Both the position numbers and the translations under genes were made by a program. Below are positions 1-64,000 of a DNA stretch of 64,000 bases, piece by piece. The stretch covers positions 2,363 through 66,362 of the forward strand of contig CAZNFQ010000002.1 in the NCBI GenBank assembly GCA_964571965.1, written 5' to 3'. This DNA comes from an uncultured bacterium. Lineage in GTDB: Bacteria > Fermentibacterota > Fermentibacteria > Fermentibacterales > JCC-6. Every line of letters starts with the position of its first letter. Within the stretch, counting starts at the first letter, position 1. Below the pieces are notes generated by a model that saw only the letters and a program-made list of their open reading frames with translations, was not told where the DNA came from and made no database searches.

Positions 1-347
1 AGTTTTTCGTGGTCAAGGCCCGGAACGTTAATTCCCCTGGTGATCCAGTCGCCGGCCTGTTCCCTGACCTTGTCAAGCGGTCTCTGAATCCCGTCATAGA
101 TGGCTTTCATAAGCCCGGGGCCCAGTTCTACTGAGAGGGGGCTTCCCGTAAGGTAAACCGGGTCACCGGGTTTGAGACCTCCGGTTTCCTCGTAAACCTG
201 AATGGAAGCCTTGTCTCCCTTCAACTCGATGATTTCGCCAAGAAGCCTGAAGTCGGAAACGAAGACAACGTCGAACATCTTCGCTCCCTTCATACCGGTA
301 GCTACAACCAGCGGCCCGGCAATCTTGTCTATACTGCCCTTTAACAT
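1..347 (-). CDS. atpA: V-type ATP synthase catalytic subunit A, N-terminal part (gene continues past the left window edge)
   Basis: Reverse-complement of 1..347 translates [35 protein letters not shown]..., the conserved A-subunit N-terminus. GGAGG RBS 5-9 nt upstream. Not in ORF track because it runs off the edge. Confidence 0.85.
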
Positions 348-360
348 TGCTTCCTCCGAC

Positions 361-693
361 TCACTGTTCATCCTCCGCCATGAGGTCTACCCCCACGGCC
401 CTGATGATCAGGTTCCTTATGGTATCCTCGCCTGTGTGTTTCGACCCGGAAACCCCCGGAAGGACCACAATGGCCGGAACCGGAAGGCTTACTACCTGAT
501 CTATCTCACTCTGGAGGTGATTCAGCATATCCTCGGTGATCATTATTACTGCTACTTTTTCTTTTACGAGTTTCCTGAATATCTGAGCGGCTTCCGTTGC
601 GGATTCCGGTGTATAGGTTTCAACTCCAAGTGCCCTGAAACCCAGAACCGAATCCGCATCACCGATGAAGGCCGTTCTGCCCTTGTCTGCCAT
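361..693 (-). CDS. atpF: V-type ATP synthase subunit F
   Basis: 110-aa [30 protein letters not shown]..., typical subunit F (AtpF/NtpG) fold and size; sits between C and A as in atpHIKECFAB operons. Confidence 0.8.
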
Positions 694-700
694 GCTTCTC

Positions 701-1675
701 CTATCCTCTGGGAACCCGGGCCTTGAGACGCCTGGGGTCTATACCGGCTGTTTTACCGGCGGTTACGAGTTTAAGATGAGAAACTTCAAGCTCCCGGTGA
801 AGAACGTAGGCGGCAAGGGGCCCGGGGCTGAACATTTCCGTAGAGGCCCTCTCCAGAATTTCCAGAATCATTGTGTCCGATTCCCTCTGGTAACCAAGGA
901 AAGAACCGGTTTCAATTCCCTCCTCAAGGGTAATTGCAGCCGCTTCAAAACCGTTTTTCTCTCCCAGAACGGAAGACAATTTCCTTGACCTGTATGCTTC
1001 GGCAACTTCCGCAGGAGTGTGATATCCACCTTTAAGCAAAACCGCTTCAATCCCGGACTGGGTCATGCTGTCTTCCCTGCATCTTGCTGCCGTAAGAAAG
1101 TTCCTGAGTTCTATCTTAACGGCAGGAAGGCTTTTCAGTGGTTCCGGAAGTTTACCCAAATTATCGGATTCCACTGCGGCCGCAAGTCTGTCCAGAACGG
1201 TATCAAGCTCTGCTGCTTGGGGTTTTACAAGTTCCTGAAGCTCTTCCAGGCAGAGTCTGAAAGACCCGGGAAGGCTGTCCGCCTCTTCGGCATCGTTCCA
1301 TGCCCTGAGAAGGCTGTCCACTGGTATGGTTCCCGGCGGTTCTGTTTCAACGTTACCCTCTCCTCCGGAGGCGAGGTTTTTCCACAGGTACCTGGCATTC
1401 CGCACATCGCGCCTTAAAAGGATGCCCCTGGTAAAGGTTTCGTCTCCGGAAAGCTCCCTGAGTTCTTCTTCGGCTTTCGATACTGCAACATGAAGTGCCT
1501 TTTCCAGACCTGCATCTCCCTGCATCAGGATTCCGTACCATGTTTCTCCCAGAATTCTGAGTACATCGTCCCTGTCTTCGGCAGAGAGGAGCTGGTGCCA
1601 GAGCCTGCCTGAAAGAAGAGTGTCCTCCAGGCCACTTACCCTGCCGCTTGCGTATGCGTAAGAACTGCCTGACAC
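701..1675 (-). CDS. atpC: V-type ATP synthase subunit C
   Basis: 324-aa alpha-helical protein in the operon position of subunit C (after E, before F); size fits. Confidence 0.7.
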   Translation of the reverse strand: MSGSSYAYASGRVSGLEDTLLSGRLWHQLLSAEDRDDVLRILGETWYGILMQGDAGLEKALHVAVSKAEEELRELSGDETFTRGILLRRDVRNARYLWKNLASGGEGNVETEPPGTIPVDSLLRAWNDAEEADSLPGSFRLCLEELQELVKPQAAELDTVLDRLAAAVESDNLGKLPEPLKSLPAVKIELRNFLTAARCREDSMTQSGIEAVLLKGGYHTPAEVAEAYRSRKLSSVLGEKNGFEAAAITLEEGIETGSFLGYQRESDTMILEILERASTEMFSPGPLAAYVLHRELEVSHLKLVTAGKTAGIDPRRLKARVPRG

Positions 1676-1677
1676 TT

Positions 1678-2265
1678 CTAATCCACCTGTCCCTCCAGCG
1701 GCAGAAGCCGCGAAAGCTCCATGACCATGGAGTCATGGTTGAGCTCGGCGATCATTGAGAGGGTTGCATTCAGGCTGATGTCTCCGGCCTGCATGATGAT
1801 TCCGCCGTGATCATTGTGATTCTCTTCAGAGAGAACAAAGGTGGTTACTTCGGTAGATTCCTTTTTCAGGAAGTCTGCTGTTATACGGCCGCTGTCATTT
1901 GCAGCGGTGATTACTTTTACCTCTCCCTTGAGGTCGCACCCTCCGAGAAGGGCCTTGATCATTTCCAGGTAGTCCGGGGCCTGGGCAATTTCTTTCACTG
2001 CCTCGATGATGGCCCTGTCAACTATGTGTCTCCTGTGGCTGAGAAGGGCCTTTTCCATTTCCCTGTGGATGTGGTGTTTCATCCGATGGGCCCTGGCTTC
2101 GGTTTTCTTCTTTATCCTCTCCACATCTTTGTGGTGTCTGTCCTTGATACGGGACTTAACCTGATGCAGAGCTTCACTTCTCTCTTCCTCAGCTGCCTGA
2201 ATGATCCTGCCGGCCTTCTCCTGGGCGTCTTTCTCTATTTTCGCCAGTATGGCCTCTAATGACAT
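1678..2265 (-). CDS. atpE: V-type ATP synthase subunit E
   Basis: 195 aa, N-terminal charged coiled coil (AILAKIEKDAQEKAGRIIQAAEEE...) then globular C-terminus, typical of the E stalk subunit. Confidence 0.8.
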   Translation of the reverse strand: MSLEAILAKIEKDAQEKAGRIIQAAEEERSEALHQVKSRIKDRHHKDVERIKKKTEARAHRMKHHIHREMEKALLSHRRHIVDRAIIEAVKEIAQAPDYLEMIKALLGGCDLKGEVKVITAANDSGRITADFLKKESTEVTTFVLSEENHNDHGGIIMQAGDISLNATLSMIAELNHDSMVMELSRLLPLEGQVD

Positions 2266-2276
2266 GCCCTGCCCCG

Positions 2277-2732
2277 CTATCCGATCTGGCCGAGCATGAG
2301 GAACGATACCAGGAAGCCGAGGATGGCGTAGAACTCCACGAAGACTGCGAGAATAAGAGCCTTTGCGCTGTCATCGGGCTGCTTTGCTGTCATCATTGCT
2401 CCACCTGCGCAAACCTTGCCCTGGTGAATTCCTGACATAAGACCCGCCAGGGCAATTGGAAGCCCTGCAGCGAATATCTTCCAGGCTATCATCATTGTAA
2501 GATCACCCGCTGCTGCAATTTTCCCCAGGAGCAGGAAGGCGATAACGAAACCGTAGATTCCCTGGGTACCCGGCAAAGCCGAAAGAAGAAGCAGTTTTCC
2601 GAACTTCTTGGGATCTACACTCATTACTCCGGTGCTGGCCTGGGCTGCAATTCCAACCCCTACCGCGCTCCCGATTCCAGCCAGTGCGCAGGCAAGAGCC
2701 ACGCCCAGATAGGCTACCAGATATACACTCAC
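2277..2732 (-). CDS. atpK: V-type ATP synthase proteolipid subunit K (c-ring)
   Basis: 151-aa, four-TM, Gly/Ala-rich proteolipid (GIGSAVGVGIAAQA... and a second hairpin). Confidence 0.85.
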   Translation of the reverse strand: MSVYLVAYLGVALACALAGIGSAVGVGIAAQASTGVMSVDPKKFGKLLLLSALPGTQGIYGFVIAFLLLGKIAAAGDLTMMIAWKIFAAGLPIALAGLMSGIHQGKVCAGGAMMTAKQPDDSAKALILAVFVEFYAILGFLVSFLMLGQIG

Positions 2733-2757
2733 TTCATCTCCTCCTTGTGTTGGTTAT

Positions 2758-4722
2758 CTATCTTTCTATCCTTACGTACTTTGGTTCATAGCGAAGGGGT
2801 GTGAACGGCATCCCCGTGCCGTCATAGAACTTTCCGAAAAACTCAACGAACTGCAGACGAGCTGTGTGGATGAATCCGCTGAGTACCGCCATGGCAAGGT
2901 TGAACAGATGTCCAGCGGCCAGAACGAGAACCGCCAGCAGTATACCCACCACTGGTACGGAACCCCGGAGCATTCCTGCAATGTCGTTTATCACAGAGGC
3001 GATTATTGCACTGGAAAGGGCCAGGGCAAAAAGCCTTGAATAACTTAGGACGTCTCCCAGAAGATTCACTATTCCGTAGCAGGCGTATGCCCCGAGACCA
3101 ACTTTGCCGCCAATGTTGCCAGCTTCCCTTCCCCCCATGATGAAGATGAGAAGAGCACCGGCACCGAGCATGCCTATGAGAATCGAATCAACTATTCCCG
3201 TGTTGTCGTAGATGTTGAACAGATAGTGATCGAAAAGCCATGGAAACAGCCCGAGAAGCGAGAGCATCCAGCCTGTCTGATCCACAAATGCCGCGAATCC
3301 CTCTCCCTGCCTGAGACGCTTCTTAAGATTCACCACAACTCCCCAGGCCAGCTGTATAACTCCGAAGACCAGGGTGAGATAGAGGAACTGGTTTGAAAGA
3401 GAGAACGTTTCCCCTGAAGGAACCAGTCGATTCAGGGGTTCCGCTGCAGCTTGAAGGAGACCCGGAAGCCTGTCATACGCCATTCCGAACCAGCCTCCCA
3501 GAATGATACCCCAGAATATGCTTGCAAGCCCTCCCTGAAAAAGCAGCCTGAAAAGTCTTGAGTTGCCTTGTCTTTTCTCTGTGAAGTACCAGCCTGCAGC
3601 TGCTCCCGCGGCAAGGGCCAGACCGTAACCCGCATCACCGATACATATGCCGAAGAACATTGCGTAGAAGGGCGCCATGTGTGGAGTTGGGTCCGGGTCG
3701 GCTCCCTGGGGACGCCCGTACATATCGGTGAGCATCAGGTAGGGGTCGGCGGTGGCATTTTCCGAGAGGTGAACCGGCGGGGTTTCTCCCTCCAGGGGTT
3801 CAATCTCTGTAAGTTCCACCTCTCCGAGTTTCTCCAGTGCCGCTCTGAGACCGGACACATCCGATTCCCTTATCCAGGCATGAAGCAGAACTGCCTTCGA
3901 GCTGCTTCTTCCGGCGGCGGCGGCACTGCTTTTGAAACCGGCAAGCCCCACTGCATCTGAAAGGGCTTCAAAGCGGGGAAGCTCTTCCAGCAGTTCATCG
4001 ATCTCTTCCTTTAGGTCTTTTTTTCTGTTCAGATTTTCGTTCAGTGCTGTTTCCAGCTTTTCCAGCTCTTCCGCGGGATCCATTTGATAACCTGAGAAGT
4101 CCTCCGCGGCAAAACCTGATTCAGTAAGAGCATTAAGTACATCGGTTTCAACATCGGTATGCCACATGGTAAGGGCTCTGGTATCGGAAAGTTTCACGTA
4201 ATGAAACAGCGGATATTCCTTCTGTATCTCTTCAAGGGAATTAAACCCCTCGCCGGGGGAAACAACCCCCGCTCTGAAACTGTAGAGGCCGTCTCTGTTG
4301 ATCTGATCGAATTCCACGGGGAGATCCTGCCACTGTTTCAGGAATTCCATTCTTCTCTTCGTCTCCTGGGAAGCCGCTTCCAGTTCAGCCAGTTCATCGG
4401 CAATGGAGGCGGTTCTCACAGCTGATTTTTTCAATTCTTCGTCTTCAAGCACTTCCCTGAGCTCTTCCACTGTAAAAACAGCTTCGGGTCCCTTCTTCCT
4501 GCCTGCAGAATTTCTGAGAAATGGAATTGCCCTTGCGAGACATGAGCTCAGCTTTGCCAGTTCCGGGTCTTCCGCTCCGGAAAGCGGAGCAAGCGGACTG
4601 TCTTCCACTCCGGAAATATCCAGCAGGTGGATCCTGCCGGTGTCTTCCATAACGGAAAGAACTTCATCCTTTCTTATGGAGTGGCAAAGTATCTCGGTCT
4701 TGACCACCCGATCCCTTGCCAT
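2758..4722 (-). CDS. atpI: V-type ATP synthase subunit I (a-subunit)
   Basis: 654 aa with a hydrophilic coiled-coil N-terminal half and a polytopic C-terminal membrane half; operon position between H and K. Confidence 0.85.
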   Translation of the reverse strand: MARDRVVKTEILCHSIRKDEVLSVMEDTGRIHLLDISGVEDSPLAPLSGAEDPELAKLSSCLARAIPFLRNSAGRKKGPEAVFTVEELREVLEDEELKKSAVRTASIADELAELEAASQETKRRMEFLKQWQDLPVEFDQINRDGLYSFRAGVVSPGEGFNSLEEIQKEYPLFHYVKLSDTRALTMWHTDVETDVLNALTESGFAAEDFSGYQMDPAEELEKLETALNENLNRKKDLKEEIDELLEELPRFEALSDAVGLAGFKSSAAAAGRSSSKAVLLHAWIRESDVSGLRAALEKLGEVELTEIEPLEGETPPVHLSENATADPYLMLTDMYGRPQGADPDPTPHMAPFYAMFFGICIGDAGYGLALAAGAAAGWYFTEKRQGNSRLFRLLFQGGLASIFWGIILGGWFGMAYDRLPGLLQAAAEPLNRLVPSGETFSLSNQFLYLTLVFGVIQLAWGVVVNLKKRLRQGEGFAAFVDQTGWMLSLLGLFPWLFDHYLFNIYDNTGIVDSILIGMLGAGALLIFIMGGREAGNIGGKVGLGAYACYGIVNLLGDVLSYSRLFALALSSAIIASVINDIAGMLRGSVPVVGILLAVLVLAAGHLFNLAMAVLSGFIHTARLQFVEFFGKFYDGTGMPFTPLRYEPKYVRIER

Positions 4723-5069
4723 CAGGTCCTCTCGCCTTCAACCGCTTTGCGGATAAGTTCCAGGGCTCTGGGGGCCAGCACCGTGGAAGCATCTTCCAGT
4801 CTTTTCTTACGCTCACTGAGGGTGCCCTCGAGACTGCTCTTTAACTCCTCGAGTTCCTCCTGAACCGTTTCCAGACCTTTTTTCTCGTACTTTGCCAGTT
4901 CCGTTTCATACTCTTCTTCGATAGCTGAGATCTCGCCGGGAACTGCGGTCCTGATTCCGCGGGCTCTGCGTTCCGCTTCCTCGACCGTTTCCAGTGCAGA
5001 TTTTTCAGCGGAGAGTAGGTTGTCAAGTCTGCTGCTCAATCGGTTCACCATCCTTTCCATGTTCACCAT
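4722..5069 (-). CDS. atpH: V-type ATPase subunit H-like small coiled-coil protein (start codon uncertain)
   Basis: 115-aa highly charged coiled-coil ORF immediately upstream of atpI, overlapping it by 1 nt. Matches the small first gene of atpHIKECFABD operons. Confidence 0.5.
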   Translation of the reverse strand: MVNMERMVNRLSSRLDNLLSAEKSALETVEEAERRARGIRTAVPGEISAIEEEYETELAKYEKKGLETVQEELEELKSSLEGTLSERKKRLEDASTVLAPRALELIRKAVEGERT

Positions 5070-5223
5070 GGAAGACTTGATGAGTGTCCGGGGAACTACA
5101 GGCAGTTGTGGATATCACCCCAGAAATCACTCGAAGTACGCCAATTATTTTATTACAGCACATTACATTACGGGGTTCTCCACAGGAAGAGGAAGTTTTC
5201 AACAAAGCCCGAATGTTGTGTTC

Positions 5224-5586
5224 TTACTTCTGTTTAGGTTTTCCCTCCACGGAACTCATACTGCAGTGTCCTTCAAAGAAAACACCCTCCTCTATGATCA
5301 GGGATTTCGTGATGATGTCTCCCTCTATTCTTGATCCATTCTGCAGTTCAAGCTGTTTATCGGCTCTGATCGTTCCGTTGATGGTCCCTCCGATTACTGC
5401 GTGATTTACGATCACGTCTCCCTTTATGCGGCCTTCATGGCCTACGGTAAGGGTTCCGGAAACCTTGACCTGCCCGTCAACGAAGCCGTCAACCCTTAAA
5501 CCTCCGTTGATTTCAAGGGATCCGGTAATCGTGCTTCCGCCGCCAACCGTGGAATTGATCGAGTTGTATGAATCTTCCTTGGCCAT
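5224..5586 (-). CDS. bactofilin family cytoskeletal protein
   Basis: 120 aa made of short repeats rich in G, V and T (GSLEINGGLRVDGFVDGQVKVSGTLTVGHEGRIKGDVIVNHAVIGGTINGTI), typical bactofilin (DUF583) beta-helix. Confidence 0.75.
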   Translation of the reverse strand: MAKEDSYNSINSTVGGGSTITGSLEINGGLRVDGFVDGQVKVSGTLTVGHEGRIKGDVIVNHAVIGGTINGTIRADKQLELQNGSRIEGDIITKSLIIEEGVFFEGHCSMSSVEGKPKQK

Positions 5587-5597
5587 AATACTTCCTT

Positions 5598-6011
5598 CTA
5601 TTCCGGTTCATCCTCTGGAGAACCTGCAGTTGCAAGGTTCTCGATGACAAGCCTTGTTTCTCTAATTGATTCAAGTTCATTCTCTATGGCATCCAGTCTC
5701 TGATTCATCTCAACTGCATTCCTCAGTGAGTCGGAGAGAGCCTGATTGCGCTGACTCAGTTCTGAATTTCTGGACAGCTCTTCTGCTCCCATAACTAGAA
5801 TTACAACAGCTGAGGCCACTGCCAACAGGGAAAGAACCATTAACAGTCTAAAGGTTATCAGTCTGCCGCCAGTTACTATCCATTGACGCCGGGTTCTATT
5901 GGCGTCGTGCGGTATTATATTGACTGTAAAGCTTTTATCTCTTCCGGCCATTCTACTCCAAGCTGTGTGTCCGGCAACCGCTAACCTAAAACTGTGCCAA
6001 TCCACGGTCAA
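5598..6011 (-). CDS. hypothetical membrane-anchored coiled-coil protein (FtsB/DivIC-like topology); true start probably internal
   Basis: One TM helix (LLMVLSLLAVASAVVILVM) followed by a coiled coil; directly upstream of bactofilin on the same strand. Confidence 0.4.
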   Translation of the reverse strand: MTVDWHSFRLAVAGHTAWSRMAGRDKSFTVNIIPHDANRTRRQWIVTGGRLITFRLLMVLSLLAVASAVVILVMGAEELSRNSELSQRNQALSDSLRNAVEMNQRLDAIENELESIRETRLVIENLATAGSPEDEPE

Positions 6012-6032
6012 ACCTGCCTTGACGCCCCGGGA

Positions 6033-7004
6033 TCAGAGATCCTCCAGCAGTTTCGCTATCTGATCTCTGTTCATTCCGGAACCTATACAGGCCATGAGCA
6101 TGATCCGCATCTTGTTCCCCGCCATGTCTCCTGCAGAAAGCACCCCTTTGTTCAGAAGACCAAGTCCTCCACCGGGGTAGGCATAAACCCCAAGCACCCT
6201 TCCCTTGTAGCATCTGCTGGACATGGCCACAGTAACGGAGGCCTTGACAGCCCGTTCCATGGCTTCAGCGGTCCTGGGATGCACATTGCCCCTGCCGAAG
6301 GCTTCTACTACTATTCCAGCGTATCCTGATTCAACCATATAGTCAATGAGATCATGCCCGAATCCTGCGGCGGTTCTCACCAGACCCACACGGGTGTCCA
6401 GCTTCAGAGGTCCTTCGGGAAGGTTAAGCCTCCAGATGGGAAGTCTGTGATATATCACCTTGTCATCATCCACGAAACCAAGGGGTCCGTATCCCGGAGA
6501 GCTGAAACTGCTTACATTGGAAGTACAGGTTTTCGTTACTCTGCCTGCAGCATGTATTTCATCGTTGAGAACCACTGTAACACCAAGGTTCTTGGTTTCC
6601 GTGCAGGCCACTCTCACCGCATTCCTGATGTTCCTGGGACCATCAACTCCCAGCTCGCTGCTGCTCCTCATTGCCGCGGTAAATACCACGGGAAGAGTTC
6701 CTTCCAGGTGCAGGTCTGCCATGAAGGCGGTTTCCTCCAGGGTGTCGGTTCCGTGGGTAACCACGATGCCATGGTATTCTCCTGACAGTTCCCAGGACCG
6801 GAGAAGTCTTGCTATGTCCGCCATTATCTCCGGTGTTATGTGGGGACTTGGAAGGTTGGCGAACCTTTCAACGGTTATATCCGCGTTCTCAATTTTGTCC
6901 AGAATTTTGATATCCATTCCGGACACCGGTCCTATGGTAATTCCGCCTTCTCCCGGAAGCATTTCGATGGTACCGCCGGTGGAAAGCACTAGAATTTTTT
7001 TCAT
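6033..7004 (-). CDS. L-asparaginase (type I family)
   Basis: LSTGGTIEM threonine motif at the N-terminus and a VTHGTDTLEETA motif; 323 aa. Confidence 0.8.
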   Translation of the reverse strand: MKKILVLSTGGTIEMLPGEGGITIGPVSGMDIKILDKIENADITVERFANLPSPHITPEIMADIARLLRSWELSGEYHGIVVTHGTDTLEETAFMADLHLEGTLPVVFTAAMRSSSELGVDGPRNIRNAVRVACTETKNLGVTVVLNDEIHAAGRVTKTCTSNVSSFSSPGYGPLGFVDDDKVIYHRLPIWRLNLPEGPLKLDTRVGLVRTAAGFGHDLIDYMVESGYAGIVVEAFGRGNVHPRTAEAMERAVKASVTVAMSSRCYKGRVLGVYAYPGGGLGLLNKGVLSAGDMAGNKMRIMLMACIGSGMNRDQIAKLLEDL

Positions 7005-7005
7005 T

Positions 7006-10000
7006 TCAGCCTCCGGTAGACTTCAGCGTGCGGTTTTTCAGGTACTCCTTCAGTTCGGCTGGTTTATCGGTCATCGGAAGAGCTTCCACGACGAATCCTT
7101 CATCGGCTCCATGTATATCGAGAAGTCTCATGAGTTCCGAATCGGAACCCGCTGCCTGGAGGAGGGTCTGGCTTTCTTCCAGCATCTTCAGAAGCCCTTC
7201 CCTTGCGGGATCCACCGTCCACCGGAGAATGATCGCCACAGAATCCGCATTGTCCCTGTACTTTCTTCTCATGTCGGCGCTTATCTCTCCGGCCTCCTGG
7301 GCAGACACTATACCGCTGCCGTATCTAACCCTTCTGAAGACGTCTTTAACAAAGTCCACCGCTTCGGTGATCTCTTCCACCAGGCTCTGATTCCTGCCTC
7401 CGACTCCGCTGAAGATCCATGAATCCATCAGGGCTTCTGCAATTTTGGATCTTACAGGTTCGGATTCGATTTCCAGCAGGGAACTCTCCACGGAAATGAA
7501 GAAGTTCGAAAAACTGGTCATGAAAGATATTTTTCCGGTGACTGAGTCTTCCATGGACAGTCTTTCAACGAGAATGTCCATGAGAATTCTGCTCCTGCTC
7601 ATTCCCAGAATGAGCAAATCAAGCCTTTCAGCGGAGTTTCTTTTCCAGAGAGGCTGGAGGAAGCTCTTTTCCATGAGATCAAAGGGATCCTGGCCGCTGG
7701 ACTGGTTGTAGAAGCTCTGCTGAAGTGTGGAGAGGAAGTTTTCCGCATCGGTATAACCGAGAAACTCTATGGCCTGGGTTGCTGCTCTGGCAAGAGCCAT
7801 TGCCTTGCTGTCCGAGTTTCTGGATACGAGAACCATCTCAACGGCGCAGTTCAGCAATGGAGGAAGGGCCGCCTGTCTCCAGCCATGGTACAGATCCTGT
7901 TCCATGAACCCTTCCAGGCTCTCCAGATAATCGTATGTTTCCGCTGACGGGTAGCCTCCCGACCTGTGGGCCGCAAAAAGAGAAAAGGGTGCCACTCCCT
8001 GCGAACGGGAAATAAGCTGCTCCATCATTTTTCTGTCCCAGTTCAGGGACAAAGATGCTCCTCCGGATATTTTTGCAGCCATCAATTCCATGGAAAGATA
8101 CGCGGAAACGTTAAGAATAAGATCCTTGATGTCGGCTCCTGTGGTTCCAACGAGTGCCGATACCGCCCCGAAAAGCTTCATTCTGGTGTTCTCGAAGGCG
8201 GCCTTTCTTTCTACCCAGTCTTCCCGGCGTGATCCTGACCAGTTCTCGTCTATTTTCAGTGGCGGAGGAGTTTTCTGGGATAGCCACGAATCAAGTACGG
8301 TCACTCTGTCCTGCAGTATTTCCTGATCAAGCTTTTCCAGAAGGAATTCGGCGAATTCGCTGTCGCCGGTCATGCCTCCTATGCTTCTTGTTATTTCCTC
8401 GGCCAGACTGAAAAGAAATCCTTTGAGAGATGATATGTCCCTGCTGAATAGAGCGATACAGTCCGGAAGAAGGGAGCCGAAAAATATATTTGCCGTGGAA
8501 CCGGTTCCGGTGACACCCGAGTTTGCAGGTGCGCTGTCGCCGGGCATAAGCCTTTCTGCAAGCTCTCCTATTACATCACTGGAAACAACTTCCAGGGCCT
8601 GTGAGTAATTGACGAAAACCCTCAGGAGATTGGATACCCCGGTAGTCAGAAACGCTGAAAAAAGCCTGTCGGCTCCTTCTTCCCACACCGCAGTTCTGCT
8701 GAATCTGTCACATATCCTTCTTATTCCCTTTATCAGATCCTCAGAACGGTTGCCCTCGATGCCCGGTACGGCAAGGAGATCGGTTATTACCTTGTCAACC
8801 GCCTCAATTCGTCCACCTGCCCTGAGCACCTTCTGGAAAACCCTGTGTTCAGTCTCTCTGAGTTTTTCGATATCTCCTGCGGAGTTGTATCCGGATACAG
8901 CGAAGGCAAGACACTCCCTGAAAACGGGATCGTCGGGATGAACCTCCTGAAGAAGCCTGGTTACAACGTTTTCAAGGTATCGGCATCTTATGGTTACATC
9001 ATTTATCCTGCTGACGAAATCGATGATGGCTTCTTCCACTTCCACGGGAAATGACAGGATGACCTCAACCCACAGGGGGGCAAGCCCTGAAAGGGTTTTT
9101 TTCCTGTCGATCGCGGACAGGGCTTCTACAAGTTTGGCGGTGGGGGTTATTCTGGTAAGGTATTTTTGTGCCTGATCCGTCTCGGCTGCCCTTATGAGAA
9201 GGGAACTGGCGGAAAGAATGCTGCTGAGTGAAACTCCGCTGTGGAAAGCCGCCTTGTCCAGCTGAATCAGAGCAAGCCTTGCTTCCTGATGAGTCATTTC
9301 CACCAGAGATCTGTAAAAAGCCTTCAGTGCAGTTCGGTCGGTGGATATGCTCACAGGAAGAATTCCAGCCGCTATCTTGGAAAGCCTGATGGTATTGGAG
9401 GGAGACAGCCTGTTCTCCGGCTGTGTATCTTCCACGAGCCTTGCCAGAAAATCAACCACATCTCCGCTTATTTCCTCCCCTATAGCCTTGAGAAACCTCA
9501 CCAGCTTCCCAAGTGAAATCCCTCCAGGAACATTATTGAGGAATGAGACTATGGCCTCTCCCATTTTGCCGTGTTCGCTTCCGGCTACCCCGTGGGAGAC
9601 CGCCTCTATCACAAGATCCATCTCCAGCTGATCGTCAATATGGCCACGGAACTCCCGGCTGCTGTTAAGAGCCGCTTGAATTCTGCTTCTGCTGTTGGTG
9701 TTGAACAGCTCCATGACCTTATGGCTCCGTTCGAGAGCGTAAAACTCTTCCAGATTCTTTCTGGACTCTATTCCTCTGAGAATGCCTGCAAGGAATCTGA
9801 TGGAACTCACAGGAACAAGACCTCTGCTGAGCCTGCCGTGAACCAGATTTCCCCTTCTCTTAAGAAGATTCCAGATCTGATTGAAGTCAGATTCGTCCAG
9901 AAGCCATCCGGTTTCTATGGTAAAGTCAAGAAGAAGCCTGGAGAGTTCGTCATCTGTTTTTTCTTTGCCGATTCTGCTGAAAAATCTGTTAAGGGATCCC

Positions 10001-10574
10001 ACAAGGTCCATCCCTCCAGAGCTGATTCTGAGGCAGACGAATGCGAACCTGTCCGGAAATCTTGCCGCAACCTCCAGAGGAATGTTCACGTGGGTGGCGG
10101 AAGAGATACCGGTGGACCTGAGGGTTTTCAGCCAGCACCAGAGAATTTCCTCGAAGCTGAGACCGAATTTATCTCTGCTGTACCCCTGCAGAAGGGAGAA
10201 GAAGCCTGTAACCGCCGAGGGCATCACCGAGGATCTCAGTGTATGACAAATCCTGAACCATACTTCCGCTGTAATCTCGCTGTATTGATCAGGAATCATC
10301 AAACCGATGAGAAAGTTGTATATCTTTTCTGCTTCATTCCTGTCCATGATGGACATAAGTGAAGCCAGTGCAGGAACCGCACTGCCAAGCTGTCCGGCAA
10401 TTGCCAGCCGTTCAATGGAACCTTGAAGCCTGGGCACGGACTTCAGATCTATCCTTGACACATCAGGCATCACCGGAGGCGTAACCTCCGGGGGAGGTAC
10501 CGGTATGTTTCCAAGGTTCCTTACTGCAAGCCAAGCTCTTATCTGTTTGGCCAGAGTGTCTTTACCCTGAGGCA

Positions 10575-10575
<1 letters not shown>
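7006..10575 (-). CDS. large hypothetical protein (1189 aa, predicted all-alpha, cytoplasmic), no recognisable domain
   Basis: Uninterrupted 3.57-kb ORF, 1 nt from the gyrA stop and 2 nt from the asparaginase start. Leu/Ser/Arg-rich helical composition, no TM, no motif I can name. Confidence 0.6.
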
Positions 10576-15301
<4,726 letters not shown>

Positions 15302-15305
15302 CTTC

Positions 15306-16424
15306 TCAGACTGGATCGGGCAATCTTACAGGCATGACAAGGGTGAGATAGTCAAAGGTTTCATCTTCACTGATCTCAGTAATGATCACAGCGGTAGAGC
15401 TGTCGTGCATGTTAAGACTGATATCTTCACTGGTCATGCTCCTGAGAATGTCCATTACGAGGTTACCGTTGAAGGCTATCTGAAGAGGGTTGTCAGAATA
15501 AATGGCCTCAAGGTCTTCTCTGGCTTCTCCGGCATCTGTGTTTTCCGCCTGCAGAATGATCCTGTTGTGTTCAATGGTAAACATTATCTGATGTGTCGCC
15601 GGGTTGGCTATAATGCTCATTCTCTTCAGCGCCCCGAGAAGATCTTCCCTGTTAAGTACCAGCTTAAGTTCATTGCCCGAGGGTATGACTTTCTCATAGG
15701 GGGGATAAGGTCCCTCGATAACCCTGCTGAAAATGCTGGTTTCGCCCACATGGAAACTCACCTGTGAACCCTGTGAAGACATGGACACTTTTTCGCTGGT
15801 GCTCAAGCGCTGAAGAAGGTTCAGGGCCTTGGGGGCAATAATCGCCTCGAGGTCTGATTCTGTTTTAAGTTCCTTCATTCTTATCCTGGCAAGGCGATGA
15901 CCGTCGGTGGCAACCATTTCAAGACCTTCGGGAAGAAATTTCCAGAGAGAACCTGTCAATGAAGCCCTTATCTCGCTTGCCCCTGCAACCGCATAGGAAG
16001 TTCTTCTGATGGCTTCCTTAACGTTTTCCAGGGGAAGCTCTATCATGTCTTCCTCGGCTCCTGCGGATGGTAGAGAGGGATAGCTGTCCCGGCTGCTTCC
16101 GGGAAGAGTGAATGAGCTCTTTTCGCAGCTGATGGAGGTTCTGGTACCGCTGGTGCTGATACTAACGTCGGAACCATCCAGTTCGCGCACAATTTCCAGC
16201 AGTTTTTTTCCCGGAAGGGCAACGGCTCCCTGTGATGAGATGGTCGCCGGAACCCAGGTAATAACAGTGGTGTCGAGATCTGTTGCCGCAAGTCTGAGTT
16301 TCTCACCCTCGGTCTCAAGAAGAATATTGGAAAGAGAGGGAAGACTGGTCTTTGGAGGAAGGGCCGAAGCCACAGTGTTCAGTCCCAGCAAAAGCGTTTT
16401 GTGATCCACCAGCAAATTCACCAT
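15306..16424 (-). CDS. dnaN: DNA polymerase III beta sliding clamp
   Basis: Three-domain clamp, about 370 aa. Start revised to the internal MVNLLVDHKTLL because the ORF-track start adds an unlikely 15-aa hydrophobic extension. Confidence 0.9.
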   Translation of the reverse strand: MVNLLVDHKTLLLGLNTVASALPPKTSLPSLSNILLETEGEKLRLAATDLDTTVITWVPATISSQGAVALPGKKLLEIVRELDGSDVSISTSGTRTSISCEKSSFTLPGSSRDSYPSLPSAGAEEDMIELPLENVKEAIRRTSYAVAGASEIRASLTGSLWKFLPEGLEMVATDGHRLARIRMKELKTESDLEAIIAPKALNLLQRLSTSEKVSMSSQGSQVSFHVGETSIFSRVIEGPYPPYEKVIPSGNELKLVLNREDLLGALKRMSIIANPATHQIMFTIEHNRIILQAENTDAGEAREDLEAIYSDNPLQIAFNGNLVMDILRSMTSEDISLNMHDSSTAVIITEISEDETFDYLTLVMPVRLPDPV

Positions 16425-16640
16425 AGGAAGCCCTCCACAGTTGACAGTAATAAATACAGAAAAGAACAAAATACAACTCTAGTAATTATACCTCAAAGAA
16501 TGTGGAAAAGTAACCCTTTCGCAGGGAATCAGTGCAACTTGCGCTGTTGATAATTTGTTGAAAAAACAGCAGTGAAGGTAAAGTTTTCAACAGGGGGTTT
16601 TTCAGATCGGATATCCACATTGTTATCAACAGACCGGCGG
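16425..16640. promoter_or_regulatory. candidate oriC: dnaA-dnaN intergenic region with DnaA-box-like 9-mers and an AT-rich stretch
   Basis: Four 9-mers one mismatch from TTATCCACA/TGTGGATAA (TGTGGAAAA, TGTTGATAA, ATATCCACA, TTATCAACA) plus an AT-rich run (aataaatacagaaaagaacaaaatacaactctagtaattata). Typical oriC position. Confidence 0.4.
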
Positions 16641-17996
16641 TCAGTTATCGAGGGATCTTTTAACCTCTTCCACCTGTCTTTTGAACGACGGATCCTGATC
16701 CATGAGGGTATTTACCCTTTTTATGGAGTTGACCACCGTGGAGTGGTCTCTGTCGAAATATTCCCCTATTTCCTCCAGGGGGAGATTGGTCAGATCCCTT
16801 ATGAGGAACATGGCAACCTGCCTGGGAACAAGTATTTCCCTTTTCCTTTTTTTGCCCTTGAGTGCTTCTTTGTTAACTCCGAACACGTCTGCTGTTACAG
16901 ACGTAATCGATGCCGGGTTCAGCCTTCTGGAGGCAGAGCCGAGAAATTCCTTTACCAGGGTTTTTACGTTATCGATGGTGGGCTGTATGTTCTGAATTCT
17001 CATGTTCGCAGCAAGAATGTTAACAACACCCTCGAGCTGTCTTACGTTGGAAGTGATGTTTTCGGCAATATAGTCGACGATACCAGTTTCCAATCTGATA
17101 TTTTCATCACGGAGCTTCTGGTTGAGAATTGCCTTTCTGGTCTCAAACTTGGGGGGTTTGATGTCTGCGAGCATACCCGACTGGAATCTTGAAACAAGCC
17201 TCTCTTCCAGGGGTTCTATCTCATTAGGATGCCGGTCGGAGGTGAGTACGATCTGTTTTCCCATGAGATACAGTTCATTGAATATCTGGAAAAACTGTTC
17301 CTGAGTGCTGTCCTTTCCGGCAAGGAACTGAACATCCTCCATTATGAGATAATCGCATTTTCTGAAACGGTCCTTGAATTTCTCCATCTGTCGCGCAGAA
17401 CTGTGTTCAAAACTGCTGGACGGGTCCAGTGCTCTGATGTAGTCGCTTGTAAACTGCGAGCTTGAAATGTACGCATAGGTTTCCCCCGGCTTGTTGTCAC
17501 GGACGTAGTGAGCAATTGCCTGAACAAGATGAGTTTTCCCGAGACCGACACCGCCATATATGAAGAGGGGGTTCTGTGTGGAGTGACCGAGGTTATGGGC
17601 AACCGCAACGGCACTGGCATGGGCCAGTTCATTGGTGGGACCGCTTATGAACCTGCTGAAAACGTATTCAGGATAAAGATAATTATCGTAAAGATGGTCC
17701 CTTGCGGAAAACCCCGAGGAAAACCTGCCCAGATTAAGGGTTACAGGCTTATCGGTAAAAACAAGACTGATCATTTCGTTATCCGTTATCTCGCGCATCA
17801 ATTCTTCCAGCTTGTTTTTGTAATGCTGTGAAACAAAGTTTACGCGAATGTCGGAATCGAGACCAATAGTGAAAATGTTATCCTTGAAGCCTCTGAAAGA
17901 GGCATTGGCAAGCCAGGAATTGAATTTCTCAATTCCCATGAGTTCCCTTGCCCTTTCAAGACACAGATCGAATGCTTCTTCAGGCGAAAAAACCAT
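16641..17996 (-). CDS. dnaA: chromosomal replication initiator DnaA
   Basis: 451 aa; Walker A GGVGLGKTHL, sensor motifs, C-terminal DNA-binding helix-turn-helix. Confidence 0.95.
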   Translation of the reverse strand: MVFSPEEAFDLCLERARELMGIEKFNSWLANASFRGFKDNIFTIGLDSDIRVNFVSQHYKNKLEELMREITDNEMISLVFTDKPVTLNLGRFSSGFSARDHLYDNYLYPEYVFSRFISGPTNELAHASAVAVAHNLGHSTQNPLFIYGGVGLGKTHLVQAIAHYVRDNKPGETYAYISSSQFTSDYIRALDPSSSFEHSSARQMEKFKDRFRKCDYLIMEDVQFLAGKDSTQEQFFQIFNELYLMGKQIVLTSDRHPNEIEPLEERLVSRFQSGMLADIKPPKFETRKAILNQKLRDENIRLETGIVDYIAENITSNVRQLEGVVNILAANMRIQNIQPTIDNVKTLVKEFLGSASRRLNPASITSVTADVFGVNKEALKGKKRKREILVPRQVAMFLIRDLTNLPLEEIGEYFDRDHSTVVNSIKRVNTLMDQDPSFKRQVEEVKRSLDN

Positions 17997-18082
17997 GACA
18001 CTCTCCGAACGGATGAAAAAACCCCAAAATACTCAGTCGAATAATGCTAAACAAACTCAGAGCAGCCAAGTGACAATGCAGA

Positions 18083-18115
18083 ACTTGACATGAGAGCCTG
18101 ATTTAGCTAACTTTC
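18083..18115 (+). promoter_or_regulatory. putative sigma70-type promoter for rpmH operon
   Basis: TTGACA -35 hexamer about 100 nt upstream of the rpmH ATG, with a weak -10-like TAACTT after a 17-nt spacer. Confidence 0.2.
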
Positions 18116-18185
18116 CGCTTCCGGAAGGAACAGATGAGAACGGTGCGGGAAATAATAATTCCTGCACCCAATGCAGGAGACTATA

Positions 18186-18320
18186 ATGAAAAGAACATAC
18201 CAGCCCAGCGGTATCTCGAAGAAGAGAAGGCACGGATTCAGGGCAAGGATGGCAACCAGAGGCGGAAGAAAAGTTCTGAATGCCAGAAGAAGAAAAGGGC
18301 GCAAGCGCCTGGTGCCATAG
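18186..18320 (+). CDS. rpmH: 50S ribosomal protein L34
   Basis: Translates [44 protein letters not shown] (44 aa), the L34 signature. AGGAG RBS 8 nt upstream. Below the 60-aa ORF-track cutoff. Confidence 0.9.
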
Positions 18321-18321
18321 T

Positions 18322-18660
18322 TTGAATAGGCGTTGTCTGAAGAGGGTCAGGAAGAGCTGGCACTTCAGGAAAATACTGAAACAGGGAAGATACTTCAGGG
18401 GCAGCGTCATTAGAGCAAGATACATAAGGAATTCCCTGGGCAGGATACGCCTGGGGTTTTCTGTATCGGCAAAAACAGGGAATGCGGCGCAGAGAAATCT
18501 CTTCAAGAGAAGACTGAGGCAGTATTCGGTGGAAACAGATACTGAAGCGGGATATGATGCAGTGATATTTCCACTGGGTTCTCTGGAGTTTGCCGACTGG
18601 AAAAGAATGCTTTTGGACATGGACAGACTTACTGCGGAAGCAGCGGAACCGGGGGAATGA
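18322..18660 (+). CDS. rnpA: ribonuclease P protein component (start uncertain; the in-frame ATG at 18280 would overlap rpmH)
   Basis: Basic protein, ...[20 protein letters not shown]...[24 protein letters not shown]..., typical RnpA; follows rpmH. Confidence 0.75.
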
Positions 18661-18889
18661 GATCGGAAGGCTTTTCGTTTTCCTCATAAGGATTTACAGA
18701 GCTGTAATATCGCCGCTGTTACCGCCGAGCTGCATCTACACTCCCACATGCAGCGAATACGCCATGCAGGCAATAACGAAACATGGAGCTTACAAGGGAA
18801 CCGTTCTTGCGGTGAAAAGAATACTCAGGTGTCATCCCTGGCACGAAGGGGGATACGACCCTGTTCCGGAGGTAGAGAATAATGAGTGA
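18590..18889 (+). CDS. yidD: membrane protein insertion efficiency factor YidD (N-terminal extent uncertain)
   Basis: Conserved [60 protein letters not shown] core; overlaps the rnpA 3' end. Confidence 0.7.
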
Positions 18890-20465
18890 TCAGTCAAGAC
18901 TTTTCATCGCGGCGGTGCTGATGATGGGGGTGCTTCTCGTCAGCTGGTTCATTTCCGGAAAGAACACTCCGGACAGACCGGTTCAGGCTGAGATCGCTGC
19001 ATCGGGCACAGCGGAAGAAGTAACAGTGCCCGTGGAAGAAGAGCCCCAGGAGGAAACCCCGGAAGAAACAGCGGCAGTTGACGACTATCGGGAAAGAATC
19101 GTAACGGTGATAATTCCCGGTGAAAACCATGAGCCCATAGTAACCTGTCAGCTGTCCACTACGGGAGGGGCCGTTGTAAAATGGCGCCTGGACAAATATG
19201 AGGATTATCCCGATCAGCAAACCGGACAGGCCGTTGAGCTTTCCGAGGAACCATGGCTGATTTCCAGGGAAACAACGGGAGAACCCGTTCTGTTCACATA
19301 CCAGGGTCCGGACACGGTAATTGCAGGGGAGTATCCGTCAACAGTCATGTTCTCTTCATCATCAGGAAGGTCAAAGGAATTTACCTTCACTGCTGATTAT
19401 TATGGCTTTATAATGGGGAAAACAGGACTCGACATGAACACTTCCGTTTCCCCCGGGGCAATCCCGATAACTGAAGTTGCAGCTTCGGATAGAGGTTACT
19501 TCAAGGCATCATGGTATACAAACGACCACAATCAAAGTGATTCTGAAAAGATCGAAGGACTGCAGCCCATTGGCAACGTATCCTGGGTCGCCACCTCAAG
19601 CAAGTACTTCACCATCGTTCTTATACCGGGAACCATGACCCGTGCAGACGGATACACCGCTCCTGGAAACGGTGGTTCCGCAGAAGTTTCCATAGACGAT
19701 TCATCAGTAAAGGTTTATGCCGGACCTAAGGCATACGGGCTGCTGAGCGACCTGGGAGGATCACAAACTGATATGATCGACTTTGGGTGGCCCATAATCA
19801 GATGGATAGGCAAGCTCATCTTCCTCTTTCTTACATCAGCCCTGTCATTCGTTGGAAACTGGGGACTTAGAATAATCATACTGGCATTCGCACTGAAAAT
19901 CCTGCTTTCTCCCCTTACCACAAAGAGCTACGTATCAATGCAGAAAATGCAGAAGATACAGCCGCTCATGCAGGAGATACAGAAAAAGTATGCAAAGGAC
20001 CCCAAGCAGCAGCAGACTGAAATGCAGAAACTCTATAAGGAAAGCGGAGTGAACCCCCTGGGAGGGTGCCTTCCAATACTTCTTCAAATGCCGGTATTCT
20101 TTGCTATGTACAGGGTTCTTGCAAACATGGTCGAGCTGAGGGGCGCAGGTTTCATCCTCTGGATCAACGATCTTTCAAGACCTGAAATACTTCTGCCCTT
20201 CGGATCGAAGATCCTGGGTCTTGAAGGCATTGGTCTCATGGCCCTGCTTCTGGGTGTGATAATGTTCCTTCAGCAGAAACTCACCGGAACCAGTTCCGCA
20301 GGTGCGGCGGCACAGCAGCAGAAAATGATGATGTACATGATGCCCTTCTTCATGACCTTCCTGTTCATGAGGTTTGCGGCGGGGCTTACTCTTTACTGGC
20401 TTGTTTTCAACATTCTTACATTCATTCATCAGGAATACATTAAGAAAAGCCTTCTGTCGGAATAG
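18882..20465 (+). CDS. yidC: membrane protein insertase YidC
   Basis: 527 aa; N-terminal TM, large periplasmic domain, C-terminal five-TM 60-kDa insertase core. Confidence 0.9.
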
Positions 20466-20471
20466 CCCGAA

Positions 20472-21668
20472 ATGGAAAAACAGGACGATCTTATAGCCGC
20501 ACGGGCAACACCGGAATCGGTTTCAGCAATAGCAGTGGTGAGGCTCTCCGGAAGGGGAGCCTCAGCAACTGTCGAGCAGATCATGGAACTGGAGCCGGGC
20601 AGACTTAAAGGAATGCGCAGAAAAGTGGGCAATTTCGCAGGAATTGATAGTCTGGTGGCCCTGTCATGGCCTGCGGGGAAAAGTTACACAGGAGAGGAAA
20701 TGGTTGACCTGATGTGCCACGGCACACCGGGAACGGCCGAATCCGTACTGAGAAAACTTCTGGATTCCGGGGCAAGACCTGCGGAACCGGGTGAATTTAC
20801 TAGAAGGGCCTGGTTGAATGAACGGCTTTCATCAATGGATGTTCTGGAGCTTTCAGCAAGGTTCAGGAATATTTCAGCCGGCCACACCGGCAAGCTTCAC
20901 GACAAACTGTGCGAGCTCATTACAGAGATAGAAGCCCTTATTGAGTTCGGCGAGGAACATGAAACCGCTGATGAACACAGAATGATGTTTCTTCTGGGAG
21001 AAGCGCGGTCAGCGGCAGAAGAGCTGATGCTTGCGGCGGAACGAATTGAAATTATGCCTGCAGTTTACATAATGGGACCTGTAAATTCCGGAAAATCAAC
21101 ACTTTTCAACCTTATCTGCGGAAAAACGGCAGCCGTTGTCTCTTCCACTCCGGGAACAACAAGGGACGGAGCTGAGAGAACAATAAGTATTCTGGGAAAA
21201 ACGGTGAACCTGGCAGACACAGCCGGAACAGGCGGGGACCATCTGGATGAGGAAGCTCTGGAAATAGCAAGGGCGCGTTTGCGTAAGGGGGACAGGGTCA
21301 TCTGGATGGACAGAGAGCAGAATGAACCGCCTGATGGTCTCGAAGAACAGCACACAGTTCTTAAGGCAGCCTCTCACAGAGACAGGGAAAGTGCACCCCT
21401 GAAGAAAGGCTTTATACCTCTGTCGTCGTTCAGCGGAGAAGGTGTGGATATCGTTAAGGAATTCATGACCGCACCTGAAGGCGGAAGTCCATCCTGGATT
21501 TACAGAAGGGCAGGGGATCTCATCGCCGAAGCGGAAGAGGCCTGCAGATCCTTCGATATAGCCCTGGCAGCTGAAATAGTATCGGTGATACTTGAAGAGA
21601 TCAATGCCGGTATGCAAAGAGGGGAAGCTGTGGAGAGGGCACTGGAAGTGTTCTGCGTCGGTAAATGA
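20472..21668 (+). CDS. mnmE: tRNA modification GTPase MnmE (short form, 398 aa)
   Basis: Central G-domain (GPVNSGKSTLFN, DTAG) and the C-terminal C-x-G-K motif (FCVGK); N-terminal domain shorter than usual. Confidence 0.8.
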   Translation: MEKQDDLIAARATPESVSAIAVVRLSGRGASATVEQIMELEPGRLKGMRRKVGNFAGIDSLVALSWPAGKSYTGEEMVDLMCHGTPGTAESVLRKLLDSGARPAEPGEFTRRAWLNERLSSMDVLELSARFRNISAGHTGKLHDKLCELITEIEALIEFGEEHETADEHRMMFLLGEARSAAEELMLAAERIEIMPAVYIMGPVNSGKSTLFNLICGKTAAVVSSTPGTTRDGAERTISILGKTVNLADTAGTGGDHLDEEALEIARARLRKGDRVIWMDREQNEPPDGLEEQHTVLKAASHRDRESAPLKKGFIPLSSFSGEGVDIVKEFMTAPEGGSPSWIYRRAGDLIAEAEEACRSFDIALAAEIVSVILEEINAGMQRGEAVERALEVFCVGK

Positions 21669-23476
21669 AACCAAGGATAGTAGTTATTGGCGGAGGACAT
21701 GCAGGAGTGGAGGCTGCGGTGGCGGCGGCTTCCAGGGGAGCAGAGACCGTTCTCATCACACCGGATCCCGGGAAAATTGCCCTTATGTCATGCAACCCTT
21801 CAATAGGCGGAATTGCAAAGGGAACACTTGTAAAAGAAACAGATGGCCTTGGCGGCGTCATAGCTCTATCCACGGACAGGGCCGCAATTCAGTTCAGAAT
21901 GCTGAACATGAAGAAAGGTCAGGCGGTTTGGGGTCCCCGGGTCCAGGCAGATCTCGGGATCTACTGCCTTCAGCAGAGAAGAAGACTTGAAGAGGCCGGA
22001 GTTATCATACATACCGGAGTGGTCAGCAGTCTGGTCGGGCCCAGTGAAAAGATACAGGGAGTGCTTCTACAGAGTGGAGAAACGGTCAGAGCAGACGGCT
22101 TAGTAATCGCAACCGGCACTTTTCTTCGCGGTATTCTTCACAGAGGCAGCAAAAGCTGGCCCGGGGGCAGAAGGGGAGACATATCGGCGAACCGGCTGGA
22201 AAAAGATCTCAGGGAAAGAATGTTCCACGTGAAACGATTCAAAACAGGAACATCTCCCAGAGTACTTAGAAAGTCTGTGGATACATCGGTTCTTGAGGAG
22301 CAGAGCACCCATGAAATGGGATTCAGATTCAGCATGCTCTCGGAAGAACCGGTTAAAAACAGGGAAAAATGCTGGGTTACACGAACCACCGGAGAGACCG
22401 AGGAGATAGTAAGGCAAAGCCTGAGGCATTCTCCGCTTTACTCCGGAAGAATAACCGGAAAAGGCCCGAGATACTGTCCAAGCTTCGAAGACAAGGTAAC
22501 GAAGTTCCCAGACAGAACAGGACACCCCATTCATCTGGAACCCATGGGAATAGGATCAAGAATAATGTACCTCAACGGACTCTCAACAAGCCTTCCGGAA
22601 GAGATACAGGAAAGAACGGTAAGATCCATTCGAGGTTTCGAAAATGCCGTGATAGCGGCTTATGGATACTCTGTTGAATACACCTGCTTTGAAACTGGAC
22701 AGTTTACCGAAACACTGAGGGTAAGGGGTACCGGGAATCTGTATGCCGCAGGACAGATACTGGGTACGTCCGGTTATGAAGAAGCCGCTGCAGCGGGTTT
22801 GCTGGCAGGGGCAAATGCCGCAGCAAGCGCCATGGGACTGGCAGAGCAGGTTCCCCACAGACTTAACAGCTACCTCGGAGTAATGGTGGATGATCTGGTT
22901 CACCAGGGAGCAGAGGAACCATACAGACTGTTTTCCAGCAGATCAGAGAACAGGCTCTACCTGAGACAGGACAATGCACACAGAAGAATGTATTCACTTG
23001 GCCAATCTCTGGGGACCCTAACCGCTGAAGCCCTTTCCATTCAGAAAAGGAAAGATGAAGACTACTGGAGGTTCAGGGAACTGATGCGAAAAACAAGGAT
23101 CCAGGGGAATACCGTGGAAGATTTGTGCAAAAGACCGGAGATTGATGCGGAATGGGTTTCCCGGAAGCTGCTGCCCGGCGAATCATTGGATATGGACGTG
23201 TTGCGTTCGGCCATTCTGGACATGAAATATTCAGGTTACATAAAGAGGTCCGAGAGAAAGCACCGTTCCAGGGAGAGATACGCCAGCGTTTCTCTGGATG
23301 GGATAAAGGATTTTTCACAGATCAACTCTTTGAGCATTGAAGCGGCACAGTCAATGAACGCTAAAAGACCCTCCAACATCGGGGAGGCAGAGAGAATACC
23401 CGGCGTCAGGCAGGCTGACATAGAGGCCATAGTGCTTTCCCTCATGAAGGGGGATGTTTCACGTGAAACATCATGA
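21665..23476 (+). CDS. mnmG: tRNA uridine 5-carboxymethylaminomethyl modification enzyme MnmG (GidA)
   Basis: 603 aa; FAD-binding VIGGGHAGVEAA, conserved MSCNPSIGG motif. Confidence 0.95.
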   Translation: MKPRIVVIGGGHAGVEAAVAAASRGAETVLITPDPGKIALMSCNPSIGGIAKGTLVKETDGLGGVIALSTDRAAIQFRMLNMKKGQAVWGPRVQADLGIYCLQQRRRLEEAGVIIHTGVVSSLVGPSEKIQGVLLQSGETVRADGLVIATGTFLRGILHRGSKSWPGGRRGDISANRLEKDLRERMFHVKRFKTGTSPRVLRKSVDTSVLEEQSTHEMGFRFSMLSEEPVKNREKCWVTRTTGETEEIVRQSLRHSPLYSGRITGKGPRYCPSFEDKVTKFPDRTGHPIHLEPMGIGSRIMYLNGLSTSLPEEIQERTVRSIRGFENAVIAAYGYSVEYTCFETGQFTETLRVRGTGNLYAAGQILGTSGYEEAAAAGLLAGANAAASAMGLAEQVPHRLNSYLGVMVDDLVHQGAEEPYRLFSSRSENRLYLRQDNAHRRMYSLGQSLGTLTAEALSIQKRKDEDYWRFRELMRKTRIQGNTVEDLCKRPEIDAEWVSRKLLPGESLDMDVLRSAILDMKYSGYIKRSERKHRSRERYASVSLDGIKDFSQINSLSIEAAQSMNAKRPSNIGEAERIPGVRQADIEAIVLSLMKGDVSRETS

Positions 23477-24083
23477 TCTTCCCGGCAGGGAACAGGTTAA
23501 TGAAGCATGCCGCAGCCTGGGTGTGGTGCCCCCGGACGATTTCCATGGAAAGCTGTCTATCTACCTTGACCTTCTAAGAGATTGTTCGGTCAGGATGAAT
23601 CTTGTGGGACCCCGGGAGAGAGAACGACTGTGGGGCAGACACGCTCTCGAATCCGTCTCCTATGGTGCCCATCTTCAAAATGAACACGTTGTGGACGTGG
23701 GAACCGGAGCCGGCTTTCCAGGATTCATTCTGGCGCTGCTGGGGTATTCCGTTACAATGGTGGAGCCAAGGGAAAAGCGGTGCGGTTTCCTTGAAACAGC
23801 CGCAAGAGAGTGCGGTGCAGTGGCGGAAGTTCTGTGCAGCAGGGTGGAGGAATCCGGGCCATTTCCACAGGGCACGCAGTTTACATCGAGAGCAGTAAAG
23901 AAACCCGAAGAGATGCTGTCTCTTCTAAGAGGGTCAGCGTCGGGGGATTTTACTCTTCTTATCAGAGTGTCTCAGAGGGAAATGAACCTGCAGGGGAACC
24001 ATAGATTTTTCAGATTGCCCGTTCCTCCGCTTGACCGTGAGGGATTTTTGCTGCAGTATTCGCATTCCTGTTTACAAGATTAA
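23454..24083 (+). CDS. rsmG: 16S rRNA (guanine527-N7)-methyltransferase RsmG (GidB)
   Basis: 209 aa; SAM motif VVDVGTGAGFPG; follows mnmG. Confidence 0.85.
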   Translation: MFHVKHHDLPGREQVNEACRSLGVVPPDDFHGKLSIYLDLLRDCSVRMNLVGPRERERLWGRHALESVSYGAHLQNEHVVDVGTGAGFPGFILALLGYSVTMVEPREKRCGFLETAARECGAVAEVLCSRVEESGPFPQGTQFTSRAVKKPEEMLSLLRGSASGDFTLLIRVSQREMNLQGNHRFFRLPVPPLDREGFLLQYSHSCLQD

Positions 24084-24089
24084 AGAAAG

Positions 24090-24857
24090 GTGCTCCGAAT
24101 GACCAGAATCCTTGCTGTGGCCAATCAGAAGGGCGGAGTTGGCAAAACCACCACCGTGATCAATCTCAGCGCAAGCATTGCCGTACACGATAAAGACGTG
24201 CTGATAATAGATATGGATCCCCAGGCAAACGCCACCAGTGGAATAGGCTGCAAAGAGGCAAATGAGAATGGAGTACACGATTTTCTTGCCGGAAAATCTT
24301 CCTTCGAAGACTGCGTTTGGAAAACCGAACTTGAAGGGCTGCATATAATAAGAGGATCCCGGCACCTTGCGGGAACTGAAATAGAGCTTGCCTCTGAAGA
24401 GGGCAGAGAGCATTTCCTATCACAGGCATTGAGATCTGCGGATTTAAGCAGGTACGACTATGTTCTTGTGGATTGTCCTCCTTCACTGGGACTTTTGACG
24501 GTGAATGCCCTTGTTGCGGCCCACGGAGTACTAATTACCGTTCAAAGCGAGTACTACGCCCTTGAAGGACTGTCCCACCTTATGGATACCATAAAGAGGA
24601 TACGAGGGCACTGGAACAGGGAGTTATCCGTGTTCGGGGTAATACTCACCATGTACGACAAGAGACTTAAACTGAGCCGCGAGGTGGAAGAAGAGGCTGA
24701 TTCTCATTTGGGAAAGCTTCTTTTCAAAACCAGAATTCCAAGGAATGTACGCCTCAGTGAAGCGCCAAGTTTCGGAATGCCGGTGATCCTTTACGATGCA
24801 TATTCTTCCGGCGCAAAAAGCTACATGAGCCTGGCCAGAGAGGTGATGTCAAAATGA
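24090..24857 (+). CDS. parA: chromosome partitioning ATPase ParA/Soj
   Basis: Deviant Walker A KGGVGKTTT; 255 aa. Confidence 0.9.
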   Translation: MLRMTRILAVANQKGGVGKTTTVINLSASIAVHDKDVLIIDMDPQANATSGIGCKEANENGVHDFLAGKSSFEDCVWKTELEGLHIIRGSRHLAGTEIELASEEGREHFLSQALRSADLSRYDYVLVDCPPSLGLLTVNALVAAHGVLITVQSEYYALEGLSHLMDTIKRIRGHWNRELSVFGVILTMYDKRLKLSREVEEEADSHLGKLLFKTRIPRNVRLSEAPSFGMPVILYDAYSSGAKSYMSLAREVMSK

Positions 24858-25702
24858 AGAGAAAGAAAGCCCTTGGCAGAGGCCTGGAAGCCCTGCTGCC
24901 GGAAATCGACGAACAGTCTTCTGGAACAGGCACCCCTGCAATGATCGAGGCTGTACTTATAGACCCCAACCCCTTCCAGCCGAGAATAGATTGGGACGAC
25001 ACGGAACTGGAATCCCTGGCAGAGTCCATTAGACAGCAGGGAGTGCTTCAGCCGCTTGTTCTAAGGGCAGCTGGAGAAAGATTTCAGCTCATCGCCGGAG
25101 AAAGACGGCTGAGGGCGTCGAAAATGGCGGGTCTTGATCTTGTTCCAGCTATTATCAGAGAAGCCGATGACAGACAGATGATGGCACTTGCTCTCATAGA
25201 GAATATTCAGAGGCAGGACCTCAACCCCATGGAGAAGGCAGAAGCATTCACAAGATTCTGCAGAGAGTTCGATTTGACCCAGGATGAACTTGGCAGGCAG
25301 GTGGGGCTGAGCCGTTCGGCTGTGGCGAATTTCCAGAGACTGGTGGAGCTTCCGGACCCGGTGAAGAATATGGTGCGTTCCGGTTCTCTCTCCATGGGTC
25401 ACGGAAGGGCCCTTCTGGGACTGGGCAGCAAAGATTCAATCGTTAGAATGGCAAAACTTTCAGTGGCAAGGGGTTACAGTGTAAGAGCCCTGGAGGACGC
25501 AGTAAGGAAGCAGCTTGCCGGCTCCCCGGTGAAGAAATCAAGGAAGGTTCTTCCAGAAATAACCCAGCTTGAAAACGAACTTCAAAGATATCTTGGAACA
25601 AAGGTGGTATTGAAGGATTCCGGAGGCAGGGGAAAGCTGGAGATAGATTATCAGTCGCTGGACGAGCTGGACAGGATTCTTAATATAATAAGGGGTCGGT
25701 GA
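24854..25702 (+). CDS. parB: chromosome partitioning protein ParB/Spo0J
   Basis: ParB-box GERRLRA, helix-turn-helix, C-terminal dimerisation region; overlaps parA by 4 nt. Confidence 0.9.
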   Translation: MKRKKALGRGLEALLPEIDEQSSGTGTPAMIEAVLIDPNPFQPRIDWDDTELESLAESIRQQGVLQPLVLRAAGERFQLIAGERRLRASKMAGLDLVPAIIREADDRQMMALALIENIQRQDLNPMEKAEAFTRFCREFDLTQDELGRQVGLSRSAVANFQRLVELPDPVKNMVRSGSLSMGHGRALLGLGSKDSIVRMAKLSVARGYSVRALEDAVRKQLAGSPVKKSRKVLPEITQLENELQRYLGTKVVLKDSGGRGKLEIDYQSLDELDRILNIIRGR

Positions 25703-25748
25703 AAGCCGGCATGAGAACCTGACACCACAAATCAAAACGGAGGTTATA

Positions 25749-25916
25749 ATGGCCTACAAGATCAATGATACATGCATCGGATGCGGCGCTTGTGTCGGTG
25801 AATGTCCCGTGGATGCAATTTCAGAGGGAACCCCATATGTCATCGATGCAGCCACCTGCATCGATTGCGGAGCCTGCGCAGCGGTATGCCCGGTTAGCGC
25901 CATAGAAGCTCCCTAG
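25749..25916 (+). CDS. 2x[4Fe-4S] ferredoxin (55 aa)
   Basis: MAYKINDTCIGCGACVGECPVDAISEGTPYVIDAATCIDCGACAAVCPVSAIEAP: two CxxCxxCxxxCP motifs. Below the ORF-track size cutoff. Confidence 0.8.
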   Translation: MAYKINDTCIGCGACVGECPVDAISEGTPYVIDAATCIDCGACAAVCPVSAIEAP

Positions 25917-25936
25917 TTCCCTTTTCTGTGGATTGA

Positions 25937-25980
25937 GCCGCACGCGATCTTAACGGTTGCGTGCGGCTACATGTTTTTCA
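25937..25980. terminator. bidirectional rho-independent terminator
   Basis: Inverted repeat GCCGCACGC...GCGTGCGGC flanked by CTTTTCTGTG (as read on the minus strand) and a plus-strand T-run; between the convergent ferredoxin and glycosyltransferase genes. Confidence 0.5.
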
Positions 25981-27133
25981 TGAGAAAGGTGTAGAGTTGA
26001 AATAACTCTTCCACCATTATTTTTGCGCTGAAAGGCTTCAGGTCCTGGTCCACCGTACTGAGAAGTTCTTCACGAAGTTCCGGAGATTCGATCAGCCTGA
26101 TTACACCGGATGACAGACAGTCAAGGTCGCCGTGGGCACATAGAAAACCGTTCCTCAGGCCGTTTACCAGTTCAGCAATTCCCCCCACATCGGTTGCAAC
26201 CACGGGAATTTTCACGGCCAGAGCCTCCAGCATCGCCCTTGGCAGGCCCTCACTTCTTGACGTAAGAAGGAAGACGTCGAAAGCGGGAAGTATCTCCGCC
26301 ACATCTTTTCGGCTTCCAAGAAGCATGAAGTTTTCCTGAAGATTCAGTTCTGCAACGTATGAATGCATGTAATCGGAGAGAGGGCCGTCGCCAACAATGA
26401 CGAACCTGGCGGAGGGATGCTTTGCTATGACCCTTGCAGCCACGTCAACGATGGCTTCAGGATGCTTCTGGGGTGCCAGTCTTATCACCGTTCCCACAAC
26501 GGGAGAGTCCTGGGGAATGCCAAGCATTTCCCTGGATTCCCTTTTCTTCCCCCGTTTGCTGAGGAAGGAATCAAATTCAACACCGCTCCTGATGAGCTGG
26601 TAGTCTTCAGGTTTGCCGATGCCCCAGTTGACCCCTTTTCGTATGTCGTGGGGGCTTACAACTATATTGGAGTGGGCAAGACCGTAACCAAGCTTTTCAA
26701 GAGTTGAAAAGAAAGCTTTCTGGAGCAGGGGCATGGTATCGAAGAAAGACCATCCGTGAACCGTTTGAACTATCTTCACGGGATACTTTGCCCTGGAGGC
26801 GGCCAGGCGGCCAAGAAATTTTGCCTTTGAACCATGGGTGTGCACGATTGAGAAATTGTGGTCCTCGATAATTTTCTTTATTTCATAAAATGCCCGTATG
26901 TCGTGATAAGGAGAGAGTTTTCTTATGAGATGGGGAGCTTCATAAACGGGGATACCGTACTTTTCGGAGAGATCGCTGAAGGTTCCTTCAGGAGAGATCT
27001 CAGGGCCTGTGAGAACCGCTGACGGGTAACCCATTCGAGAGATATCACGGCAGCTGATAAGGGTATTCATCTGGGCCCCGCCCACGGCCATCTTGGTAAT
27101 TATGTGCAGGATAGAGGTTTTGTTATCAGGCAT
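25967..27133 (-). CDS. glycosyltransferase family 4 (GT-B fold)
   Basis: C-terminal EGLPRAMLEALAVKIPVVATDVGGIAELV motif typical of GT1/GT4 retaining transferases. Start set at internal MPDNKTSILHII rather than the longer ORF-track start. Confidence 0.75.
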   Translation of the reverse strand: MPDNKTSILHIITKMAVGGAQMNTLISCRDISRMGYPSAVLTGPEISPEGTFSDLSEKYGIPVYEAPHLIRKLSPYHDIRAFYEIKKIIEDHNFSIVHTHGSKAKFLGRLAASRAKYPVKIVQTVHGWSFFDTMPLLQKAFFSTLEKLGYGLAHSNIVVSPHDIRKGVNWGIGKPEDYQLIRSGVEFDSFLSKRGKKRESREMLGIPQDSPVVGTVIRLAPQKHPEAIVDVAARVIAKHPSARFVIVGDGPLSDYMHSYVAELNLQENFMLLGSRKDVAEILPAFDVFLLTSRSEGLPRAMLEALAVKIPVVATDVGGIAELVNGLRNGFLCAHGDLDCLSSGVIRLIESPELREELLSTVDQDLKPFSAKIMVEELFQLYTFLMKNM

Positions 27134-27644
27134 TTTTCCCGGTTGTTCCAGAAGGTTTGCGGAAGTAGAGGCATAACCGGTAGAAAACAATGGCAAGAAC
27201 TGTAAGTGCCGAGTAGAACAGAGGGCTTATGAACACGCAGCCCACAAGCCAGAACCCTACCAGGGGGATTATAAGTTTCCTGAAATGCCAGGATACTGAT
27301 TCGGGATTTTTACTCCCGTAACCGTTGTAATCCCTGAAAAGATCTTCAGCAAAGCTGAAGAGAACCACGGATATTGCTGTCAGCGCAAGATGAAGAGGCA
27401 TGCCTCCCTTAAGATGCTGGTTATCTGCGAATGCAAGCAGCGCCGTAATGAATGGAAGCATGAGAAGACCCGTCAGAAGGAATCTCATGCCCCAGAGCAG
27501 CGCTGAGTCTGAAGAGAATTCTCCATTTTTCTTCTCAATCAATTTTATGAATCGATGAAGGAGATACCTGGACAGCTTGAACAGAGACATGAGTACCAGA
27601 ACTACTCCAAGGACTATGCCGTAATCTGTAAGTCTCTGTGTCAC
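27126..27644 (-). CDS. hypothetical polytopic membrane protein
   Basis: 172 aa, about four predicted TM helices, no motif I recognise. Confidence 0.45.
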   Translation of the reverse strand: MTQRLTDYGIVLGVVLVLMSLFKLSRYLLHRFIKLIEKKNGEFSSDSALLWGMRFLLTGLLMLPFITALLAFADNQHLKGGMPLHLALTAISVVLFSFAEDLFRDYNGYGSKNPESVSWHFRKLIIPLVGFWLVGCVFISPLFYSALTVLAIVFYRLCLYFRKPSGTTGKNA

Positions 27645-28192
27645 TTGGACTTCCTTCCTTTTTTAAGCTGATACACCAGACCTGTGAAGCCCACAGCTAT
27701 GGCAATTAGCCAGTAGATGTATACTCCGGCAAACACCCCTGTCCAGGCAAGAAGATTTACTGAACCGGTTGCTGTAAGCGATGCCCCTATAAGCGCCGTA
27801 AGTACCGAGAATACAAAATTTCTGAAGAAGTAAACAAGAGCACCTGTTCCAAGGGAGATACCCACTGCCGCGAGAACTGAAGTTCCGGGGAGAAAAATCT
27901 CTGCCAGGAAGAACCCCAGGAAAAACCCCGCAGCGAAAAAAGCGAACCGGTAGAGAATAAGTACAATTACCGCAAGCAGAATGGAGATTGCCACGGGACC
28001 CCATTTGAGAAGGCCGGGGTCTTCAGTGAAAGAGGCCATGATACCGCCGCCGTAGAGAAAACCGGAAGCCAGAGCGGAAAGAACCAGGGCCAGTATGACC
28101 AGTCTTCTGCCGGCGAATGCAAGGAGCAGGCCGCACACCAGCATAAGTCCCGGTGCCAGAAGCGGTTGATAAACAACAAGCTCGCCGAGCAT
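27641..28192 (-). CDS. hypothetical polytopic membrane protein
   Basis: 183 aa, about five to six TM helices rich in G, A and F; overlaps the neighbouring genes by 4 nt and 1 nt. Confidence 0.45.
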   Translation of the reverse strand: MLGELVVYQPLLAPGLMLVCGLLLAFAGRRLVILALVLSALASGFLYGGGIMASFTEDPGLLKWGPVAISILLAVIVLILYRFAFFAAGFFLGFFLAEIFLPGTSVLAAVGISLGTGALVYFFRNFVFSVLTALIGASLTATGSVNLLAWTGVFAGVYIYWLIAIAVGFTGLVYQLKKGRKSK

Positions 28193-28851
28193 CAGGAACT
28201 TGCCGCCATTCTGACTATATCCCCCAGACCCTGTATTTCCAGGGCTGCTCCGGTGCCGTCGAAGTCTCTGTTGTAGCGATTTCTCACAAGAACTACTTTC
28301 ATTCCCGCTGCATTACCGGCTTTGATCCCCTTCATGGCATCTTCAAAAACCAGGCAGTCTTCCGGATGGACACAAAGAACTTCAGCTGCACGAAGGAAAA
28401 TGTCCGGTGCGGGTTTGCTTTTGAGACCCTCACCTCCTACCACCGGAGGAAGAACCGATACTGCTGAACCGATAATTCTCCTCACAAGCCCGCTGTGTGT
28501 ATTGGAAGCAATTGCGCAGGATCTTTGCTTCATTACCCCGGATAGAGCCTCTGCCGCCAGAGGAAACAATGGTATTCTGTCCGCAAGGCAGAAGTCTCTG
28601 TATATCTCTCTCTGCTTTTCCTTTTCCCTCTCAGGGAATTGAATCCTGAGACCTGTTCTTTCCATCTCTCCCTCCAGTCCTTCCCCGAGATATGACCAGT
28701 GTTTCCAGTATGCGTCTTCAGGAACGCTGTGATGAAAGGAGGAAAGAACAAGGTTCCAGGATTTCCTGTAAAAGGGCTCACTGTCCGCAAGAACTCCGTC
28801 AAAGTCGAAAAGCACGGCTCTGGAACCGTGCCAGAGGTTGTGCAGATTCAC
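28192..28851 (-). CDS. HAD-superfamily hydrolase (beta-phosphoglucomutase-like)
   Basis: N-terminal LFDFDGVLADSEP DxDG nucleophile motif; 219 aa. Confidence 0.75.
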   Translation of the reverse strand: MNLHNLWHGSRAVLFDFDGVLADSEPFYRKSWNLVLSSFHHSVPEDAYWKHWSYLGEGLEGEMERTGLRIQFPEREKEKQREIYRDFCLADRIPLFPLAAEALSGVMKQRSCAIASNTHSGLVRRIIGSAVSVLPPVVGGEGLKSKPAPDIFLRAAEVLCVHPEDCLVFEDAMKGIKAGNAAGMKVVLVRNRYNRDFDGTGAALEIQGLGDIVRMAASS

Positions 28852-28910
28852 CGATAATCCTCCGGGGTCTGGTTGGAAAAGGTCTTTTCAACAATAGTAT
28901 CATATCTATT

Positions 28911-29846
28911 ATGCAACTCAAATTCCATAGAGATGGAGGTTTCACCTTGCTGGCGAATTTCAAAGAGATACGGGAAGCTGCAAGAGCGCGGTCCGGTATA
29001 AGGGTAGCTGTGCCAATGGGACATGATCCCGCATCGCTGAAGGCTCTTATCGAAGCTTCTGAAACAGGTCTTGCAGGAAGCGTGGTCATCGGCCCTGAAG
29101 CAGAGGTGAAGAAATCACTTATGGAAACGGGCTTGAGCCTTCCCGGTGACATACAGATAGTGAACTGCACTGACCCCTCAGAAGCGGCAATTCAGGCCGT
29201 CAAACTGGTTAGCTCCGGGGAGGTGGGGCTTCTGATGAAGGGTCTCATTAAAACTTCCATATTTCAGAAAGCCATACTGGACAAGGAGTTTGGTCTTCGA
29301 ACCGGCAGAGTGCTAAGCCATGTTGCAGTGGTGCACGTTCCAAGACAAAACAGACTTGTGGCGATAACCGATGGCGGAATGAATATCAGACCGGACATTG
29401 AACAGGCAAAGCAGATAGCTTCAAATGCCGGAGACATAATGGTTCGTCTGGGAGCGGAGAAACCCCTTATAGCGTTTCTTGCAGCGGTTGAAGTGGTGAA
29501 CGGGAAGATGCCCGAAACCGTGCTCTGGGACCAGATAGTCAGAGAGGGCATAGAAGGAGCCGAGGTAGCAGGACCTGTTGCCGTAGACGGGGCAATGGAT
29601 CCGGAAGCCGCTGAGATAAAGAATATGACCGGACCGGTGGCAGGAAAAGCCAACGTTCTGGTAACGCCGGATATTGCCTGCGGAAACATTTTCGCAAAGG
29701 GCTTCATGTACATGACCGATGCGGAGGTAGGGGGCATAATAGCAGGGGCATCTGCGCCTGTGGTAATGCTGAGCAGGTCAGACACAGCAGAAACGAAACT
29801 GAACAGTCTTGCCCTGGGAGTGGTGGTCACAGGAGGTGAAAAGTGA
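28911..29846 (+). CDS. ptb: phosphate butyryltransferase / phosphate acyltransferase
   Basis: About 312 aa from the internal MQLKFHRDGG start; the 28692 ORF start would overlap the divergent HAD gene. Pta/Ptb fold; immediately upstream of butyrate kinase. Confidence 0.8.
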   Translation: MQLKFHRDGGFTLLANFKEIREAARARSGIRVAVPMGHDPASLKALIEASETGLAGSVVIGPEAEVKKSLMETGLSLPGDIQIVNCTDPSEAAIQAVKLVSSGEVGLLMKGLIKTSIFQKAILDKEFGLRTGRVLSHVAVVHVPRQNRLVAITDGGMNIRPDIEQAKQIASNAGDIMVRLGAEKPLIAFLAAVEVVNGKMPETVLWDQIVREGIEGAEVAGPVAVDGAMDPEAAEIKNMTGPVAGKANVLVTPDIACGNIFAKGFMYMTDAEVGGIIAGASAPVVMLSRSDTAETKLNSLALGVVVTGGEK

Positions 29847-30919
29847 GCAGAAGGCTGATACTGGCCGTGAATCCCGGTGGCACCTCCACCAAGATGGGCC
29901 TTTTCGACAATGATAATATGCTTTTCGAGGAGAACATTCATCACGATCCTTCAGAGCTTGAGCCCTTCGGTTCCACCTACGATCAGATGGGATTCAGGAA
30001 AGACATTGTTCTCGATACACTGAAGGCAAAGGGATACTCTCCGGAAGACCTCACCGCAGTTGTGGGAAGGGGAGGGACCTTCAAACCTCTGGAAAGCGGA
30101 ACTTACAGGGTAAACGGCAAACTGCTTGAAGACATAGAGGAAGGTTCCACCCTTCAGGCTGATCACCCGTCAAACCTGGGAGCGCCTATTTCCATGGCCA
30201 TTGCATCCTCCGCGGGAATCCCCGCTTATTTCGTCGATCCTGTCTGCGTGGATGAAATGGTGGATGAGGCCCGTTACAGCGGCCACCCGCTTCTTCCAAG
30301 AAAGAGCCTCAGCCATGCTCTCAATATCAGAATGGTTGCCTACAAAGCTGCCGCGGAACTTAAGAGACCCCTTGGCGAACTGAATCTGGTGGTGATGCAC
30401 CTTGGAAGCGGAGTCAGCGTTAACGCCATTCGCCGCGGAAGAATGATAGACACCAATAACGCCAATGACGGTGGTCCATTCAGCTCCACAAGAACAGGCG
30501 GACTTCCAGTGACAGGTTTGATGAAGATATGTCTCAGCGGTAAATACTCTGCGGGAGAACTTAAAAAAATGTTTCTCAAACACGGCGGGGTGTATGCCTA
30601 TCTGGGAGAAGAGCACGTGGGTAAGGTCAGGAAAATCGCGGAAGCCGGAGACAGCAGAGCAAATGGTGTTCTCAGAGGAATGGCCTATCAGATGGCCAAG
30701 GAGGCAGGTGCCATGTCTGCCGCTCTCAAAGGATCCGTTGATGCTGTTGTCATAACCGGAGGCATGGCATATAACTCCTGGCTGGTGGAGGAACTCGAGG
30801 GTTATCTCGCATACCTGGGGAAAATTCTAGTCTTTCCCGGAGAAGCAGAACTTGAGGCACTGGTCAGAGGTGTTCTCAGGGTTATGGATGGAATAGAAAA
30901 GGAAAAGGAATACATATAG
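29843..30919 (+). CDS. buk: butyrate kinase (acetokinase family)
   Basis: 358 aa; ILAVNPGGTSTKMGLF N-terminus typical of butyrate kinase; overlaps ptb by 4 nt. Confidence 0.9.
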   Translation: MSRRLILAVNPGGTSTKMGLFDNDNMLFEENIHHDPSELEPFGSTYDQMGFRKDIVLDTLKAKGYSPEDLTAVVGRGGTFKPLESGTYRVNGKLLEDIEEGSTLQADHPSNLGAPISMAIASSAGIPAYFVDPVCVDEMVDEARYSGHPLLPRKSLSHALNIRMVAYKAAAELKRPLGELNLVVMHLGSGVSVNAIRRGRMIDTNNANDGGPFSSTRTGGLPVTGLMKICLSGKYSAGELKKMFLKHGGVYAYLGEEHVGKVRKIAEAGDSRANGVLRGMAYQMAKEAGAMSAALKGSVDAVVITGGMAYNSWLVEELEGYLAYLGKILVFPGEAELEALVRGVLRVMDGIEKEKEYI

Positions 30920-30936
30920 AAAACAGAAAGGCAAGA

Positions 30937-32727
30937 ATGAGGAAGAAACTCAACGAAGTTGATTCCGGGAAGATGTTCCTTTCGGGAAATGAGGCCATTG
31001 CAAGGGGAGCGTGGGAAAACGGCGTTCATTTTGCAAGCTCTTATCCCGGAACACCTTCAACGGAGATAATGGAGACCATCGGAGAAGAGTATCCTGAAAT
31101 TGACGCCCAGTGGGCCCCCAACGAAAAAGTGGGAATGGAAGTTATTGCCGGAGCATCCTTTGCCGGAGCACGGGTTCTTACTTCCATGAAGCATGTGGGT
31201 CTTAACGTTGCCGCAGATCCCTTCTTCACTCTGAGTTACATTGGAGCAACCGGTGGAATCGTCATAGTCAGTGCCGATGACCCCGGTGTTCACTCATCGC
31301 AGAATGAGCAGGATAACAGGCTCATGGGCAGAGCGGCAAAGGTGGTCATCCTCGAACCCTCCGACAGCCAGGAAGCCAAGGACTTCACAGGAGCGGCTCT
31401 TGATATAAGCGAGAAGTTCGACACTCCGGTGATGCTCAGGGTGACAACCAGGGTTTGTCACTCGAAGAGCCTTGTGGAAGTGGGGCCAAGGAAAAACATA
31501 GAAGTGACTGGATACACCAAGGACATCTCCAAGAGAGTTCCAATTCCCGCAAACTCCAGAAAGATGCACAGCAGGGTAGTGAAGAGGCTGCTTGCTCTGG
31601 AGGAATGGGGAAGCGAAAGCTCCCTTAACAGAATGGAAATTGGCGACACTTCTCTGGGTATCATCACCAGCGGAATCAGTTATCAGTACGTTAAGGAAGT
31701 ACATCCCGATGCAAGTGTCCTTAAGCTTGGAATGACGAATCCTCTTCCATGGAAACTCATAGGAGAATTTCTGGAAAAGGTGGACAGTGTGATGTTCGTG
31801 GAGGAAGGAGAGCCCTATCTCGAAGAGAGAATCAGGTCTCATTTCCTTGTTGACGGACAAGGGAGCGAGCTCATCTCCGTGGAGGGAGAGCTCAATCCGG
31901 AACTTGTCAGAAAGGGCATAAAGAACGGAGAACAGCTTCCCCTTACCTGGTCTTCCGTGGAGCTTCCGGGAAGGCCTCCTGCCCTTTGCCCCGGATGCCC
32001 TCACAGAGGAGCTTTTCACTCACTTTCGAAACTTCAGGCTAGTTCAACAGGAGACATCGGCTGCTATACCCTGGGGCTCATGCCCCCATACAATGCTCTG
32101 GAAACGGTTGTTTGCATGGGAGCCGCCGTGGGGGTTCTGGCAGGAATCGAGAAGGCTCTGGGATCAGACAATATGCCTAAACTGGTTGGTGCAATCGGTG
32201 AATCAACATTTGTTCATTCGGGCATAACAGGGCTCATAGACATGGTTTACAACGGCAACAAGGGAACCATAATGGTCATGGACAACAGTCTTACGGCCAT
32301 GACAGGCGGTCAGCAGAACCCCACCACGGGGAAAACTCTCCGGGGAAATCAGGCACCTGTGCTGGACATAGAAAAGGTCGTAAGAGCATGCGGAGTTAAG
32401 CACGTTGTAACGGTTGATCCCCATGACCTTCCTGAAATGAAGAGGGTTCTCAGGGAAGAGATGGAGAGGAAAGAACTCAGCGTCATCATTACCAGAAGAC
32501 CCTGCATCATGGCCTACAAACCAAAGAGAAAAACCGTTGCGGTTCACCATCCTGATAAGTGCATTCACTGCAAACTCTGCCTTAAACTGGGCTGCCCTGC
32601 AATCAGCTGGGACAGCGAGAAGAACATCCCCATTATTAACGAGATGCTCTGCTGGCCAAACTGCAACCTCTGTGTTCAGGTGTGTCCCAAGGACGCGCTG
32701 TCAAAGGATCTTGAGGGGGTAATCTGA
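30937..32727 (+). CDS. iorA: indolepyruvate:ferredoxin oxidoreductase alpha subunit
   Basis: 596 aa; thiamine-diphosphate enzyme with a C-terminal 2x[4Fe-4S] cluster (CIHCKLCLKLGCP...CNLCVQVCP). Confidence 0.9.
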   Translation: MRKKLNEVDSGKMFLSGNEAIARGAWENGVHFASSYPGTPSTEIMETIGEEYPEIDAQWAPNEKVGMEVIAGASFAGARVLTSMKHVGLNVAADPFFTLSYIGATGGIVIVSADDPGVHSSQNEQDNRLMGRAAKVVILEPSDSQEAKDFTGAALDISEKFDTPVMLRVTTRVCHSKSLVEVGPRKNIEVTGYTKDISKRVPIPANSRKMHSRVVKRLLALEEWGSESSLNRMEIGDTSLGIITSGISYQYVKEVHPDASVLKLGMTNPLPWKLIGEFLEKVDSVMFVEEGEPYLEERIRSHFLVDGQGSELISVEGELNPELVRKGIKNGEQLPLTWSSVELPGRPPALCPGCPHRGAFHSLSKLQASSTGDIGCYTLGLMPPYNALETVVCMGAAVGVLAGIEKALGSDNMPKLVGAIGESTFVHSGITGLIDMVYNGNKGTIMVMDNSLTAMTGGQQNPTTGKTLRGNQAPVLDIEKVVRACGVKHVVTVDPHDLPEMKRVLREEMERKELSVIITRRPCIMAYKPKRKTVAVHHPDKCIHCKLCLKLGCPAISWDSEKNIPIINEMLCWPNCNLCVQVCPKDALSKDLEGVI

Positions 32728-33302
32728 TGGAGAAGGTAAAGAACGTTATCATCTGCGGTACCGGCGGTCAGGGTATTCTTCTTGCAAGCGAGGTTCTTTG
32801 CAGCGCCGCCTGGCGGGCCGGATTCGATGTTAAGAAGAGCGAGGTGCACGGCATGGCTCAGCGGGGCGGCGCCGTGTCCAGCCACGTGAGGTTCGGAAAG
32901 AAGGTCAGCAGTGTCCTTGTGGAGAAGGGAGCCGCAGACATTGTGCTTGCCATGGAAAAAATGGAAGCTCTCCGGTGGTTGGAGTACCTGTCTCCTCAGG
33001 GCAAGCTGATAATCTGCGACCTTCGCATAGATCCCATGACGGTAAATACCGGTCAGGCGGAGTACCCCGACGTGAACGGAATAATTGATGGAATGGGAGT
33101 TCCCAGTCTTTTCATGCCGGTGCATGACATAGCCATGGAGCTTGGAAACATCAGGGTGGTTAACGTCATCATGCTGGGAGCAGCATCGAAGCAGCTGCCG
33201 GAAATACCGGAAAAACACTGGTTCGACGCCATAGAAGAGAGGGTTCCCCCAAAGGCTCTTGAAGTAAACCTTAAGGCTTTCAGCAGGGGCAAGGCCCTGT
33301 AG
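32727..33302 (+). CDS. iorB: indolepyruvate:ferredoxin oxidoreductase beta subunit
   Basis: 191 aa; MEKVKNVIICGTGGQGILLASEVL gamma-domain-like N-terminus; translationally coupled to iorA. Confidence 0.85.
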   Translation: MEKVKNVIICGTGGQGILLASEVLCSAAWRAGFDVKKSEVHGMAQRGGAVSSHVRFGKKVSSVLVEKGAADIVLAMEKMEALRWLEYLSPQGKLIICDLRIDPMTVNTGQAEYPDVNGIIDGMGVPSLFMPVHDIAMELGNIRVVNVIMLGAASKQLPEIPEKHWFDAIEERVPPKALEVNLKAFSRGKAL

Positions 33303-33311
33303 GGCGTTAAT

Positions 33312-33863
33312 ATGGAGTGGGTTCTGGGAGTTCTGGCAGGAATATCCCTCAGTGCCGCTTGCGGTTTCAGGGTATTCGTTCCCCTTCTGGTTATGAGCAT
33401 AGCTGCACAGACCGGACACCTGGTACCCGCTTCAGGGTTTCAGTGGCTGGGAAGCACACCGGCACTTGTCTGTTTCTCAGTTGCAACCGCCGTGGAGATA
33501 GCCGCATATTTCATTCCGGTTGTGAACAACCTCCTGGACACTGTGGCAACACCTGCGGCTGCTGTTGCAGGTACGGTTCTCACCGCATCCATGGTCGGAG
33601 AGGTTTCTCCCTGGTTCCGGTGGGTACTGGCGGCGGTAGCAGGAGGTTCCGTTGCCGGAGGAATACAGCTGGCAACGGTTTCCCTGAGATCCGCAGCGGC
33701 TCCGGTTGGAGGAAGCGGTGTGGTTTCCGCCCTTGAAGACGGCGCAGCGGTGGTTACTTCTGTTTTGGCTGTGGTTCTTCCTGTTCTTACGGCGATGATC
33801 CTTCTTGTGTTCGGAGTTTATGTAATGAGAAGGAAACAAAAAGTCCGGGCGGGGATAGAGTAA
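33312..33863 (+). CDS. DUF4126-like membrane protein
   Basis: 183 aa, Ala/Gly/Val-rich four-TM protein, GFRVFVPLLVMSIAAQTGHL; from memory of the family, not verified. Confidence 0.5.
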   Translation: MEWVLGVLAGISLSAACGFRVFVPLLVMSIAAQTGHLVPASGFQWLGSTPALVCFSVATAVEIAAYFIPVVNNLLDTVATPAAAVAGTVLTASMVGEVSPWFRWVLAAVAGGSVAGGIQLATVSLRSAAAPVGGSGVVSALEDGAAVVTSVLAVVLPVLTAMILLVFGVYVMRRKQKVRAGIE

Positions 33864-33888
33864 TGAGAAACATCAATATTCGATAGGA

Positions 33889-34476
33889 GTGGAAATGTTA
33901 TCAGTTTTCTTATCAGCGGTTCTTCTTTCCTATGCACCGGGAACCATAGTACTCAGCGAAATAATGTACAATCCGGACGGGCAGACCCTAGGTCTGGACG
34001 AGCATATGGAATGGTTCGAGTTATACAATGCGTCGGATGAGGGGCTGAACCTGGCCGGTATGATGATCTCCGACGGCAACAACCAGATATATCTGGGCCA
34101 CTATCTGCTGGCTCCCGGTGCATACGGAGTGGTTTGCGCCAATGACGCCTCCTTCAAATCCGTATATGGAAACGACGTCAGGCTGATCCCCTGGAGCGGA
34201 GAATGGACCAGACTTAGAAACTCAAGCGATGAACTGATCCTCTACGGAGAAGAGGGTACGGTTATGGAATCCGTTACCTACTACGACAGCTGGGGAGTCA
34301 ATGGAAGCGAACCGTCGCCGGCAGACGGCGACGGATCCTCTCTGGAGAGGATAGACTTCTCAGGACCCAACGACGAAACCAACTGGGCTCCCTCCAGGGA
34401 CTTCAACCACAATGATGACAACGGAGATCCGGTGTGCTGGGGAACCCCGGGAGCTGAAAACTCGGTGGCGGACTAG
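33889..34476 (+). CDS. secreted lamin-tail-domain (LTD) protein
   Basis: Signal-peptide-like N-terminus; LSEIMYNPDG...EWFELYN...LAPGAYGVVCAND... is the LTD signature. Stop TAG overlaps the convergent DUF4956 stop at a CTAG palindrome. Confidence 0.7.
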   Translation: MEMLSVFLSAVLLSYAPGTIVLSEIMYNPDGQTLGLDEHMEWFELYNASDEGLNLAGMMISDGNNQIYLGHYLLAPGAYGVVCANDASFKSVYGNDVRLIPWSGEWTRLRNSSDELILYGEEGTVMESVTYYDSWGVNGSEPSPADGDGSSLERIDFSGPNDETNWAPSRDFNHNDDNGDPVCWGTPGAENSVAD

Positions 34477-35165
34477 AACTCGCTGTCCTCCATGGAACTC
34501 ACAAGGCTTACCCTGTCTATGCCGGCGGTTCTTTCAAGGGTGCTCACAAGGCCGCCGGCGTTCACTCCTCTTTTCAGGGTTATATCGTAGGAGAGAACCA
34601 GGAACTGTCCCTCTCCCGAGGGCTCTATGTGGATAAGGGTTGATCTGGAGGTCTTTTCACTTATCAGTTTCGTATAAATTGCCTCAACTCCGGAATTCCT
34701 GTCGAACCTGAAACGGAGTACGTATTCACTGCGCATGTACGCTCCGAAATTCGTTTTGAACAGTACAAGCGCCACCCCTCCTATGAAAACCGATGAAACA
34801 GCTGTAAGGAGATAGTTGCCCGTTCCCGAGGCAATGCCTTCCGTGAGGGCGAAGAAAACAAAAGCTGTGTCTCTTGTATCTTTTATAACCGTTCTGAAAC
34901 GTACGATGGTAAGGGCGCCGACCAGTGCGAAGGCCCTTGCAAGGTTGCTTCCGATAACCATCATCACTGCACTGACCGTTATACACATGAGAACAAGGGT
35001 GACCACGAAATTCTGGGAGTATGTCAAACCCCTGTGTGTAGCCTTGTATATGATCCCGATCAGAAGTCCTGCGGCAAGAGCCAGAAATAGATTGATTATA
35101 AGTTCCGCAGGAGAGTACCCCAGCATCTCGTTTCCGGTATTCATCCACTGGCTCAGTGATGGCAA
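34473..35165 (-). CDS. DUF4956-domain membrane protein
   Basis: 230 aa; four N-terminal TM helices with the ALVGALTIVRFRT motif and a soluble C-terminal domain; last gene of the CotH/VTC operon. Confidence 0.65.
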   Translation of the reverse strand: MPSLSQWMNTGNEMLGYSPAELIINLFLALAAGLLIGIIYKATHRGLTYSQNFVVTLVLMCITVSAVMMVIGSNLARAFALVGALTIVRFRTVIKDTRDTAFVFFALTEGIASGTGNYLLTAVSSVFIGGVALVLFKTNFGAYMRSEYVLRFRFDRNSGVEAIYTKLISEKTSRSTLIHIEPSGEGQFLVLSYDITLKRGVNAGGLVSTLERTAGIDRVSLVSSMEDSEF

Positions 35166-35944
35166 GCTTTGCTCCTCTCAACGAGTCGGTTGATCCTGCT
35201 GCCTGTATTGCCCAGGTAAACAGCTTCAACGGCTCTCTGGAATTTCGAGCAGGAGACCCTTTCAAGCCCCAGCTCTCTGATTATTCTCTGAAACCAGAAG
35301 GGAATCCGATAACGGAACTTTATTTCAACGATTCCCCCTCTCGGTATTATCTCTTCGGGATTGCCCCGGGGCAAGCCCAGGCGGGAGGCCTGGAAAGCGC
35401 TTGAGGCATCGTCGATGGTTGCCCTGAAATCGGGATTGGAAACATCCTCCCAGGCGGCCCTGTTGTAATCGGTGATCACACTTGGAGAAAGCCTGTATCT
35501 GAACGACTGGGCAATGAACCTTTCAGCAACGTTATTGCCCTGGTAGTCGGATGCCAGAAGATCTCTCAGTCTCCAGGTGCCACCGGTAAGGCCCTCAGAA
35601 AACTCCTGGTGGGGAAGCTTCACCCGGTGCTTGATGACCAGGGCGCCGTCCCTGCCTTTGAGCTCCAGGTAAAGAGGGTCTTCGAACCCCCGGGCAATCT
35701 GGGAATATGCTCTGAGTCTGTACTTGAAACGCTTTTCATGACCGTTTCTCTTTTCGTGGAACCATCTCATGTCCGGAGAGTCAAAGTAGACACTTCGAAT
35801 GGGATAGTACCCGTTGTCCCGGCAGTGAACGTCACGTGACAGGTGCCTGTCCAGTTCCGCGGCCACGATTTTCAGGGAGTTGTCAGAAAGAATGTACTTG
35901 AACTCGTACCTGTAGAAATGCAGGTGTTCGGGCACTGATGTCAT
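35153..35944 (-). CDS. VTC-domain protein (polyphosphate-polymerase-like, CYTH/triphosphate-tunnel fold)
   Basis: 263 aa; RYEFKYILSDNSLKIVAAEL...YYPIRSVYFDSPDMRWFHEKRNGHEKRFKYRLRAY...LYLELKGRDGALVIKHRVKL matches the bacterial VTC (Vtc4-like catalytic tunnel) domain; overlaps DUF4956 by 13 nt. Confidence 0.75.
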   Translation of the reverse strand: MTSVPEHLHFYRYEFKYILSDNSLKIVAAELDRHLSRDVHCRDNGYYPIRSVYFDSPDMRWFHEKRNGHEKRFKYRLRAYSQIARGFEDPLYLELKGRDGALVIKHRVKLPHQEFSEGLTGGTWRLRDLLASDYQGNNVAERFIAQSFRYRLSPSVITDYNRAAWEDVSNPDFRATIDDASSAFQASRLGLPRGNPEEIIPRGGIVEIKFRYRIPFWFQRIIRELGLERVSCSKFQRAVEAVYLGNTGSRINRLVERSKACHH

Positions 35945-37005
35945 CAGAACCTGAATCCTGCTTCCAGCACTATATCGGTATAATCCTCCGAGGAATTGAA
36001 TTCTTCCACGGTGTTCTTGACACCTCCAAAGCGTATTCTTGTGTTCTCGGTGGGATAAACAGCTCCCATTATGGAAATTCTTCTGTCCATCCAGTCCAGA
36101 TCGGTATCCGGCTTCGCTTCGTCAAATCCCAGGGAGATTGAAACAGTTCTTATTGTCTGAACGTTCCATGGGTGGTAATTGAAGGTTACCGCACCCCAGT
36201 AGCCCAGGAACCGGGGAGGATCTTCACCGGCGAGCACTTCACTCAGCTCCCAGTTGTCTCCTGTGGACAGCTCTGCGTAAATCTCGGCGCCGTACCAGTT
36301 ATTGAATTCATGTTCAAAGGAAAGATCGCCGGAAAAGGCAAAAAGCCTGGCGCTTGAGATATAGCCGTCCGGTTCGGTCTGGTCGGCCATGCCCTTTCTG
36401 TGGGAAACCGCCGAAAGCCCAAGGGTAAGGTCAGCAGGCAGTATTTCCGCGGTACCCCTGAAGGAGTAAAGCAGTTCACTGTCCTCTCTCTCTTCTGCCC
36501 TGGCATCTCCGTTGAAGACCCCTGCAGTGCCCCGGAGTTCGAGAACGTTAGAGACGGGTAACTGGATACGGGCATCGAATCCCAGGTCTCTGCCGCTGTA
36601 TGTGAGGTCTTCGCGTAGCTCATAAACAAGAGGACGCTCAAAGAGGGGAAGATCCCATGTGCTCAGGTCTCCTCCCAGAAGAGTTGCCCTTCTGAACAAA
36701 CCGAACCGGCCCCTGGCAGATCCCAGAGGTTCCCACTCCACAAGTGCGTCCTTCAGAAAAATTTCATTGGGTCTGAACTCCAGTTTCAGCTCCGCCTGAA
36801 GGTTGCCGGTGATCCGGGCTGCAGTTTCCATCCCTGCCCGGCGTATGGAGAATTCCCTGGAGGGAACGGCATTGTAACCGCCGAACTCCTCGTATCTGGC
36901 ATCGAGATAACCTTCCAGGGTAAACTCCTCGCAGACAGGATTTTCAACATCGATGGCGGCAAATGATATGGCAAAACAAAACAAGACGCACATAGTGAAT
37001 TTCAT
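35944..37005 (-). CDS. outer-membrane beta-barrel protein (porin-like), hypothetical
   Basis: Signal peptide MKFTMCVLFCFAISFAA; alternating amphipathic beta-strands; C-terminal ...LEAGFRF ending in aromatic Phe. 1-nt overlaps with both neighbours. Confidence 0.55.
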   Translation of the reverse strand: MKFTMCVLFCFAISFAAIDVENPVCEEFTLEGYLDARYEEFGGYNAVPSREFSIRRAGMETAARITGNLQAELKLEFRPNEIFLKDALVEWEPLGSARGRFGLFRRATLLGGDLSTWDLPLFERPLVYELREDLTYSGRDLGFDARIQLPVSNVLELRGTAGVFNGDARAEEREDSELLYSFRGTAEILPADLTLGLSAVSHRKGMADQTEPDGYISSARLFAFSGDLSFEHEFNNWYGAEIYAELSTGDNWELSEVLAGEDPPRFLGYWGAVTFNYHPWNVQTIRTVSISLGFDEAKPDTDLDWMDRRISIMGAVYPTENTRIRFGGVKNTVEEFNSSEDYTDIVLEAGFRF

Positions 37006-39455
37006 TACTGATCCTCCTGCAAAACAGTGAGACGAACTGAGTCTGAATCCGTACTTGATCTCAGATAAAGAATATACACACCTGAAGGAAGGGTTCCAGT
37101 GAAGTCAGCGGTAACCGTTCCCGAAGGGGTGGGCGGCAGATCGATCCTGGACATTACCCTGCCGCACATGTCGAACAGAACCGCCTCCACAGGCATTGAA
37201 GACGTTTCGTAGAAAAAGCTGAAAGAACCTGAGCACGGGTTGGGAGAAGCCAGCCTTACACAGGTTGCAGGGAGATTGGAAGGCCATCCCGGATTAGGAG
37301 CACCCGGCGTACCCGGCGGTTCAGCGGATACCCAGCTGAAAGGAGATGAAACCGGCGATTGAGGTGAGCCCAGATACATTATTCCAGTTTCTGCTCCCGG
37401 CCAGGAGCAGTTCCAGCCCATGGAAAAGTTACAGTCTCCGGTATTGCTGAACAGGAAGAGGGAGTCGGATTCAGAAGCCAGACTGAAATCGAGAAAAGCC
37501 GGATCCAACCCTGCAAATTCCCTCTGGGGGTTGTCGCAGACCACCAGATAGCTTCCGGGAAGAAGACAGGTTCCCTCGTCGAAAAGAGAAGTATTCATTC
37601 CGGCATCCATGAGGAACCATCCGGAGAGATCCACCTGATTCTGACCCGGGTTGTAGAGCTCTATCCAGTCGTCTCCGCCTCCGCGGCAGATCTCGCTTGG
37701 AATAACGATCTGATCCGGTTGTGGAAGGGTATCGCCTGTGCCGATGTTCCAGGTGTGCATTTCATGCCAGGAAGGATCGTTCAGTGTAAGCGGAGTACCT
37801 GCGGGATATGGTGTTCCAGCGTCTCCGAATAACCGCTCCCCGCAGAAGGATCCTGCCAGCCGGGCATCGTTCGTAAGGTAGAAGGTTTCACCGGCTTCAA
37901 CGAGAACAGACTCCGGGAAGAATACCGTTCCCGAGGGCATTCCCACGTAAAAAGAGCATAGACTTAAGTCCTGCGTGTGATCTGCGTTGTTGGTTACAGG
38001 GAGTATCCAGAGGTTTTCCCCGCACCAGAGGGGAGTGCCCGGGGAGAACTGCTCCGGAACAAGGGGAGCAAGGGCCATCCTGGCCCCGGGAGCCGGTGAC
38101 GGCCTGGCAAAATTTTCCCTGAGGCACCAGGAAGGATAGGAAACAGGGAAACTACAAGGGGCGATCCGCGGACAGAAGGCCATTCTTACACTGTATGTCC
38201 CAGGGGGAACATCTATGGTGTATTCGTATTCACCCTTTTCCTCTTCTTCCAGGTAGTGCCATTCTTCGTCTTCTCCGTCGAATGACAGCAGAAGAATCAC
38301 TCCCTCTGAGGCAATATCTCCTGTTTCAAGTTCCAACTCCACAGATGTTTCCATGTCGAGGCAGGAAGAAATTTCATAGTCCTCTATTGGCGTGGCGGGA
38401 TAGTCCAGATACACTTCCGAAAGATAGGCTGCCCGGGCTTCGATATCTTCAGAGAGGAATGAGCAGATGGAATCGAACTGTGAGACGGAGTATTCGTAGA
38501 AGGGGTCCTGCGCCAGTTCAGATCTTATTTCGAGCCGCAGCGAGTCGATTATTCCTGGGTATTCGTCTGCCATGATATCGGCACACTCCGCTATCAGGGT
38601 ATTGAGAAGCTGAACGTTGTCCCAGGACGCAAGCAGAGATCTTGCGGCGCCGAAGTAGCCGATGTCGCCGAGGCTGTGTTTCTCAACCCAGTCGGGGATG
38701 TACTCTCCCGTCCACGCATTGCCGAACGTGGCGTCCCGGTCCCAGGGGTAAATGTGCCAGCGGTCCTGCCAGCTGTGGAGGTAGATATTCTTGATTATGC
38801 CGTCTCTGTCGGATATTGCGGTGTTCACCGCGAAGAGGGCTATGAATTCGTCGGTTTCCAGGGAAGAGACATCTCCCCGGAAAGCATCTTCGATCAGTTG
38901 AAGCAGCAGTTGTGAATAGGGCTCACTGTCCACCTTGGGTTCGAATCCGGCAATTCCCAGGGTATCGGAGTACTGACAAATGAGCCTCGCGGCAACGTCG
39001 GTGCTCTTGAACAAGGGGCCGAAGCCTGTTCCGTTCCTCTGGTAGAATCGTCTGTCAATCCGCTCAACCCTCTCATATACTCCCATATTCGTTCCATTTA
39101 TGGAAAGGGACACGAATTCAGTTTCCGGTGCCGGATAACCAAGTTTTCTCGTCAGCAGAAGGCCAAGGGTGTTCCGCATGAGGGAAGGATCGCGGAACTG
39201 GGCATTCAGTAGTATGTGGTCTCCGCAGGGGAAGATCTCGTCTTCCTCAAGTCTTATATGGAAACTCTTTTTCGCAAGCCAAAGGCTGGTGCCGCCTCTG
39301 AATGCAAGGGTTCCTCCTGCAACCAGGGTATCCAGGAAAACCGTTGCCGGAATCTCAAGTTCGTCCTGAAAGTGATCGTAAAGATATGCGAGATCACCGG
39401 GATCCACAGTTACGGAATAGTGCGGCAGCACCGAAAGAATTACCAGAAAAATCAT
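37005..39455 (-). CDS. CotH-kinase-like protein with inserted lamin-tail domain and C-terminal T9SS sorting domain
   Basis: 816 aa. CotH motifs FRGGTSLWLAKKSFHIRL, INGTNMGVYERVERIDRRF, NIYLHSWQDRWHIYPWDRDATFGN. LTD SEICRGGGDDWIELYNPGQNQVDLSGWFL...LPGSYLVVCDN. C-terminal GVYILYLRSSTDSDSVRLTVLQ resembles Por_Secre_tail. Confidence 0.8.
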   Translation of the reverse strand: MIFLVILSVLPHYSVTVDPGDLAYLYDHFQDELEIPATVFLDTLVAGGTLAFRGGTSLWLAKKSFHIRLEEDEIFPCGDHILLNAQFRDPSLMRNTLGLLLTRKLGYPAPETEFVSLSINGTNMGVYERVERIDRRFYQRNGTGFGPLFKSTDVAARLICQYSDTLGIAGFEPKVDSEPYSQLLLQLIEDAFRGDVSSLETDEFIALFAVNTAISDRDGIIKNIYLHSWQDRWHIYPWDRDATFGNAWTGEYIPDWVEKHSLGDIGYFGAARSLLASWDNVQLLNTLIAECADIMADEYPGIIDSLRLEIRSELAQDPFYEYSVSQFDSICSFLSEDIEARAAYLSEVYLDYPATPIEDYEISSCLDMETSVELELETGDIASEGVILLLSFDGEDEEWHYLEEEEKGEYEYTIDVPPGTYSVRMAFCPRIAPCSFPVSYPSWCLRENFARPSPAPGARMALAPLVPEQFSPGTPLWCGENLWILPVTNNADHTQDLSLCSFYVGMPSGTVFFPESVLVEAGETFYLTNDARLAGSFCGERLFGDAGTPYPAGTPLTLNDPSWHEMHTWNIGTGDTLPQPDQIVIPSEICRGGGDDWIELYNPGQNQVDLSGWFLMDAGMNTSLFDEGTCLLPGSYLVVCDNPQREFAGLDPAFLDFSLASESDSLFLFSNTGDCNFSMGWNCSWPGAETGIMYLGSPQSPVSSPFSWVSAEPPGTPGAPNPGWPSNLPATCVRLASPNPCSGSFSFFYETSSMPVEAVLFDMCGRVMSRIDLPPTPSGTVTADFTGTLPSGVYILYLRSSTDSDSVRLTVLQEDQ

Positions 39456-39477
39456 TGCTGAACGCTTTCATGTTCTT

Positions 39478-41934
39478 TCACTGATCATCCCTTAATATGG
39501 TTAAGCAAGCTGAATCCCAACCCGATCCAGACCTCAGAGATACAATATACAACCCCGACGGAAGAGTTCCAGAGAAGTCTGCCGATAGGGTACCCTCACA
39601 GGAAGCCGGCAGGGGCAGCTCAGATATAACTCTTCCGCAGATGTCGTAGAGAATCAGCTGAGCGGTTTCAGATGAGGTTTCGTATGAGAGAGAGAAGGCT
39701 CCTGAGCAGGGGTTCTCTGATACAAGGCGCAAACGGGTGAGCCCTGAAGGCTGAGACCAACCGGGATTGGGAAGGCCGGGAGTACCGGGAGGCTCCGCAG
39801 AGGCCCAGCTGAATGGAGAGGAGACAGGAAAAACAGGAGACTTCAAATACATTATTCCAGACTCATATCCCGGCCAGAACTCAGTCCAGTTCAAAGCAAA
39901 TACCAGTTTTCCCAGGCTGTCATACAGCCAGAGAGAGTCAGTTTCACGATTAAGAGACATCTCAAGTATTTCCGCCTCAATCCCATGACAGTAGCCTTCA
40001 GGATTTTCACAGACAACAAGATATTCTCCTGGTTGGAGAGTAAGACCATCCGAAAGGAATGAAGCGTTTCTTTCAGAATCAATCAGATAGAAGCCTGACA
40101 GCTCAGCAGGGTTATCACCGGCATTGAACAGTTCAATCCAGTCGTGTTCACCAGCTCTGCAAATTTCCGTTGGGATGATGCAGAGATCAGGAAGAGACAG
40201 AGTGTCCGTGTCTGTAATCATCCATGAACTCATTTCATGCCAGGATGGGTCACAGAGGAAAAGGCTGCAGTTTACAGGGCAGGGGGATCCTGCATCTCCG
40301 AATACTCTGCCCGGAAACAGGTTTTCAGCCAGTCCGGAGTTGTTCGTAAGATAAAAAGTTTCCTCAGGAGCCACCACAACTGATTCAGGCAGAAAAACAG
40401 TCCCCGGCACCGGATATGTTCTGAATGAGCAGAGACTCAGGTCCTGTGAGAAATCAGCGGTATTACTTACCGGCAGTACCCAGAGGTTTTCCCCGCACCA
40501 TACCGGGGTACCTGGCAATAGGAATTCGGGCCTGAGGGGAGCAAGGGCTATCCTTGCTCCTGGAGCAGGTACAGGTCTTATCCGGTTTCCCATAAAAGAC
40601 CAGGAAGGGTAGTACACCGGCAGAAAGCAGGGTTTGATCCTGGGTCCGAAAACAACCTGTACACTGTAGGCGCCATGGGGAACATTTAGAGTGTAAGAGT
40701 ATGCTCCACCTGGCTCTTCAGGAAGGAAGCAGGAAAATTCATCGCCTCTGTCAATGGAGAAGAGAAGCATTACTCCGTGGGAATCACCGCCCAGAAGTTC
40801 CAGTTCCATTTGAACCTGATTTCCCATGTTCAGACAGTCACCGATCAGGAAATTTCCAATTCTCGAAGCGGGATCTGCCAGATATACTCCCGGAAGAAAG
40901 GAAGCCCGTGCTTCTATGTCATGGGAGAGAACTGCGCAGATGGAATCAAACTGAACCGGTGAAAATTCATAATAGGGATCATTAGCTATCTCGCTCCTTA
41001 GTTCAATTCTCAAAGAATCAATTATATGGGGGAATTGCAGGGCCATTATTTCTGCAGAGACTTCCATGAGATCGTTGAAAAGAACAATGTTCTCCTGTAG
41101 TTCGAGGAGGGGTCTGCCTGCTCCAAATCGGCCTATATCACCCATGTATACCGATTCTTCCCACCCGGGGATGTACTCGCCGGGAGAATTCCCGAAGGAT
41201 GCATCACGATCCCAGGGGTAGACATGCCAGCGGTTGCAGAAGCGATGAAGAAAGATGTTCTTGACTATGCCGTCGCGGTTGGCTATTGCGGTATTAACGG
41301 CGAAAAGGGCTATGAACTCCTCAGTTTCCAGGGAAGATACGTCTCCGGCAAAGCAATTCTCTATGAGTTCAAGAAGCTCAAGACGGTATGGATCGCTGTC
41401 TCTTTTGGGTTCAAGGCCGTGTATCCCGGATCTATCCGAATATTGGCATACAATTCTGCCAAGGGGTTCTATGCTTTTAAAGATGGGGCCCCACCCAAGA
41501 CCGTTTCGCTGAAAAAACTCTCTGTCTATGCGCTCGATCCTTTCATAAATTCCCATACTGCTGCCATTCAGGGAAAGAGTAACAAACTCGGTGATGGGTG
41601 CGGGGTACCCCAGTTCTCTGGTAAGAAGATGACCAAGGGTGTTTCTCATGAAAGACGGGTCCAGGGACTGGGCATTCAATAGAATATTCCCGGAACAATC
41701 GGGTGGGTTGTTTTCACAAATACGTATGTGCCAGCTTTTTTTCGGAAGATACAGGCTGGCTCCTCCTCTTATGGACAGGGTACCTTCCAATACCAGCGAA
41801 TCCGTTGAGATCAGCGCCGGGATTTCAATATCTTCTTCGAGATTATCATAGAGGTATGCCAGCTGTACTGGATCTGTTGTCAGGGAATAGTGGGGCAGCG
41901 CATGCAGCAGCACCAGAAAGAATATATAATTCAT
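39478..41934 (-). CDS. CotH-kinase-like protein with lamin-tail domain and C-terminal T9SS sorting domain (tandem paralog)
   Basis: 818 aa; same architecture and roughly half identical to the downstream gene (IRGGASLYLPKKSWHIRI; NIFLHRFCNRWHVYPWDRDASFGN; TEICRAGEHDWIELFNAGDNPAELSGFYL; C-terminal GLYIVSLRSGSGWDSACLTILRDDQ). Confidence 0.8.
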   Translation of the reverse strand: MNYIFFLVLLHALPHYSLTTDPVQLAYLYDNLEEDIEIPALISTDSLVLEGTLSIRGGASLYLPKKSWHIRICENNPPDCSGNILLNAQSLDPSFMRNTLGHLLTRELGYPAPITEFVTLSLNGSSMGIYERIERIDREFFQRNGLGWGPIFKSIEPLGRIVCQYSDRSGIHGLEPKRDSDPYRLELLELIENCFAGDVSSLETEEFIALFAVNTAIANRDGIVKNIFLHRFCNRWHVYPWDRDASFGNSPGEYIPGWEESVYMGDIGRFGAGRPLLELQENIVLFNDLMEVSAEIMALQFPHIIDSLRIELRSEIANDPYYEFSPVQFDSICAVLSHDIEARASFLPGVYLADPASRIGNFLIGDCLNMGNQVQMELELLGGDSHGVMLLFSIDRGDEFSCFLPEEPGGAYSYTLNVPHGAYSVQVVFGPRIKPCFLPVYYPSWSFMGNRIRPVPAPGARIALAPLRPEFLLPGTPVWCGENLWVLPVSNTADFSQDLSLCSFRTYPVPGTVFLPESVVVAPEETFYLTNNSGLAENLFPGRVFGDAGSPCPVNCSLFLCDPSWHEMSSWMITDTDTLSLPDLCIIPTEICRAGEHDWIELFNAGDNPAELSGFYLIDSERNASFLSDGLTLQPGEYLVVCENPEGYCHGIEAEILEMSLNRETDSLWLYDSLGKLVFALNWTEFWPGYESGIMYLKSPVFPVSSPFSWASAEPPGTPGLPNPGWSQPSGLTRLRLVSENPCSGAFSLSYETSSETAQLILYDICGRVISELPLPASCEGTLSADFSGTLPSGLYIVSLRSGSGWDSACLTILRDDQ

Positions 41935-41987
41935 ATGTTTCTATCATATCATATGCATGATAAAAAAGACAGCCTCTGGAGGCCTTA

Positions 41988-42410
41988 ATGAGTACCATTT
42001 CGCTTGTTGTAGTTCTGTTCCGGGGTTTTGTTCCAATAAACGGGTTTTCGGATTTGGATGCGCTGGCAGCACCCACGGACTTCGGATTTCTCGTTATAGA
42101 GTCGGGTAGCACCGAAGATGACACGGAGCTGATGTCAGCGGTTGAGAATGGCCTTGATGAAATGTCCGTTCCCGACAGTTGCGAAGTGAAGCTTTACACA
42201 ATTTCGCCGGGATCGGCAGGGTACCCCGAGGTGGCCCGTCTGGCAGGCAGTTACAACGGTTTTCCCGCGGTTGTAACCATTGTCGGACACTGCGGTTTCA
42301 TTGAGCTCGATACAGAATTCCTGGTTTCGGAGATGGAGGATGCCTGGTACAGGTGGGGCAGCGGGGGCTCCATGGGTATATGCAACCACTGCAGAAGGTG
42401 CAATCCATAA
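41988..42410 (+). CDS. hypothetical small secreted protein with Cys-rich C-terminus
   Basis: 140 aa; N-terminal hydrophobic segment; C-terminal CNHCRRCNP; no homolog I can name. Confidence 0.35.
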   Translation: MSTISLVVVLFRGFVPINGFSDLDALAAPTDFGFLVIESGSTEDDTELMSAVENGLDEMSVPDSCEVKLYTISPGSAGYPEVARLAGSYNGFPAVVTIVGHCGFIELDTEFLVSEMEDAWYRWGSGGSMGICNHCRRCNP

Positions 42411-42436
42411 AAAAAGGGGCGGCAACAGCCGCCCCT
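42408..42436 (-). terminator. rho-independent terminator for the rhamnose-isomerase-like gene
   Basis: GGGGCGGC-aaca-GCCGCCCC hairpin preceded on the plus strand by an A8 run, which is a U-run after the hairpin on the minus-strand transcript. Confidence 0.5.
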
Positions 42437-42447
42437 GAAACTGATTC

Positions 42448-43590
42448 CTACAACTCTGCAAAGGGATTCTCTGGAAGGTCGTTGTCTTTCCTCCAGGATT
42501 CCACCACAGGCCTGACATCTGTAACGAAGGCATCCCTGAGAATGTGGTTGGCTGCCACGGGATCCGGTTTCGTCTGGGCCTGCCTGAGTTCTTTCAGGTC
42601 AACCATTGAAGCCCTGGCAAGGGCATGCTGTGTGTTTTCCACTGCAGTGAGCAGGTTTTCCAGGGTTGGTCCCACCCTTGATTCAACTCTTAGCTGAATG
42701 CCGAGATCTTCAAGTGAGCAGAGGCCGGCATCTTCGGCCATGAGAATGTTAAGGAAAAGCCGGAAAAGGGCACCTGCGTCCAGTGAGCCTGCAGGAAGGG
42801 CCCCCATTCCAAGCCTGTTATCCGATATGGCAAGCCTTCCAAGCATCTTCTGATGAAGAAGGGAAATCGCAACGGATTCAAGACTTTCACCGGGGAGCAG
42901 CGAGCCTGTATCCAGAAGGAGTCTGCAGGAGTGAAGGGTTTCCCGGCACATCCAGGCTGCCGTTCCCCAGTCCGGTACTGCGGTTCCGCAGTAGGAAGGA
43001 CCGTAGGGTCTGAAGCTGAGGAGCATGCTCTCGCTTTTCCTGACCTTCATTCCTATCTGCCTGAGACCCTTGAGAATGCTGTCCAGCATGTCGACTGTGT
43101 TTTTCTCTCCGGGGGAATCGATGCCGTCGGGTATCCACAGTCCCAGCTGTCGGCACTTTACGTCCCTCATTACCTGAAGGGTGGAGATAACCTGGTTTAT
43201 GGAAGCCACACGCACCTCGGGGTAGGGGGAAGTCAGTGTGCCGTACATGAGCCTGTGGTTCAGAACTCCACGTTTTCTGGGAATGTGCAGGTCTGCCACC
43301 ATCGTTGCAGCGTTCAGCCCGTTCTTCTCAAGGGCGGCAAGCACGGTTTCCACGTCTTCCTTGCCCCTGACATCGCCGGGGCAGGAAAGAACGACATCGG
43401 ATCCCTTGCCTGTTATGGCTGCCACCTTGCCCAGGAGGTCAAGTTTATCGGTTACAGTTGTGGGATCCGTATCGGTTTTGTAAACCGCCCAGTTGCTGGC
43501 GGCTCTGGATACGGACCTGGTTGAAGCAATAAGATTAAGTTTTTGAAGTCTCTCCTTGACCGTTTTCAATTTATCACCGTTCCCCTTCAT
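42448..43590 (-). CDS. L-rhamnose isomerase-like sugar isomerase (xylose-isomerase-fold TIM barrel)
   Basis: 380 aa; several segments resemble my recollection of Pseudomonas stutzeri-type L-RhI (DKLDLLGKVAAITGKGSDVVLSCPGD, LHQKM, ILRDAFVTDVRPVVE); not verified. Confidence 0.5.
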   Translation of the reverse strand: MKGNGDKLKTVKERLQKLNLIASTRSVSRAASNWAVYKTDTDPTTVTDKLDLLGKVAAITGKGSDVVLSCPGDVRGKEDVETVLAALEKNGLNAATMVADLHIPRKRGVLNHRLMYGTLTSPYPEVRVASINQVISTLQVMRDVKCRQLGLWIPDGIDSPGEKNTVDMLDSILKGLRQIGMKVRKSESMLLSFRPYGPSYCGTAVPDWGTAAWMCRETLHSCRLLLDTGSLLPGESLESVAISLLHQKMLGRLAISDNRLGMGALPAGSLDAGALFRLFLNILMAEDAGLCSLEDLGIQLRVESRVGPTLENLLTAVENTQHALARASMVDLKELRQAQTKPDPVAANHILRDAFVTDVRPVVESWRKDNDLPENPFAEL

Positions 43591-43638
43591 GTAATTCTAT
43601 AGTATATGGAAAAGTAGCTCTGCCTTAAATCTTCTCAA

Positions 43639-45165
43639 TTATCCCTCTCGAGTCCAGTAGGGATTCCCCCCGAGAAGTCTGTCGTTTTTACCGGATTCTA
43701 TCATGAAGAGAGTCTTTCCTGTATTGTCTGCCAGATCCCCAGGAAGGATCGATCGAGGGGATGAGGTACCGGAAATAATGTCTGCTGCCAGACCATGAGT
43801 ATAAGCGGCAAGGCGCAGTGCATCGTATCCGGAGCACCCCTGTGCCATGAAACCTGCCACCATACCGGCCAGTATGTCGCCTGTTCCACCGGTTGACAGA
43901 CCGTGGTTGCCCGAGGGAATAAGAGTTCTGCCCCCCTCGGGGGAAAATGCCTGCGAGGGCTTGCCTTTAAGAAGAACAGAGGTTCCAAGGGCCTTCGAGG
44001 TTTTTTCAGCGGCGGAGAACCGGGCATTGAGGTCATCACCGCAGCCTGTGAGCCTCTTCAGTTCACCGGGATGAGGCGTAATGACCGTTTCCGAAGAATA
44101 GGTCCTTAGCATGTCTGCCAGTCCCGCATCGATCACATTGAGGCCGTCTGCATCAAGAACAAGGGGCACGTTCCATGTTCCGAGAATGTGCCTGATTATC
44201 CTGGCAGTGCTGTCAGTTGCTCCCATTCCCGGTCCTGTGAGCACAACTGAGTATTCAGAGGGCTCTGGAAGAGAGGTCACATCCCCCGGCAGAAAATAGG
44301 TACACAGGGTCTCCGGTATTCTCCCTGAAACAGCAGGGGAAGCCGGAAGGGGAACACAAAGCTCCACAAGTCCGCACCCGGACCGGAGAGCACCCATGGC
44401 TGCCATCATTGCGGCTCCGGGCATCTTTTCCGATCCTGCCAGTACAAGGACCTTTCCGAAGGTCCCCTTGTGGCTGTCAACCGGTCTTTCCGGAAGAAGG
44501 GTTCTGGCAAAGGGCATGTTCATTACGCGCCTTAGGTTGTTTTCCGGAATGTGTATCCCTATGTCCCACAAAAGAAGAGATCCGGTCATTCCACATCCGG
44601 GAGGGATCAGCTGCCCCAGCTTCGGTGCCGCAAAGGTTACGGTTACATCAGCCTTAACCGCGGATTTGTCTGTTTTGCCGGTGAGGCCGTCCACACCGGT
44701 TGCTATGTCTGCTGCCAGAACAGGGGCGCCCAGTCCTGAACACTCCACAGCGAGATCCAGTGTGCCGCCCCTGAGGTTGCCGGTGAAACCCACTCCCAGA
44801 AGTGCGTCCACAGCAAGGGAGGCAGATATCTGGGGCTCGTGGGATATCCTGCCTCCGGCAAAGATGAACCTTTCCATGTTCACCCTGCAGTCATCGGTGA
44901 TATTGCTTGAGGGTCCGAAGGAAGGCCTGACCACAACGTTGTAACCCTTTTCCATAAGCAGTCGTGCGGAAACGAATCCGTCGCCTCCATTGTTGCCGGG
45001 TCCTGCATAGACCACAACGGTTCCTTTTGAGGCGGACACCATTCGGGCGGCTGTTTCGGCTATAGCTGCGCCGGCCCTGTCCATGAGGACCAGGCCGGGA
45101 GTGCCGGCGTTGATAGTACTCCGGTCAATTTCCGAGATCTCCGGAGGAGTCAGCCAGAATGCCAT
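43639..45165 (-). CDS. nnr: bifunctional NAD(P)H-hydrate repair enzyme Nnr (epimerase + ADP-dependent dehydratase)
   Basis: YjeF-N domain (VVVYAGPGNNGGDGFVSARLL) fused to the YjeF-C carbohydrate-kinase-like domain (GKVLVLAGSEKMPGAAMMAAMGALRSGCG, GGTGDILAG). Start set at MAFWLTPPEI to avoid overlapping acpS. Confidence 0.8.
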   Translation of the reverse strand: MAFWLTPPEISEIDRSTINAGTPGLVLMDRAGAAIAETAARMVSASKGTVVVYAGPGNNGGDGFVSARLLMEKGYNVVVRPSFGPSSNITDDCRVNMERFIFAGGRISHEPQISASLAVDALLGVGFTGNLRGGTLDLAVECSGLGAPVLAADIATGVDGLTGKTDKSAVKADVTVTFAAPKLGQLIPPGCGMTGSLLLWDIGIHIPENNLRRVMNMPFARTLLPERPVDSHKGTFGKVLVLAGSEKMPGAAMMAAMGALRSGCGLVELCVPLPASPAVSGRIPETLCTYFLPGDVTSLPEPSEYSVVLTGPGMGATDSTARIIRHILGTWNVPLVLDADGLNVIDAGLADMLRTYSSETVITPHPGELKRLTGCGDDLNARFSAAEKTSKALGTSVLLKGKPSQAFSPEGGRTLIPSGNHGLSTGGTGDILAGMVAGFMAQGCSGYDALRLAAYTHGLAADIISGTSSPRSILPGDLADNTGKTLFMIESGKNDRLLGGNPYWTREG

Positions 45166-45166
45166 A

Positions 45167-45541
45167 TTAACCCCTTTCCGACAACACGGCGCAGGTAAAG
45201 GTTCTCTGCTCTCCACAGGCGGCGGAGAGGTGTATTTTCCTGCCCCGGGCAAGTTCCTGTGCGCGGCCGAAAAGCTCAGCCTTCATTGTTTTTCCATCAA
45301 GGTAGATTTGGATGTCATGCCAGGAAAGACGGTGGTCAAACCCCGTTCCCAGGGCCTTTGCAATTGATTCCTTAGCGGAAAAGATTACTGCAAGATCACA
45401 GAGAGATTCCGCGGAGGACAGCTCCTCTGAAGAGAAAATCCTTTCTTTGAGCCGGCCGCCGTTCCTGGTTATTGAACGCAGAAAACGGTGATTCTCCACA
45501 ACGTCTGTTCCCGCTTCCATTATCCTCCCTGAAAGAAACAA
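45167..45541 (-). CDS. acpS: holo-[acyl-carrier-protein] synthase
   Basis: About 120 aa; N-terminal ...IMEAGTDVVE... (GxDxxE motif) and C-terminal SLSHxxxxA-like region. Confidence 0.75.
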   Translation of the reverse strand: MFLSGRIMEAGTDVVENHRFLRSITRNGGRLKERIFSSEELSSAESLCDLAVIFSAKESIAKALGTGFDHRLSWHDIQIYLDGKTMKAELFGRAQELARGRKIHLSAACGEQRTFTCAVLSERG

Positions 45542-45574
45542 CAGAGTTTAAGATAGTTGAAAGGTACACGGGTG

Positions 45575-46582
45575 TCAGCAGGAAAGGGGGCAGAGCTCCG
45601 TTCCCTCCCACCTTGGAAAAGCGTTGCAGGAAAGAGAGGAACGTATTCCGGGGTTATGGCTGAGGGCAGAGAGGGCAGCCCTGCCCACCATTACCGCATT
45701 GTCCATGGTGTGTTCAAGGGGGGGCATGAACAGCTTAAGGTTTCTCTTTCGGCAGCTGGTGATGAATTTCCGGCGAAGAAGACTGTTTGCGGAGACTCCC
45801 CCTGCCACAAGCACAGAGCTTGCCTTCAGGGGAACGGTCTGGTAGAGGGTTTTTGACACAAGAAGATCACAGACCGTTTTGCGGAATGAAGCTGCAAGGT
45901 CGGAAGCGGTAACTTCGCCGGATTCCCAGGATAGTCTTACCGCTGTTTTGAGACCGCTGAAGCTGAATTCAGGATTCTTTCTGCTCCCAAGGGGAGAAGG
46001 AAGGTCCACCGCAGTTGGATCTCCCTTTTCTGCCAGCTCGTCGATGATCCTGCCCCCGGGATAACCCAGGCCCATGAGTTTTGCTGTTTTATCGAAGGCT
46101 TCTCCTGCTGCGTCATCCCTGGTCGACCCAAGAAGCTTGCAGGAATTCCAGGAATCCATGTGAAAGATCATGGTATGTCCGCCGCTGGCCAGCAGCGCCA
46201 CAGCGGGAAACTCAACCGGGGACGAATGATGTATGTGCAGGTGGGCTGCAAGATGGTTGATGCCCAGGAATGGTCTTCCAAGGGCGAAGGCAAGGGACTT
46301 GGTATAGGAAAGCCCTACTAGAAGGGATCCGGTAAGCCCGGGTCCTGCAGTTGCCGAGAAAACACTGATATCCGAAAGGGAGGTGCCGGCTTCCGCCAGC
46401 ACCTCCCGTACAAGTCCGGGTAGCACGGACATGTGCAGCCTTGAGGCAATCTCCGGCACAACACCCCCATGCATGGAATGATCACACTGGGTGAAAACCC
46501 TCTCGGCAAGTACGTTCCCTGTGCCGTCGAGAACCGCTGCGGCTGAGTCATCACAGGATGTCTCCACGGCAAGAACCTTCAT
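45575..46582 (-). CDS. tsaD: tRNA N6-adenosine threonylcarbamoyltransferase TsaD
   Basis: 335 aa; MKVLAVETSCDDSAAAVL N-terminus, ASKH-fold metal-binding His pair. Confidence 0.9.
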   Translation of the reverse strand: MKVLAVETSCDDSAAAVLDGTGNVLAERVFTQCDHSMHGGVVPEIASRLHMSVLPGLVREVLAEAGTSLSDISVFSATAGPGLTGSLLVGLSYTKSLAFALGRPFLGINHLAAHLHIHHSSPVEFPAVALLASGGHTMIFHMDSWNSCKLLGSTRDDAAGEAFDKTAKLMGLGYPGGRIIDELAEKGDPTAVDLPSPLGSRKNPEFSFSGLKTAVRLSWESGEVTASDLAASFRKTVCDLLVSKTLYQTVPLKASSVLVAGGVSANSLLRRKFITSCRKRNLKLFMPPLEHTMDNAVMVGRAALSALSHNPGIRSSLSCNAFPRWEGTELCPLSC

Positions 46583-47028
46583 CAGGCCTGGGCCTCTACC
46601 TTTACGGTGACGTCTTCATGGATGTCTCCGTGTACTTTTATCTTCACCTTGTGTTCTCCCAGGTTCTTGATGTGTGCAGAGAGGATAACCTGGGTTCTGT
46701 CGATGTCGAATTCCTTCTCGGTGAGAGCGGCGGCTATTTCCCTCTCCCCGATCCCGCCATAGAGCTGTCCGTTTTCGTCGGCGGTGGCTGAGAATGAAAG
46801 CACGGTATCCCTTAGCTTTGCCGCAACAGCTTCCGCTGCTTTGTTCTCTTCGGCTGCTTTCTTCTCTGAAGCTGCCTTCAGAGATGCTGCCATTTTCATG
46901 GAGCCAGCCGTTGCTATGACGCCGAGTTTTCTGGGGATCAGATAGTTCCTGGCGTAGCCGGGAGCCACGCTGACCACGTCGCCTGCGGAACCAAGCGTAT
47001 CAACGGTCTTTATCAGAAGAATCTTCAT
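46582..47028 (-). CDS. rplI: 50S ribosomal protein L9
   Basis: 148 aa; MKILLIKTVDTLGSAGDVVSVAPGYARNYLIPRKLG is the L9 N-domain signature. Confidence 0.9.
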   Translation of the reverse strand: MKILLIKTVDTLGSAGDVVSVAPGYARNYLIPRKLGVIATAGSMKMAASLKAASEKKAAEENKAAEAVAAKLRDTVLSFSATADENGQLYGGIGEREIAAALTEKEFDIDRTQVILSAHIKNLGEHKVKIKVHGDIHEDVTVKVEAQA

Positions 47029-47884
47029 TTTTCATCCTTTCGGTCCTTTGATCTATTTTTGTCCTGAAATCGAACCAGGTGTCTAGAATCCCTGCAAGAA
47101 GAACCATTGCCGCCACCACGGGGATGGCAAAAAAGGCACTGATCACAAGAAGAATAACCATTCCCGGAACAGCCCTTGCCCAGTGAACGGTGGTCTGGAG
47201 TCCCTCTATGAAGTAGGGAAGAGAAGAGAAGAGCAGCAGGTTTCCCGATGCTCTTAACAGAAGAGGAGGAACTTCGGAACTTCTGGAGTAGACTATGGCA
47301 AGAAGGCACATGATCGGTATCCATGCCGTTCCCCAGTGCATTCGGAAACGGGCAGGAACGGTGAGCTGTGGATAAGCCTTTGCAATACCCGGTAGTGAAC
47401 GGAAGAAAAGAACGGCTGCAATGGCTCCTGCGGTGAGTTGAATTGCCCCTATGCCGGGAGAGTAGTGTACTATCAGGAAAAACACCCGGTCGATCACCGC
47501 GGTTTCCATACCGGCTGAAAGGTAAACCTCTCTGAGTGGCTCCAGATCCTGTTCCCCTATGTTCATGAAACCGGGGAAAGCCAGAGACAGTAGAGCACCT
47601 GCCAGAAGGGTCAGACCTGCTGTCCAGTAAAGGGTTTTCATGAGGGAAAACCCGGAACCGGCTGCAATGGCAGCCGTTGCTGCACACACTGCAGTTACGC
47701 CTGCGCCGTGGAAACCGGTGAAATACCATACCGCAAAGAGAAGAACCGCCGTAAGGGACAGTCCCCTGCCCAGCCTGCCTGAGAGAAGGGAGGCGGACAC
47801 GCCTGCTGCAAGGAAGGGAAGTCCTGTTATCAGGGCCAGCCCCCCCCATAGAAACATTCCGGCGCGGTTCTTTCCTGCTGTCAT
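47000..47884 (-). CDS. DUF2232/YybS-like polytopic membrane protein
   Basis: 294 aa, about eight TM helices, upstream of rplI as in Firmicutes-type rpsF-ssb-rpsR-yybS-(gdpP)-rplI loci. The alternative same-strand ORF 47025..47849 is Arg/Ser-rich and rejected. Confidence 0.45.
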   Translation of the reverse strand: MTAGKNRAGMFLWGGLALITGLPFLAAGVSASLLSGRLGRGLSLTAVLLFAVWYFTGFHGAGVTAVCAATAAIAAGSGFSLMKTLYWTAGLTLLAGALLSLAFPGFMNIGEQDLEPLREVYLSAGMETAVIDRVFFLIVHYSPGIGAIQLTAGAIAAVLFFRSLPGIAKAYPQLTVPARFRMHWGTAWIPIMCLLAIVYSRSSEVPPLLLRASGNLLLFSSLPYFIEGLQTTVHWARAVPGMVILLVISAFFAIPVVAAMVLLAGILDTWFDFRTKIDQRTERMKNEDSSDKDR

Positions 47885-47890
47885 GGCTTT

Positions 47891-48145
47891 CTACCTGTAG
47901 TGTTCTCTTATGTAAGGAGCCAGTGCGAGGAATCTTGCGATCTTAAGCTCTCTTGCAACCATTCTCTGATGCTTGGCGCAGTTACCGCTTACACGCTTGG
48001 CTACGATCTTGCCCCTGTCGCTGATGTAACGCTGAACCATTTTTTCATTCTTGTAAGAGATCTCCATTGTAGGGTTCATGCAGAAACGGCACTTTTTCTT
48101 TCTTGCCAGCTTCTTGATCCCCTTGCGCTTCTTACGGATAGGCAT
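47891..48145 (-). CDS. rpsR: 30S ribosomal protein S18
   Basis: 84 aa; ...RKKCRFCMNPTMEISYKNEKMVQRYISDRGKI... is the S18 signature. Confidence 0.9.
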   Translation of the reverse strand: MPIRKKRKGIKKLARKKKCRFCMNPTMEISYKNEKMVQRYISDRGKIVAKRVSGNCAKHQRMVARELKIARFLALAPYIREHYR

Positions 48146-48499
48146 CTATGCCTTCCTTTCTGTATAGAGTATTTCCACCCGGCGTGCCCTGAGAACGTTC
48201 TGATGGCGGAGGCCGCCGGCGTAATCTTCAATTTCCCTGTGTGCAAGTATTCCTTCAGCAAGTATTCCAGTTCCAACCAGAAGATGATCATCAAGGGCTC
48301 TGGCGGCTTTTCCCCAGATATCCACTCTGATCTCGTAAACGGACTTTCCCGATTCTCTGTATTCACTCTCTACGGTGTTTTCCACCAGGAGATGGATAAC
48401 GGAGATGCCCTTAAGGGTGGTGAAAATTCCGGTTCTCTTCTTCACTATGCCGGTTATCACCGCATAGTTGATCCCGGGAAGTCGTTTCTGAAGGCTCAT
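48146..48499 (-). CDS. SSB-like OB-fold protein lacking the acidic C-terminal tail (PriB/SsbB-like paralog)
   Basis: 117 aa; spacing of conserved positions follows the SSB OB-fold (NYAVITGIV...GISVIHLLV...EIRVDIWGKAARAL...GTGILAEGIL...RARRVEIL) but no DDIPF tail. Confidence 0.5.
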   Translation of the reverse strand: MSLQKRLPGINYAVITGIVKKRTGIFTTLKGISVIHLLVENTVESEYRESGKSVYEIRVDIWGKAARALDDHLLVGTGILAEGILAHREIEDYAGGLRHQNVLRARRVEILYTERKA

Positions 48500-48508
48500 T
48501 CCTGTCTC

Positions 48509-48952
48509 CTAGAACGGAATATCGTCGGAGTAGTCCGGTTCATCGGATGGCTCCGGATTCGGCGGACCGTCGGAACCGCCTGAATAAGAGGGCCTGTCTC
48601 CGGAATCACCGGTTTTCTCCAGCATCTGTACGCTTCTTGCAAGAATTTCCACACGGCTTCGTTTGGAGCCGTCCTGGGCATTCCACTGTGTGTACTGGAG
48701 CTCCCCTTCGATCATCACGGGACTTCCCTTGTGAAGTCTTGAGGACACTCTTTCAGCAAGCTGCCGCCATGTTACAACGTCCACGAAGCAGGTTTTGTCT
48801 TTCCAGTCTCCGTCACGGGAACGATAACGCTGGTTGCTGGCGATTCTGAAGTTGGCCACATGGGTTCCGTTCTCGAGGATGTTCGTTCTCGGGTCATCGG
48901 TAAGGTTGCCTGATATGAGAACCTTGTTGATGCTCGGAAGTCTTATGTCCAC
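48509..48952 (-). CDS. ssb: single-stranded DNA-binding protein
   Basis: 147 aa; OB-fold plus Gly/Pro/Ser-rich linker and canonical C-terminal acidic tail ...DYSDDIPF. Confidence 0.85.
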   Translation of the reverse strand: MDIRLPSINKVLISGNLTDDPRTNILENGTHVANFRIASNQRYRSRDGDWKDKTCFVDVVTWRQLAERVSSRLHKGSPVMIEGELQYTQWNAQDGSKRSRVEILARSVQMLEKTGDSGDRPSYSGGSDGPPNPEPSDEPDYSDDIPF

Positions 48953-48954
48953 GG

Positions 48955-49296
48955 TTATTCACCCACCTGTGGGGTCGTCTGTGGTTTGCCGGAGGAACCC
49001 ATTCTGGTGTTTCTGTCCTGGCGAAGGGTGAGGTGGCGAAGACAGTTGTCATTGATCCTGAGCATTTTGTCGATGGCCTCTTTCACCGTTGGTTCACCAT
49101 TCCAGTGAACGATGTGATAAACGCCTTCGCTCTCTTTGAAAATGGGATACGCAAGCTGACGCCGTCCCCAGTCGTCCAGCCCGAGAAGTTCTCCCTCTCC
49201 GGATGAAACGATTTCCTGTACCTTGCCTGTTTCCTTCTGCAGTTCAGCTTCAGAGAGACTGGCATTCCAGATAAGCACTGTTTCATAGGTAGTCAA
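48955..49296 (-). CDS. rpsF: 30S ribosomal protein S6
   Basis: 113 aa; MTTYETVLIWNASLSEAE...WGRRQLAYPI is the S6 signature. Confidence 0.9.
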   Translation of the reverse strand: MTTYETVLIWNASLSEAELQKETGKVQEIVSSGEGELLGLDDWGRRQLAYPIFKESEGVYHIVHWNGEPTVKEAIDKMLRINDNCLRHLTLRQDRNTRMGSSGKPQTTPQVGE

Positions 49297-49470
49297 TTAA
49301 CAAAGCCTCCTTCCGGCCCTGTTGGTGTGTAACCACACCGGCCCGTAAAGGAGACAGACTGATCAGCCATGTCCGGGAACCCAGCGGTTCCAGCGCAAAG
49401 CGCTCTGCTCACGGGCCGGCGACTATTATTTCAGTCGCTTCGTCCCCGGATCCGTGTCCGGGGAAAGCAG
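49297..49470 (-). promoter_or_regulatory. structured 5' leader of the rpsF operon (possible S6:S18 autoregulatory leader)
   Basis: Long-range complementary 9-mers CCGGCCCGT (about 49328) and ACGGGCCGG (about 49413) enclose about 75 nt; nested hairpin CCCCGGA-tccgtg-TCCGGGG at about 49443-49462. Confidence 0.25.
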
Positions 49471-49563
49471 CCCGCTATTATGAAGAGAGAACCTGCTGTG
49501 AGTCAAGGCGTTTGGAATCAACATTGAGAATCCGGACCTCGAGGGAAGATTTTCAATGAAATA

Positions 49564-49592
49564 GGGGGCGGCAGTCGCCGCCCCCCTGGGTA
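49564..49592 (-). terminator. rho-independent terminator of the C25 peptidase gene
   Basis: GGGGGCGGC-agt-CGCCGCCCCC hairpin; on the minus-strand transcript it is followed by UAUUUCAUU. Confidence 0.45.
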
Positions 49593-49608
49593 ACTTATGT
49601 ATCAGCGC

Positions 49609-51891
49609 CTAGCGGAGAACCATTGCCTGAGAGGAAACGGTTCCGTCCGTTGTTGTGAGGCGCACGAAGTAAACACCGCTTGAGATGTTCTCCGTGGACC
49701 AGTTAACGGAGTGGTTGCCTGCGGCAACTTCACCGTTAACAAGGGTCTGCACCGAACGGCCGGCAAGGTCGAAGACCTGCACCATTGCGTGCCCGGTAAC
49801 CGGTGTGGAGAAGTTCACCGCGGCAGAGCCGACTACGGGGTTGGCCGCAGGGGCGATGCCAAGGGTGAAGGTCTCTACTCCGGCTGTGGCTTCGTCGATG
49901 GATGTGGGATAGACATCGATCGTAGCAGCAACGGGGCAGTAGTTCTGAAGCCTGGCTCCGGTGTAGAGAGTTGTTGAGCTGGCGGGAACTGTCACGTTGA
50001 AACTTGCCTGACCGCTGCCGTTGGTGGTTGCGGTTTCATAGAAAGTGGCTGCATCTGAAATGCCTTCGATACCGTCTGAAAGGGCAACTGTTGCACCGCT
50101 CACAGGTGAGCCGCCTGCTGTAACCGTCATGGTAACTGTCTGTGTTCCGGGGTTAACCATTCCGGGGTTGCAGACTATCTGAAGCATTTCAGGGTTGGAA
50201 ACGTCGTTGGTGAAGATTTCCATTGCAGGGTCGCCGAACCAGATGTACATCTTGGCGTTGGTCTCGCCGTATGTGCCCTGGTCCGCTATTGCCTCGAGGG
50301 TAGCGTAGTTTAGCGCTTCTACAATATTCACATGACCAAAGTCATAAAGACCCTTGAAGGTTTCCTTCATGTAAACATGATTGGCAAGGGTGTAGGACGG
50401 GTCGGTGGCGGCGAGGTTGCCGCTTGAACCGTGCTCGTCCCAGGCGTAGCTCTCGGCAAGACATTCCGTGCTGGTTCCGTATTCACCGCAGAGACATGCA
50501 TAGGTGAAGGTGGGAGGCAGGAAGGTGTTGGTAAGCGCCTGAATGTTGGTCTTGTTCCAGCCCGGGCTCCATGCCCAGTAGGTGGTGTCTCCGTGACCTC
50601 TGTATGCCACCACACCGATTCCGTCATTGTACCAGCCGGAAACATCAGCCGCGGTTCCGCCCTCGGGAGGATAGACCTTGTAGAAGGTCATGTCCACGGA
50701 GTAGTCGTAGGCTGCGGTTTCGTTGCAGCACTGGGTGTACTTGCCCGGGTACTGTTCTTCGTGGGCGGCAAGAACCGCTGTGCTGGGGATGATTCCCGTG
50801 GTGTTCGCGTCGGCGAAGGAGTACTGGTAGTAGCCGTCGATGATCTTAGAAACCTGAAGCTCGATCTGGTCGGCGTTTCCTGTGAGACGGCCCACCGCAA
50901 GTTCAGGTATGTAGTCGGAGCCTGAGAGGCAGGCGTAGTAATAGTCGCCGATGAATGAACCGTAGTTGTAGCTGGGAAGGGCTGCGTGGTCACCGGCGAT
51001 AAGGGCGAACCTTGTGATGCTGGTGTCGTAGTGGTCGGTTATTGCGGCTTTGATAACACCGGCGGAGGAGCCGCTGGCGAGAACTTCCACTGCTGTTTCG
51101 TAGCCGATTCCCTGATAGAATTCCACAAGGGGCATTACTGCATCAAGGTTGGCGGCAGTGGTTACGAAAACGTATGCGGCTGCTTCTGCGTCTGTGGGGG
51201 CGGATGCGGCGGCATCAACCATATCGTAGTTGATGAGCACTCTGGAGCCCGCGCTTCTTACGAATTCCGTTGAAGAGAAGGCAAGGGCGTTGGGAGAACC
51301 ATTGAAGTCAATTCTTACCCTGATGGATCTGGCAGCCTGAAGCTCGCCGGTTTCAGGGTTGTACCTGAATGGGTTGAAGTGGAGCCTGTCGGTGTTTATT
51401 CCACCCATGATGGCAGGATTCACTGTTTCTGCCCAGTTGCCGGGGAAGAACTCGTTGGAATCGTATACGTCCTCAATCTGCTCGAAGGGGTAGGGATTGT
51501 GGGGCATGTCGATTTCCGGGGTCTGTCTGGGAACGAGATTGATGTTGCTGTAGGAAGTGTAGTCTACATTTTCCACTGTAACAACGGCACTGGTTCCGAA
51601 GGGAAGAGCGAACATCTGGGGTACCGAGGGCACCTCGGGAAGTCCCACTCTTGTCTGGGAGTAGAAGTCTGGAAGTTCGATGCAGTCCCAGGTGGAGCCA
51701 CCTGCAACGGTTTTCCCCAGCCAGAAGCCGGGAACGGTTACATCAACAACGATGTGTCCAGCATCTGATTCAACCAGATTCACGCTGCAGATATCTCCCG
51801 GCTGGCCGCCGAATGACTGCCAGTCGAAATTTCCATGCAGAGCGAATGCAGCCGTTGCAAATGCAGCGGCTAAAAGAAAAGCTCTCTTCAT
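49609..51891 (-). CDS. gingipain-like C25-family cysteine peptidase with C-terminal T9SS sorting domain
   Basis: 760 aa; signal peptide MKRAFLLAAAFATAAFA; central C25 catalytic-domain-like region (VAYRGHGDTTYWA..., ...CLCGEYG...); C-terminal GVYFVRLTTTDGTVSSQAMVLR Por-type tail. Confidence 0.65.
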   Translation of the reverse strand: MKRAFLLAAAFATAAFALHGNFDWQSFGGQPGDICSVNLVESDAGHIVVDVTVPGFWLGKTVAGGSTWDCIELPDFYSQTRVGLPEVPSVPQMFALPFGTSAVVTVENVDYTSYSNINLVPRQTPEIDMPHNPYPFEQIEDVYDSNEFFPGNWAETVNPAIMGGINTDRLHFNPFRYNPETGELQAARSIRVRIDFNGSPNALAFSSTEFVRSAGSRVLINYDMVDAAASAPTDAEAAAYVFVTTAANLDAVMPLVEFYQGIGYETAVEVLASGSSAGVIKAAITDHYDTSITRFALIAGDHAALPSYNYGSFIGDYYYACLSGSDYIPELAVGRLTGNADQIELQVSKIIDGYYQYSFADANTTGIIPSTAVLAAHEEQYPGKYTQCCNETAAYDYSVDMTFYKVYPPEGGTAADVSGWYNDGIGVVAYRGHGDTTYWAWSPGWNKTNIQALTNTFLPPTFTYACLCGEYGTSTECLAESYAWDEHGSSGNLAATDPSYTLANHVYMKETFKGLYDFGHVNIVEALNYATLEAIADQGTYGETNAKMYIWFGDPAMEIFTNDVSNPEMLQIVCNPGMVNPGTQTVTMTVTAGGSPVSGATVALSDGIEGISDAATFYETATTNGSGQASFNVTVPASSTTLYTGARLQNYCPVAATIDVYPTSIDEATAGVETFTLGIAPAANPVVGSAAVNFSTPVTGHAMVQVFDLAGRSVQTLVNGEVAAGNHSVNWSTENISSGVYFVRLTTTDGTVSSQAMVLR

Positions 51892-51993
51892 ACTGTAAAT
51901 TTCTCCTCTCGAAAAAAAGGGTACGGGGTTGCATATCCTTAATAATACTCATCGCTATAATCATTTCTCATGCACTGCAAGTCAATACAGGCT

Positions 51994-52022
51994 GTTGACC
52001 TGAGAGTTCCCTCATTGAATAA
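51994..52022 (+). promoter_or_regulatory. putative sigma70 promoter for the OM barrel gene at 52056
   Basis: TTGACC, 17-nt spacer, AATAAT, about 30 nt upstream of a GGAG RBS and the ATG. Confidence 0.3.
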
Positions 52023-52055
52023 TCCACATCTGAAAACTGAAAGGAGAAGATCAGT

Positions 52056-52754
52056 ATGAGAACAGTTTTGACTATACTGCTTGTGATCAGCGTTGCAGCA
52101 CTGGCAGGGCCCAGATTCGGAGGCAGGGTGGGCTACACCACCGCAGACGATCCCTTCACGGGACTCAGCACCGACGGAGCAATATTCGGTGGTCAGATGA
52201 CCTTCCCGCTTATGCCCATGCTGGGTCTTGAACTGAGCGGAACCTACACCAGTACCGAATCCGACATATCCATGGACAGCTACCTTACGAACTACATCGA
52301 AGACGAGTACGGGTACAATTTCGAGGGAGACATGGACGGTCTTCTCGATTACCTTGAGAACGAATGGGGATGGGACGATCCAACCACGGGTCAGCTCCTG
52401 GAAGATTACACTGCCACCTATCACAACCTTGGTCTTGCGGGAATTCTCAGAGCAGACATTCCCATGGGCGTCTCCCCTCTGAGCCCATATGTGGGCGGAG
52501 GAGCGGGAGTCCATTTCGTGGTCAGTGATGCCGATGCCATGCTTGCTGCAATAGAACAGCAGACAACCGGTCAGACAACCATTGATCCCTACGACCACAT
52601 TTTCCCCTCGGCGGAGGGTGTTGTGGGACTTACGTTCAGTCCCATGGCTCTTCCCGTGTCCGTATTCGGCGAAGTAAGGCTTTCAAAGCCCTTCGGAGAT
52701 GATGCGGGTGATGCCATAGTTACATACTTCGGCGGAGCCAATCTGGGGTTCTGA
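52056..52754 (+). CDS. outer-membrane beta-barrel protein (OmpA-like porin family), hypothetical
   Basis: 232 aa; signal peptide MRTVLTILLVISVAALA; alternating beta-strand pattern; C-terminal ...GGANLGF aromatic terminus. Confidence 0.5.
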   Translation: MRTVLTILLVISVAALAGPRFGGRVGYTTADDPFTGLSTDGAIFGGQMTFPLMPMLGLELSGTYTSTESDISMDSYLTNYIEDEYGYNFEGDMDGLLDYLENEWGWDDPTTGQLLEDYTATYHNLGLAGILRADIPMGVSPLSPYVGGGAGVHFVVSDADAMLAAIEQQTTGQTTIDPYDHIFPSAEGVVGLTFSPMALPVSVFGEVRLSKPFGDDAGDAIVTYFGGANLGF

Positions 52755-52763
52755 GAGAAGCTT

Positions 52764-53570
52764 CTATTTCAGGGCGTTCCCCTCAGAGGGAGCGCCCTTT
52801 TCTATGACCTTTCTGAACTCTTCCCATACTCCGGGCGCCGCGCACTGAACCCCCCTGGATTCGATGGTCCATTCCCCGCTCCGAAAACCGGTGACCGTTC
52901 CCCCTGCTTCTTTCACCATAAGCACCCCGGCTGCCATATCCCAGGGTTTAAGGTTTTCTTCCCAGAATCCGCCCAGACGACCAGCGGCGGTATAGGCAAG
53001 GTCCAAAGCGGCTGAACCGCATCTGCGAAGTCCTCTTGCCCTACCCAGGAAACTTTCCAGAACGCCCAGGTCGAAGGTAAGATCAGATTCTGTTCTCGTG
53101 TAGGGGAAGCCGGTGGCAAGAATAACATCCGAGAGTCTGTTCTTGCCGGAGACCGATATCGATTCTCCGTTGAGAAAGGCTCCCTCTCCCCTGAGGGCCA
53201 GAAAGGTTTCTTCATGTACCGGGTCGTGAATGCAGCCCAGGCAGACCCCCGAACTGTCCATAAGGGCAATGGAAACACAGTAGAATGGAATGCCCACCGC
53301 AAAGTTGTTAGTGCCGTCAAGGGGATCCACCACCCAGAAGGGGGGGTCGGGAAACCTGCCGTTCCAGCTTTCTTCCCCCAGAAAAGAAGAACCCGGCAGA
53401 AGCTTCATAAGGTTTTCCATCAGAAACCTTTCCGTCTCCAGGTCAGCTTCCGTTACAAACTCCATTCCCTGCTTGTTTTCAACGGAAAAACCCTTTTCCC
53501 TGTAGCCGGCGAGTATCGCCCCTGCCTCTTTTGCAATACACAGTGTTTTTTCAACGAAATCTGATGACAT
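52764..53570 (-). CDS. inositol monophosphatase family protein (SuhB-like)
   Basis: 268 aa; WVVDPLDGTNNF metal-binding motif and EESWNG motif. Confidence 0.85.
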   Translation of the reverse strand: MSSDFVEKTLCIAKEAGAILAGYREKGFSVENKQGMEFVTEADLETERFLMENLMKLLPGSSFLGEESWNGRFPDPPFWVVDPLDGTNNFAVGIPFYCVSIALMDSSGVCLGCIHDPVHEETFLALRGEGAFLNGESISVSGKNRLSDVILATGFPYTRTESDLTFDLGVLESFLGRARGLRRCGSAALDLAYTAAGRLGGFWEENLKPWDMAAGVLMVKEAGGTVTGFRSGEWTIESRGVQCAAPGVWEEFRKVIEKGAPSEGNALK

Positions 53571-53633
53571 TGAACACCTTTTCCGATTGAGTATGGTGGA
53601 ATTATATCAGGGGATACACGGAAGGAGGGACTC

Positions 53634-55481
53634 ATGGCCCTGAAGCAGTTAGGTAAGAGGCTCCAGTACCACCTGAACGATATTCTGGCCGGGAATCCCC
53701 TCTGGCAGATTTTCTTTCTGGTGGTTTTCTCCGCTGCAGTGATCTTGATAGGCATGGCTCTCATCAGAAGCCATCTGGAGTGCGTGGACGGCCAGAACCC
53801 CTTCTGGTGGAGCCTGACAAGGCTGATGGACCAGGGAACCTTTGTGGGGGATCACAAGGATGATCATCATGCTCAGGTCGTTGCCGTGCTCATAACCCTG
53901 TGCGGTATTCTGGTGATGTCTACCCTGATAGGTACCGTCTCTTCAAAGATATCAGAGCGTCTGGATTCCCTGAAAAGGGGCAGGTCTCCCATTGTGGAGA
54001 AGGATCATCTGATCGTCTGCGGAAATGGAGACAGGCTGTATGAGGTTACCCGGGAGCTGATTGAATCCCGCATGGACGAACCCCGCTCTCACAGGAGCAG
54101 TATTGTAATGTTTTCGGAGTCTTCCAGGGAAACCATGGAGGAGATTCTGGCACAGAGAACCGGCAGGAAATACGCGAAAGAGGTTATCTGCCGCTCTGGT
54201 GTGGTAACTGACATCGATTCTCTCAGGCTTGTGGGTTTCCACAGGTGCCGGGGTTTTGTGATCATAGGAGAAGAAGATACGGTGGTACTTAAAACCCTTA
54301 TCGCTGTAAGCTCTCTATGTAACGGCAACAAGCCTGTTTCCGTGTGCGAGATAAGAAACGCCGTTATGGGAGAAGTGGCCAGAATGGCTCACGAAGACGT
54401 GAAGTGGGTTCCCGTAAGGGAAGTGGTCATGAGACTTCTCATACAGATATGCCGCCAACCGGGGCTCAGCGCCGTATACAAAGAGATACTGAGTTTTTCG
54501 GGGAACGAGTTCTATTTCAGAGAGAGCCCCGAGGTGAATGGTGTTTCCTTCAGGGAGGCCGCCTCAAGATTGTCCGAAGGGGTTGCCGTTGGAATAGACA
54601 GAGGAGGGGAAGTGGAAATCAATCCCTCCGGCGAAACTGTTCTCGGTCCGGAAGACAGAATGCTGATTCTTGCCCGTGATCTGGAGAGCATCAGATTTGT
54701 GAAATCTCCCGGGGCGGTTCTGGTTGAAGCTAAGGAGAAAGAGTCCTGCGGAGATCTTTTCGAGATGCTTGTCTTTTCGGGATACAGCACCCGTTTCAGT
54801 CTGATGCTGGAACTGCTTGACAGGTATTCTCCCGGAGGAGCCAGAATAGTTGTTGCGGGTTCTCTTTCCCGGGAAGATGGAGTCAGGGTCACGGAAGCCA
54901 TCCAGTGCACCAACTGTACCGTGGAGTACCTGCAGATGGACAGAACGGATCCCGATGCCGTGCGTGCGGTGAAACCCGAAAAGTACGACAGCATCATGGT
55001 GGTGTCAGGGAAGAAACCGGGAGATTCCGATGAGAAGGCTGACTCGGAGTGTATCGTTACCCTGCTGATCCTCAAGCAGATAAGAAAAACCCTCGGCAGC
55101 GCATGGAATGCAACCGTTGTAGCGGAGATAAGGAACCCCAGGAACAGAAAACTGGCCACCGCTGCGGAAATTGACGACTTCGTGATATCCAACGAAGTAT
55201 GCAGTATGATAATGGCCCAGCTGGTGAAGCAGAAGAAGCTGGGACAGGTTTTCGAAGAGATATTCGACCCCTCGGGCTGCGAGATTCAGCTACGGTGCGC
55301 TTCGCAGTATCACAGGGGAACGTTCCGTGAACTGGAAGCCCAGGGCAGACTGAGAAACGAGGTTGTTCTCGGGTGGCTTACCGGAACCGGTTCCGAAGCT
55401 GTGGTTACTCTTAATCCTTCAAGGGATCTGGTGATGCCCCCTGATGAGGACTGCAGGGTAATCGCCATCGCTGAAAGGTAG
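53634..55481 (+). CDS. CASTOR/POLLUX-like ion channel with tandem RCK/TrkA-N domains
   Basis: 615 aa; N-terminal two-TM pore region with a pore-loop-like WWSLTRLMDQGTFVGDH; RCK Rossmann motif HLIVCGNGDRLYEVTREL and a second RCK domain. Confidence 0.55.
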   Translation: MALKQLGKRLQYHLNDILAGNPLWQIFFLVVFSAAVILIGMALIRSHLECVDGQNPFWWSLTRLMDQGTFVGDHKDDHHAQVVAVLITLCGILVMSTLIGTVSSKISERLDSLKRGRSPIVEKDHLIVCGNGDRLYEVTRELIESRMDEPRSHRSSIVMFSESSRETMEEILAQRTGRKYAKEVICRSGVVTDIDSLRLVGFHRCRGFVIIGEEDTVVLKTLIAVSSLCNGNKPVSVCEIRNAVMGEVARMAHEDVKWVPVREVVMRLLIQICRQPGLSAVYKEILSFSGNEFYFRESPEVNGVSFREAASRLSEGVAVGIDRGGEVEINPSGETVLGPEDRMLILARDLESIRFVKSPGAVLVEAKEKESCGDLFEMLVFSGYSTRFSLMLELLDRYSPGGARIVVAGSLSREDGVRVTEAIQCTNCTVEYLQMDRTDPDAVRAVKPEKYDSIMVVSGKKPGDSDEKADSECIVTLLILKQIRKTLGSAWNATVVAEIRNPRNRKLATAAEIDDFVISNEVCSMIMAQLVKQKKLGQVFEEIFDPSGCEIQLRCASQYHRGTFRELEAQGRLRNEVVLGWLTGTGSEAVVTLNPSRDLVMPPDEDCRVIAIAER

Positions 55482-55485
55482 AGAA

Positions 55486-56208
55486 ATGAAGGGTTCGGTA
55501 TTTATTGGTACGCTGGGCTTTGTGACTGGTGGACTATTGTGTCTTCTGGGTATAGTGTTCATCGCAGGGGCTCCTCTGCTCACCAACCCTCTGGATTCCA
55601 TGCTGCAGAGCTCCGCCAGGGGGCTGCGAACCTCAGGCGAGGCCATCAACTCTGTAACCGACGGAGTTTCCAATTCCACAGGGATGATAAACGAGGTCAA
55701 GGGATCCCTGGAGACCACCTCGGAAGCTCTGTCCAGTACGGGAGGAGTACTTCAGCAGACGGTGGAAATACTCGAGGAAACCCGTATCATCCTTCCTGCC
55801 ATGGCCAACGATATGGCCTCTATGCCGCCTATGTTGAGAAACATGATGCCCAACAACCACTTCGATGAGGTGGCCGAAAGAACTGAAACCGTGGCAATGA
55901 AGCTTGGTCTTCTGAATACCCAGCTTGAGAACCTCTCCATGGACGTTATTGAAACCTCCCAGGCCATCGGAGGCGTTGCGGTTTCAGTGGAGACCCTTCA
56001 GCAGGACCTTCTCTCCACCGAGGGTTCCTTCAGTGAAGCGGCGGACAAAATGGAAACAACAGCCTGTTTCGTGGAAAACGGTTCGTTCTCCTCCATGATA
56101 GCAGCCCTTTCAGCAGGGATTGGCGTACTTCTGTTACTTGTGGGTCTCTACCAGATTTCTTCCGCTCTCATGATCAGAAGAATTATGAAGGCCCAGGCAC
56201 TGAAGTGA
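55486..56208 (+). CDS. hypothetical membrane protein (N- and C-terminal TM, periplasmic coiled-coil region)
   Basis: 240 aa; starts 5 nt after the channel gene and overlaps the next ORF by 4 nt; Ser/Thr-rich helical ectodomain. Confidence 0.45.
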   Translation: MKGSVFIGTLGFVTGGLLCLLGIVFIAGAPLLTNPLDSMLQSSARGLRTSGEAINSVTDGVSNSTGMINEVKGSLETTSEALSSTGGVLQQTVEILEETRIILPAMANDMASMPPMLRNMMPNNHFDEVAERTETVAMKLGLLNTQLENLSMDVIETSQAIGGVAVSVETLQQDLLSTEGSFSEAADKMETTACFVENGSFSSMIAALSAGIGVLLLLVGLYQISSALMIRRIMKAQALK

Positions 56209-56714
56209 TATTGAAGACGGTTCTGCTGATCCTGCTGATTACCCTGCCCGCAGCTGCCGGTTCATTCAAGCTGTACAGCGGCAGCCTTGATCTTGATCTG
56301 GGCACATACAGATACCTGAAATTCCGGATAACTCCGGATCAGGCAATCGGCACTGAGATATCCGGAAGTTTTACCACAATTCCTGAAAACACCCCTGTGG
56401 AACTGATCCTTCTCACCCAGTGGAACTACATAACGGGCTGGACGAACCGGGGAGAGATCGATACTCTGGCGGTTCGCAGGGATGGACCGGGGGAGTTTAC
56501 CATTCCAGTTCCCGATTACGGTGATTTCGTTCTCGTGGTTAGCAACAGGGGGAATTACACCCCTGTGTCCATTGAGGCGGACTTCAGGGTTAACTTTGAG
56601 GGGACCGGAATTGCCTACGACTCGTTACCCACTGGAATGACGGTTCTTATTACTGTACTTGCAGCTGCTCTTGTGGTTGCCGCTGTGGTGCTTACTCTCA
56701 GGAAGCTGTTGTGA
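56205..56714 (+). CDS. hypothetical secreted/C-terminally anchored protein
   Basis: 169 aa; signal peptide MILKTVLLILLITLPAAAG and a C-terminal TM VLITVLAAALVVAAVVLTL. Confidence 0.45.
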   Translation: MILKTVLLILLITLPAAAGSFKLYSGSLDLDLGTYRYLKFRITPDQAIGTEISGSFTTIPENTPVELILLTQWNYITGWTNRGEIDTLAVRRDGPGEFTIPVPDYGDFVLVVSNRGNYTPVSIEADFRVNFEGTGIAYDSLPTGMTVLITVLAAALVVAAVVLTLRKLL

Positions 56715-56772
56715 CGGGCGGGCAATTTAATTTACTATATTCCAGAGCGGAAATATAAGAAAGGGGTCCAGA

Positions 56773-57222
56773 ATGCTCATTTCCACCAGAAGCAGATACG
56801 GGCTCAGAGCACTTGTACATCTGGCAAGAACAGACTGTTCAACACCTGTCAGTCTTGGCGGAATAGCCAAGGTTGAAGAAATACCCATAAGGTATCTCGA
56901 ACAAATTTTCGGCAGGCTTCGAACCGCCGATATCGTAAGGGGAAGACGGGGCCCCGGCGGCGGGTACGTTCTCAGCAGAAGCCCTTCCGAGATTTCCCTG
57001 CTGGATGTTATCCGTGTGCTTGAGACCGAGTTTTTCCAAACCAACTGCGTTCTGCAGTGTCCTGATTCAACCGTTACCGAAGAAGAGAGGAAGAAAGGGT
57101 GCGCAAGAGAGGAGTTCTGCCCCACAAGGCGACTCTGGTCCGACATAAAGGGCATCTGCGAAACCTATCTGATCAACAATACACTCAGCGACCTCGCAGG
57201 AGGGTCGCTTGAAATGGAGTAG
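56773..57222 (+). CDS. iscR: Rrf2-family transcriptional regulator (IscR-like)
   Basis: 149 aa; N-terminal winged helix-turn-helix SRYGLRALVHLAR, three clustered Cys (CVLQCP...C); immediately upstream of iscU/iscS. Confidence 0.8.
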   Translation: MLISTRSRYGLRALVHLARTDCSTPVSLGGIAKVEEIPIRYLEQIFGRLRTADIVRGRRGPGGGYVLSRSPSEISLLDVIRVLETEFFQTNCVLQCPDSTVTEEERKKGCAREEFCPTRRLWSDIKGICETYLINNTLSDLAGGSLEME

Positions 57223-57228
57223 ATAGAT

Positions 57229-57753
57229 ATGTGGAAATACTCCGACATACTAATGGATCACTTCATGAATCCCCGAAACGTGGGTTCTCTGGATACCCCC
57301 GACGGACATTCCGAGGTGGGTTCTCCCCAGTGCGGAGATGCAATGTACCTGGACATCGACATAGACGATCAGGGGCGCATCAGTGAAATTGCATTCAAGA
57401 CCTTCGGCTGTGCCGGTGCGATCGCAAGCGCATCTGCGCTTACAGAAATGGTGAAGGGTCTTCCAATCGAAGAAGCTCTCAAGATAAGGAACAGCCAGAT
57501 TGCGGAGTTCCTGGGCGGCATGCCGCCGGAGAAGTTTCACTGTTCCGTTATGGGCCATCAGGCTCTGAAGGCTGCAGTGGAGGACTTCAGGGCAAAGTGC
57601 GAAGAGATTGAAAATGTCCTCAAGGGAGCAGGAGTGACTCCGAAGCTGGTAAGGCCCGGAAGGGTTTACCTCTCTTCAGAAAAAGATGCGGAAACGGCAA
57701 AGGCAGCTCTGACAGAAAAACTGGACAGAGAGATTTCGGTAGAGGTGAAATGA
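57229..57753 (+). CDS. iscU: Fe-S cluster assembly scaffold IscU/NifU
   Basis: 174 aa; conserved Cys triad (GSPQCGDAMYLDI..., FKTFGCAGAIASASALTEMV, HCSVMGHQALKAA). Confidence 0.9.
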   Translation: MWKYSDILMDHFMNPRNVGSLDTPDGHSEVGSPQCGDAMYLDIDIDDQGRISEIAFKTFGCAGAIASASALTEMVKGLPIEEALKIRNSQIAEFLGGMPPEKFHCSVMGHQALKAAVEDFRAKCEEIENVLKGAGVTPKLVRPGRVYLSSEKDAETAKAALTEKLDREISVEVK

Positions 57754-58910
57754 TGGATACCGTTTATCTGGACAATGCCGCCACCACCCGAATGGCGCCT
57801 GAGGTTCTTGAAGCGATGCTTCCCTTCTTTGAATCACAGTATGGCAATCCCTCCAGTTTCCACACCTTCGGAAGTTCCCACATGGAAGCGGTGGAAAAGG
57901 CAAGGGGCCAGGTGGCCAGACTTCTCGGTGCAAAAACCGAGGAAATATTCTTCACCTCAGGCGGAACCGAAAGCGACAACCAGGCTCTTCGGGGTTCGGT
58001 GAAAATAGATCCCACAAGAAGGGGAATAGTTACCTCTGCCGTTGAACACCCGGCCATTCTGGAAACCGCCAGAGTGCTGGAAAAGGAAGGCTGCACACTG
58101 GGAGTTGCCTCGGTCGACGAAAATGGGGAGCTTGATCTTGACAGCCTTAAAAAGCTTGTAAGCCAGCAGACTGCAGTTGTCTCCATAATGGCAGCCAACA
58201 ACGAAACCGGTGTGATAATGCCCCTTATGAAAATCGGGGAGATTGCAAAAGATGAGGGGGCTCTCTTTCACACCGATGCTGTGCAGATGGTGGGAAAGAA
58301 CCCCATAGACGTTCATTCTCTGGGAATAGACATGCTGAGCCTTTCCGCCCATAAGCTTCACGGCCCTAAGGGAGTTGGCGCAATCTACATCAGAAAGGGA
58401 GTTCACATACCCCCTCTGATAACCGGTGGCCATCAGGAGAGGGGCGTTCGTTCGGGAACCTACAATGTTCCGGGCATAGTGGGTCTGGGAAAGGCCGCTG
58501 AACTGGCACTTACTCACCTGACCGATACCGTTGCAGAGGAAAGAAAGCTCAGGGAATCCCTGGAAAGAAGAATAAAGGAACGATGCCCCGGGGCCTTCAT
58601 AGTAGCGGAAAACGCCGCAGAGAGGCTTCCGGGAACCGTAACTGTGATATTCAGGGGAATAGAGAGTGAAGCGGTTCTTACTCTCCTTGACATGCAGGGT
58701 ATTTATGCCTCATCAGGTTCAGCCTGCAGCACGGGAAGCAAGGACCCAAGCCATGTGCTGTACGCCATGGGAATAGACTATACCCTGGCCAACAGCGCCC
58801 TTAGGTTCAGTCTCAGCAGGTATACCGGTGAAGCCGAGATCACCCGGACAGTTGATGCCCTGGAAACCATAGTGGAAAGGCTCAGACGAATCTCGCCATA
58901 TTCCCAGTGA
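57750..58910 (+). CDS. iscS: cysteine desulfurase IscS/NifS
   Basis: 386 aa; PLP-lysine region SLSAHKLHGPKGVGAIY, active-site Cys loop SSGSACSTGS. Confidence 0.9.
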   Translation: MMDTVYLDNAATTRMAPEVLEAMLPFFESQYGNPSSFHTFGSSHMEAVEKARGQVARLLGAKTEEIFFTSGGTESDNQALRGSVKIDPTRRGIVTSAVEHPAILETARVLEKEGCTLGVASVDENGELDLDSLKKLVSQQTAVVSIMAANNETGVIMPLMKIGEIAKDEGALFHTDAVQMVGKNPIDVHSLGIDMLSLSAHKLHGPKGVGAIYIRKGVHIPPLITGGHQERGVRSGTYNVPGIVGLGKAAELALTHLTDTVAEERKLRESLERRIKERCPGAFIVAENAAERLPGTVTVIFRGIESEAVLTLLDMQGIYASSGSACSTGSKDPSHVLYAMGIDYTLANSALRFSLSRYTGEAEITRTVDALETIVERLRRISPYSQ

Positions 58911-58911
58911 T

Positions 58912-59649
58912 CTAAAAACCCTGACCTGTCCAGTAGAACCCGGCATTTACGCCGAAGTTTTCTCTGCCCTGAAGACCTGCGGAAACGCCGCAGTCTGCGG
59001 TAAGGCTTTCGTCCAGAATGAACTGCACCGCAGCTGAAGCTTCGAATATCCCCGTGGTGGAACCTGTGAGCGCTCCGGAAAGCAGGAAATCCGGGGAGAT
59101 GTAGCTTGTTCCGCCCCCGGTGAAATAGAAAACGTCACTGATCGTTTCGTCGAAGGGGTTTCTTCCTCCGTTAAGGGCATATTCCCCGGACATGGACAGG
59201 CGGAAGTCGAGGAATGTGGTGCTGGTCACACCTCCTATTGCCAGTTCGGTTCCCCTGTCACGGAGTTCTTCTCCCGTTGGAAGAGAAAGCCTTCCTGTGA
59301 GTTTCAGGGCGGTTCCTCCCCTGGTGGTTTCGTAGAGCCAGCCTCCCGCCAACGTTATATCCCCTATGAATGATCCGTTCCACGCATCATCCACGGGTAC
59401 CAGCGGAACAACGGCAGAGACCTCGAGGTTTTCCTCTGCGCCCCAGCAGGCTCTCAGCGGGACCACGACAACGGAACCGTCGTCGGTGTTCGTGTACTCA
59501 ACCGAGGCGCCGGCCCTTAGAGTTCCCCCGGGAAGGAGGTCTGAGCTGGAGAGACCCTGCCAGCCGGAAAGACCCAGGGGTCCAAGGCCCATGGAGGCCG
59601 CAGAAACAGCAGCCGCAGAGAATAGAAAAAGAATCAGCGATGTTTTCAT
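58912..59649 (-). CDS. outer-membrane beta-barrel protein, hypothetical
   Basis: Start set at internal MKTSLILFLFSAAAVSAA signal peptide; Gly/Thr/Ser-rich amphipathic strands; C-terminal ...FYWTGQGF. Confidence 0.45.
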   Translation of the reverse strand: MKTSLILFLFSAAAVSAASMGLGPLGLSGWQGLSSSDLLPGGTLRAGASVEYTNTDDGSVVVVPLRACWGAEENLEVSAVVPLVPVDDAWNGSFIGDITLAGGWLYETTRGGTALKLTGRLSLPTGEELRDRGTELAIGGVTSTTFLDFRLSMSGEYALNGGRNPFDETISDVFYFTGGGTSYISPDFLLSGALTGSTTGIFEASAAVQFILDESLTADCGVSAGLQGRENFGVNAGFYWTGQGF

Positions 59650-59729
59650 GAATTCCTCCGGGGTTGACAAATGCTCATGCAATATGGAAAGATACCTTTA
59701 ATATAGACTCATGATCTTCGGAGGGAGTA

Positions 59730-60122
59730 ATGAAAACTGGAGAGGCCGGGGTTTTAACCGCGACGGGTTTGCTGGTGGCGGGGGCTCTCTTCGTGGGCTT
59801 TACCCCAATGCCTGAACTGGAACTCATGGAAGCCGGCATGGAACAGGAACTTTCCGTTTACCAAAGACTGAAGCAGTCAATTCAGCCCTATCATTTCGGA
59901 AACCTCCCCAGGGAATCTTTCAGAGCAGACACCACGGTGTGGGTTGTGGATCTCGATCACAACATGTATACCATTCCCCAGGTGGACCTTTACGTGACCA
60001 GAGTTCTGAGGGACCTTCAGTTCACGGGCATTACGGCCACTGAAAGGGAGCAGGGCGGAATTGTATTCAACGCTGTTTTCCCCAACGGACAGCCGGTGGA
60101 AATACAGTTCACCAGCCCCTAG
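59730..60122 (+). CDS. hypothetical small membrane-anchored protein
   Basis: 130 aa; N-terminal TM (VLTATGLLVAGALFVGF); no recognisable motif. Confidence 0.35.
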   Translation: MKTGEAGVLTATGLLVAGALFVGFTPMPELELMEAGMEQELSVYQRLKQSIQPYHFGNLPRESFRADTTVWVVDLDHNMYTIPQVDLYVTRVLRDLQFTGITATEREQGGIVFNAVFPNGQPVEIQFTSP

Positions 60123-60288
60123 GTGGTCATTACACTTGACTTTCTTTATCTTTCATCTCTTCCGTGGAGTTGTTTTGTTTTTCCGCGGAGAAGTGGTACA
60201 GCCTTTAAGATGAATTAAATTCTGACCATATAGATAGTTAGGCAAGGGCACAAACCCTGCCTGAGTAACCCGATGAAGGGAAGCGCCC

Positions 60289-63102
60289 ATGAAGAAAGCC
60301 GATAAGTGGAGGAATTACAGCTCCGCATTTGTGCTGGTAATATCACTGCTCCTCATATGGCCAACGGTGAAATGGTATTCACTGCCGGCAATTGAAAGGG
60401 ACAGGGCGGAAGCCAGTGTTCAGCCTGAAACAACGAACCCTTATCTGAGAGAACTTCTTGATGAAATGCAGAACGAAGGCGGAGAAGAACTTCTCGAGGA
60501 ATACAGGGAACTTTACCAGTCCAGCAATGGAACTATCAAGCTGGGACTGGACCTTCAGGGCGGAATGTATCTGGCTTACACGGTGGAGCCAACACCTGGC
60601 CTCGATACAGATGAAGCCCTGGACCAGGCATTGGAGATCATCAGAAACCGAATTGACGAGTTCGGTGTGTCCGAACCGTCCATAACCAGACAGGGCAGCG
60701 ACAGAATAATCGTTCAGCTTCCCGGTGTAAGGGATCCTGCAAGGGCAAGGGGAATCGTGGAACGGCAGGCTCTTCTTGAGTTCAAGATAGTAGTCTATCC
60801 CAACGCGGAGCACCCCTCGCCTTCCAGCATTCCTGTTATTCGCAACATAGAAGCAGTGCTTGGGGGCACAGACGCGGAAGAGCAGCCTGTGGCTCCCGTT
60901 GAAACGGCTGCCGAGACGGATACCACGGATGAAGAGGAGTTCTCTCTTCCGTCATCCAATGATCAGCTTTCTCTCCCGTCACCGGAAGAGCTTGAGGATG
61001 AGGCGGTTCTCCCCTCCATTGAGGTGGCAGGAGAACTGGGTTCACTTCTGACCATTGCAGATCAGAGCAACGCAACGGTTCTCAGCATCAGGCCCGGCGA
61101 CTGGATGGTACAGCAGGGTAATGACTACGATGCCCTTCAGTCCATTCTTAACAGAGAGGACGTGCAGCAGATACTTTCTGAATCGAACCTGCAGTTCTCC
61201 TTCGGTAAGCCCACCGAACTGGCCGATGGAACAACCTTCATGAGTGTATTCATCGTTCCAGCCAATGCGGGAATGGGATGGGACAGGCAGGCGGATCTTG
61301 AAATTCCCGATTACAGGCTTACAGGAGCGAACCTTACCGATGTAAGGATCCGCATGGGCGACCAGAATGCCATGTCCGTGAATCCTTATCTTCTTCTTGA
61401 ATTCGACGGTGAAGGCTCCGATATGTGGGAGAGGATAACCGGAGAGAACGTGGATGAAAGAGTGGCAATTCTTCTGGACGGAAGAATCTATTCCGTTGCC
61501 ACCATCACAGAGAGGATCAGCGGAGGCACAAGACTTTCCGGCGGGTTCAATCTGGAAGAGGCAAGGGACCTCAGGCTTGTTCTAAAGGCGGGAAGCCTTC
61601 CAGCCAGACTCATAATCGCCGAAGAACAGACAATAGGACCAAGCCTTGGTAAAACCGCCATCAGTAACGGAATGATCGCGGGTCTTGTGGGCCTTGCCAT
61701 CATTGCTGCCTTTATGATCATCTACTATGGCACAAGCGGGTTCATCGGTGTGCTCGCCCTTATTTTCGATATGCTGATAATCATGGGCTTCCTCTGTTTC
61801 CCCGGCCCGCTGGCTCAGATAGGCATTTCGGGAATGAACGCAACCCTGACCCTCCCGGGTATTGCCGGTATCATCCTTACAATTGGTATGGCAGTGGATG
61901 CCAGCGTGCTGATCTACGAGAGGATCCGCGAGGAACTTGCCAGCGGCAAGGGAATCAGATCGTCCGTAGACTCCGGGTATTCCAGAGCCTTCGTAACCAT
62001 TTTCGATGCGAACCTGACCACGTTCATAACGGCTCTTGTTCTCTACAGATTCGGAACGGGACCCATCAGGGGATTCGCAGTTACCCTTTCCATCGGTATC
62101 ATGGCTTCCATGTTCTGTTCTCTGGTGTTTACCCGTGCAGTCTTCAGCAACCTTCTGGCACAGGTAAAGAGAACGAAGATAAGCATAGGTAAAATCGCGC
62201 TGGTGAAGGATGCACACTACGACATAGTTACCAAGAGGAAGAAAACTTACATGCTCTCCCTTGCGGTCATTCTCATAGGAGTGATTTCCTTCTTTGCTCA
62301 CGGCGGTCTGAACCTTTCAATAGACTTCACCGGAGGTCTTGAGACCAACGTGGTTTCCACCCAGTATGCCACAGCTGCTGAACTTAATTCAGCGCTGACC
62401 GCACAGGGGCTCGCCAGTGTTCAGGTTCAGGCTCTGCAGGACTGGACCGGTGAGGGACACGCATTCGTGATAAGGACCTCCAGCAGCGACAAGGATCAGG
62501 TTTATGCGGCTCTCGGAGCGGAAGGCTGCTCGCTGATGGAGGATGAAGAGGGCGAGTCAGAGGCTTCCTTCATCAAGCAGATTGGACCGAGAGTAGGCAG
62601 CGAACTTCGCTCCAGGGCTGTGGACTCCATTCTTCTGGCCATGTTCTTCATTGTGCTCTACATTTGGTACAGATTCCAGTTCAAGTGGGGTCTGGCCGCC
62701 GTTGCGGCACTTCTTCACGACATTCTGATAACGGTTGGTCTTCTTGCTCTCTTCCAGATAGAGGTAAGTCTTACCATCATTGCCGCCCTTCTTACAATCG
62801 TCGGTTATTCGATCAACGATACAATCGTGGTATTCGACCGCATCAGAGAAGACAACAGACTGCGCAAGGGCAAGACCTTCGAAGAAACGGTTAACAAGGG
62901 CATAAATGAAACGCTGAGCCGTACAGTGGTTACATCACTCACCACCTTTATAGCGGTTCTCATGCTCTTCATCTTCGGAACGGGAGAGATCCATGATTTC
63001 GCCCTGACCCTGATGATAGGTATCATTGTTGGTACCTACTCATCTATCTACGTTGCCAGTCCGATACTCATCGACTGGCACGCAAGACTCAAGAAGAAGT
63101 AG
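60289..63102 (+). CDS. secDF: protein translocase subunit SecDF (fused)
   Basis: 937 aa; SecD motifs (LGLDLQGGMYLAY, large periplasmic domain, six TM) followed by the SecF half (IDFTGGL..., second six-TM bundle). Confidence 0.9.
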   Translation: MKKADKWRNYSSAFVLVISLLLIWPTVKWYSLPAIERDRAEASVQPETTNPYLRELLDEMQNEGGEELLEEYRELYQSSNGTIKLGLDLQGGMYLAYTVEPTPGLDTDEALDQALEIIRNRIDEFGVSEPSITRQGSDRIIVQLPGVRDPARARGIVERQALLEFKIVVYPNAEHPSPSSIPVIRNIEAVLGGTDAEEQPVAPVETAAETDTTDEEEFSLPSSNDQLSLPSPEELEDEAVLPSIEVAGELGSLLTIADQSNATVLSIRPGDWMVQQGNDYDALQSILNREDVQQILSESNLQFSFGKPTELADGTTFMSVFIVPANAGMGWDRQADLEIPDYRLTGANLTDVRIRMGDQNAMSVNPYLLLEFDGEGSDMWERITGENVDERVAILLDGRIYSVATITERISGGTRLSGGFNLEEARDLRLVLKAGSLPARLIIAEEQTIGPSLGKTAISNGMIAGLVGLAIIAAFMIIYYGTSGFIGVLALIFDMLIIMGFLCFPGPLAQIGISGMNATLTLPGIAGIILTIGMAVDASVLIYERIREELASGKGIRSSVDSGYSRAFVTIFDANLTTFITALVLYRFGTGPIRGFAVTLSIGIMASMFCSLVFTRAVFSNLLAQVKRTKISIGKIALVKDAHYDIVTKRKKTYMLSLAVILIGVISFFAHGGLNLSIDFTGGLETNVVSTQYATAAELNSALTAQGLASVQVQALQDWTGEGHAFVIRTSSSDKDQVYAALGAEGCSLMEDEEGESEASFIKQIGPRVGSELRSRAVDSILLAMFFIVLYIWYRFQFKWGLAAVAALLHDILITVGLLALFQIEVSLTIIAALLTIVGYSINDTIVVFDRIREDNRLRKGKTFEETVNKGINETLSRTVVTSLTTFIAVLMLFIFGTGEIHDFALTLMIGIIVGTYSSIYVASPILIDWHARLKKK

Positions 63103-63112
63103 TACTCAGCAC

Positions 63113-63148
63113 AAAAAAGGCGGAGGGTTCAGGCCCTCCGCCTTTTTT
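63113..63148. terminator. bidirectional rho-independent terminator shared by secDF and the convergent histidine kinase
   Basis: A6-GGCGGAGGG-ttcagg-CCCTCCGCC-T6: perfect 9-bp stem flanked by an A-run and a T-run. Confidence 0.65.
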
Positions 63149-64000
63149 ATAACGGGAGAGAGAGTTCCGCGAGAGCGCCTGAGGCGGTGTTTTTCAAAAC
63201 CACCTCTCCGCCGTGCCGTTCTGCTATTCGCTGAACGATTGAAAGACCAAGACCTGTTCCTCCGCTGTCTGAGCCTTTTACAAAGGGGTTTAGCGCCCTG
63301 TCAGAAAAACCCTTGGGAAAACCCTTGCCATCGTCTGCAACTGAGATAACAGCGCGGTTTCCCGACTGGCTGATAGAAATGGTAACAGAAGAAGAGGCAT
63401 ACCGTACGGCATTGCGTACAAGATTGGACACCGCTCTAAGGATAAGGCGATAGTCTCCTGTTACATGGGTATTCCCGGCGGAGCAGTTCAAAGATATATC
63501 AACGGCAGGGTTGTGGACTCGTTCCGCATCTGCTGCTTCACTGCACACATCGGAGAGAGAAACCCTGTCCATCTCCGGTTCGGTGTTCCTTATACGATTG
63601 AATTCAAGCAATTCAGAAACAAGGGTATCAAGCTCAAAGAGATCTTTTTCCATCAGATCCAGTTTTTCTCTCACCGTATCGGGGTTGTCTCTTGCAAGCT
63701 CCAGGGCGAAGCTCAGCCTTGCCATAGGGGTGCGTAGCTCGTGGGCCACAGAGTTCAAGAGTTCATTATGTGAGTCCAGCAGGGTGATTATTCTCTCTGC
63801 CATGAGGTTGAAGGATCTTCCCAGTTCGTCTATTTCATCGCGGCTGCCCTGATCCGGGTAACGGGCGGTCAATTTCCCTTTGCCGAAGCTGCCCGTGGCC
63901 GTTGTAAGCAGTGCCGTACGTCTGAAAACCGATTTCAGGCCGAAGCCCAGGGCAATGGCCTGGGAGATGAAGAGAACAAGGGCGAACAGAACAAGAAGTG
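63147..64000 (-). CDS. sensor histidine kinase (HAMP-HisKA-HATPase); C-terminal part in window, gene continues past the right edge
   Basis: H-box HELRTPMARL, N-box/G-box (NLVRNAVRYA, DDGKGFP, GGTGLGLSIVQRIAERHGG). The reading frame stays open upstream through position 64000. Confidence 0.8.
   Translation of the reverse strand, partial: LLVLFALVLFISQAIALGFGLKSVFRRTALLTTATGSFGKGKLTARYPDQGSRDEIDELGRSFNLMAERIITLLDSHNELLNSVAHELRTPMARLSFALELARDNPDTVREKLDLMEKDLFELDTLVSELLEFNRIRNTEPEMDRVSLSDVCSEAADAERVHNPAVDISLNCSAGNTHVTGDYRLILRAVSNLVRNAVRYASSSVTISISQSGNRAVISVADDGKGFPKGFSDRALNPFVKGSDSGGTGLGLSIVQRIAERHGGEVVLKNTASGALAELSLPL

What the first reader, a model, noticed from the sequence alone, without database searches (positions are those of the whole stretch)
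34473..41934. Five-gene operon joining two secreted CotH-kinase/lamin-tail proteins to an OM barrel, a VTC polyphosphate-polymerase-like protein and a DUF4956 membrane protein
The five minus-strand genes (cotH-like 2, cotH-like 1, OM beta-barrel, VTC, DUF4956) have 1-22 nt gaps or overlaps, so they are almost certainly one transcript. Each component is poorly characterised in bacteria. CotH is an atypical protein kinase known from spore coats. The VTC domain is the catalytic tunnel of the eukaryotic vacuolar polyphosphate polymerase. DUF4956 is an uncharacterised four-TM protein. The co-occurrence suggests a cell-envelope system making or moving a phosphorylated polymer (polyP?), with outward-facing atypical kinases that might use it or ATP. 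No part of this system has a demonstrated function that I know of, and the T9SS-exported kinase pair is unusual.
Basis: partly seen in the sequence, partly recalled or inferred. Interest (0 to 1): 0.88.

Follow-up and report, generated by a model that had tools for sequence, protein, structure and literature searches.

The report
Surface kinases with polyphosphate-export operon
A tightly packed five-gene operon in an uncultured Fermentibacteria genome joins two exported CotH-type kinases to a phosphate-porin-like outer-membrane channel, a cytoplasmic enzyme related to the yeast polyphosphate polymerase and a membrane partner; the same core set recurs across many bacterial phyla, its function is untested, and the layout suggests a route for carrying phosphate-bond energy out of the cell.

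Summary
Five minus-strand genes (34473-41934) are joined by a 22-nt gap, two 1-nt overlaps and one 13-nt overlap. They encode CotH+LTD+T9SS-tail (twice), an outer-membrane barrel, a VTC-domain protein and a DUF4956 protein.

New detail:
- The barrel is a distant OprP/OprO-type phosphate porin.
- DUF4956 has an MgtC-like build: five helices plus a cytoplasmic ACT-like domain.
- Both CotH copies keep the catalytic residues.
- The VTC protein keeps the residues that align to the Vtc4 tunnel.

In 80 genome loci, VTC sits directly upstream of DUF4956 in essentially every locus with enough flank, across at least six phyla. A CotH gene lies in the locus in 39/44 Fermentibacteria loci and 21/24 loci from other phyla. 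The porin sits next to VTC in 43/44 Fermentibacteria loci and, as a canonical Porin_O_P, in one gammaproteobacterium. In both lineages CotH has no inner-membrane anchor.

The CotH-VTC-DUF4956 trio is already in the literature as an accessory set beside Gram-positive Pel loci, with mutant phenotypes but no biochemistry.

Best reading (inferred, about 0.4): VTC and DUF4956 make and export polyphosphate, the porin passes it, and surface CotH kinases use it. I class this as a new diderm variant of a known but uncharacterised module.

The parts
39478..41934 (-). CotH2, 818 aa: short hydrophobic leader, CotH kinase domain, middle region, lamin-tail domain (LTD), T9SS type-A C-terminal tail. First gene of the operon.
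   Evidence: Pfam CotH 3.9e-27, LTD 4.3e-12, Por_Secre_tail 21 bits, below the cut-off. TIGR04183 19.8 bits against 23. K66, D221, N226, D242 and D244 are kept. 58% amino-acid identity to CotH1.
41056..41778 (-). CotH2 kinase domain, aa 53-293 by Pfam.
39886..40158 (-). CotH2 LTD, aa 593-683.
39520..39717 (-). CotH2 T9SS-type C-terminal tail, aa 740-805.
37005..39455 (-). CotH1, 816 aa, same architecture as CotH2. Tandem paralogue.
   Evidence: Pfam CotH 5.3e-34, LTD 8.3e-13. TIGR04183 21.0 bits against 23. phmmer to B. cereus CotH 5jd9 gives 8e-23 over aa 8-347. K63, D218, N223, D239 and D241 are kept. Direct repeats at about 2470-nt spacing, 71-76% identical.
38421..39308 (-). CotH1 kinase domain, aa 50-345.
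37437..37697 (-). CotH1 LTD, aa 587-673.
37029..37247 (-). CotH1 T9SS-type C-terminal tail, aa 737-809.
35944..37005 (-). Outer-membrane 16-strand porin, 353 aa: signal peptide, C-terminal ...GFRF. Distant relative of the phosphate-selective porins OprP/OprO (Porin_O_P).
35153..35944 (-). Cytoplasmic VTC-domain protein, 263 aa, no signal peptide: a triphosphate-tunnel enzyme related to the catalytic domain of yeast Vtc4.
   Evidence: Pfam VTC 4.6e-33, full length. Family profile hits Vtc4 3g3q at 3.1e-14. Invariant residues: R12, E14, K16, S51, Y53, D55, K74, R76, R78, E94, K96, K105, R107, Y160, R162, R174, T176, D178, E207, K209, S233, K234.
34473..35165 (-). DUF4956 inner-membrane protein, 230 aa: five helices (aa 19-138) with a very conserved RFRTVxKDTRD loop, then a cytoplasmic ACT-like domain. 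MgtC-like build.
33889..34476 (+). Small LTD-only protein, 195 aa, hydrophobic leader. Convergent with DUF4956, with 3' ends overlapping by 4 nt. Candidate accessory part or substrate.
   Evidence: Pfam LTD 2.6e-14. Found convergent downstream in 28 of 42 Fermentibacteria loci with enough flank.
41935..41987 (-). 53-nt space between the CotH2 start and the divergent 140-aa ORF. The only non-coding room for the operon's promoter (inferred).
   Evidence: The sigma-70 consensus scan is uninformative here.
42415..42436 (-). Strong terminator-like hairpin (9 pairs, 8 G-C, T-run) ending the upstream 380-aa gene. Marks the upstream boundary of the transcription unit.

Best explanation
This is an envelope-spanning phosphoryl relay.

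Proposed steps:
1. The cytoplasmic VTC-domain enzyme takes the gamma-phosphate of ATP and builds a polyphosphate, or short oligophosphate, chain.
2. It feeds the chain to its obligate membrane partner DUF4956. An oligomer of DUF4956, with a conserved ring of cytoplasm-facing Arg/Lys residues, passes the chain across the inner membrane. This mirrors how the yeast VTC complex couples synthesis to translocation.
3. The OprP-like porin lets the anionic phosphate species cross the outer membrane.
4. The two CotH kinases, exported by Sec and the type IX secretion system and held at the cell surface, use it to phosphorylate an extracellular target (a glycan or a surface protein). The chain could be the phosphoryl donor or an activator. 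The LTD domains and the neighbouring LTD-only protein would act as binding or scaffold modules.

Shown here: gene content, operon packing, intact catalytic motifs, predicted compartments of each part, and conservation of the gene set.

Inferred: that the VTC product is polyphosphate, that DUF4956 conducts it, that the porin is selective for it, and that CotH consumes it.
For: - Operon packing with 1-nt and 13-nt overlaps and Shine-Dalgarno sites.
- The VTC family profile matches the Vtc4 catalytic domain at 3e-14. The invariant R76/R78, K96 and Y160/R162 align to the Vtc4 motifs RlR, ErK and YnR.
- VTC lies directly upstream of DUF4956 in essentially all loci with enough flank: 44/46 Fermentibacteria loci and 28/30 from Desulfobacterota, Gamma- and Alphaproteobacteria, Planctomycetota, Verrucomicrobiota and Campylobacterota. 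Three of the four misses (L040, L041, L077) are ORF-boundary artefacts; the fourth (L083) has only about 1 kb of upstream flank, and L020, which the count did not flag, keeps only a VTC remnant.
- A CotH gene is in the same locus in 39/44 and 21/24 loci (Pfam confirmation).
- The three core parts sit in three compartments in every lineage. VTC has no signal peptide. DUF4956 has five hydrophobic helices whose basic loops obey the positive-inside rule when the ACT domain is cytoplasmic. CotH has a leader plus T9SS tail here, an N-terminal membrane anchor in other phyla, and a signal peptide in L068.
- An extracytoplasmic kinase has no ATP pool, which gives a reason for the linkage (inference).
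- The barrel is OprP-like. It sits next to VTC in 43/44 Fermentibacteria loci.
- A canonical Porin_O_P (1.9e-66) occupies the same position in an unrelated gammaproteobacterium. Its CotH proteins are also soluble and secreted rather than membrane-anchored.
- Both CotH copies keep the Asp residues equivalent to B. subtilis D228 and D251, whose mutation inactivates the kinase (PMC7821199).
- Deleting the DUF4956 and CotH homologues in S. intermedius gives the same type of phenotype (PMC12345266).
Against: - There is no biochemical result for any bacterial VTC-domain or DUF4956 protein in the literature I could search.
- The passages I read in PMC12345266 report phenotypes for the DUF4956 and CotH mutants but not for the VTC mutant.
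- All bacterial homologues have an invariant Glu14 (RYEFK) where Vtc4 has Thr (RQTTK). This resembles the ExExK motif of hydrolytic or cyclising CYTH enzymes.
- The C-terminal third of the domain could not be aligned to Vtc4.
- MgtC-like proteins are known as regulators, not channels (background knowledge).
- The window's porin does not reach the Pfam Porin_O_P threshold itself. It is net acidic, with 33 K/R against 59 D/E, so its anion selectivity is unproven.
- Porins conduct both ways, so uptake of phosphate is equally possible.
- Characterised CotH uses ATP.
- The T9SS tail scores are just below the curated cut-offs.
- The link between porin presence and unanchored CotH rests on only two lineages.
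Confidence: 0.4

Rival explanations
1. Surface-polymer regulation or modification without polyphosphate export. CotH phosphorylates exopolysaccharide-machinery proteins or matrix components using another donor. VTC and DUF4956 form a sensor or regulator: the ACT domain binds a metabolite, and the tunnel enzyme hydrolyses or senses a triphosphate. This pair tunes the process, as proposed for the Pel-linked copies.
For: - Outside Fermentibacteria the trio is embedded in glycan clusters: GT2, GT4, epimerases, MBOAT plus AlgX, dTDP-sugar isomerase.
- It lies next to pel operons in Gram-positives (PMC7112168, PMC12345266).
- DUF4956 has the build of MgtC, a known regulator, with an ACT-like domain.
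- Glu14 resembles CYTH-type chemistry.
Against: - It does not explain where an extracytoplasmic kinase gets its phosphoryl donor.
- It does not explain the phosphate-porin relative placed next to VTC in two unrelated lineages.
- The window has no adjacent glycan cluster. Its flanks are housekeeping genes, and the nearest glycosyltransferase is about 7 kb away.
Confidence: 0.2
2. Phosphate economy. VTC and DUF4956 deposit a periplasmic or surface polyphosphate store that serves as a phosphate and cation reserve, analogous to the yeast vacuole. The OprP-like porin imports phosphate to feed it. The CotH-LTD proteins bind, anchor or remodel the polymer rather than acting as kinases on other targets.
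For: - In yeast the VTC complex stores polyphosphate in a compartment (PMC10657179).
- OprP and OprO are phosphate and pyrophosphate uptake porins (PDB title of 2o4v, plus background knowledge).
- Some extra CotH paralogues in relatives have Ser in place of the catalytic Asp, so they may be non-catalytic binders.
Against: - Both CotH copies in the window keep the full catalytic set.
- In most phyla the trio occurs without any porin and inside glycan clusters.
- A storage function gives no reason for obligatory linkage to a kinase.
Confidence: 0.15
3. The VTC-domain protein is not a polymerase. It is a CYTH-like triphosphatase or nucleotide cyclase whose small-molecule product signals through the ACT domain of DUF4956. 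The porin and the CotH proteins are downstream effectors.
For: - Invariant Glu14 in an RxExK motif.
- The triphosphate-tunnel superfamily includes hydrolases and cyclases (background knowledge).
- ACT domains bind small ligands (hit descriptions).
Against: - Pfam assigns the protein to VTC, not CYTH, along the full profile.
- The best solved relatives are Vtc4, Vtc2 and Vtc3 only.
- The basic tunnel residues that align to Vtc4 are invariant.
Confidence: 0.1
4. The five genes are neighbours by chance or by shared transcription only, with no common function.
For: The flanking genes are unrelated housekeeping genes.
Against: - The same families stay together in more than 60 loci from several phyla, although gene order, copy number and flanks change.
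- The start and stop codons overlap.
Confidence: 0.02

Closest known systems
cotH / 'polyphosphate polymerase' / DUF4956 (/ DUF4832) accessory gene set beside Gram-positive pel operons. Example: Streptococcus intermedius SIR_1594, SIR_1593, SIR_1592 (PMC7112168, PMC12345266).
   Same: - The same three families: a secreted CotH, a VTC-domain protein, and a DUF4956 protein with an MgtC-like membrane domain plus ACT.
- They are contiguous.
- No biochemical function is known. The mutant phenotypes point to the cell surface.
   Different: - There are no pel genes here. The 2025 paper reported not finding the trio outside Pel loci, whereas I find it in many diderm phyla without Pel.
- This is a diderm organism, with an added OprP-like outer-membrane porin.
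- CotH carries LTD and a T9SS tail instead of FN3.
- There is no DUF4832 gene.
- The CotH gene is duplicated.
Yeast and protist VTC complex (Vtc4 catalytic subunit with Vtc1/2/3 membrane subunits).
   Same: - A triphosphate-tunnel catalytic domain of the same Pfam family, with the aligned basic residues kept.
- An obligate association with a membrane component.
- The catalytic domain is on the cytoplasmic side.
   Different: - No SPX domain.
- No VTC1-type transmembrane domain.
- The membrane partner is a separate, unrelated MgtC-like protein.
- Glu14 stands in place of the Vtc4 Thr.
- Polymerase activity is untested in any bacterial member.
Bacillus CotH spore-coat kinase (PDB 5jd9, 5jda).
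   Same: - The kinase domain aligns end to end at 8e-23.
- The Lys and the two catalytic Asp residues are kept.
   Different: - The organism is not a spore former.
- The protein is exported rather than acting in the mother-cell cytoplasm.
- It has about 470 extra residues: a middle region, LTD and a T9SS tail.
- It has different genomic partners.
Pseudomonas OprP / OprO phosphate- and pyrophosphate-selective porins (Pfam Porin_O_P).
   Same: - There is distant sequence kinship.
- It has a signal peptide and a terminal Phe.
   Different: - About 60 residues shorter.
- 16% identity.
- The window protein does not reach the family threshold.
- It is net acidic.
- It is encoded with a polyphosphate-polymerase homologue rather than in a Pho-type uptake context.
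MgtC / YhiD / SapB membrane proteins.
   Same: - Helical membrane domain followed by a cytoplasmic ACT-like domain.
- JGI names homologues 'YhiD'.
   Different: - No Pfam MgtC hit.
- A different conserved core motif.
- Always paired with VTC.

Membership tests
CotH kinase family (PF08757) | Sequence match above the curated threshold | tested here: met
   118.6 and 96 bits against a cut-off of 23.8. 8e-23 to the solved B. cereus CotH.
CotH kinase family (PF08757) | Catalytic Asp and metal-binding Asp (B. subtilis D228, D251) and the nucleotide-binding Lys | tested here: met
   CotH1 has K63, D218, N223, D239. CotH2 has K66, D221, N226, D242. The role of these residues is from PMC7821199.
CotH kinase family (PF08757) | Protein kinase activity | not testable with these tools
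   Needs an enzyme assay.
VTC domain / Vtc4-type polyphosphate polymerase (PF09359) | Sequence match above threshold along the whole domain | tested here: met
   115.2 bits against 23, profile positions 2-235 of 235. The family profile hits Vtc4 3g3q at 3.1e-14.
VTC domain / Vtc4-type polyphosphate polymerase (PF09359) | Basic tunnel residues aligned with Vtc4 (K in TTKY; RlR; ErK; YnR; R-x-s-l-D) | tested here: met
   K16, R76/R78, E94/K96, Y160/R162 and R174/D178 are invariant in 18 homologues and aligned to the Vtc4 motifs. Numbering of the yeast residues is from memory. The C-terminal residues could not be aligned.
VTC domain / Vtc4-type polyphosphate polymerase (PF09359) | SPX domain and VTC1-type transmembrane domain, as in eukaryotic VTC subunits | tested here: not met
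   The protein is 263 aa with only the VTC domain. It is a homologue of the catalytic domain, not a member of the eukaryotic VTC complex.
VTC domain / Vtc4-type polyphosphate polymerase (PF09359) | Polyphosphate synthesis from ATP | not testable with these tools
Glu14 in place of Thr is an unexplained difference.
DUF4956 (PF16316) | Sequence match above threshold | tested here: met
   48.8 bits against 30.6.
MgtC/SapB family | Sequence membership (Pfam MgtC) and five-helix plus ACT architecture | tested here: inconclusive
   [not shown]
Porin_O_P (PF07396, OprP/OprO) | Sequence match above threshold | tested here: not met
   The window protein has no Pfam hit even at E 10. 8 of 28 homologues hit, best 4.6e-7. 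hhalign to a canonical member gives 81% probability, E 1.2e-5, over the N-terminal 160 residues only.
Porin_O_P (PF07396, OprP/OprO) | 16-strand porin fold closest to OprP | tested here: met
   [not shown]
Porin_O_P (PF07396, OprP/OprO) | Arginine ladder / lysine cluster giving phosphate selectivity | tested here: inconclusive
   12 invariant or near-invariant Arg/Lys, including the RR at 55-56 that aligns to LRR of the canonical porin. The protein is net acidic, and residues could not be mapped onto OprP.
T9SS type A sorting domain (TIGR04183 / PF18962) | Sequence match above threshold at the extreme C-terminus | tested here: inconclusive
   21.0 and 19.8 bits against 23. 21 bits against 27. 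The tails align with the above-threshold CTD of the window's C25 peptidase, sharing the NP..G, D..GR and SG[VL]Y motifs.
Lamin tail domain (PF00932) | Sequence match above threshold | tested here: met
   49.1, 46.8 and 53.9 bits against 34.3 for CotH1, CotH2 and the small neighbour.
Known anti-phage defence systems (PADLOC) | Any component matching a defence model | tested here: not met
   0 hits for 8 proteins.

The most novel reading that the evidence does not exclude
Bacteria have a third, VTC-type polyphosphate synthase that is mechanically coupled to export through DUF4956. The exported polyphosphate is the phosphoryl donor that lets CotH-family kinases work outside the cytoplasm, where there is no ATP. 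In diderms with surface-exposed CotH, an OprP-like porin completes the conduit. This would be a previously unrecognised way of delivering phosphate-bond energy to the cell surface.
Probability: 0.25. Interest if true: 0.9.

Novelty: new variant of a known kind. Interest (0 to 1): 0.62.

Why it matters
Three open questions meet in this operon.

1. How can a secreted or surface kinase work in bacteria, when there is no ATP outside the inner membrane? Extracellular CotH proteins, for example cellulosomal ones, are an acknowledged puzzle (PMC12774918).
2. Bacterial polyphosphate synthesis is attributed to PPK1 and PPK2 (PMC10657179). An active VTC-type enzyme coupled to export would add a new route and a new cellular location.
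3. What do DUF4956 and MgtC-like membrane proteins do?

The Fermentibacteria and gammaproteobacterial versions add a phosphate-porin relative. That gives the hypothesis a concrete, testable path across both membranes.

The module is widespread. At least 378 of about 186,000 species representatives matched two strict peptide patterns. It is also linked to biofilm polysaccharide loci in streptococci, clostridia and bifidobacteria, so a mechanism worked out in any one host would transfer broadly.

Tried and rejected
- The search for related loci with the VTC alignment failed because no stretch was conserved enough. I used the DUF4956 alignment instead.
- phmmer of the VTC protein alone against PDB found nothing. 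The family profile was needed.
- A profile of only the C-terminal third of VTC did not reach Vtc4. The equivalence of E207/K209 and S233/K234 to Vtc4 residues therefore stays unverified.
- The barrel profile found nothing in PDB by sequence. Only fold comparison and Pfam scans of homologues placed it.
- Single-sequence phmmer with the window's CotH domain missed most CotH genes of other phyla. An iterated profile found them, and Pfam confirmed examples.
- PADLOC gave no hits, which excludes a known defence system.
- Rfam gave no hits over 33500-43000.
- The sigma-70 promoter and terminator scan was at or below shuffle expectation, apart from the upstream terminator. It says nothing about internal promoters in this phylum.
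- The afdb50 fold library was unavailable.
- The original CotH kinase paper (PNAS 2016) is not held. Residue roles were taken from PMC7821199.
- I considered a Pel-locus context and rejected it for this window. No pel or other exopolysaccharide synthase genes flank the operon.
- I did not run the 1.84-billion-protein representative search. It carries no genomic context and would not have changed the verdict.

Full report
OBSERVATION

- CotH2: 39478-41934, 818 aa.
- CotH1: 37005-39455, 816 aa.
- Barrel: 35944-37005, 353 aa.
- VTC: 35153-35944, 263 aa.
- DUF4956: 34473-35165, 230 aa, TTG start.

I read the junctions directly.
- CotH2 and CotH1 are separated by a 22-nt gap.
- CotH1 and the barrel share TAATG, with AGGAGG 7 nt upstream of the ATG.
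- The barrel and VTC share TGATG.
- VTC and DUF4956 overlap by 13 nt, with GAGAGGAG 6 nt before the TTG.
- The TTG start agrees with the N-termini of homologues.

A strong terminator-like hairpin at 42415-42436 closes the upstream 380-aa gene. A divergent 140-aa ORF leaves only 53 nt before the CotH2 start. At the other end, a convergent gene overlaps the DUF4956 stop by 4 nt. This has the layout of a single, translationally coupled unit. Transcripts themselves cannot be checked here.

DOMAIN ASSIGNMENTS

Pfam gives the following:
- CotH: 5.3e-34 and 3.9e-27.
- LTD: 8.3e-13 and 4.3e-12.
- VTC: 4.6e-33, along the full profile.
- DUF4956: 8.8e-13.

The T9SS sorting tail falls just below the curated cut-offs (21.0 and 19.8 bits against 23; 21 against 27). 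The two tails do align with the above-threshold tail of a C25 peptidase encoded at 49609-51891. They share the NP..G, D..GR and SG[VL]Y motifs.

CotH1 and CotH2 are 58% identical in protein and about 64% in DNA. They show up as direct repeats spaced about 2470 nt apart. The pair is therefore an old tandem duplication.

CotH1 aligns end to end with the solved B. cereus CotH at 8e-23. Both copies keep the Lys of KKSxH, the Asp and Asn of DGxxxN, and the Asp of WDxD. The two Asp residues correspond by spacing to B. subtilis D228 and D251, whose mutation inactivates the kinase (PMC7821199).

WHAT THE BARREL IS

The window protein has no Pfam or NCBIfam hit, even at E 10. Four other lines of evidence place it.
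- 8 of 28 homologues hit Porin_O_P, best 4.6e-7.
- An AlphaFold model (pLDDT 76.8) is a 16-strand porin with a signal peptide and a terminal Phe.
- hhalign to a canonical Porin_O_P gives 81% probability, E 1.2e-5.

I call it a distant OprP/OprO relative. Its selectivity is unproven, and it is net acidic.

WHAT DUF4956 IS

The core VMMVIGSNLARAFALVGALTIVRFRTVxKDTRDTAFVFFALTEGIAxGTGN is almost invariant from Fermentibacteria to Desulfobacterota. With the ACT domain placed in the cytoplasm, the positive-inside rule puts the RFRTVxKDTRD loop at the cytoplasmic face. This follows from the hydropathy and charge pattern and is an inference.

WHAT THE VTC PROTEIN IS

It has no signal peptide. The family profile reaches only Vtc4, Vtc2 and Vtc3 among solved structures, at 3.1e-14 for the Vtc4 catalytic domain. 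The invariant residues K16, R76/R78, E94/K96, K105/R107, Y160/R162 and R174/D178 align with the Vtc4 motifs TTKY, RlR, ErK, KaR, YnR and RisLD.

Two caveats apply. The bacterial family has an invariant Glu14 where Vtc4 has Thr. The C-terminal third could not be aligned to Vtc4.

ORGANISM AND CONTEXT

Named homologues come from Candidatus Fermentibacteria / Ca. Sabulitectum. The exact proteins exist, unnamed, on a 68.8-kb NCBI contig.

The flanks are housekeeping genes: YjeF, TsaD, pyruvate:ferredoxin oxidoreductase, acetate kinase and PTA. The window also contains the replication-origin gene cluster. There are no pel or other polysaccharide-synthase genes beside the operon.

SYNTENY

Three contig look-ups set the pattern.
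- A relative with 66% identical VTC has the same neighbourhood with a single CotH.
- A 44% relative has barrel-VTC-DUF4956-CotH-CotH, followed by two beta-helix proteins.
- A 35% relative has DUF4956, an unknown 345-aa gene, CotH+beta-helix, then VTC.

I then fetched 80 genome loci with the DUF4956 alignment. I scanned them with HMMs built from my own alignments and with an iterated CotH profile.

- VTC directly upstream of DUF4956: 44/46 Fermentibacteria-type loci and 28/30 from other phyla (Desulfobacterota, Gamma- and Alphaproteobacteria, Planctomycetota, Verrucomicrobiota, Campylobacterota). Three of the four misses (L040, L041, L077) are ORF-boundary artefacts visible. The fourth, L083, has only about 1 kb of upstream flank. 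L020, which the count did not flag, keeps only a VTC remnant.
- CotH gene in the locus: 39/44 and 21/24.
- Barrel next to VTC: 43/44 Fermentibacteria loci, and none of 25 elsewhere with this profile.
- Small LTD-only protein convergent downstream: 28/42 Fermentibacteria loci.

Locus L068, from an uncultured gammaproteobacterium, is the exception for the porin. It has a canonical Porin_O_P (Pfam 1.9e-66) in exactly that position. The order there is VTC, DUF4956, a dockerin protein and two 436-aa CotH proteins with signal peptides.

In the other phyla, CotH is about 940 aa. It carries an N-terminal membrane anchor about 70 residues before the kinase domain, and a C-terminal beta-helix. There the trio sits inside glycan clusters with GT2, GT4, epimerases, MBOAT plus AlgX and dTDP-sugar isomerase.

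Two conclusions follow.
- VTC-DUF4956 is an obligate pair, and CotH is its usual partner.
- The porin appears in the two sampled lineages where CotH has no inner-membrane anchor. That is only two lineages, so it is a lead rather than a result.

LITERATURE

The trio is not new as an association.
- Whitfield et al. described cotH, a 'polyphosphate polymerase', DUF4956 and DUF4832 as an accessory set contiguous with pelDEADAFG in streptococci and clostridia. A bifidobacterial variant also exists (PMC7112168).
- The 2025 mBio paper on S. intermedius reports reduced Pel and reduced aggregation in the SIR_1592 (DUF4956) and SIR_1594 (secreted CotH-FN3) mutants. It notes that SIR_1593 has a polyphosphate-polymerase domain. 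It states that the authors did not find the three-gene arrangement outside Pel loci (PMC12345266). My loci show it is common outside Pel loci.
- C. perfringens NELoc-2 carries VTC genes next to CotH (PMC2879425).
- In B. thetaiotaomicron, a DUF4956 gene is listed together with a DUF2490 gene (PMC10434189).
- Extracellular cellulosomal CotH is called functionally unexplained (PMC12774918).

I found no paper testing a bacterial VTC-domain or DUF4956 protein biochemically.

MECHANISM

Shown here:
- Three compartments: cytoplasmic VTC, inner-membrane DUF4956 and exported CotH.
- Intact catalytic motifs in VTC and in both CotH copies.
- Obligate VTC-DUF4956 pairing.
- An OprP-like outer-membrane channel.

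Inferred: VTC polymerises phosphate from ATP and hands the chain to a DUF4956 oligomer, as Vtc4 does with the VTC membrane subunits. The porin passes the anion across the outer membrane. Surface CotH uses it as donor or activator to phosphorylate an extracellular glycan or protein. LTD modules act as binders.

I put this at about 0.4. Rivals:
- A regulatory VTC-DUF4956 sensor, with CotH using another donor (0.2).
- A periplasmic or surface polyphosphate store with porin-mediated phosphate uptake (0.15).
- CYTH-like hydrolase or cyclase signalling (0.1).
- Chance adjacency (0.02).

The main points against the preferred reading are:
- There is no biochemistry at all.
- Glu14 differs from Vtc4.
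- MgtC relatives are known as regulators.
- The porin is net acidic.
- The passages I read report no phenotype for the streptococcal VTC mutant.

VERDICT

This is a diderm, T9SS-linked, porin-equipped variant of a known but uncharacterised CotH-VTC-DUF4956 module. It is worth attention because it lays out a concrete, testable path for polyphosphate across two membranes to an extracellular kinase. It is not unique to this genome.

Noticed in passing
window 10575-25702: The window contains the chromosomal replication-origin gene cluster. gyrA, gyrB, dnaN and dnaA are on the minus strand. They diverge from yidC, trmE, gidA, gidB, parA and parB on the plus strand. The cumulative GC-skew minimum lies near 12-16 kb. 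The CotH operon is therefore only about 17-24 kb from the origin.
   Followed up: partly
window 7006-10575 (-): A 1189-aa ORF between the asparaginase and gyrA genes has no Pfam hit at 1e-4.
   Followed up: no
window 33889-34476 (+): A 195-aa LTD-only protein with a hydrophobic leader and an acidic tail. It is convergent with DUF4956, with 3' ends overlapping by 4 nt. It is conserved in that position in 28 of 42 Fermentibacteria loci. It may be an accessory part or a substrate of the system.
   Followed up: partly
window 41988-42410 (+) and 42448-43590 (-): A divergent 140-aa ORF and an upstream 380-aa ORF have no significant Pfam match. Both are conserved next to the operon in the close Sabulitectum-type relatives only.
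   Followed up: partly
window 49609-51891 (-): A gingipain-like C25 peptidase with propeptide and an above-threshold T9SS C-terminal domain. This is independent evidence that the organism uses type IX secretion.
   Followed up: partly
L068 1686-9096: An uncultured gammaproteobacterium carries a canonical Porin_O_P (1.9e-66), then VTC, DUF4956, a dockerin-domain protein and two 436-aa signal-peptide CotH proteins. This is an independent porin-bearing version of the module.
   Followed up: yes
L020 1-1639: A second locus in the same MAG as L006 has the barrel followed by DUF4956. VTC is reduced to about 13 N-terminal codons (MKSTPEKLHFNRHEF...). This is a decayed duplicate or an assembly artefact.
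   Followed up: partly
L056-L086, directly upstream of CotH (e.g. L061 5087-6340): A fourth conserved family of about 370-400 aa sits immediately upstream of CotH in 20 non-Fermentibacteria loci. It has an N-terminal membrane helix, a helical TPR-like region and beta-sandwich repeats, and no Pfam hit. It is absent from the window.
   Followed up: partly
L001 13944-16187; L040 11361-14687; similar ORFs in L022-L052: Extra CotH paralogue classes occur in Fermentibacteria. One is about 740 aa. Another is about 1110 aa, with CotH, beta-helix, LTD and a FlgD-Ig-like tail. Both carry Ser in place of the catalytic Asp218 equivalent, so they may be pseudokinases.
   Followed up: partly
L062 9179-10639: A Planctomycetota locus has VTC-DUF4956 without any CotH within 10 kb. 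Its flanks hold a TPR/peptidase-MA protein, a sigma-54 activator and an MBOAT. It is one of the few exceptions to the trio.
   Followed up: partly
window 35153-35944 (-), residue 14: All 18 bacterial VTC homologues aligned have Glu in an RYEFK motif where yeast Vtc4 has Thr (RQTTK). The significance for chemistry (polymerase or hydrolase) is unknown.
   Followed up: no

What the first reader, a model, noticed from the sequence alone, without database searches (positions are those of the whole stretch)
34473..35944. VTC-domain + DUF4956 gene pair: candidate bacterial polyphosphate polymerase/translocase module
A 263-aa soluble VTC/CYTH-like protein is translationally coupled (13-nt overlap) to a DUF4956 protein with four TM helices and a cytoplasmic domain. 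In yeast the VTC catalytic domain is tethered to a TM channel that threads nascent polyP across the membrane. A split bacterial version would be a Ppk-independent polyP synthase; Ppk1/Ppk2 homologues are not visible in this window.
Basis: inference. Interest (0 to 1): 0.72.

Follow-up and report, generated by a model that had tools for sequence, protein, structure and literature searches.

The report
Bacterial VTC-like polyphosphate synthase gene pair
A cytoplasmic enzyme that keeps every catalytic residue of the yeast polyphosphate polymerase Vtc4 is always encoded next to an MgtC-like membrane protein, here inside an operon with a phosphate-porin-like outer-membrane protein and two CotH kinases; this makes a good but biochemically untested candidate for a third, PPK-independent bacterial route to polyphosphate.

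Summary
On the minus strand, 35153-35944 encodes a 263-aa VTC-domain protein (Pfam E 4.6e-33). Positions 34473-35165 encode a 230-aa DUF4956 membrane protein, and the two genes overlap by 13 nt.

The VTC protein keeps all nine residues shown to be essential in yeast Vtc4, including the K458 equivalent that inactive Vtc2/3 lack. Its predicted fold matches Vtc4 far better than other tunnel enzymes.

In 83 of 83 testable loci from at least nine phyla, a DUF4956 gene sits beside the VTC gene on the same strand.

DUF4956 is not related to the yeast VTC channel subunits. It is a distant MgtC/YhiD-like protein with about five membrane helices and a cytoplasmic ACT domain. Channel function is therefore inferred only.

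Here the pair ends a five-gene operon: two CotH-LTD proteins, an OprP/OprO-like porin candidate, VTC and DUF4956. Elsewhere its partners are exported CotH or beta-helix proteins.

The gene set was already noted beside Gram-positive pel operons, and RefSeq names the enzyme a polyphosphate polymerase domain protein. No paper found in the searched library reports an assay of its activity.

This is a worthwhile, directly testable lead rather than a new discovery.

The parts
35153..35944 (-). VTC-domain protein, 263 aa. Cytoplasmic Vtc4-like triphosphate-tunnel enzyme and candidate polyphosphate polymerase.
   Evidence: Pfam VTC E 4.6e-33. A profile of homologues hits the Vtc4 catalytic domain in PDB at E 1.7e-15. 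AF2 model: pLDDT 86.7, pTM 0.85. Foldseek top hits are Vtc4 at E 1e-15 and TM about 0.7, against 4e-8 or worse for other TTMs. K16, R76, R78, K96, Y160, R162, E207, S233 and K234 correspond to Vtc4 K200, R264, R266, K281, Y359, R361, E426, S457 and K458. All nine are invariant in 61 sequences. No signal peptide: beta-strand 1 starts at residue 10.
34473..35165 (-). DUF4956 protein, 230 aa. Inner-membrane protein with about five helices, an invariant RFR...D loop and a C-terminal cytoplasmic ACT-like domain. Distant MgtC/YhiD relative and obligate partner of VTC.
35172..35176 (-). Shine-Dalgarno-like AGGAG inside the end of the VTC gene, 6 nt upstream of the DUF4956 TTG start.
   Evidence: Read directly from the sequence.
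35944..37005 (-). 353-aa outer-membrane beta-barrel candidate, weakly similar to phosphate/polyphosphate-selective porins OprP/OprO. Translationally coupled to VTC.
   Evidence: Signal peptide MKFTMCVLFCFAISFAA and C-terminal ...GFRF. Pfam Porin_O_P sub-threshold in 14 of 22 homologues, best E 5.8e-6. The best PDB profile hits are OprP 2o4v (E 0.027) and OprO 4rjw (E 0.052). Present upstream of VTC in the Fermentibacterota loci and detected in no locus from any other phylum. TGATG stop/start overlap.
37005..39455 (-). CotH kinase-like protein with a lamin-tail domain and a weak T9SS C-terminal sorting signal (816 aa).
   Evidence: Pfam CotH E 5.3e-34 and LTD E 8.3e-13. TIGR04183 at 21 bits, below its cutoff of 23. 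B. cereus CotH 5jd9 at E 8e-23 over the whole kinase domain.
39478..41934 (-). Second CotH-LTD protein (818 aa), first gene of the operon.
   Evidence: Pfam CotH E 3.9e-27, LTD E 4.3e-12, Por_Secre_tail at 21 bits (below cutoff).
42415..42436 (-). Strong intrinsic-terminator-like hairpin ending the upstream gene. Marks the 5' boundary of the five-gene transcription unit.
   Evidence: 9-bp stem with 8 G-C pairs, followed by T7.
33889..34476 (+). Convergent 195-aa LTD-only protein with a hydrophobic N-terminus. Possible accessory; its stop overlaps the DUF4956 stop by 4 nt.
   Evidence: Pfam LTD E 2.6e-14. The same arrangement is present on the public contig L005.

Best explanation
The pair most likely encodes a two-component, membrane-associated polyphosphate synthase.

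1. The 263-aa VTC protein sits in the cytoplasm. Like the Vtc4 catalytic domain, it is proposed to bind ATP-Mn2+ in its beta-tunnel, transfer the gamma-phosphate onto a growing polyP chain, and release the chain along a basic path (R12, K105/R107, R174, K209).
2. The protein is proposed to dock on DUF4956. This is an inner-membrane protein of the MgtC/YhiD superfamily. Its invariant RFRTVxKDTxD loop (R89, R91, D99) and its ACT domain are predicted to face the cytoplasm.
3. DUF4956 anchors the enzyme. Its ACT domain probably gates the enzyme in response to a small ligand, a role analogous to the SPX domain in yeast.
4. As an oligomer, DUF4956 most likely hands the polyanion outward across the inner membrane, which the inside-negative membrane potential would favour.
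5. In this Fermentibacterota operon, an OprP/OprO-like porin would then let the polymer cross the outer membrane to the surface. There the CotH-LTD proteins (elsewhere CotH-beta-helix or Cthe_2159 beta-helix proteins) would bind it or use it.

Shown here: domain identities, conservation of the catalytic residues, obligate gene pairing, operon structure, and the exported nature of the partner proteins.

Inferred: polymerase rather than hydrolase chemistry, physical docking of the two proteins, translocation through DUF4956, and what CotH does with the product.
For: Catalytic domain:
- Pfam VTC at 115 bits.
- The profile hits Vtc4 at E 1.7e-15.
- The model matches Vtc4 structures at E 1e-15 and TM about 0.7. 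This is seven orders of magnitude better than CYTH hydrolases or cyclases.
- All nine residues whose mutation lowers polyP in yeast are identical and invariant in 61 homologues spanning 25-87% identity.
- The K458 equivalent is kept. Inactive Vtc2/3 have I/L at that position.
- Two of the acidic-patch positions that define TTM hydrolases are basic, as in Vtc4: R12 and K209 correspond to AtTTM3 E2 and E171 (PMC4641920; mapping).

Coupling of the two genes:
- 13-nt overlap with an internal Shine-Dalgarno-like motif.
- DUF4956 lies on the same strand and adjacent in 83 of 83 testable loci. These come from Fermentibacterota, Gammaproteobacteria, Planctomycetota, Acidobacteriota, Desulfobacterota-type lineages, Clostridia, Bacilli and three CPR lineages.
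- Three of three distant DUF4956 genes have VTC immediately upstream.
- In the listed best hits (120 per family, plus 150 DUF4956 representatives) both families are single-domain and size-constrained.

Outward destination:
- Recurrent neighbours are exported or membrane-anchored: CotH, CotH-beta-helix and Cthe_2159 lipoproteins.
- The gene translationally coupled upstream is an outer-membrane protein whose only database similarity is to phosphate/polyphosphate porins.

Topology: hydropathy and the positive-inside rule place the invariant basic loop and the ACT domain in the cytoplasm.

Genetics in Streptococcus intermedius: deleting the DUF4956 or the CotH homologue alters a cell-surface phenotype, namely Pel level and aggregation (PMC12345266).
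Against: - No paper found in the searched library reports a polyP measurement for any bacterial VTC protein.
- An invariant glutamate (E14) occupies the position of the second Glu of the CYTH ExExK motif, where Vtc4 has Thr. TTM enzymes with very similar tunnels can be pure hydrolases; AtTTM3 is an example (PMC4641920).
- DUF4956 shows no similarity to the Vtc1/Vtc4 TM channel or to any solved channel.
- Its nearest relatives (MgtC) are characterised as regulators of other membrane proteins, not as pores.
- The DUF4956 model has only moderate confidence (pLDDT 75).
- A complex prediction could not be run.
- The porin similarity is sub-threshold, and OprP/OprO are uptake porins.
- The CotH secretion signals in this window are weak.
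- The S. intermedius VTC-gene deletion had no reported phenotype.
Confidence: 0.45

Rival explanations
1. The pair makes polyphosphate, but the polymer stays in the cytoplasm or at the membrane. DUF4956 is only an anchor and ACT-domain sensor, as MgtC is a regulator, and is not a conduit. The link to exported proteins would then be regulatory or reflect co-expression in envelope or biofilm programmes.
For: DUF4956 is related to MgtC/YhiD and carries an ACT domain. Characterised family members regulate other proteins rather than transport (PMC12345266 discussion). No channel-like structural match was found.
Against: A simple anchor would not need about 50 contiguous near-invariant membrane residues with buried charges. 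The consistent linkage to exported CotH or beta-helix proteins, and here to a phosphate-porin-like outer-membrane protein, is left unexplained.
Confidence: 0.2
2. The VTC-like protein is not a polymerase. It is a TTM hydrolase or other triphosphate-processing enzyme (tripolyphosphatase, NTPase or exopolyphosphatase). It is tethered to the membrane by DUF4956, for example to process imported polyP/PPPi or to control local ATP.
For: The characterised prokaryotic TTM/CYTH enzymes seen here, such as E. coli ygiF, are hydrolases or cyclases. An invariant E14 retains half of the ExExK metal-site motif that Vtc4 lacks. AtTTM3 shares the Vtc4 tunnel-centre residues yet only hydrolyses PPPi (PMC4641920). 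OprP/OprO-type porins serve uptake.
Against: Sequence and fold are much closer to Vtc4 than to any hydrolase. The K458 equivalent, critical for polymerase activity but dispensable for AtTTM3 hydrolysis, is invariant. Two acidic-patch positions are basic, as in Vtc4.
Confidence: 0.15
3. The module supplies a phosphoryl donor or primer for modifying an extracellular polymer or protein. Examples are phosphorylation of Pel-like polysaccharide or surface proteins by CotH. polyP would then be a transient intermediate rather than the end product.
For: The set cotH + VTC + DUF4956 sits beside Gram-positive pel operons (bioRxiv 768473) and affects Pel level and aggregation. CotH domains here align fully with an active kinase. 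Extracellular kinases lack ATP.
Against: No evidence was found that CotH uses polyP. Most Clostridia loci have the pair without CotH. No pel genes were seen in this window.
Confidence: 0.12

Closest known systems
Yeast/protist VTC complex (Vtc4/Vtc3 or Vtc2/Vtc1): ATP-driven polyP polymerase coupled to a membrane channel.
   Same: The catalytic tunnel domain is homologous and carries all nine essential residues, including K458. The enzyme is cytoplasmic and is obligatorily linked to a membrane protein. A regulatory ligand-binding domain is present in the system (ACT here, SPX in yeast).
   Different: The window protein has no SPX domain and no fused TM domain. The membrane partner is a separate polypeptide of a different superfamily (MgtC-like with about five helices, not the DUF202 three-helix type). 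E14 replaces Vtc4 T198. The destination would be the cell exterior rather than a vacuole lumen.
The cotH / 'polyphosphate polymerase' / DUF4956 accessory genes of Gram-positive pel loci (S. intermedius SIR_1594-1592) and C. perfringens NELoc-2.
   Same: The same three protein families occur in the same adjacency. The authors likewise describe DUF4956 as an MgtC-type TM domain plus an ACT domain.
   Different: This locus is in a diderm FCB-group bacterium. It is not next to pel. It has two CotH-LTD paralogues with T9SS-like tails and an added OprP/OprO-like outer-membrane protein. The authors of the 2025 paper state that they did not find the triad outside pel loci.
MgtC/SapB/YhiD family membrane proteins.
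   Same: The TM block is followed by a C-terminal ACT-like domain, and there is weak but consistent sequence and fold similarity.
   Different: The hits are below the Pfam MgtC threshold. DUF4956 has its own invariant RFR...D core. MgtC is not linked to a TTM enzyme and is characterised as a regulator (F1Fo ATPase, PhoR).
Bacterial PPK1/PPK2 polyphosphate kinases.
   Same: The presumed end product (polyP made from a nucleotide triphosphate) is the same.
   Different: The fold and mechanism are unrelated. PPKs are not coupled to a dedicated membrane partner or to exported proteins.
Pseudomonas OprP/OprO phosphate- and polyphosphate-selective porins (for the 353-aa neighbour).
   Same: These are the only database similarity for the 353-aa protein. 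It also has a signal peptide and a C-terminal Phe.
   Different: The scores are sub-threshold and the protein is shorter (353 aa against about 410-430). The direction of transport is unknown.

Membership tests
VTC domain (PF09359) / Vtc4-type TTM catalytic domain | Match to the family HMM above the curated threshold. | tested here: met
   115.2 bits against a cutoff of 23, covering model positions 2-235 of 235.
VTC domain (PF09359) / Vtc4-type TTM catalytic domain | Closed beta-tunnel fold closest to Vtc4. | tested here: met
   AF2 pLDDT 86.7 and pTM 0.85. The top 13 Foldseek hits are all Vtc4/Vtc3/Vtc2, at E 1e-15 to 4e-13. The next TTMs score 4e-8. This rests on a predicted structure, not a solved one.
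VTC domain (PF09359) / Vtc4-type TTM catalytic domain | Triphosphate/Mn2+ ligands K200, R264, R266, K281, Y359, R361, E426 and S457. | tested here: met
   The window equivalents are K16, R76, R78, K96, Y160, R162, E207 and S233. All are identical and invariant in 61 sequences. The C-terminal segment of the alignment (E207, S233, K234) comes from a low-scoring HMM stretch, but it is supported by invariant motif spacing.
VTC domain (PF09359) / Vtc4-type TTM catalytic domain | The catalytic Lys (K458) that separates active Vtc4 from inactive Vtc2/Vtc3. | tested here: met
   K234 lies in an invariant S-K motif.
VTC domain (PF09359) / Vtc4-type TTM catalytic domain | Absence of the TTM hydrolase acidic patch (AtTTM3 E2, E4, E90, E171). 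| tested here: inconclusive
   R12 and K209 are basic, as in Vtc4. E14 is acidic, as in hydrolases. The E90 equivalent was mapped only by inference to K105/R107.
VTC domain (PF09359) / Vtc4-type TTM catalytic domain | Synthesis of polyP from ATP. | not testable with these tools
   This needs an enzyme assay. No published assay for a bacterial member was found.
Eukaryotic VTC complex (polymerase-translocase) | N-terminal SPX regulatory domain. | tested here: not met
   The protein is a single domain of 263 aa, and Pfam finds only VTC.
Eukaryotic VTC complex (polymerase-translocase) | Vtc1-type (DUF202) three-helix TM domains forming the channel. | tested here: not met
Eukaryotic VTC complex (polymerase-translocase) | Catalytic domain physically coupled to a membrane pore that takes the nascent chain. 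| not testable with these tools
   Only gene-level coupling is shown (83 of 83 adjacency).
DUF4956 (PF16316) | Match to the family HMM above the curated threshold. | tested here: met
   48.8 bits against a cutoff of 30.6. The family has 6963 representatives at E up to 1e-3; the 150 listed are fragments or stand-alone proteins of at most 249 aa, none fused.
MgtC/SapB/YhiD family (PF02308) | Match to the MgtC HMM above the curated threshold. | tested here: not met
   The best score in the per-member tables is 20.7 bits against a cutoff of 31.4; the best E-value across members is 7.2e-5. The hit recurs in 17 of 20 homologues and spans MgtC positions 1-118 of 121. This indicates superfamily-level relatedness only.
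MgtC/SapB/YhiD family (PF02308) | C-terminal ACT-like soluble domain after the TM block. | tested here: met
OprP/OprO phosphate-selective porins (PF07396), for the 353-aa neighbour | Match to the family HMM or to solved porins. | tested here: inconclusive
   Sub-threshold hits in 14 of 22 homologues, best E 5.8e-6. OprP and OprO are the top PDB profile hits, but only at E 0.027 and 0.052. No structure prediction was run for this protein.
CotH atypical kinases (PF08757), for the two upstream genes | Match to the family HMM and to a solved CotH kinase domain. | tested here: met
   118.6 and 96 bits. B. cereus CotH 5jd9 at E 8e-23 over residues 8-347. Catalytic competence was judged only by eye from conserved motifs.

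The most novel reading that the evidence does not exclude
The VTC-DUF4956 pair is the core of a widespread, PPK-independent bacterial machine. It polymerises phosphate at the inner face of the membrane and extrudes polyP to the cell exterior. In Fermentibacterota the polymer would pass through a dedicated OprO/P-like outer-membrane porin. Outside, it would serve as a matrix polyanion and/or as the phosphoryl donor for surface CotH kinases and as the ligand of the associated beta-helix proteins. This would give a genetic basis for extracellular bacterial polyP.
Probability: 0.3. Interest if true: 0.85.

Novelty: new variant of a known kind. Interest (0 to 1): 0.55.

Why it matters
- Characterised bacterial polyP synthesis is attributed to PPK1 and PPK2. 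A Vtc4-type polymerase working with a non-homologous membrane partner would be a third route.
- It could be the first bacterial route that is intrinsically coupled to export.
- Extracellular polyP and non-PPK synthesis are now being reported in bacteria without a responsible gene. A 2026 B. cereus preprint (PMC13484657) is one example.
- The same three gene families influence Pel-dependent aggregation in a pathogenic streptococcus and lie in a C. perfringens pathogenicity locus.
- Both families are large. DUF4956 has about 7000 clusters at 50% identity, and there are at least 5000 stand-alone VTC proteins. A single biochemical result would therefore annotate thousands of genes.
- It would also suggest what MgtC-like proteins can do.

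Tried and rejected
- Single-sequence PDB searches with either protein found nothing useful. Profiles were needed.
- NCBIfam gave no family for VTC, DUF4956 or the 353-aa protein.
- PADLOC gave no hit, so a defence-system reading was dropped.
- The AFDB Foldseek library was unavailable. The TM domain could therefore only be compared with solved structures, where ACT hits dominate.
- A Pfam scan of 116 neighbour proteins exceeded the size limit and was repeated on immediate neighbours only.
- Literature searches for DUF4956 together with VTC, and for CotH together with polyphosphate, found no functional study.
- A search for polyP genes in Fermentibacteria papers found nothing relevant.
- Natural VTC-DUF4956 fusions (a Rosetta-stone test) were looked for in the top 120 to 150 hits of three searches. 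None was seen.
- The 353-aa porin-like protein has no detectable relative in loci outside Fermentibacterota.
- The idea that the pair is specific to pel loci was rejected. No pel genes were seen among the window ORFs scanned, and most loci examined have other contexts.
Full report
**1. Observation**

On the minus strand, 35153-35944 encodes a 263-aa protein and 34473-35165 a 230-aa protein. The first matches Pfam VTC (PF09359) at E 4.6e-33 over the whole model. The second matches DUF4956 (PF16316) at E 8.8e-13. Both are above the curated cutoffs.

The DUF4956 TTG start lies 13 nt inside the VTC gene, and an AGGAG motif sits 6 nt upstream of it. The N-terminal MxxLxxWF pattern is conserved in homologues, which supports that start. 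One public gene call uses the ATG at M8 instead.

First, AlphaFold predicts five helical segments in residues 19-138, three strongly hydrophobic and two weaker, rather than four TM helices. Second, the pair is the distal end of a larger operon.

**2. Operon and organism**

Close homologues are named Candidatus Sabulitectum or Fermentibacteria. The window is origin-proximal chromosome carrying gyrBA, yidC, mnmG and parAB.

A strong terminator-like hairpin at 42436-42415 closes the upstream gene. Five co-directional genes follow:
- two CotH + lamin-tail-domain proteins with sub-threshold T9SS sorting tails, at 39478-41934 and 37005-39455;
- a 353-aa protein at 35944-37005;
- VTC;
- DUF4956.

The 353-aa gene's stop overlaps the VTC start (TGATG). 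That protein has a signal peptide and ends in Phe. Its only database similarity is weak but consistent: Pfam Porin_O_P in 14 of 22 homologues (best E 5.8e-6), and OprP and OprO as the best PDB profile hits (E 0.027 and 0.052).

**3. The VTC protein is Vtc4-like down to the active site**

- A 14-sequence profile hits the yeast Vtc4 catalytic domain at E 1.7e-15.
- The AF2 model (pLDDT 86.7, pTM 0.85) matches Vtc4 structures at E 1e-15 and TM about 0.7. Other triphosphate tunnel enzymes score 4e-8 or worse.
- The cryo-EM study of VTC lists K200, R264, R266, K281, Y359, R361, S457 and K458, plus Mn-binding E426, as required for polyP synthesis. It identifies K458 as the one residue that inactive Vtc2/Vtc3 lack (bioRxiv 10.1101/2023.01.27.525886).
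- The profile alignment maps these to K16, R76, R78, K96, Y160, R162, S233, K234 and E207. Every one is invariant in 61 homologues at 25-87% identity.
- Martinez et al. showed that TTM hydrolases carry an acidic patch where Vtc4 has basic residues that lead the chain away (PMC4641920). Here R12 and K209 are basic, as in Vtc4.
- One position, E14, is an invariant glutamate as in hydrolases. Vtc4 has T198 there.

**4. DUF4956 is not the yeast channel**

Pfam scans of 20 members find no DUF202/Vtc1 signal. They do find sub-threshold MgtC hits in 17 of 20 members, spanning the whole MgtC model. hhalign against E. coli YhiD gives 72.7% probability over the last helix plus the C-terminal domain.

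The family core, VMMxIGxNxARAFxLVGALxIxRFRTxVKDxxDxAFxF, is extraordinarily conserved. R89, R91, D99 and G114 are invariant or nearly so at 26-42% identity. Hydropathy and the positive-inside rule fit an N-out, C-in topology. That puts the basic loop and the ACT domain in the cytoplasm, where the VTC enzyme is.

This is compatible with a docking or hand-off site. Pore function, however, is inference only.

**5. Co-occurrence**

A scan of one genome per species found 519 relatives, of which 78 loci were kept. They come from Fermentibacterota, Gammaproteobacteria, Planctomycetota, Acidobacteriota, a deltaproteobacterial lineage, Clostridia, Bacilli and three CPR lineages.

HMM searches of six-frame ORFs found a DUF4956 gene adjacent on the same strand in 83 of 85 loci. 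The two exceptions end at the VTC gene. The order is VTC then DUF4956 in all but one locus.

In the reverse test, three distant DUF4956 genes all have VTC immediately upstream. No fusion protein appeared among the best hits listed (120 for each family, plus 150 DUF4956 representatives), and lengths are tightly constrained. DUF4956 has 6963 clusters at 50% identity; stand-alone VTC proteins number at least 4991.

**6. Other partners**

- Outside Fermentibacterota, the commonest immediate neighbours are Cthe_2159 beta-helix proteins (16 of 62), generic beta-helix/NosD proteins, and CotH.
- In Thermodesulfobacteriota-type loci the upstream gene is a CotH-beta-helix fusion.
- These partners carry lipoprotein signals, signal peptides or N-terminal membrane anchors. 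They therefore act outside the cytoplasmic membrane.
- CotH was found in 46 of 88 loci. Most Clostridia have Cthe_2159 instead.
- The porin-like gene is confined to Fermentibacterota.

**7. Literature**

- No paper in the library links DUF4956 with VTC functionally.
- Lepp et al. listed VTC-domain genes, adjacent membrane proteins and CotH in C. perfringens NELoc-2 (PMC2879425).
- Whitfield et al. described cotH, a poly-phosphate polymerase gene, DUF4956 and DUF4832 as accessory genes of Gram-positive pel operons (bioRxiv 768473).
- A 2025 study of S. intermedius described SIR_1592 as an MgtC TM domain plus an ACT domain, SIR_1593 as a polyP polymerase domain protein, and SIR_1594 as a secreted CotH. 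Deleting 1592 or 1594 changed Pel levels and halved aggregation. Deleting 1593 gave no reported phenotype, and polyP was not measured (PMC12345266).
- That paper states that the triad was not found outside pel loci. The loci here contradict this.
- A 2026 preprint reports non-PPK polyP synthesis and extracellular polyP in B. cereus, with no responsible gene identified (PMC13484657).

**8. Interpretation**

The best reading is a two-component, membrane-associated polyP synthase. The VTC protein is the ATP-dependent polymerase. DUF4956 is its MgtC-like membrane partner, which anchors it, probably regulates it through the ACT domain, and plausibly passes the polyanion outward. In this lineage an OprP/O-like outer-membrane protein and surface CotH-LTD proteins lie downstream in the pathway.

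Rough confidence in each step:
- Vtc4-type tunnel enzyme: about 0.9.
- Functional partnership with DUF4956: about 0.85.
- polyP polymerase chemistry: about 0.55.
- Export through DUF4956: about 0.3.

Rivals are retention of polyP in the cytoplasm with DUF4956 as a regulator only, hydrolase chemistry, and polyP as an intermediate for CotH-mediated modification of a surface polymer. 'PPK-independent' cannot be assessed from a 64-kb window. No PPK domain was seen in the 20 additional ORFs scanned.

**9. Novelty and score**

No biochemical test of it was found in the searched library.

New here:
- conservation of the catalytic residues, including the K458 discriminator;
- essentially obligate pairing across at least nine phyla;
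- the finding that the membrane partner is analogous, not homologous, to the yeast channel;
- a diderm operon variant with a phosphate-porin-like gene.

Interest is 0.55. This is a solid, directly testable lead on a live question, not a surprise to specialists.

Noticed in passing
window 10575-25702: Origin-proximal gene set: gyrA and gyrB on the minus strand; yidC, mnmG, parA and parB on the plus strand. The GC-skew sign changes near 14-16 kb. The 451-aa ORF at 16641-17996(-) between them was not annotated; it could be dnaA.
   Followed up: partly
window 7006-10575 (-): A 1189-aa ORF next to gyrA has no Pfam hit at E 1e-5.
   Followed up: no
window 49609-51891 (-): A C25 (gingipain-like) peptidase has an above-threshold T9SS C-terminal sorting domain. 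The organism therefore appears to use type IX secretion, which makes the weaker CTD hits on the two CotH proteins more plausible.
   Followed up: partly
window 37005-41934 (-): Both CotH paralogues have only about 10 uncharged hydrophobic residues before the kinase core begins; the core aligns from query residue 8 to residue 1 of 5jd9. Their signal peptides are therefore doubtful, whereas homologues in other lineages have clear signal peptides or membrane anchors.
   Followed up: partly
window 33889-34476 (+): A convergent 195-aa protein consists of little more than a lamin-tail domain. Its stop codon overlaps the DUF4956 stop by 4 nt, and the arrangement is conserved on the public contig L005.
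   Followed up: no
L001, L004 and other Clostridia loci (e.g. L066, L068, L069, L071): A conserved block of VTC, DUF4956 and a Cthe_2159 lipoprotein is followed by a divergent histidine kinase/response regulator pair and, in L001 and L004, a NAGPA (phosphodiester glycosidase) gene. This suggests a regulated surface-polymer module.
   Followed up: partly
L087, L088, L047, L048, L051, L053: In Thermodesulfobacteriota, Gammaproteobacteria, Planctomycetota and Acidobacteriota, the gene upstream of VTC is a membrane-anchored protein of about 915-968 aa. In L087 and L088 it is annotated as a CotH + right-handed beta-helix fusion and is preceded by a ~340-370-aa protein with an N-terminal hydrophobic segment (no Pfam family in L087, weak TPR hits in L088).
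   Followed up: partly
window 53634-55481 (+) and 701-4722 (-): A Castor/Pollux-type RCK ion channel and V-type ATPase subunits (I and C/AC39) are present. They are unrelated to the finding.
   Followed up: no
Comparison of homologue lists: DUF4956 evolves much more slowly than its VTC partner. Between Fermentibacterota and Thermodesulfobacteriota it keeps about 48-50% identity, against about 34% for VTC in a deltaproteobacterial locus (L049). This suggests strong constraint on the membrane component.
   Followed up: no
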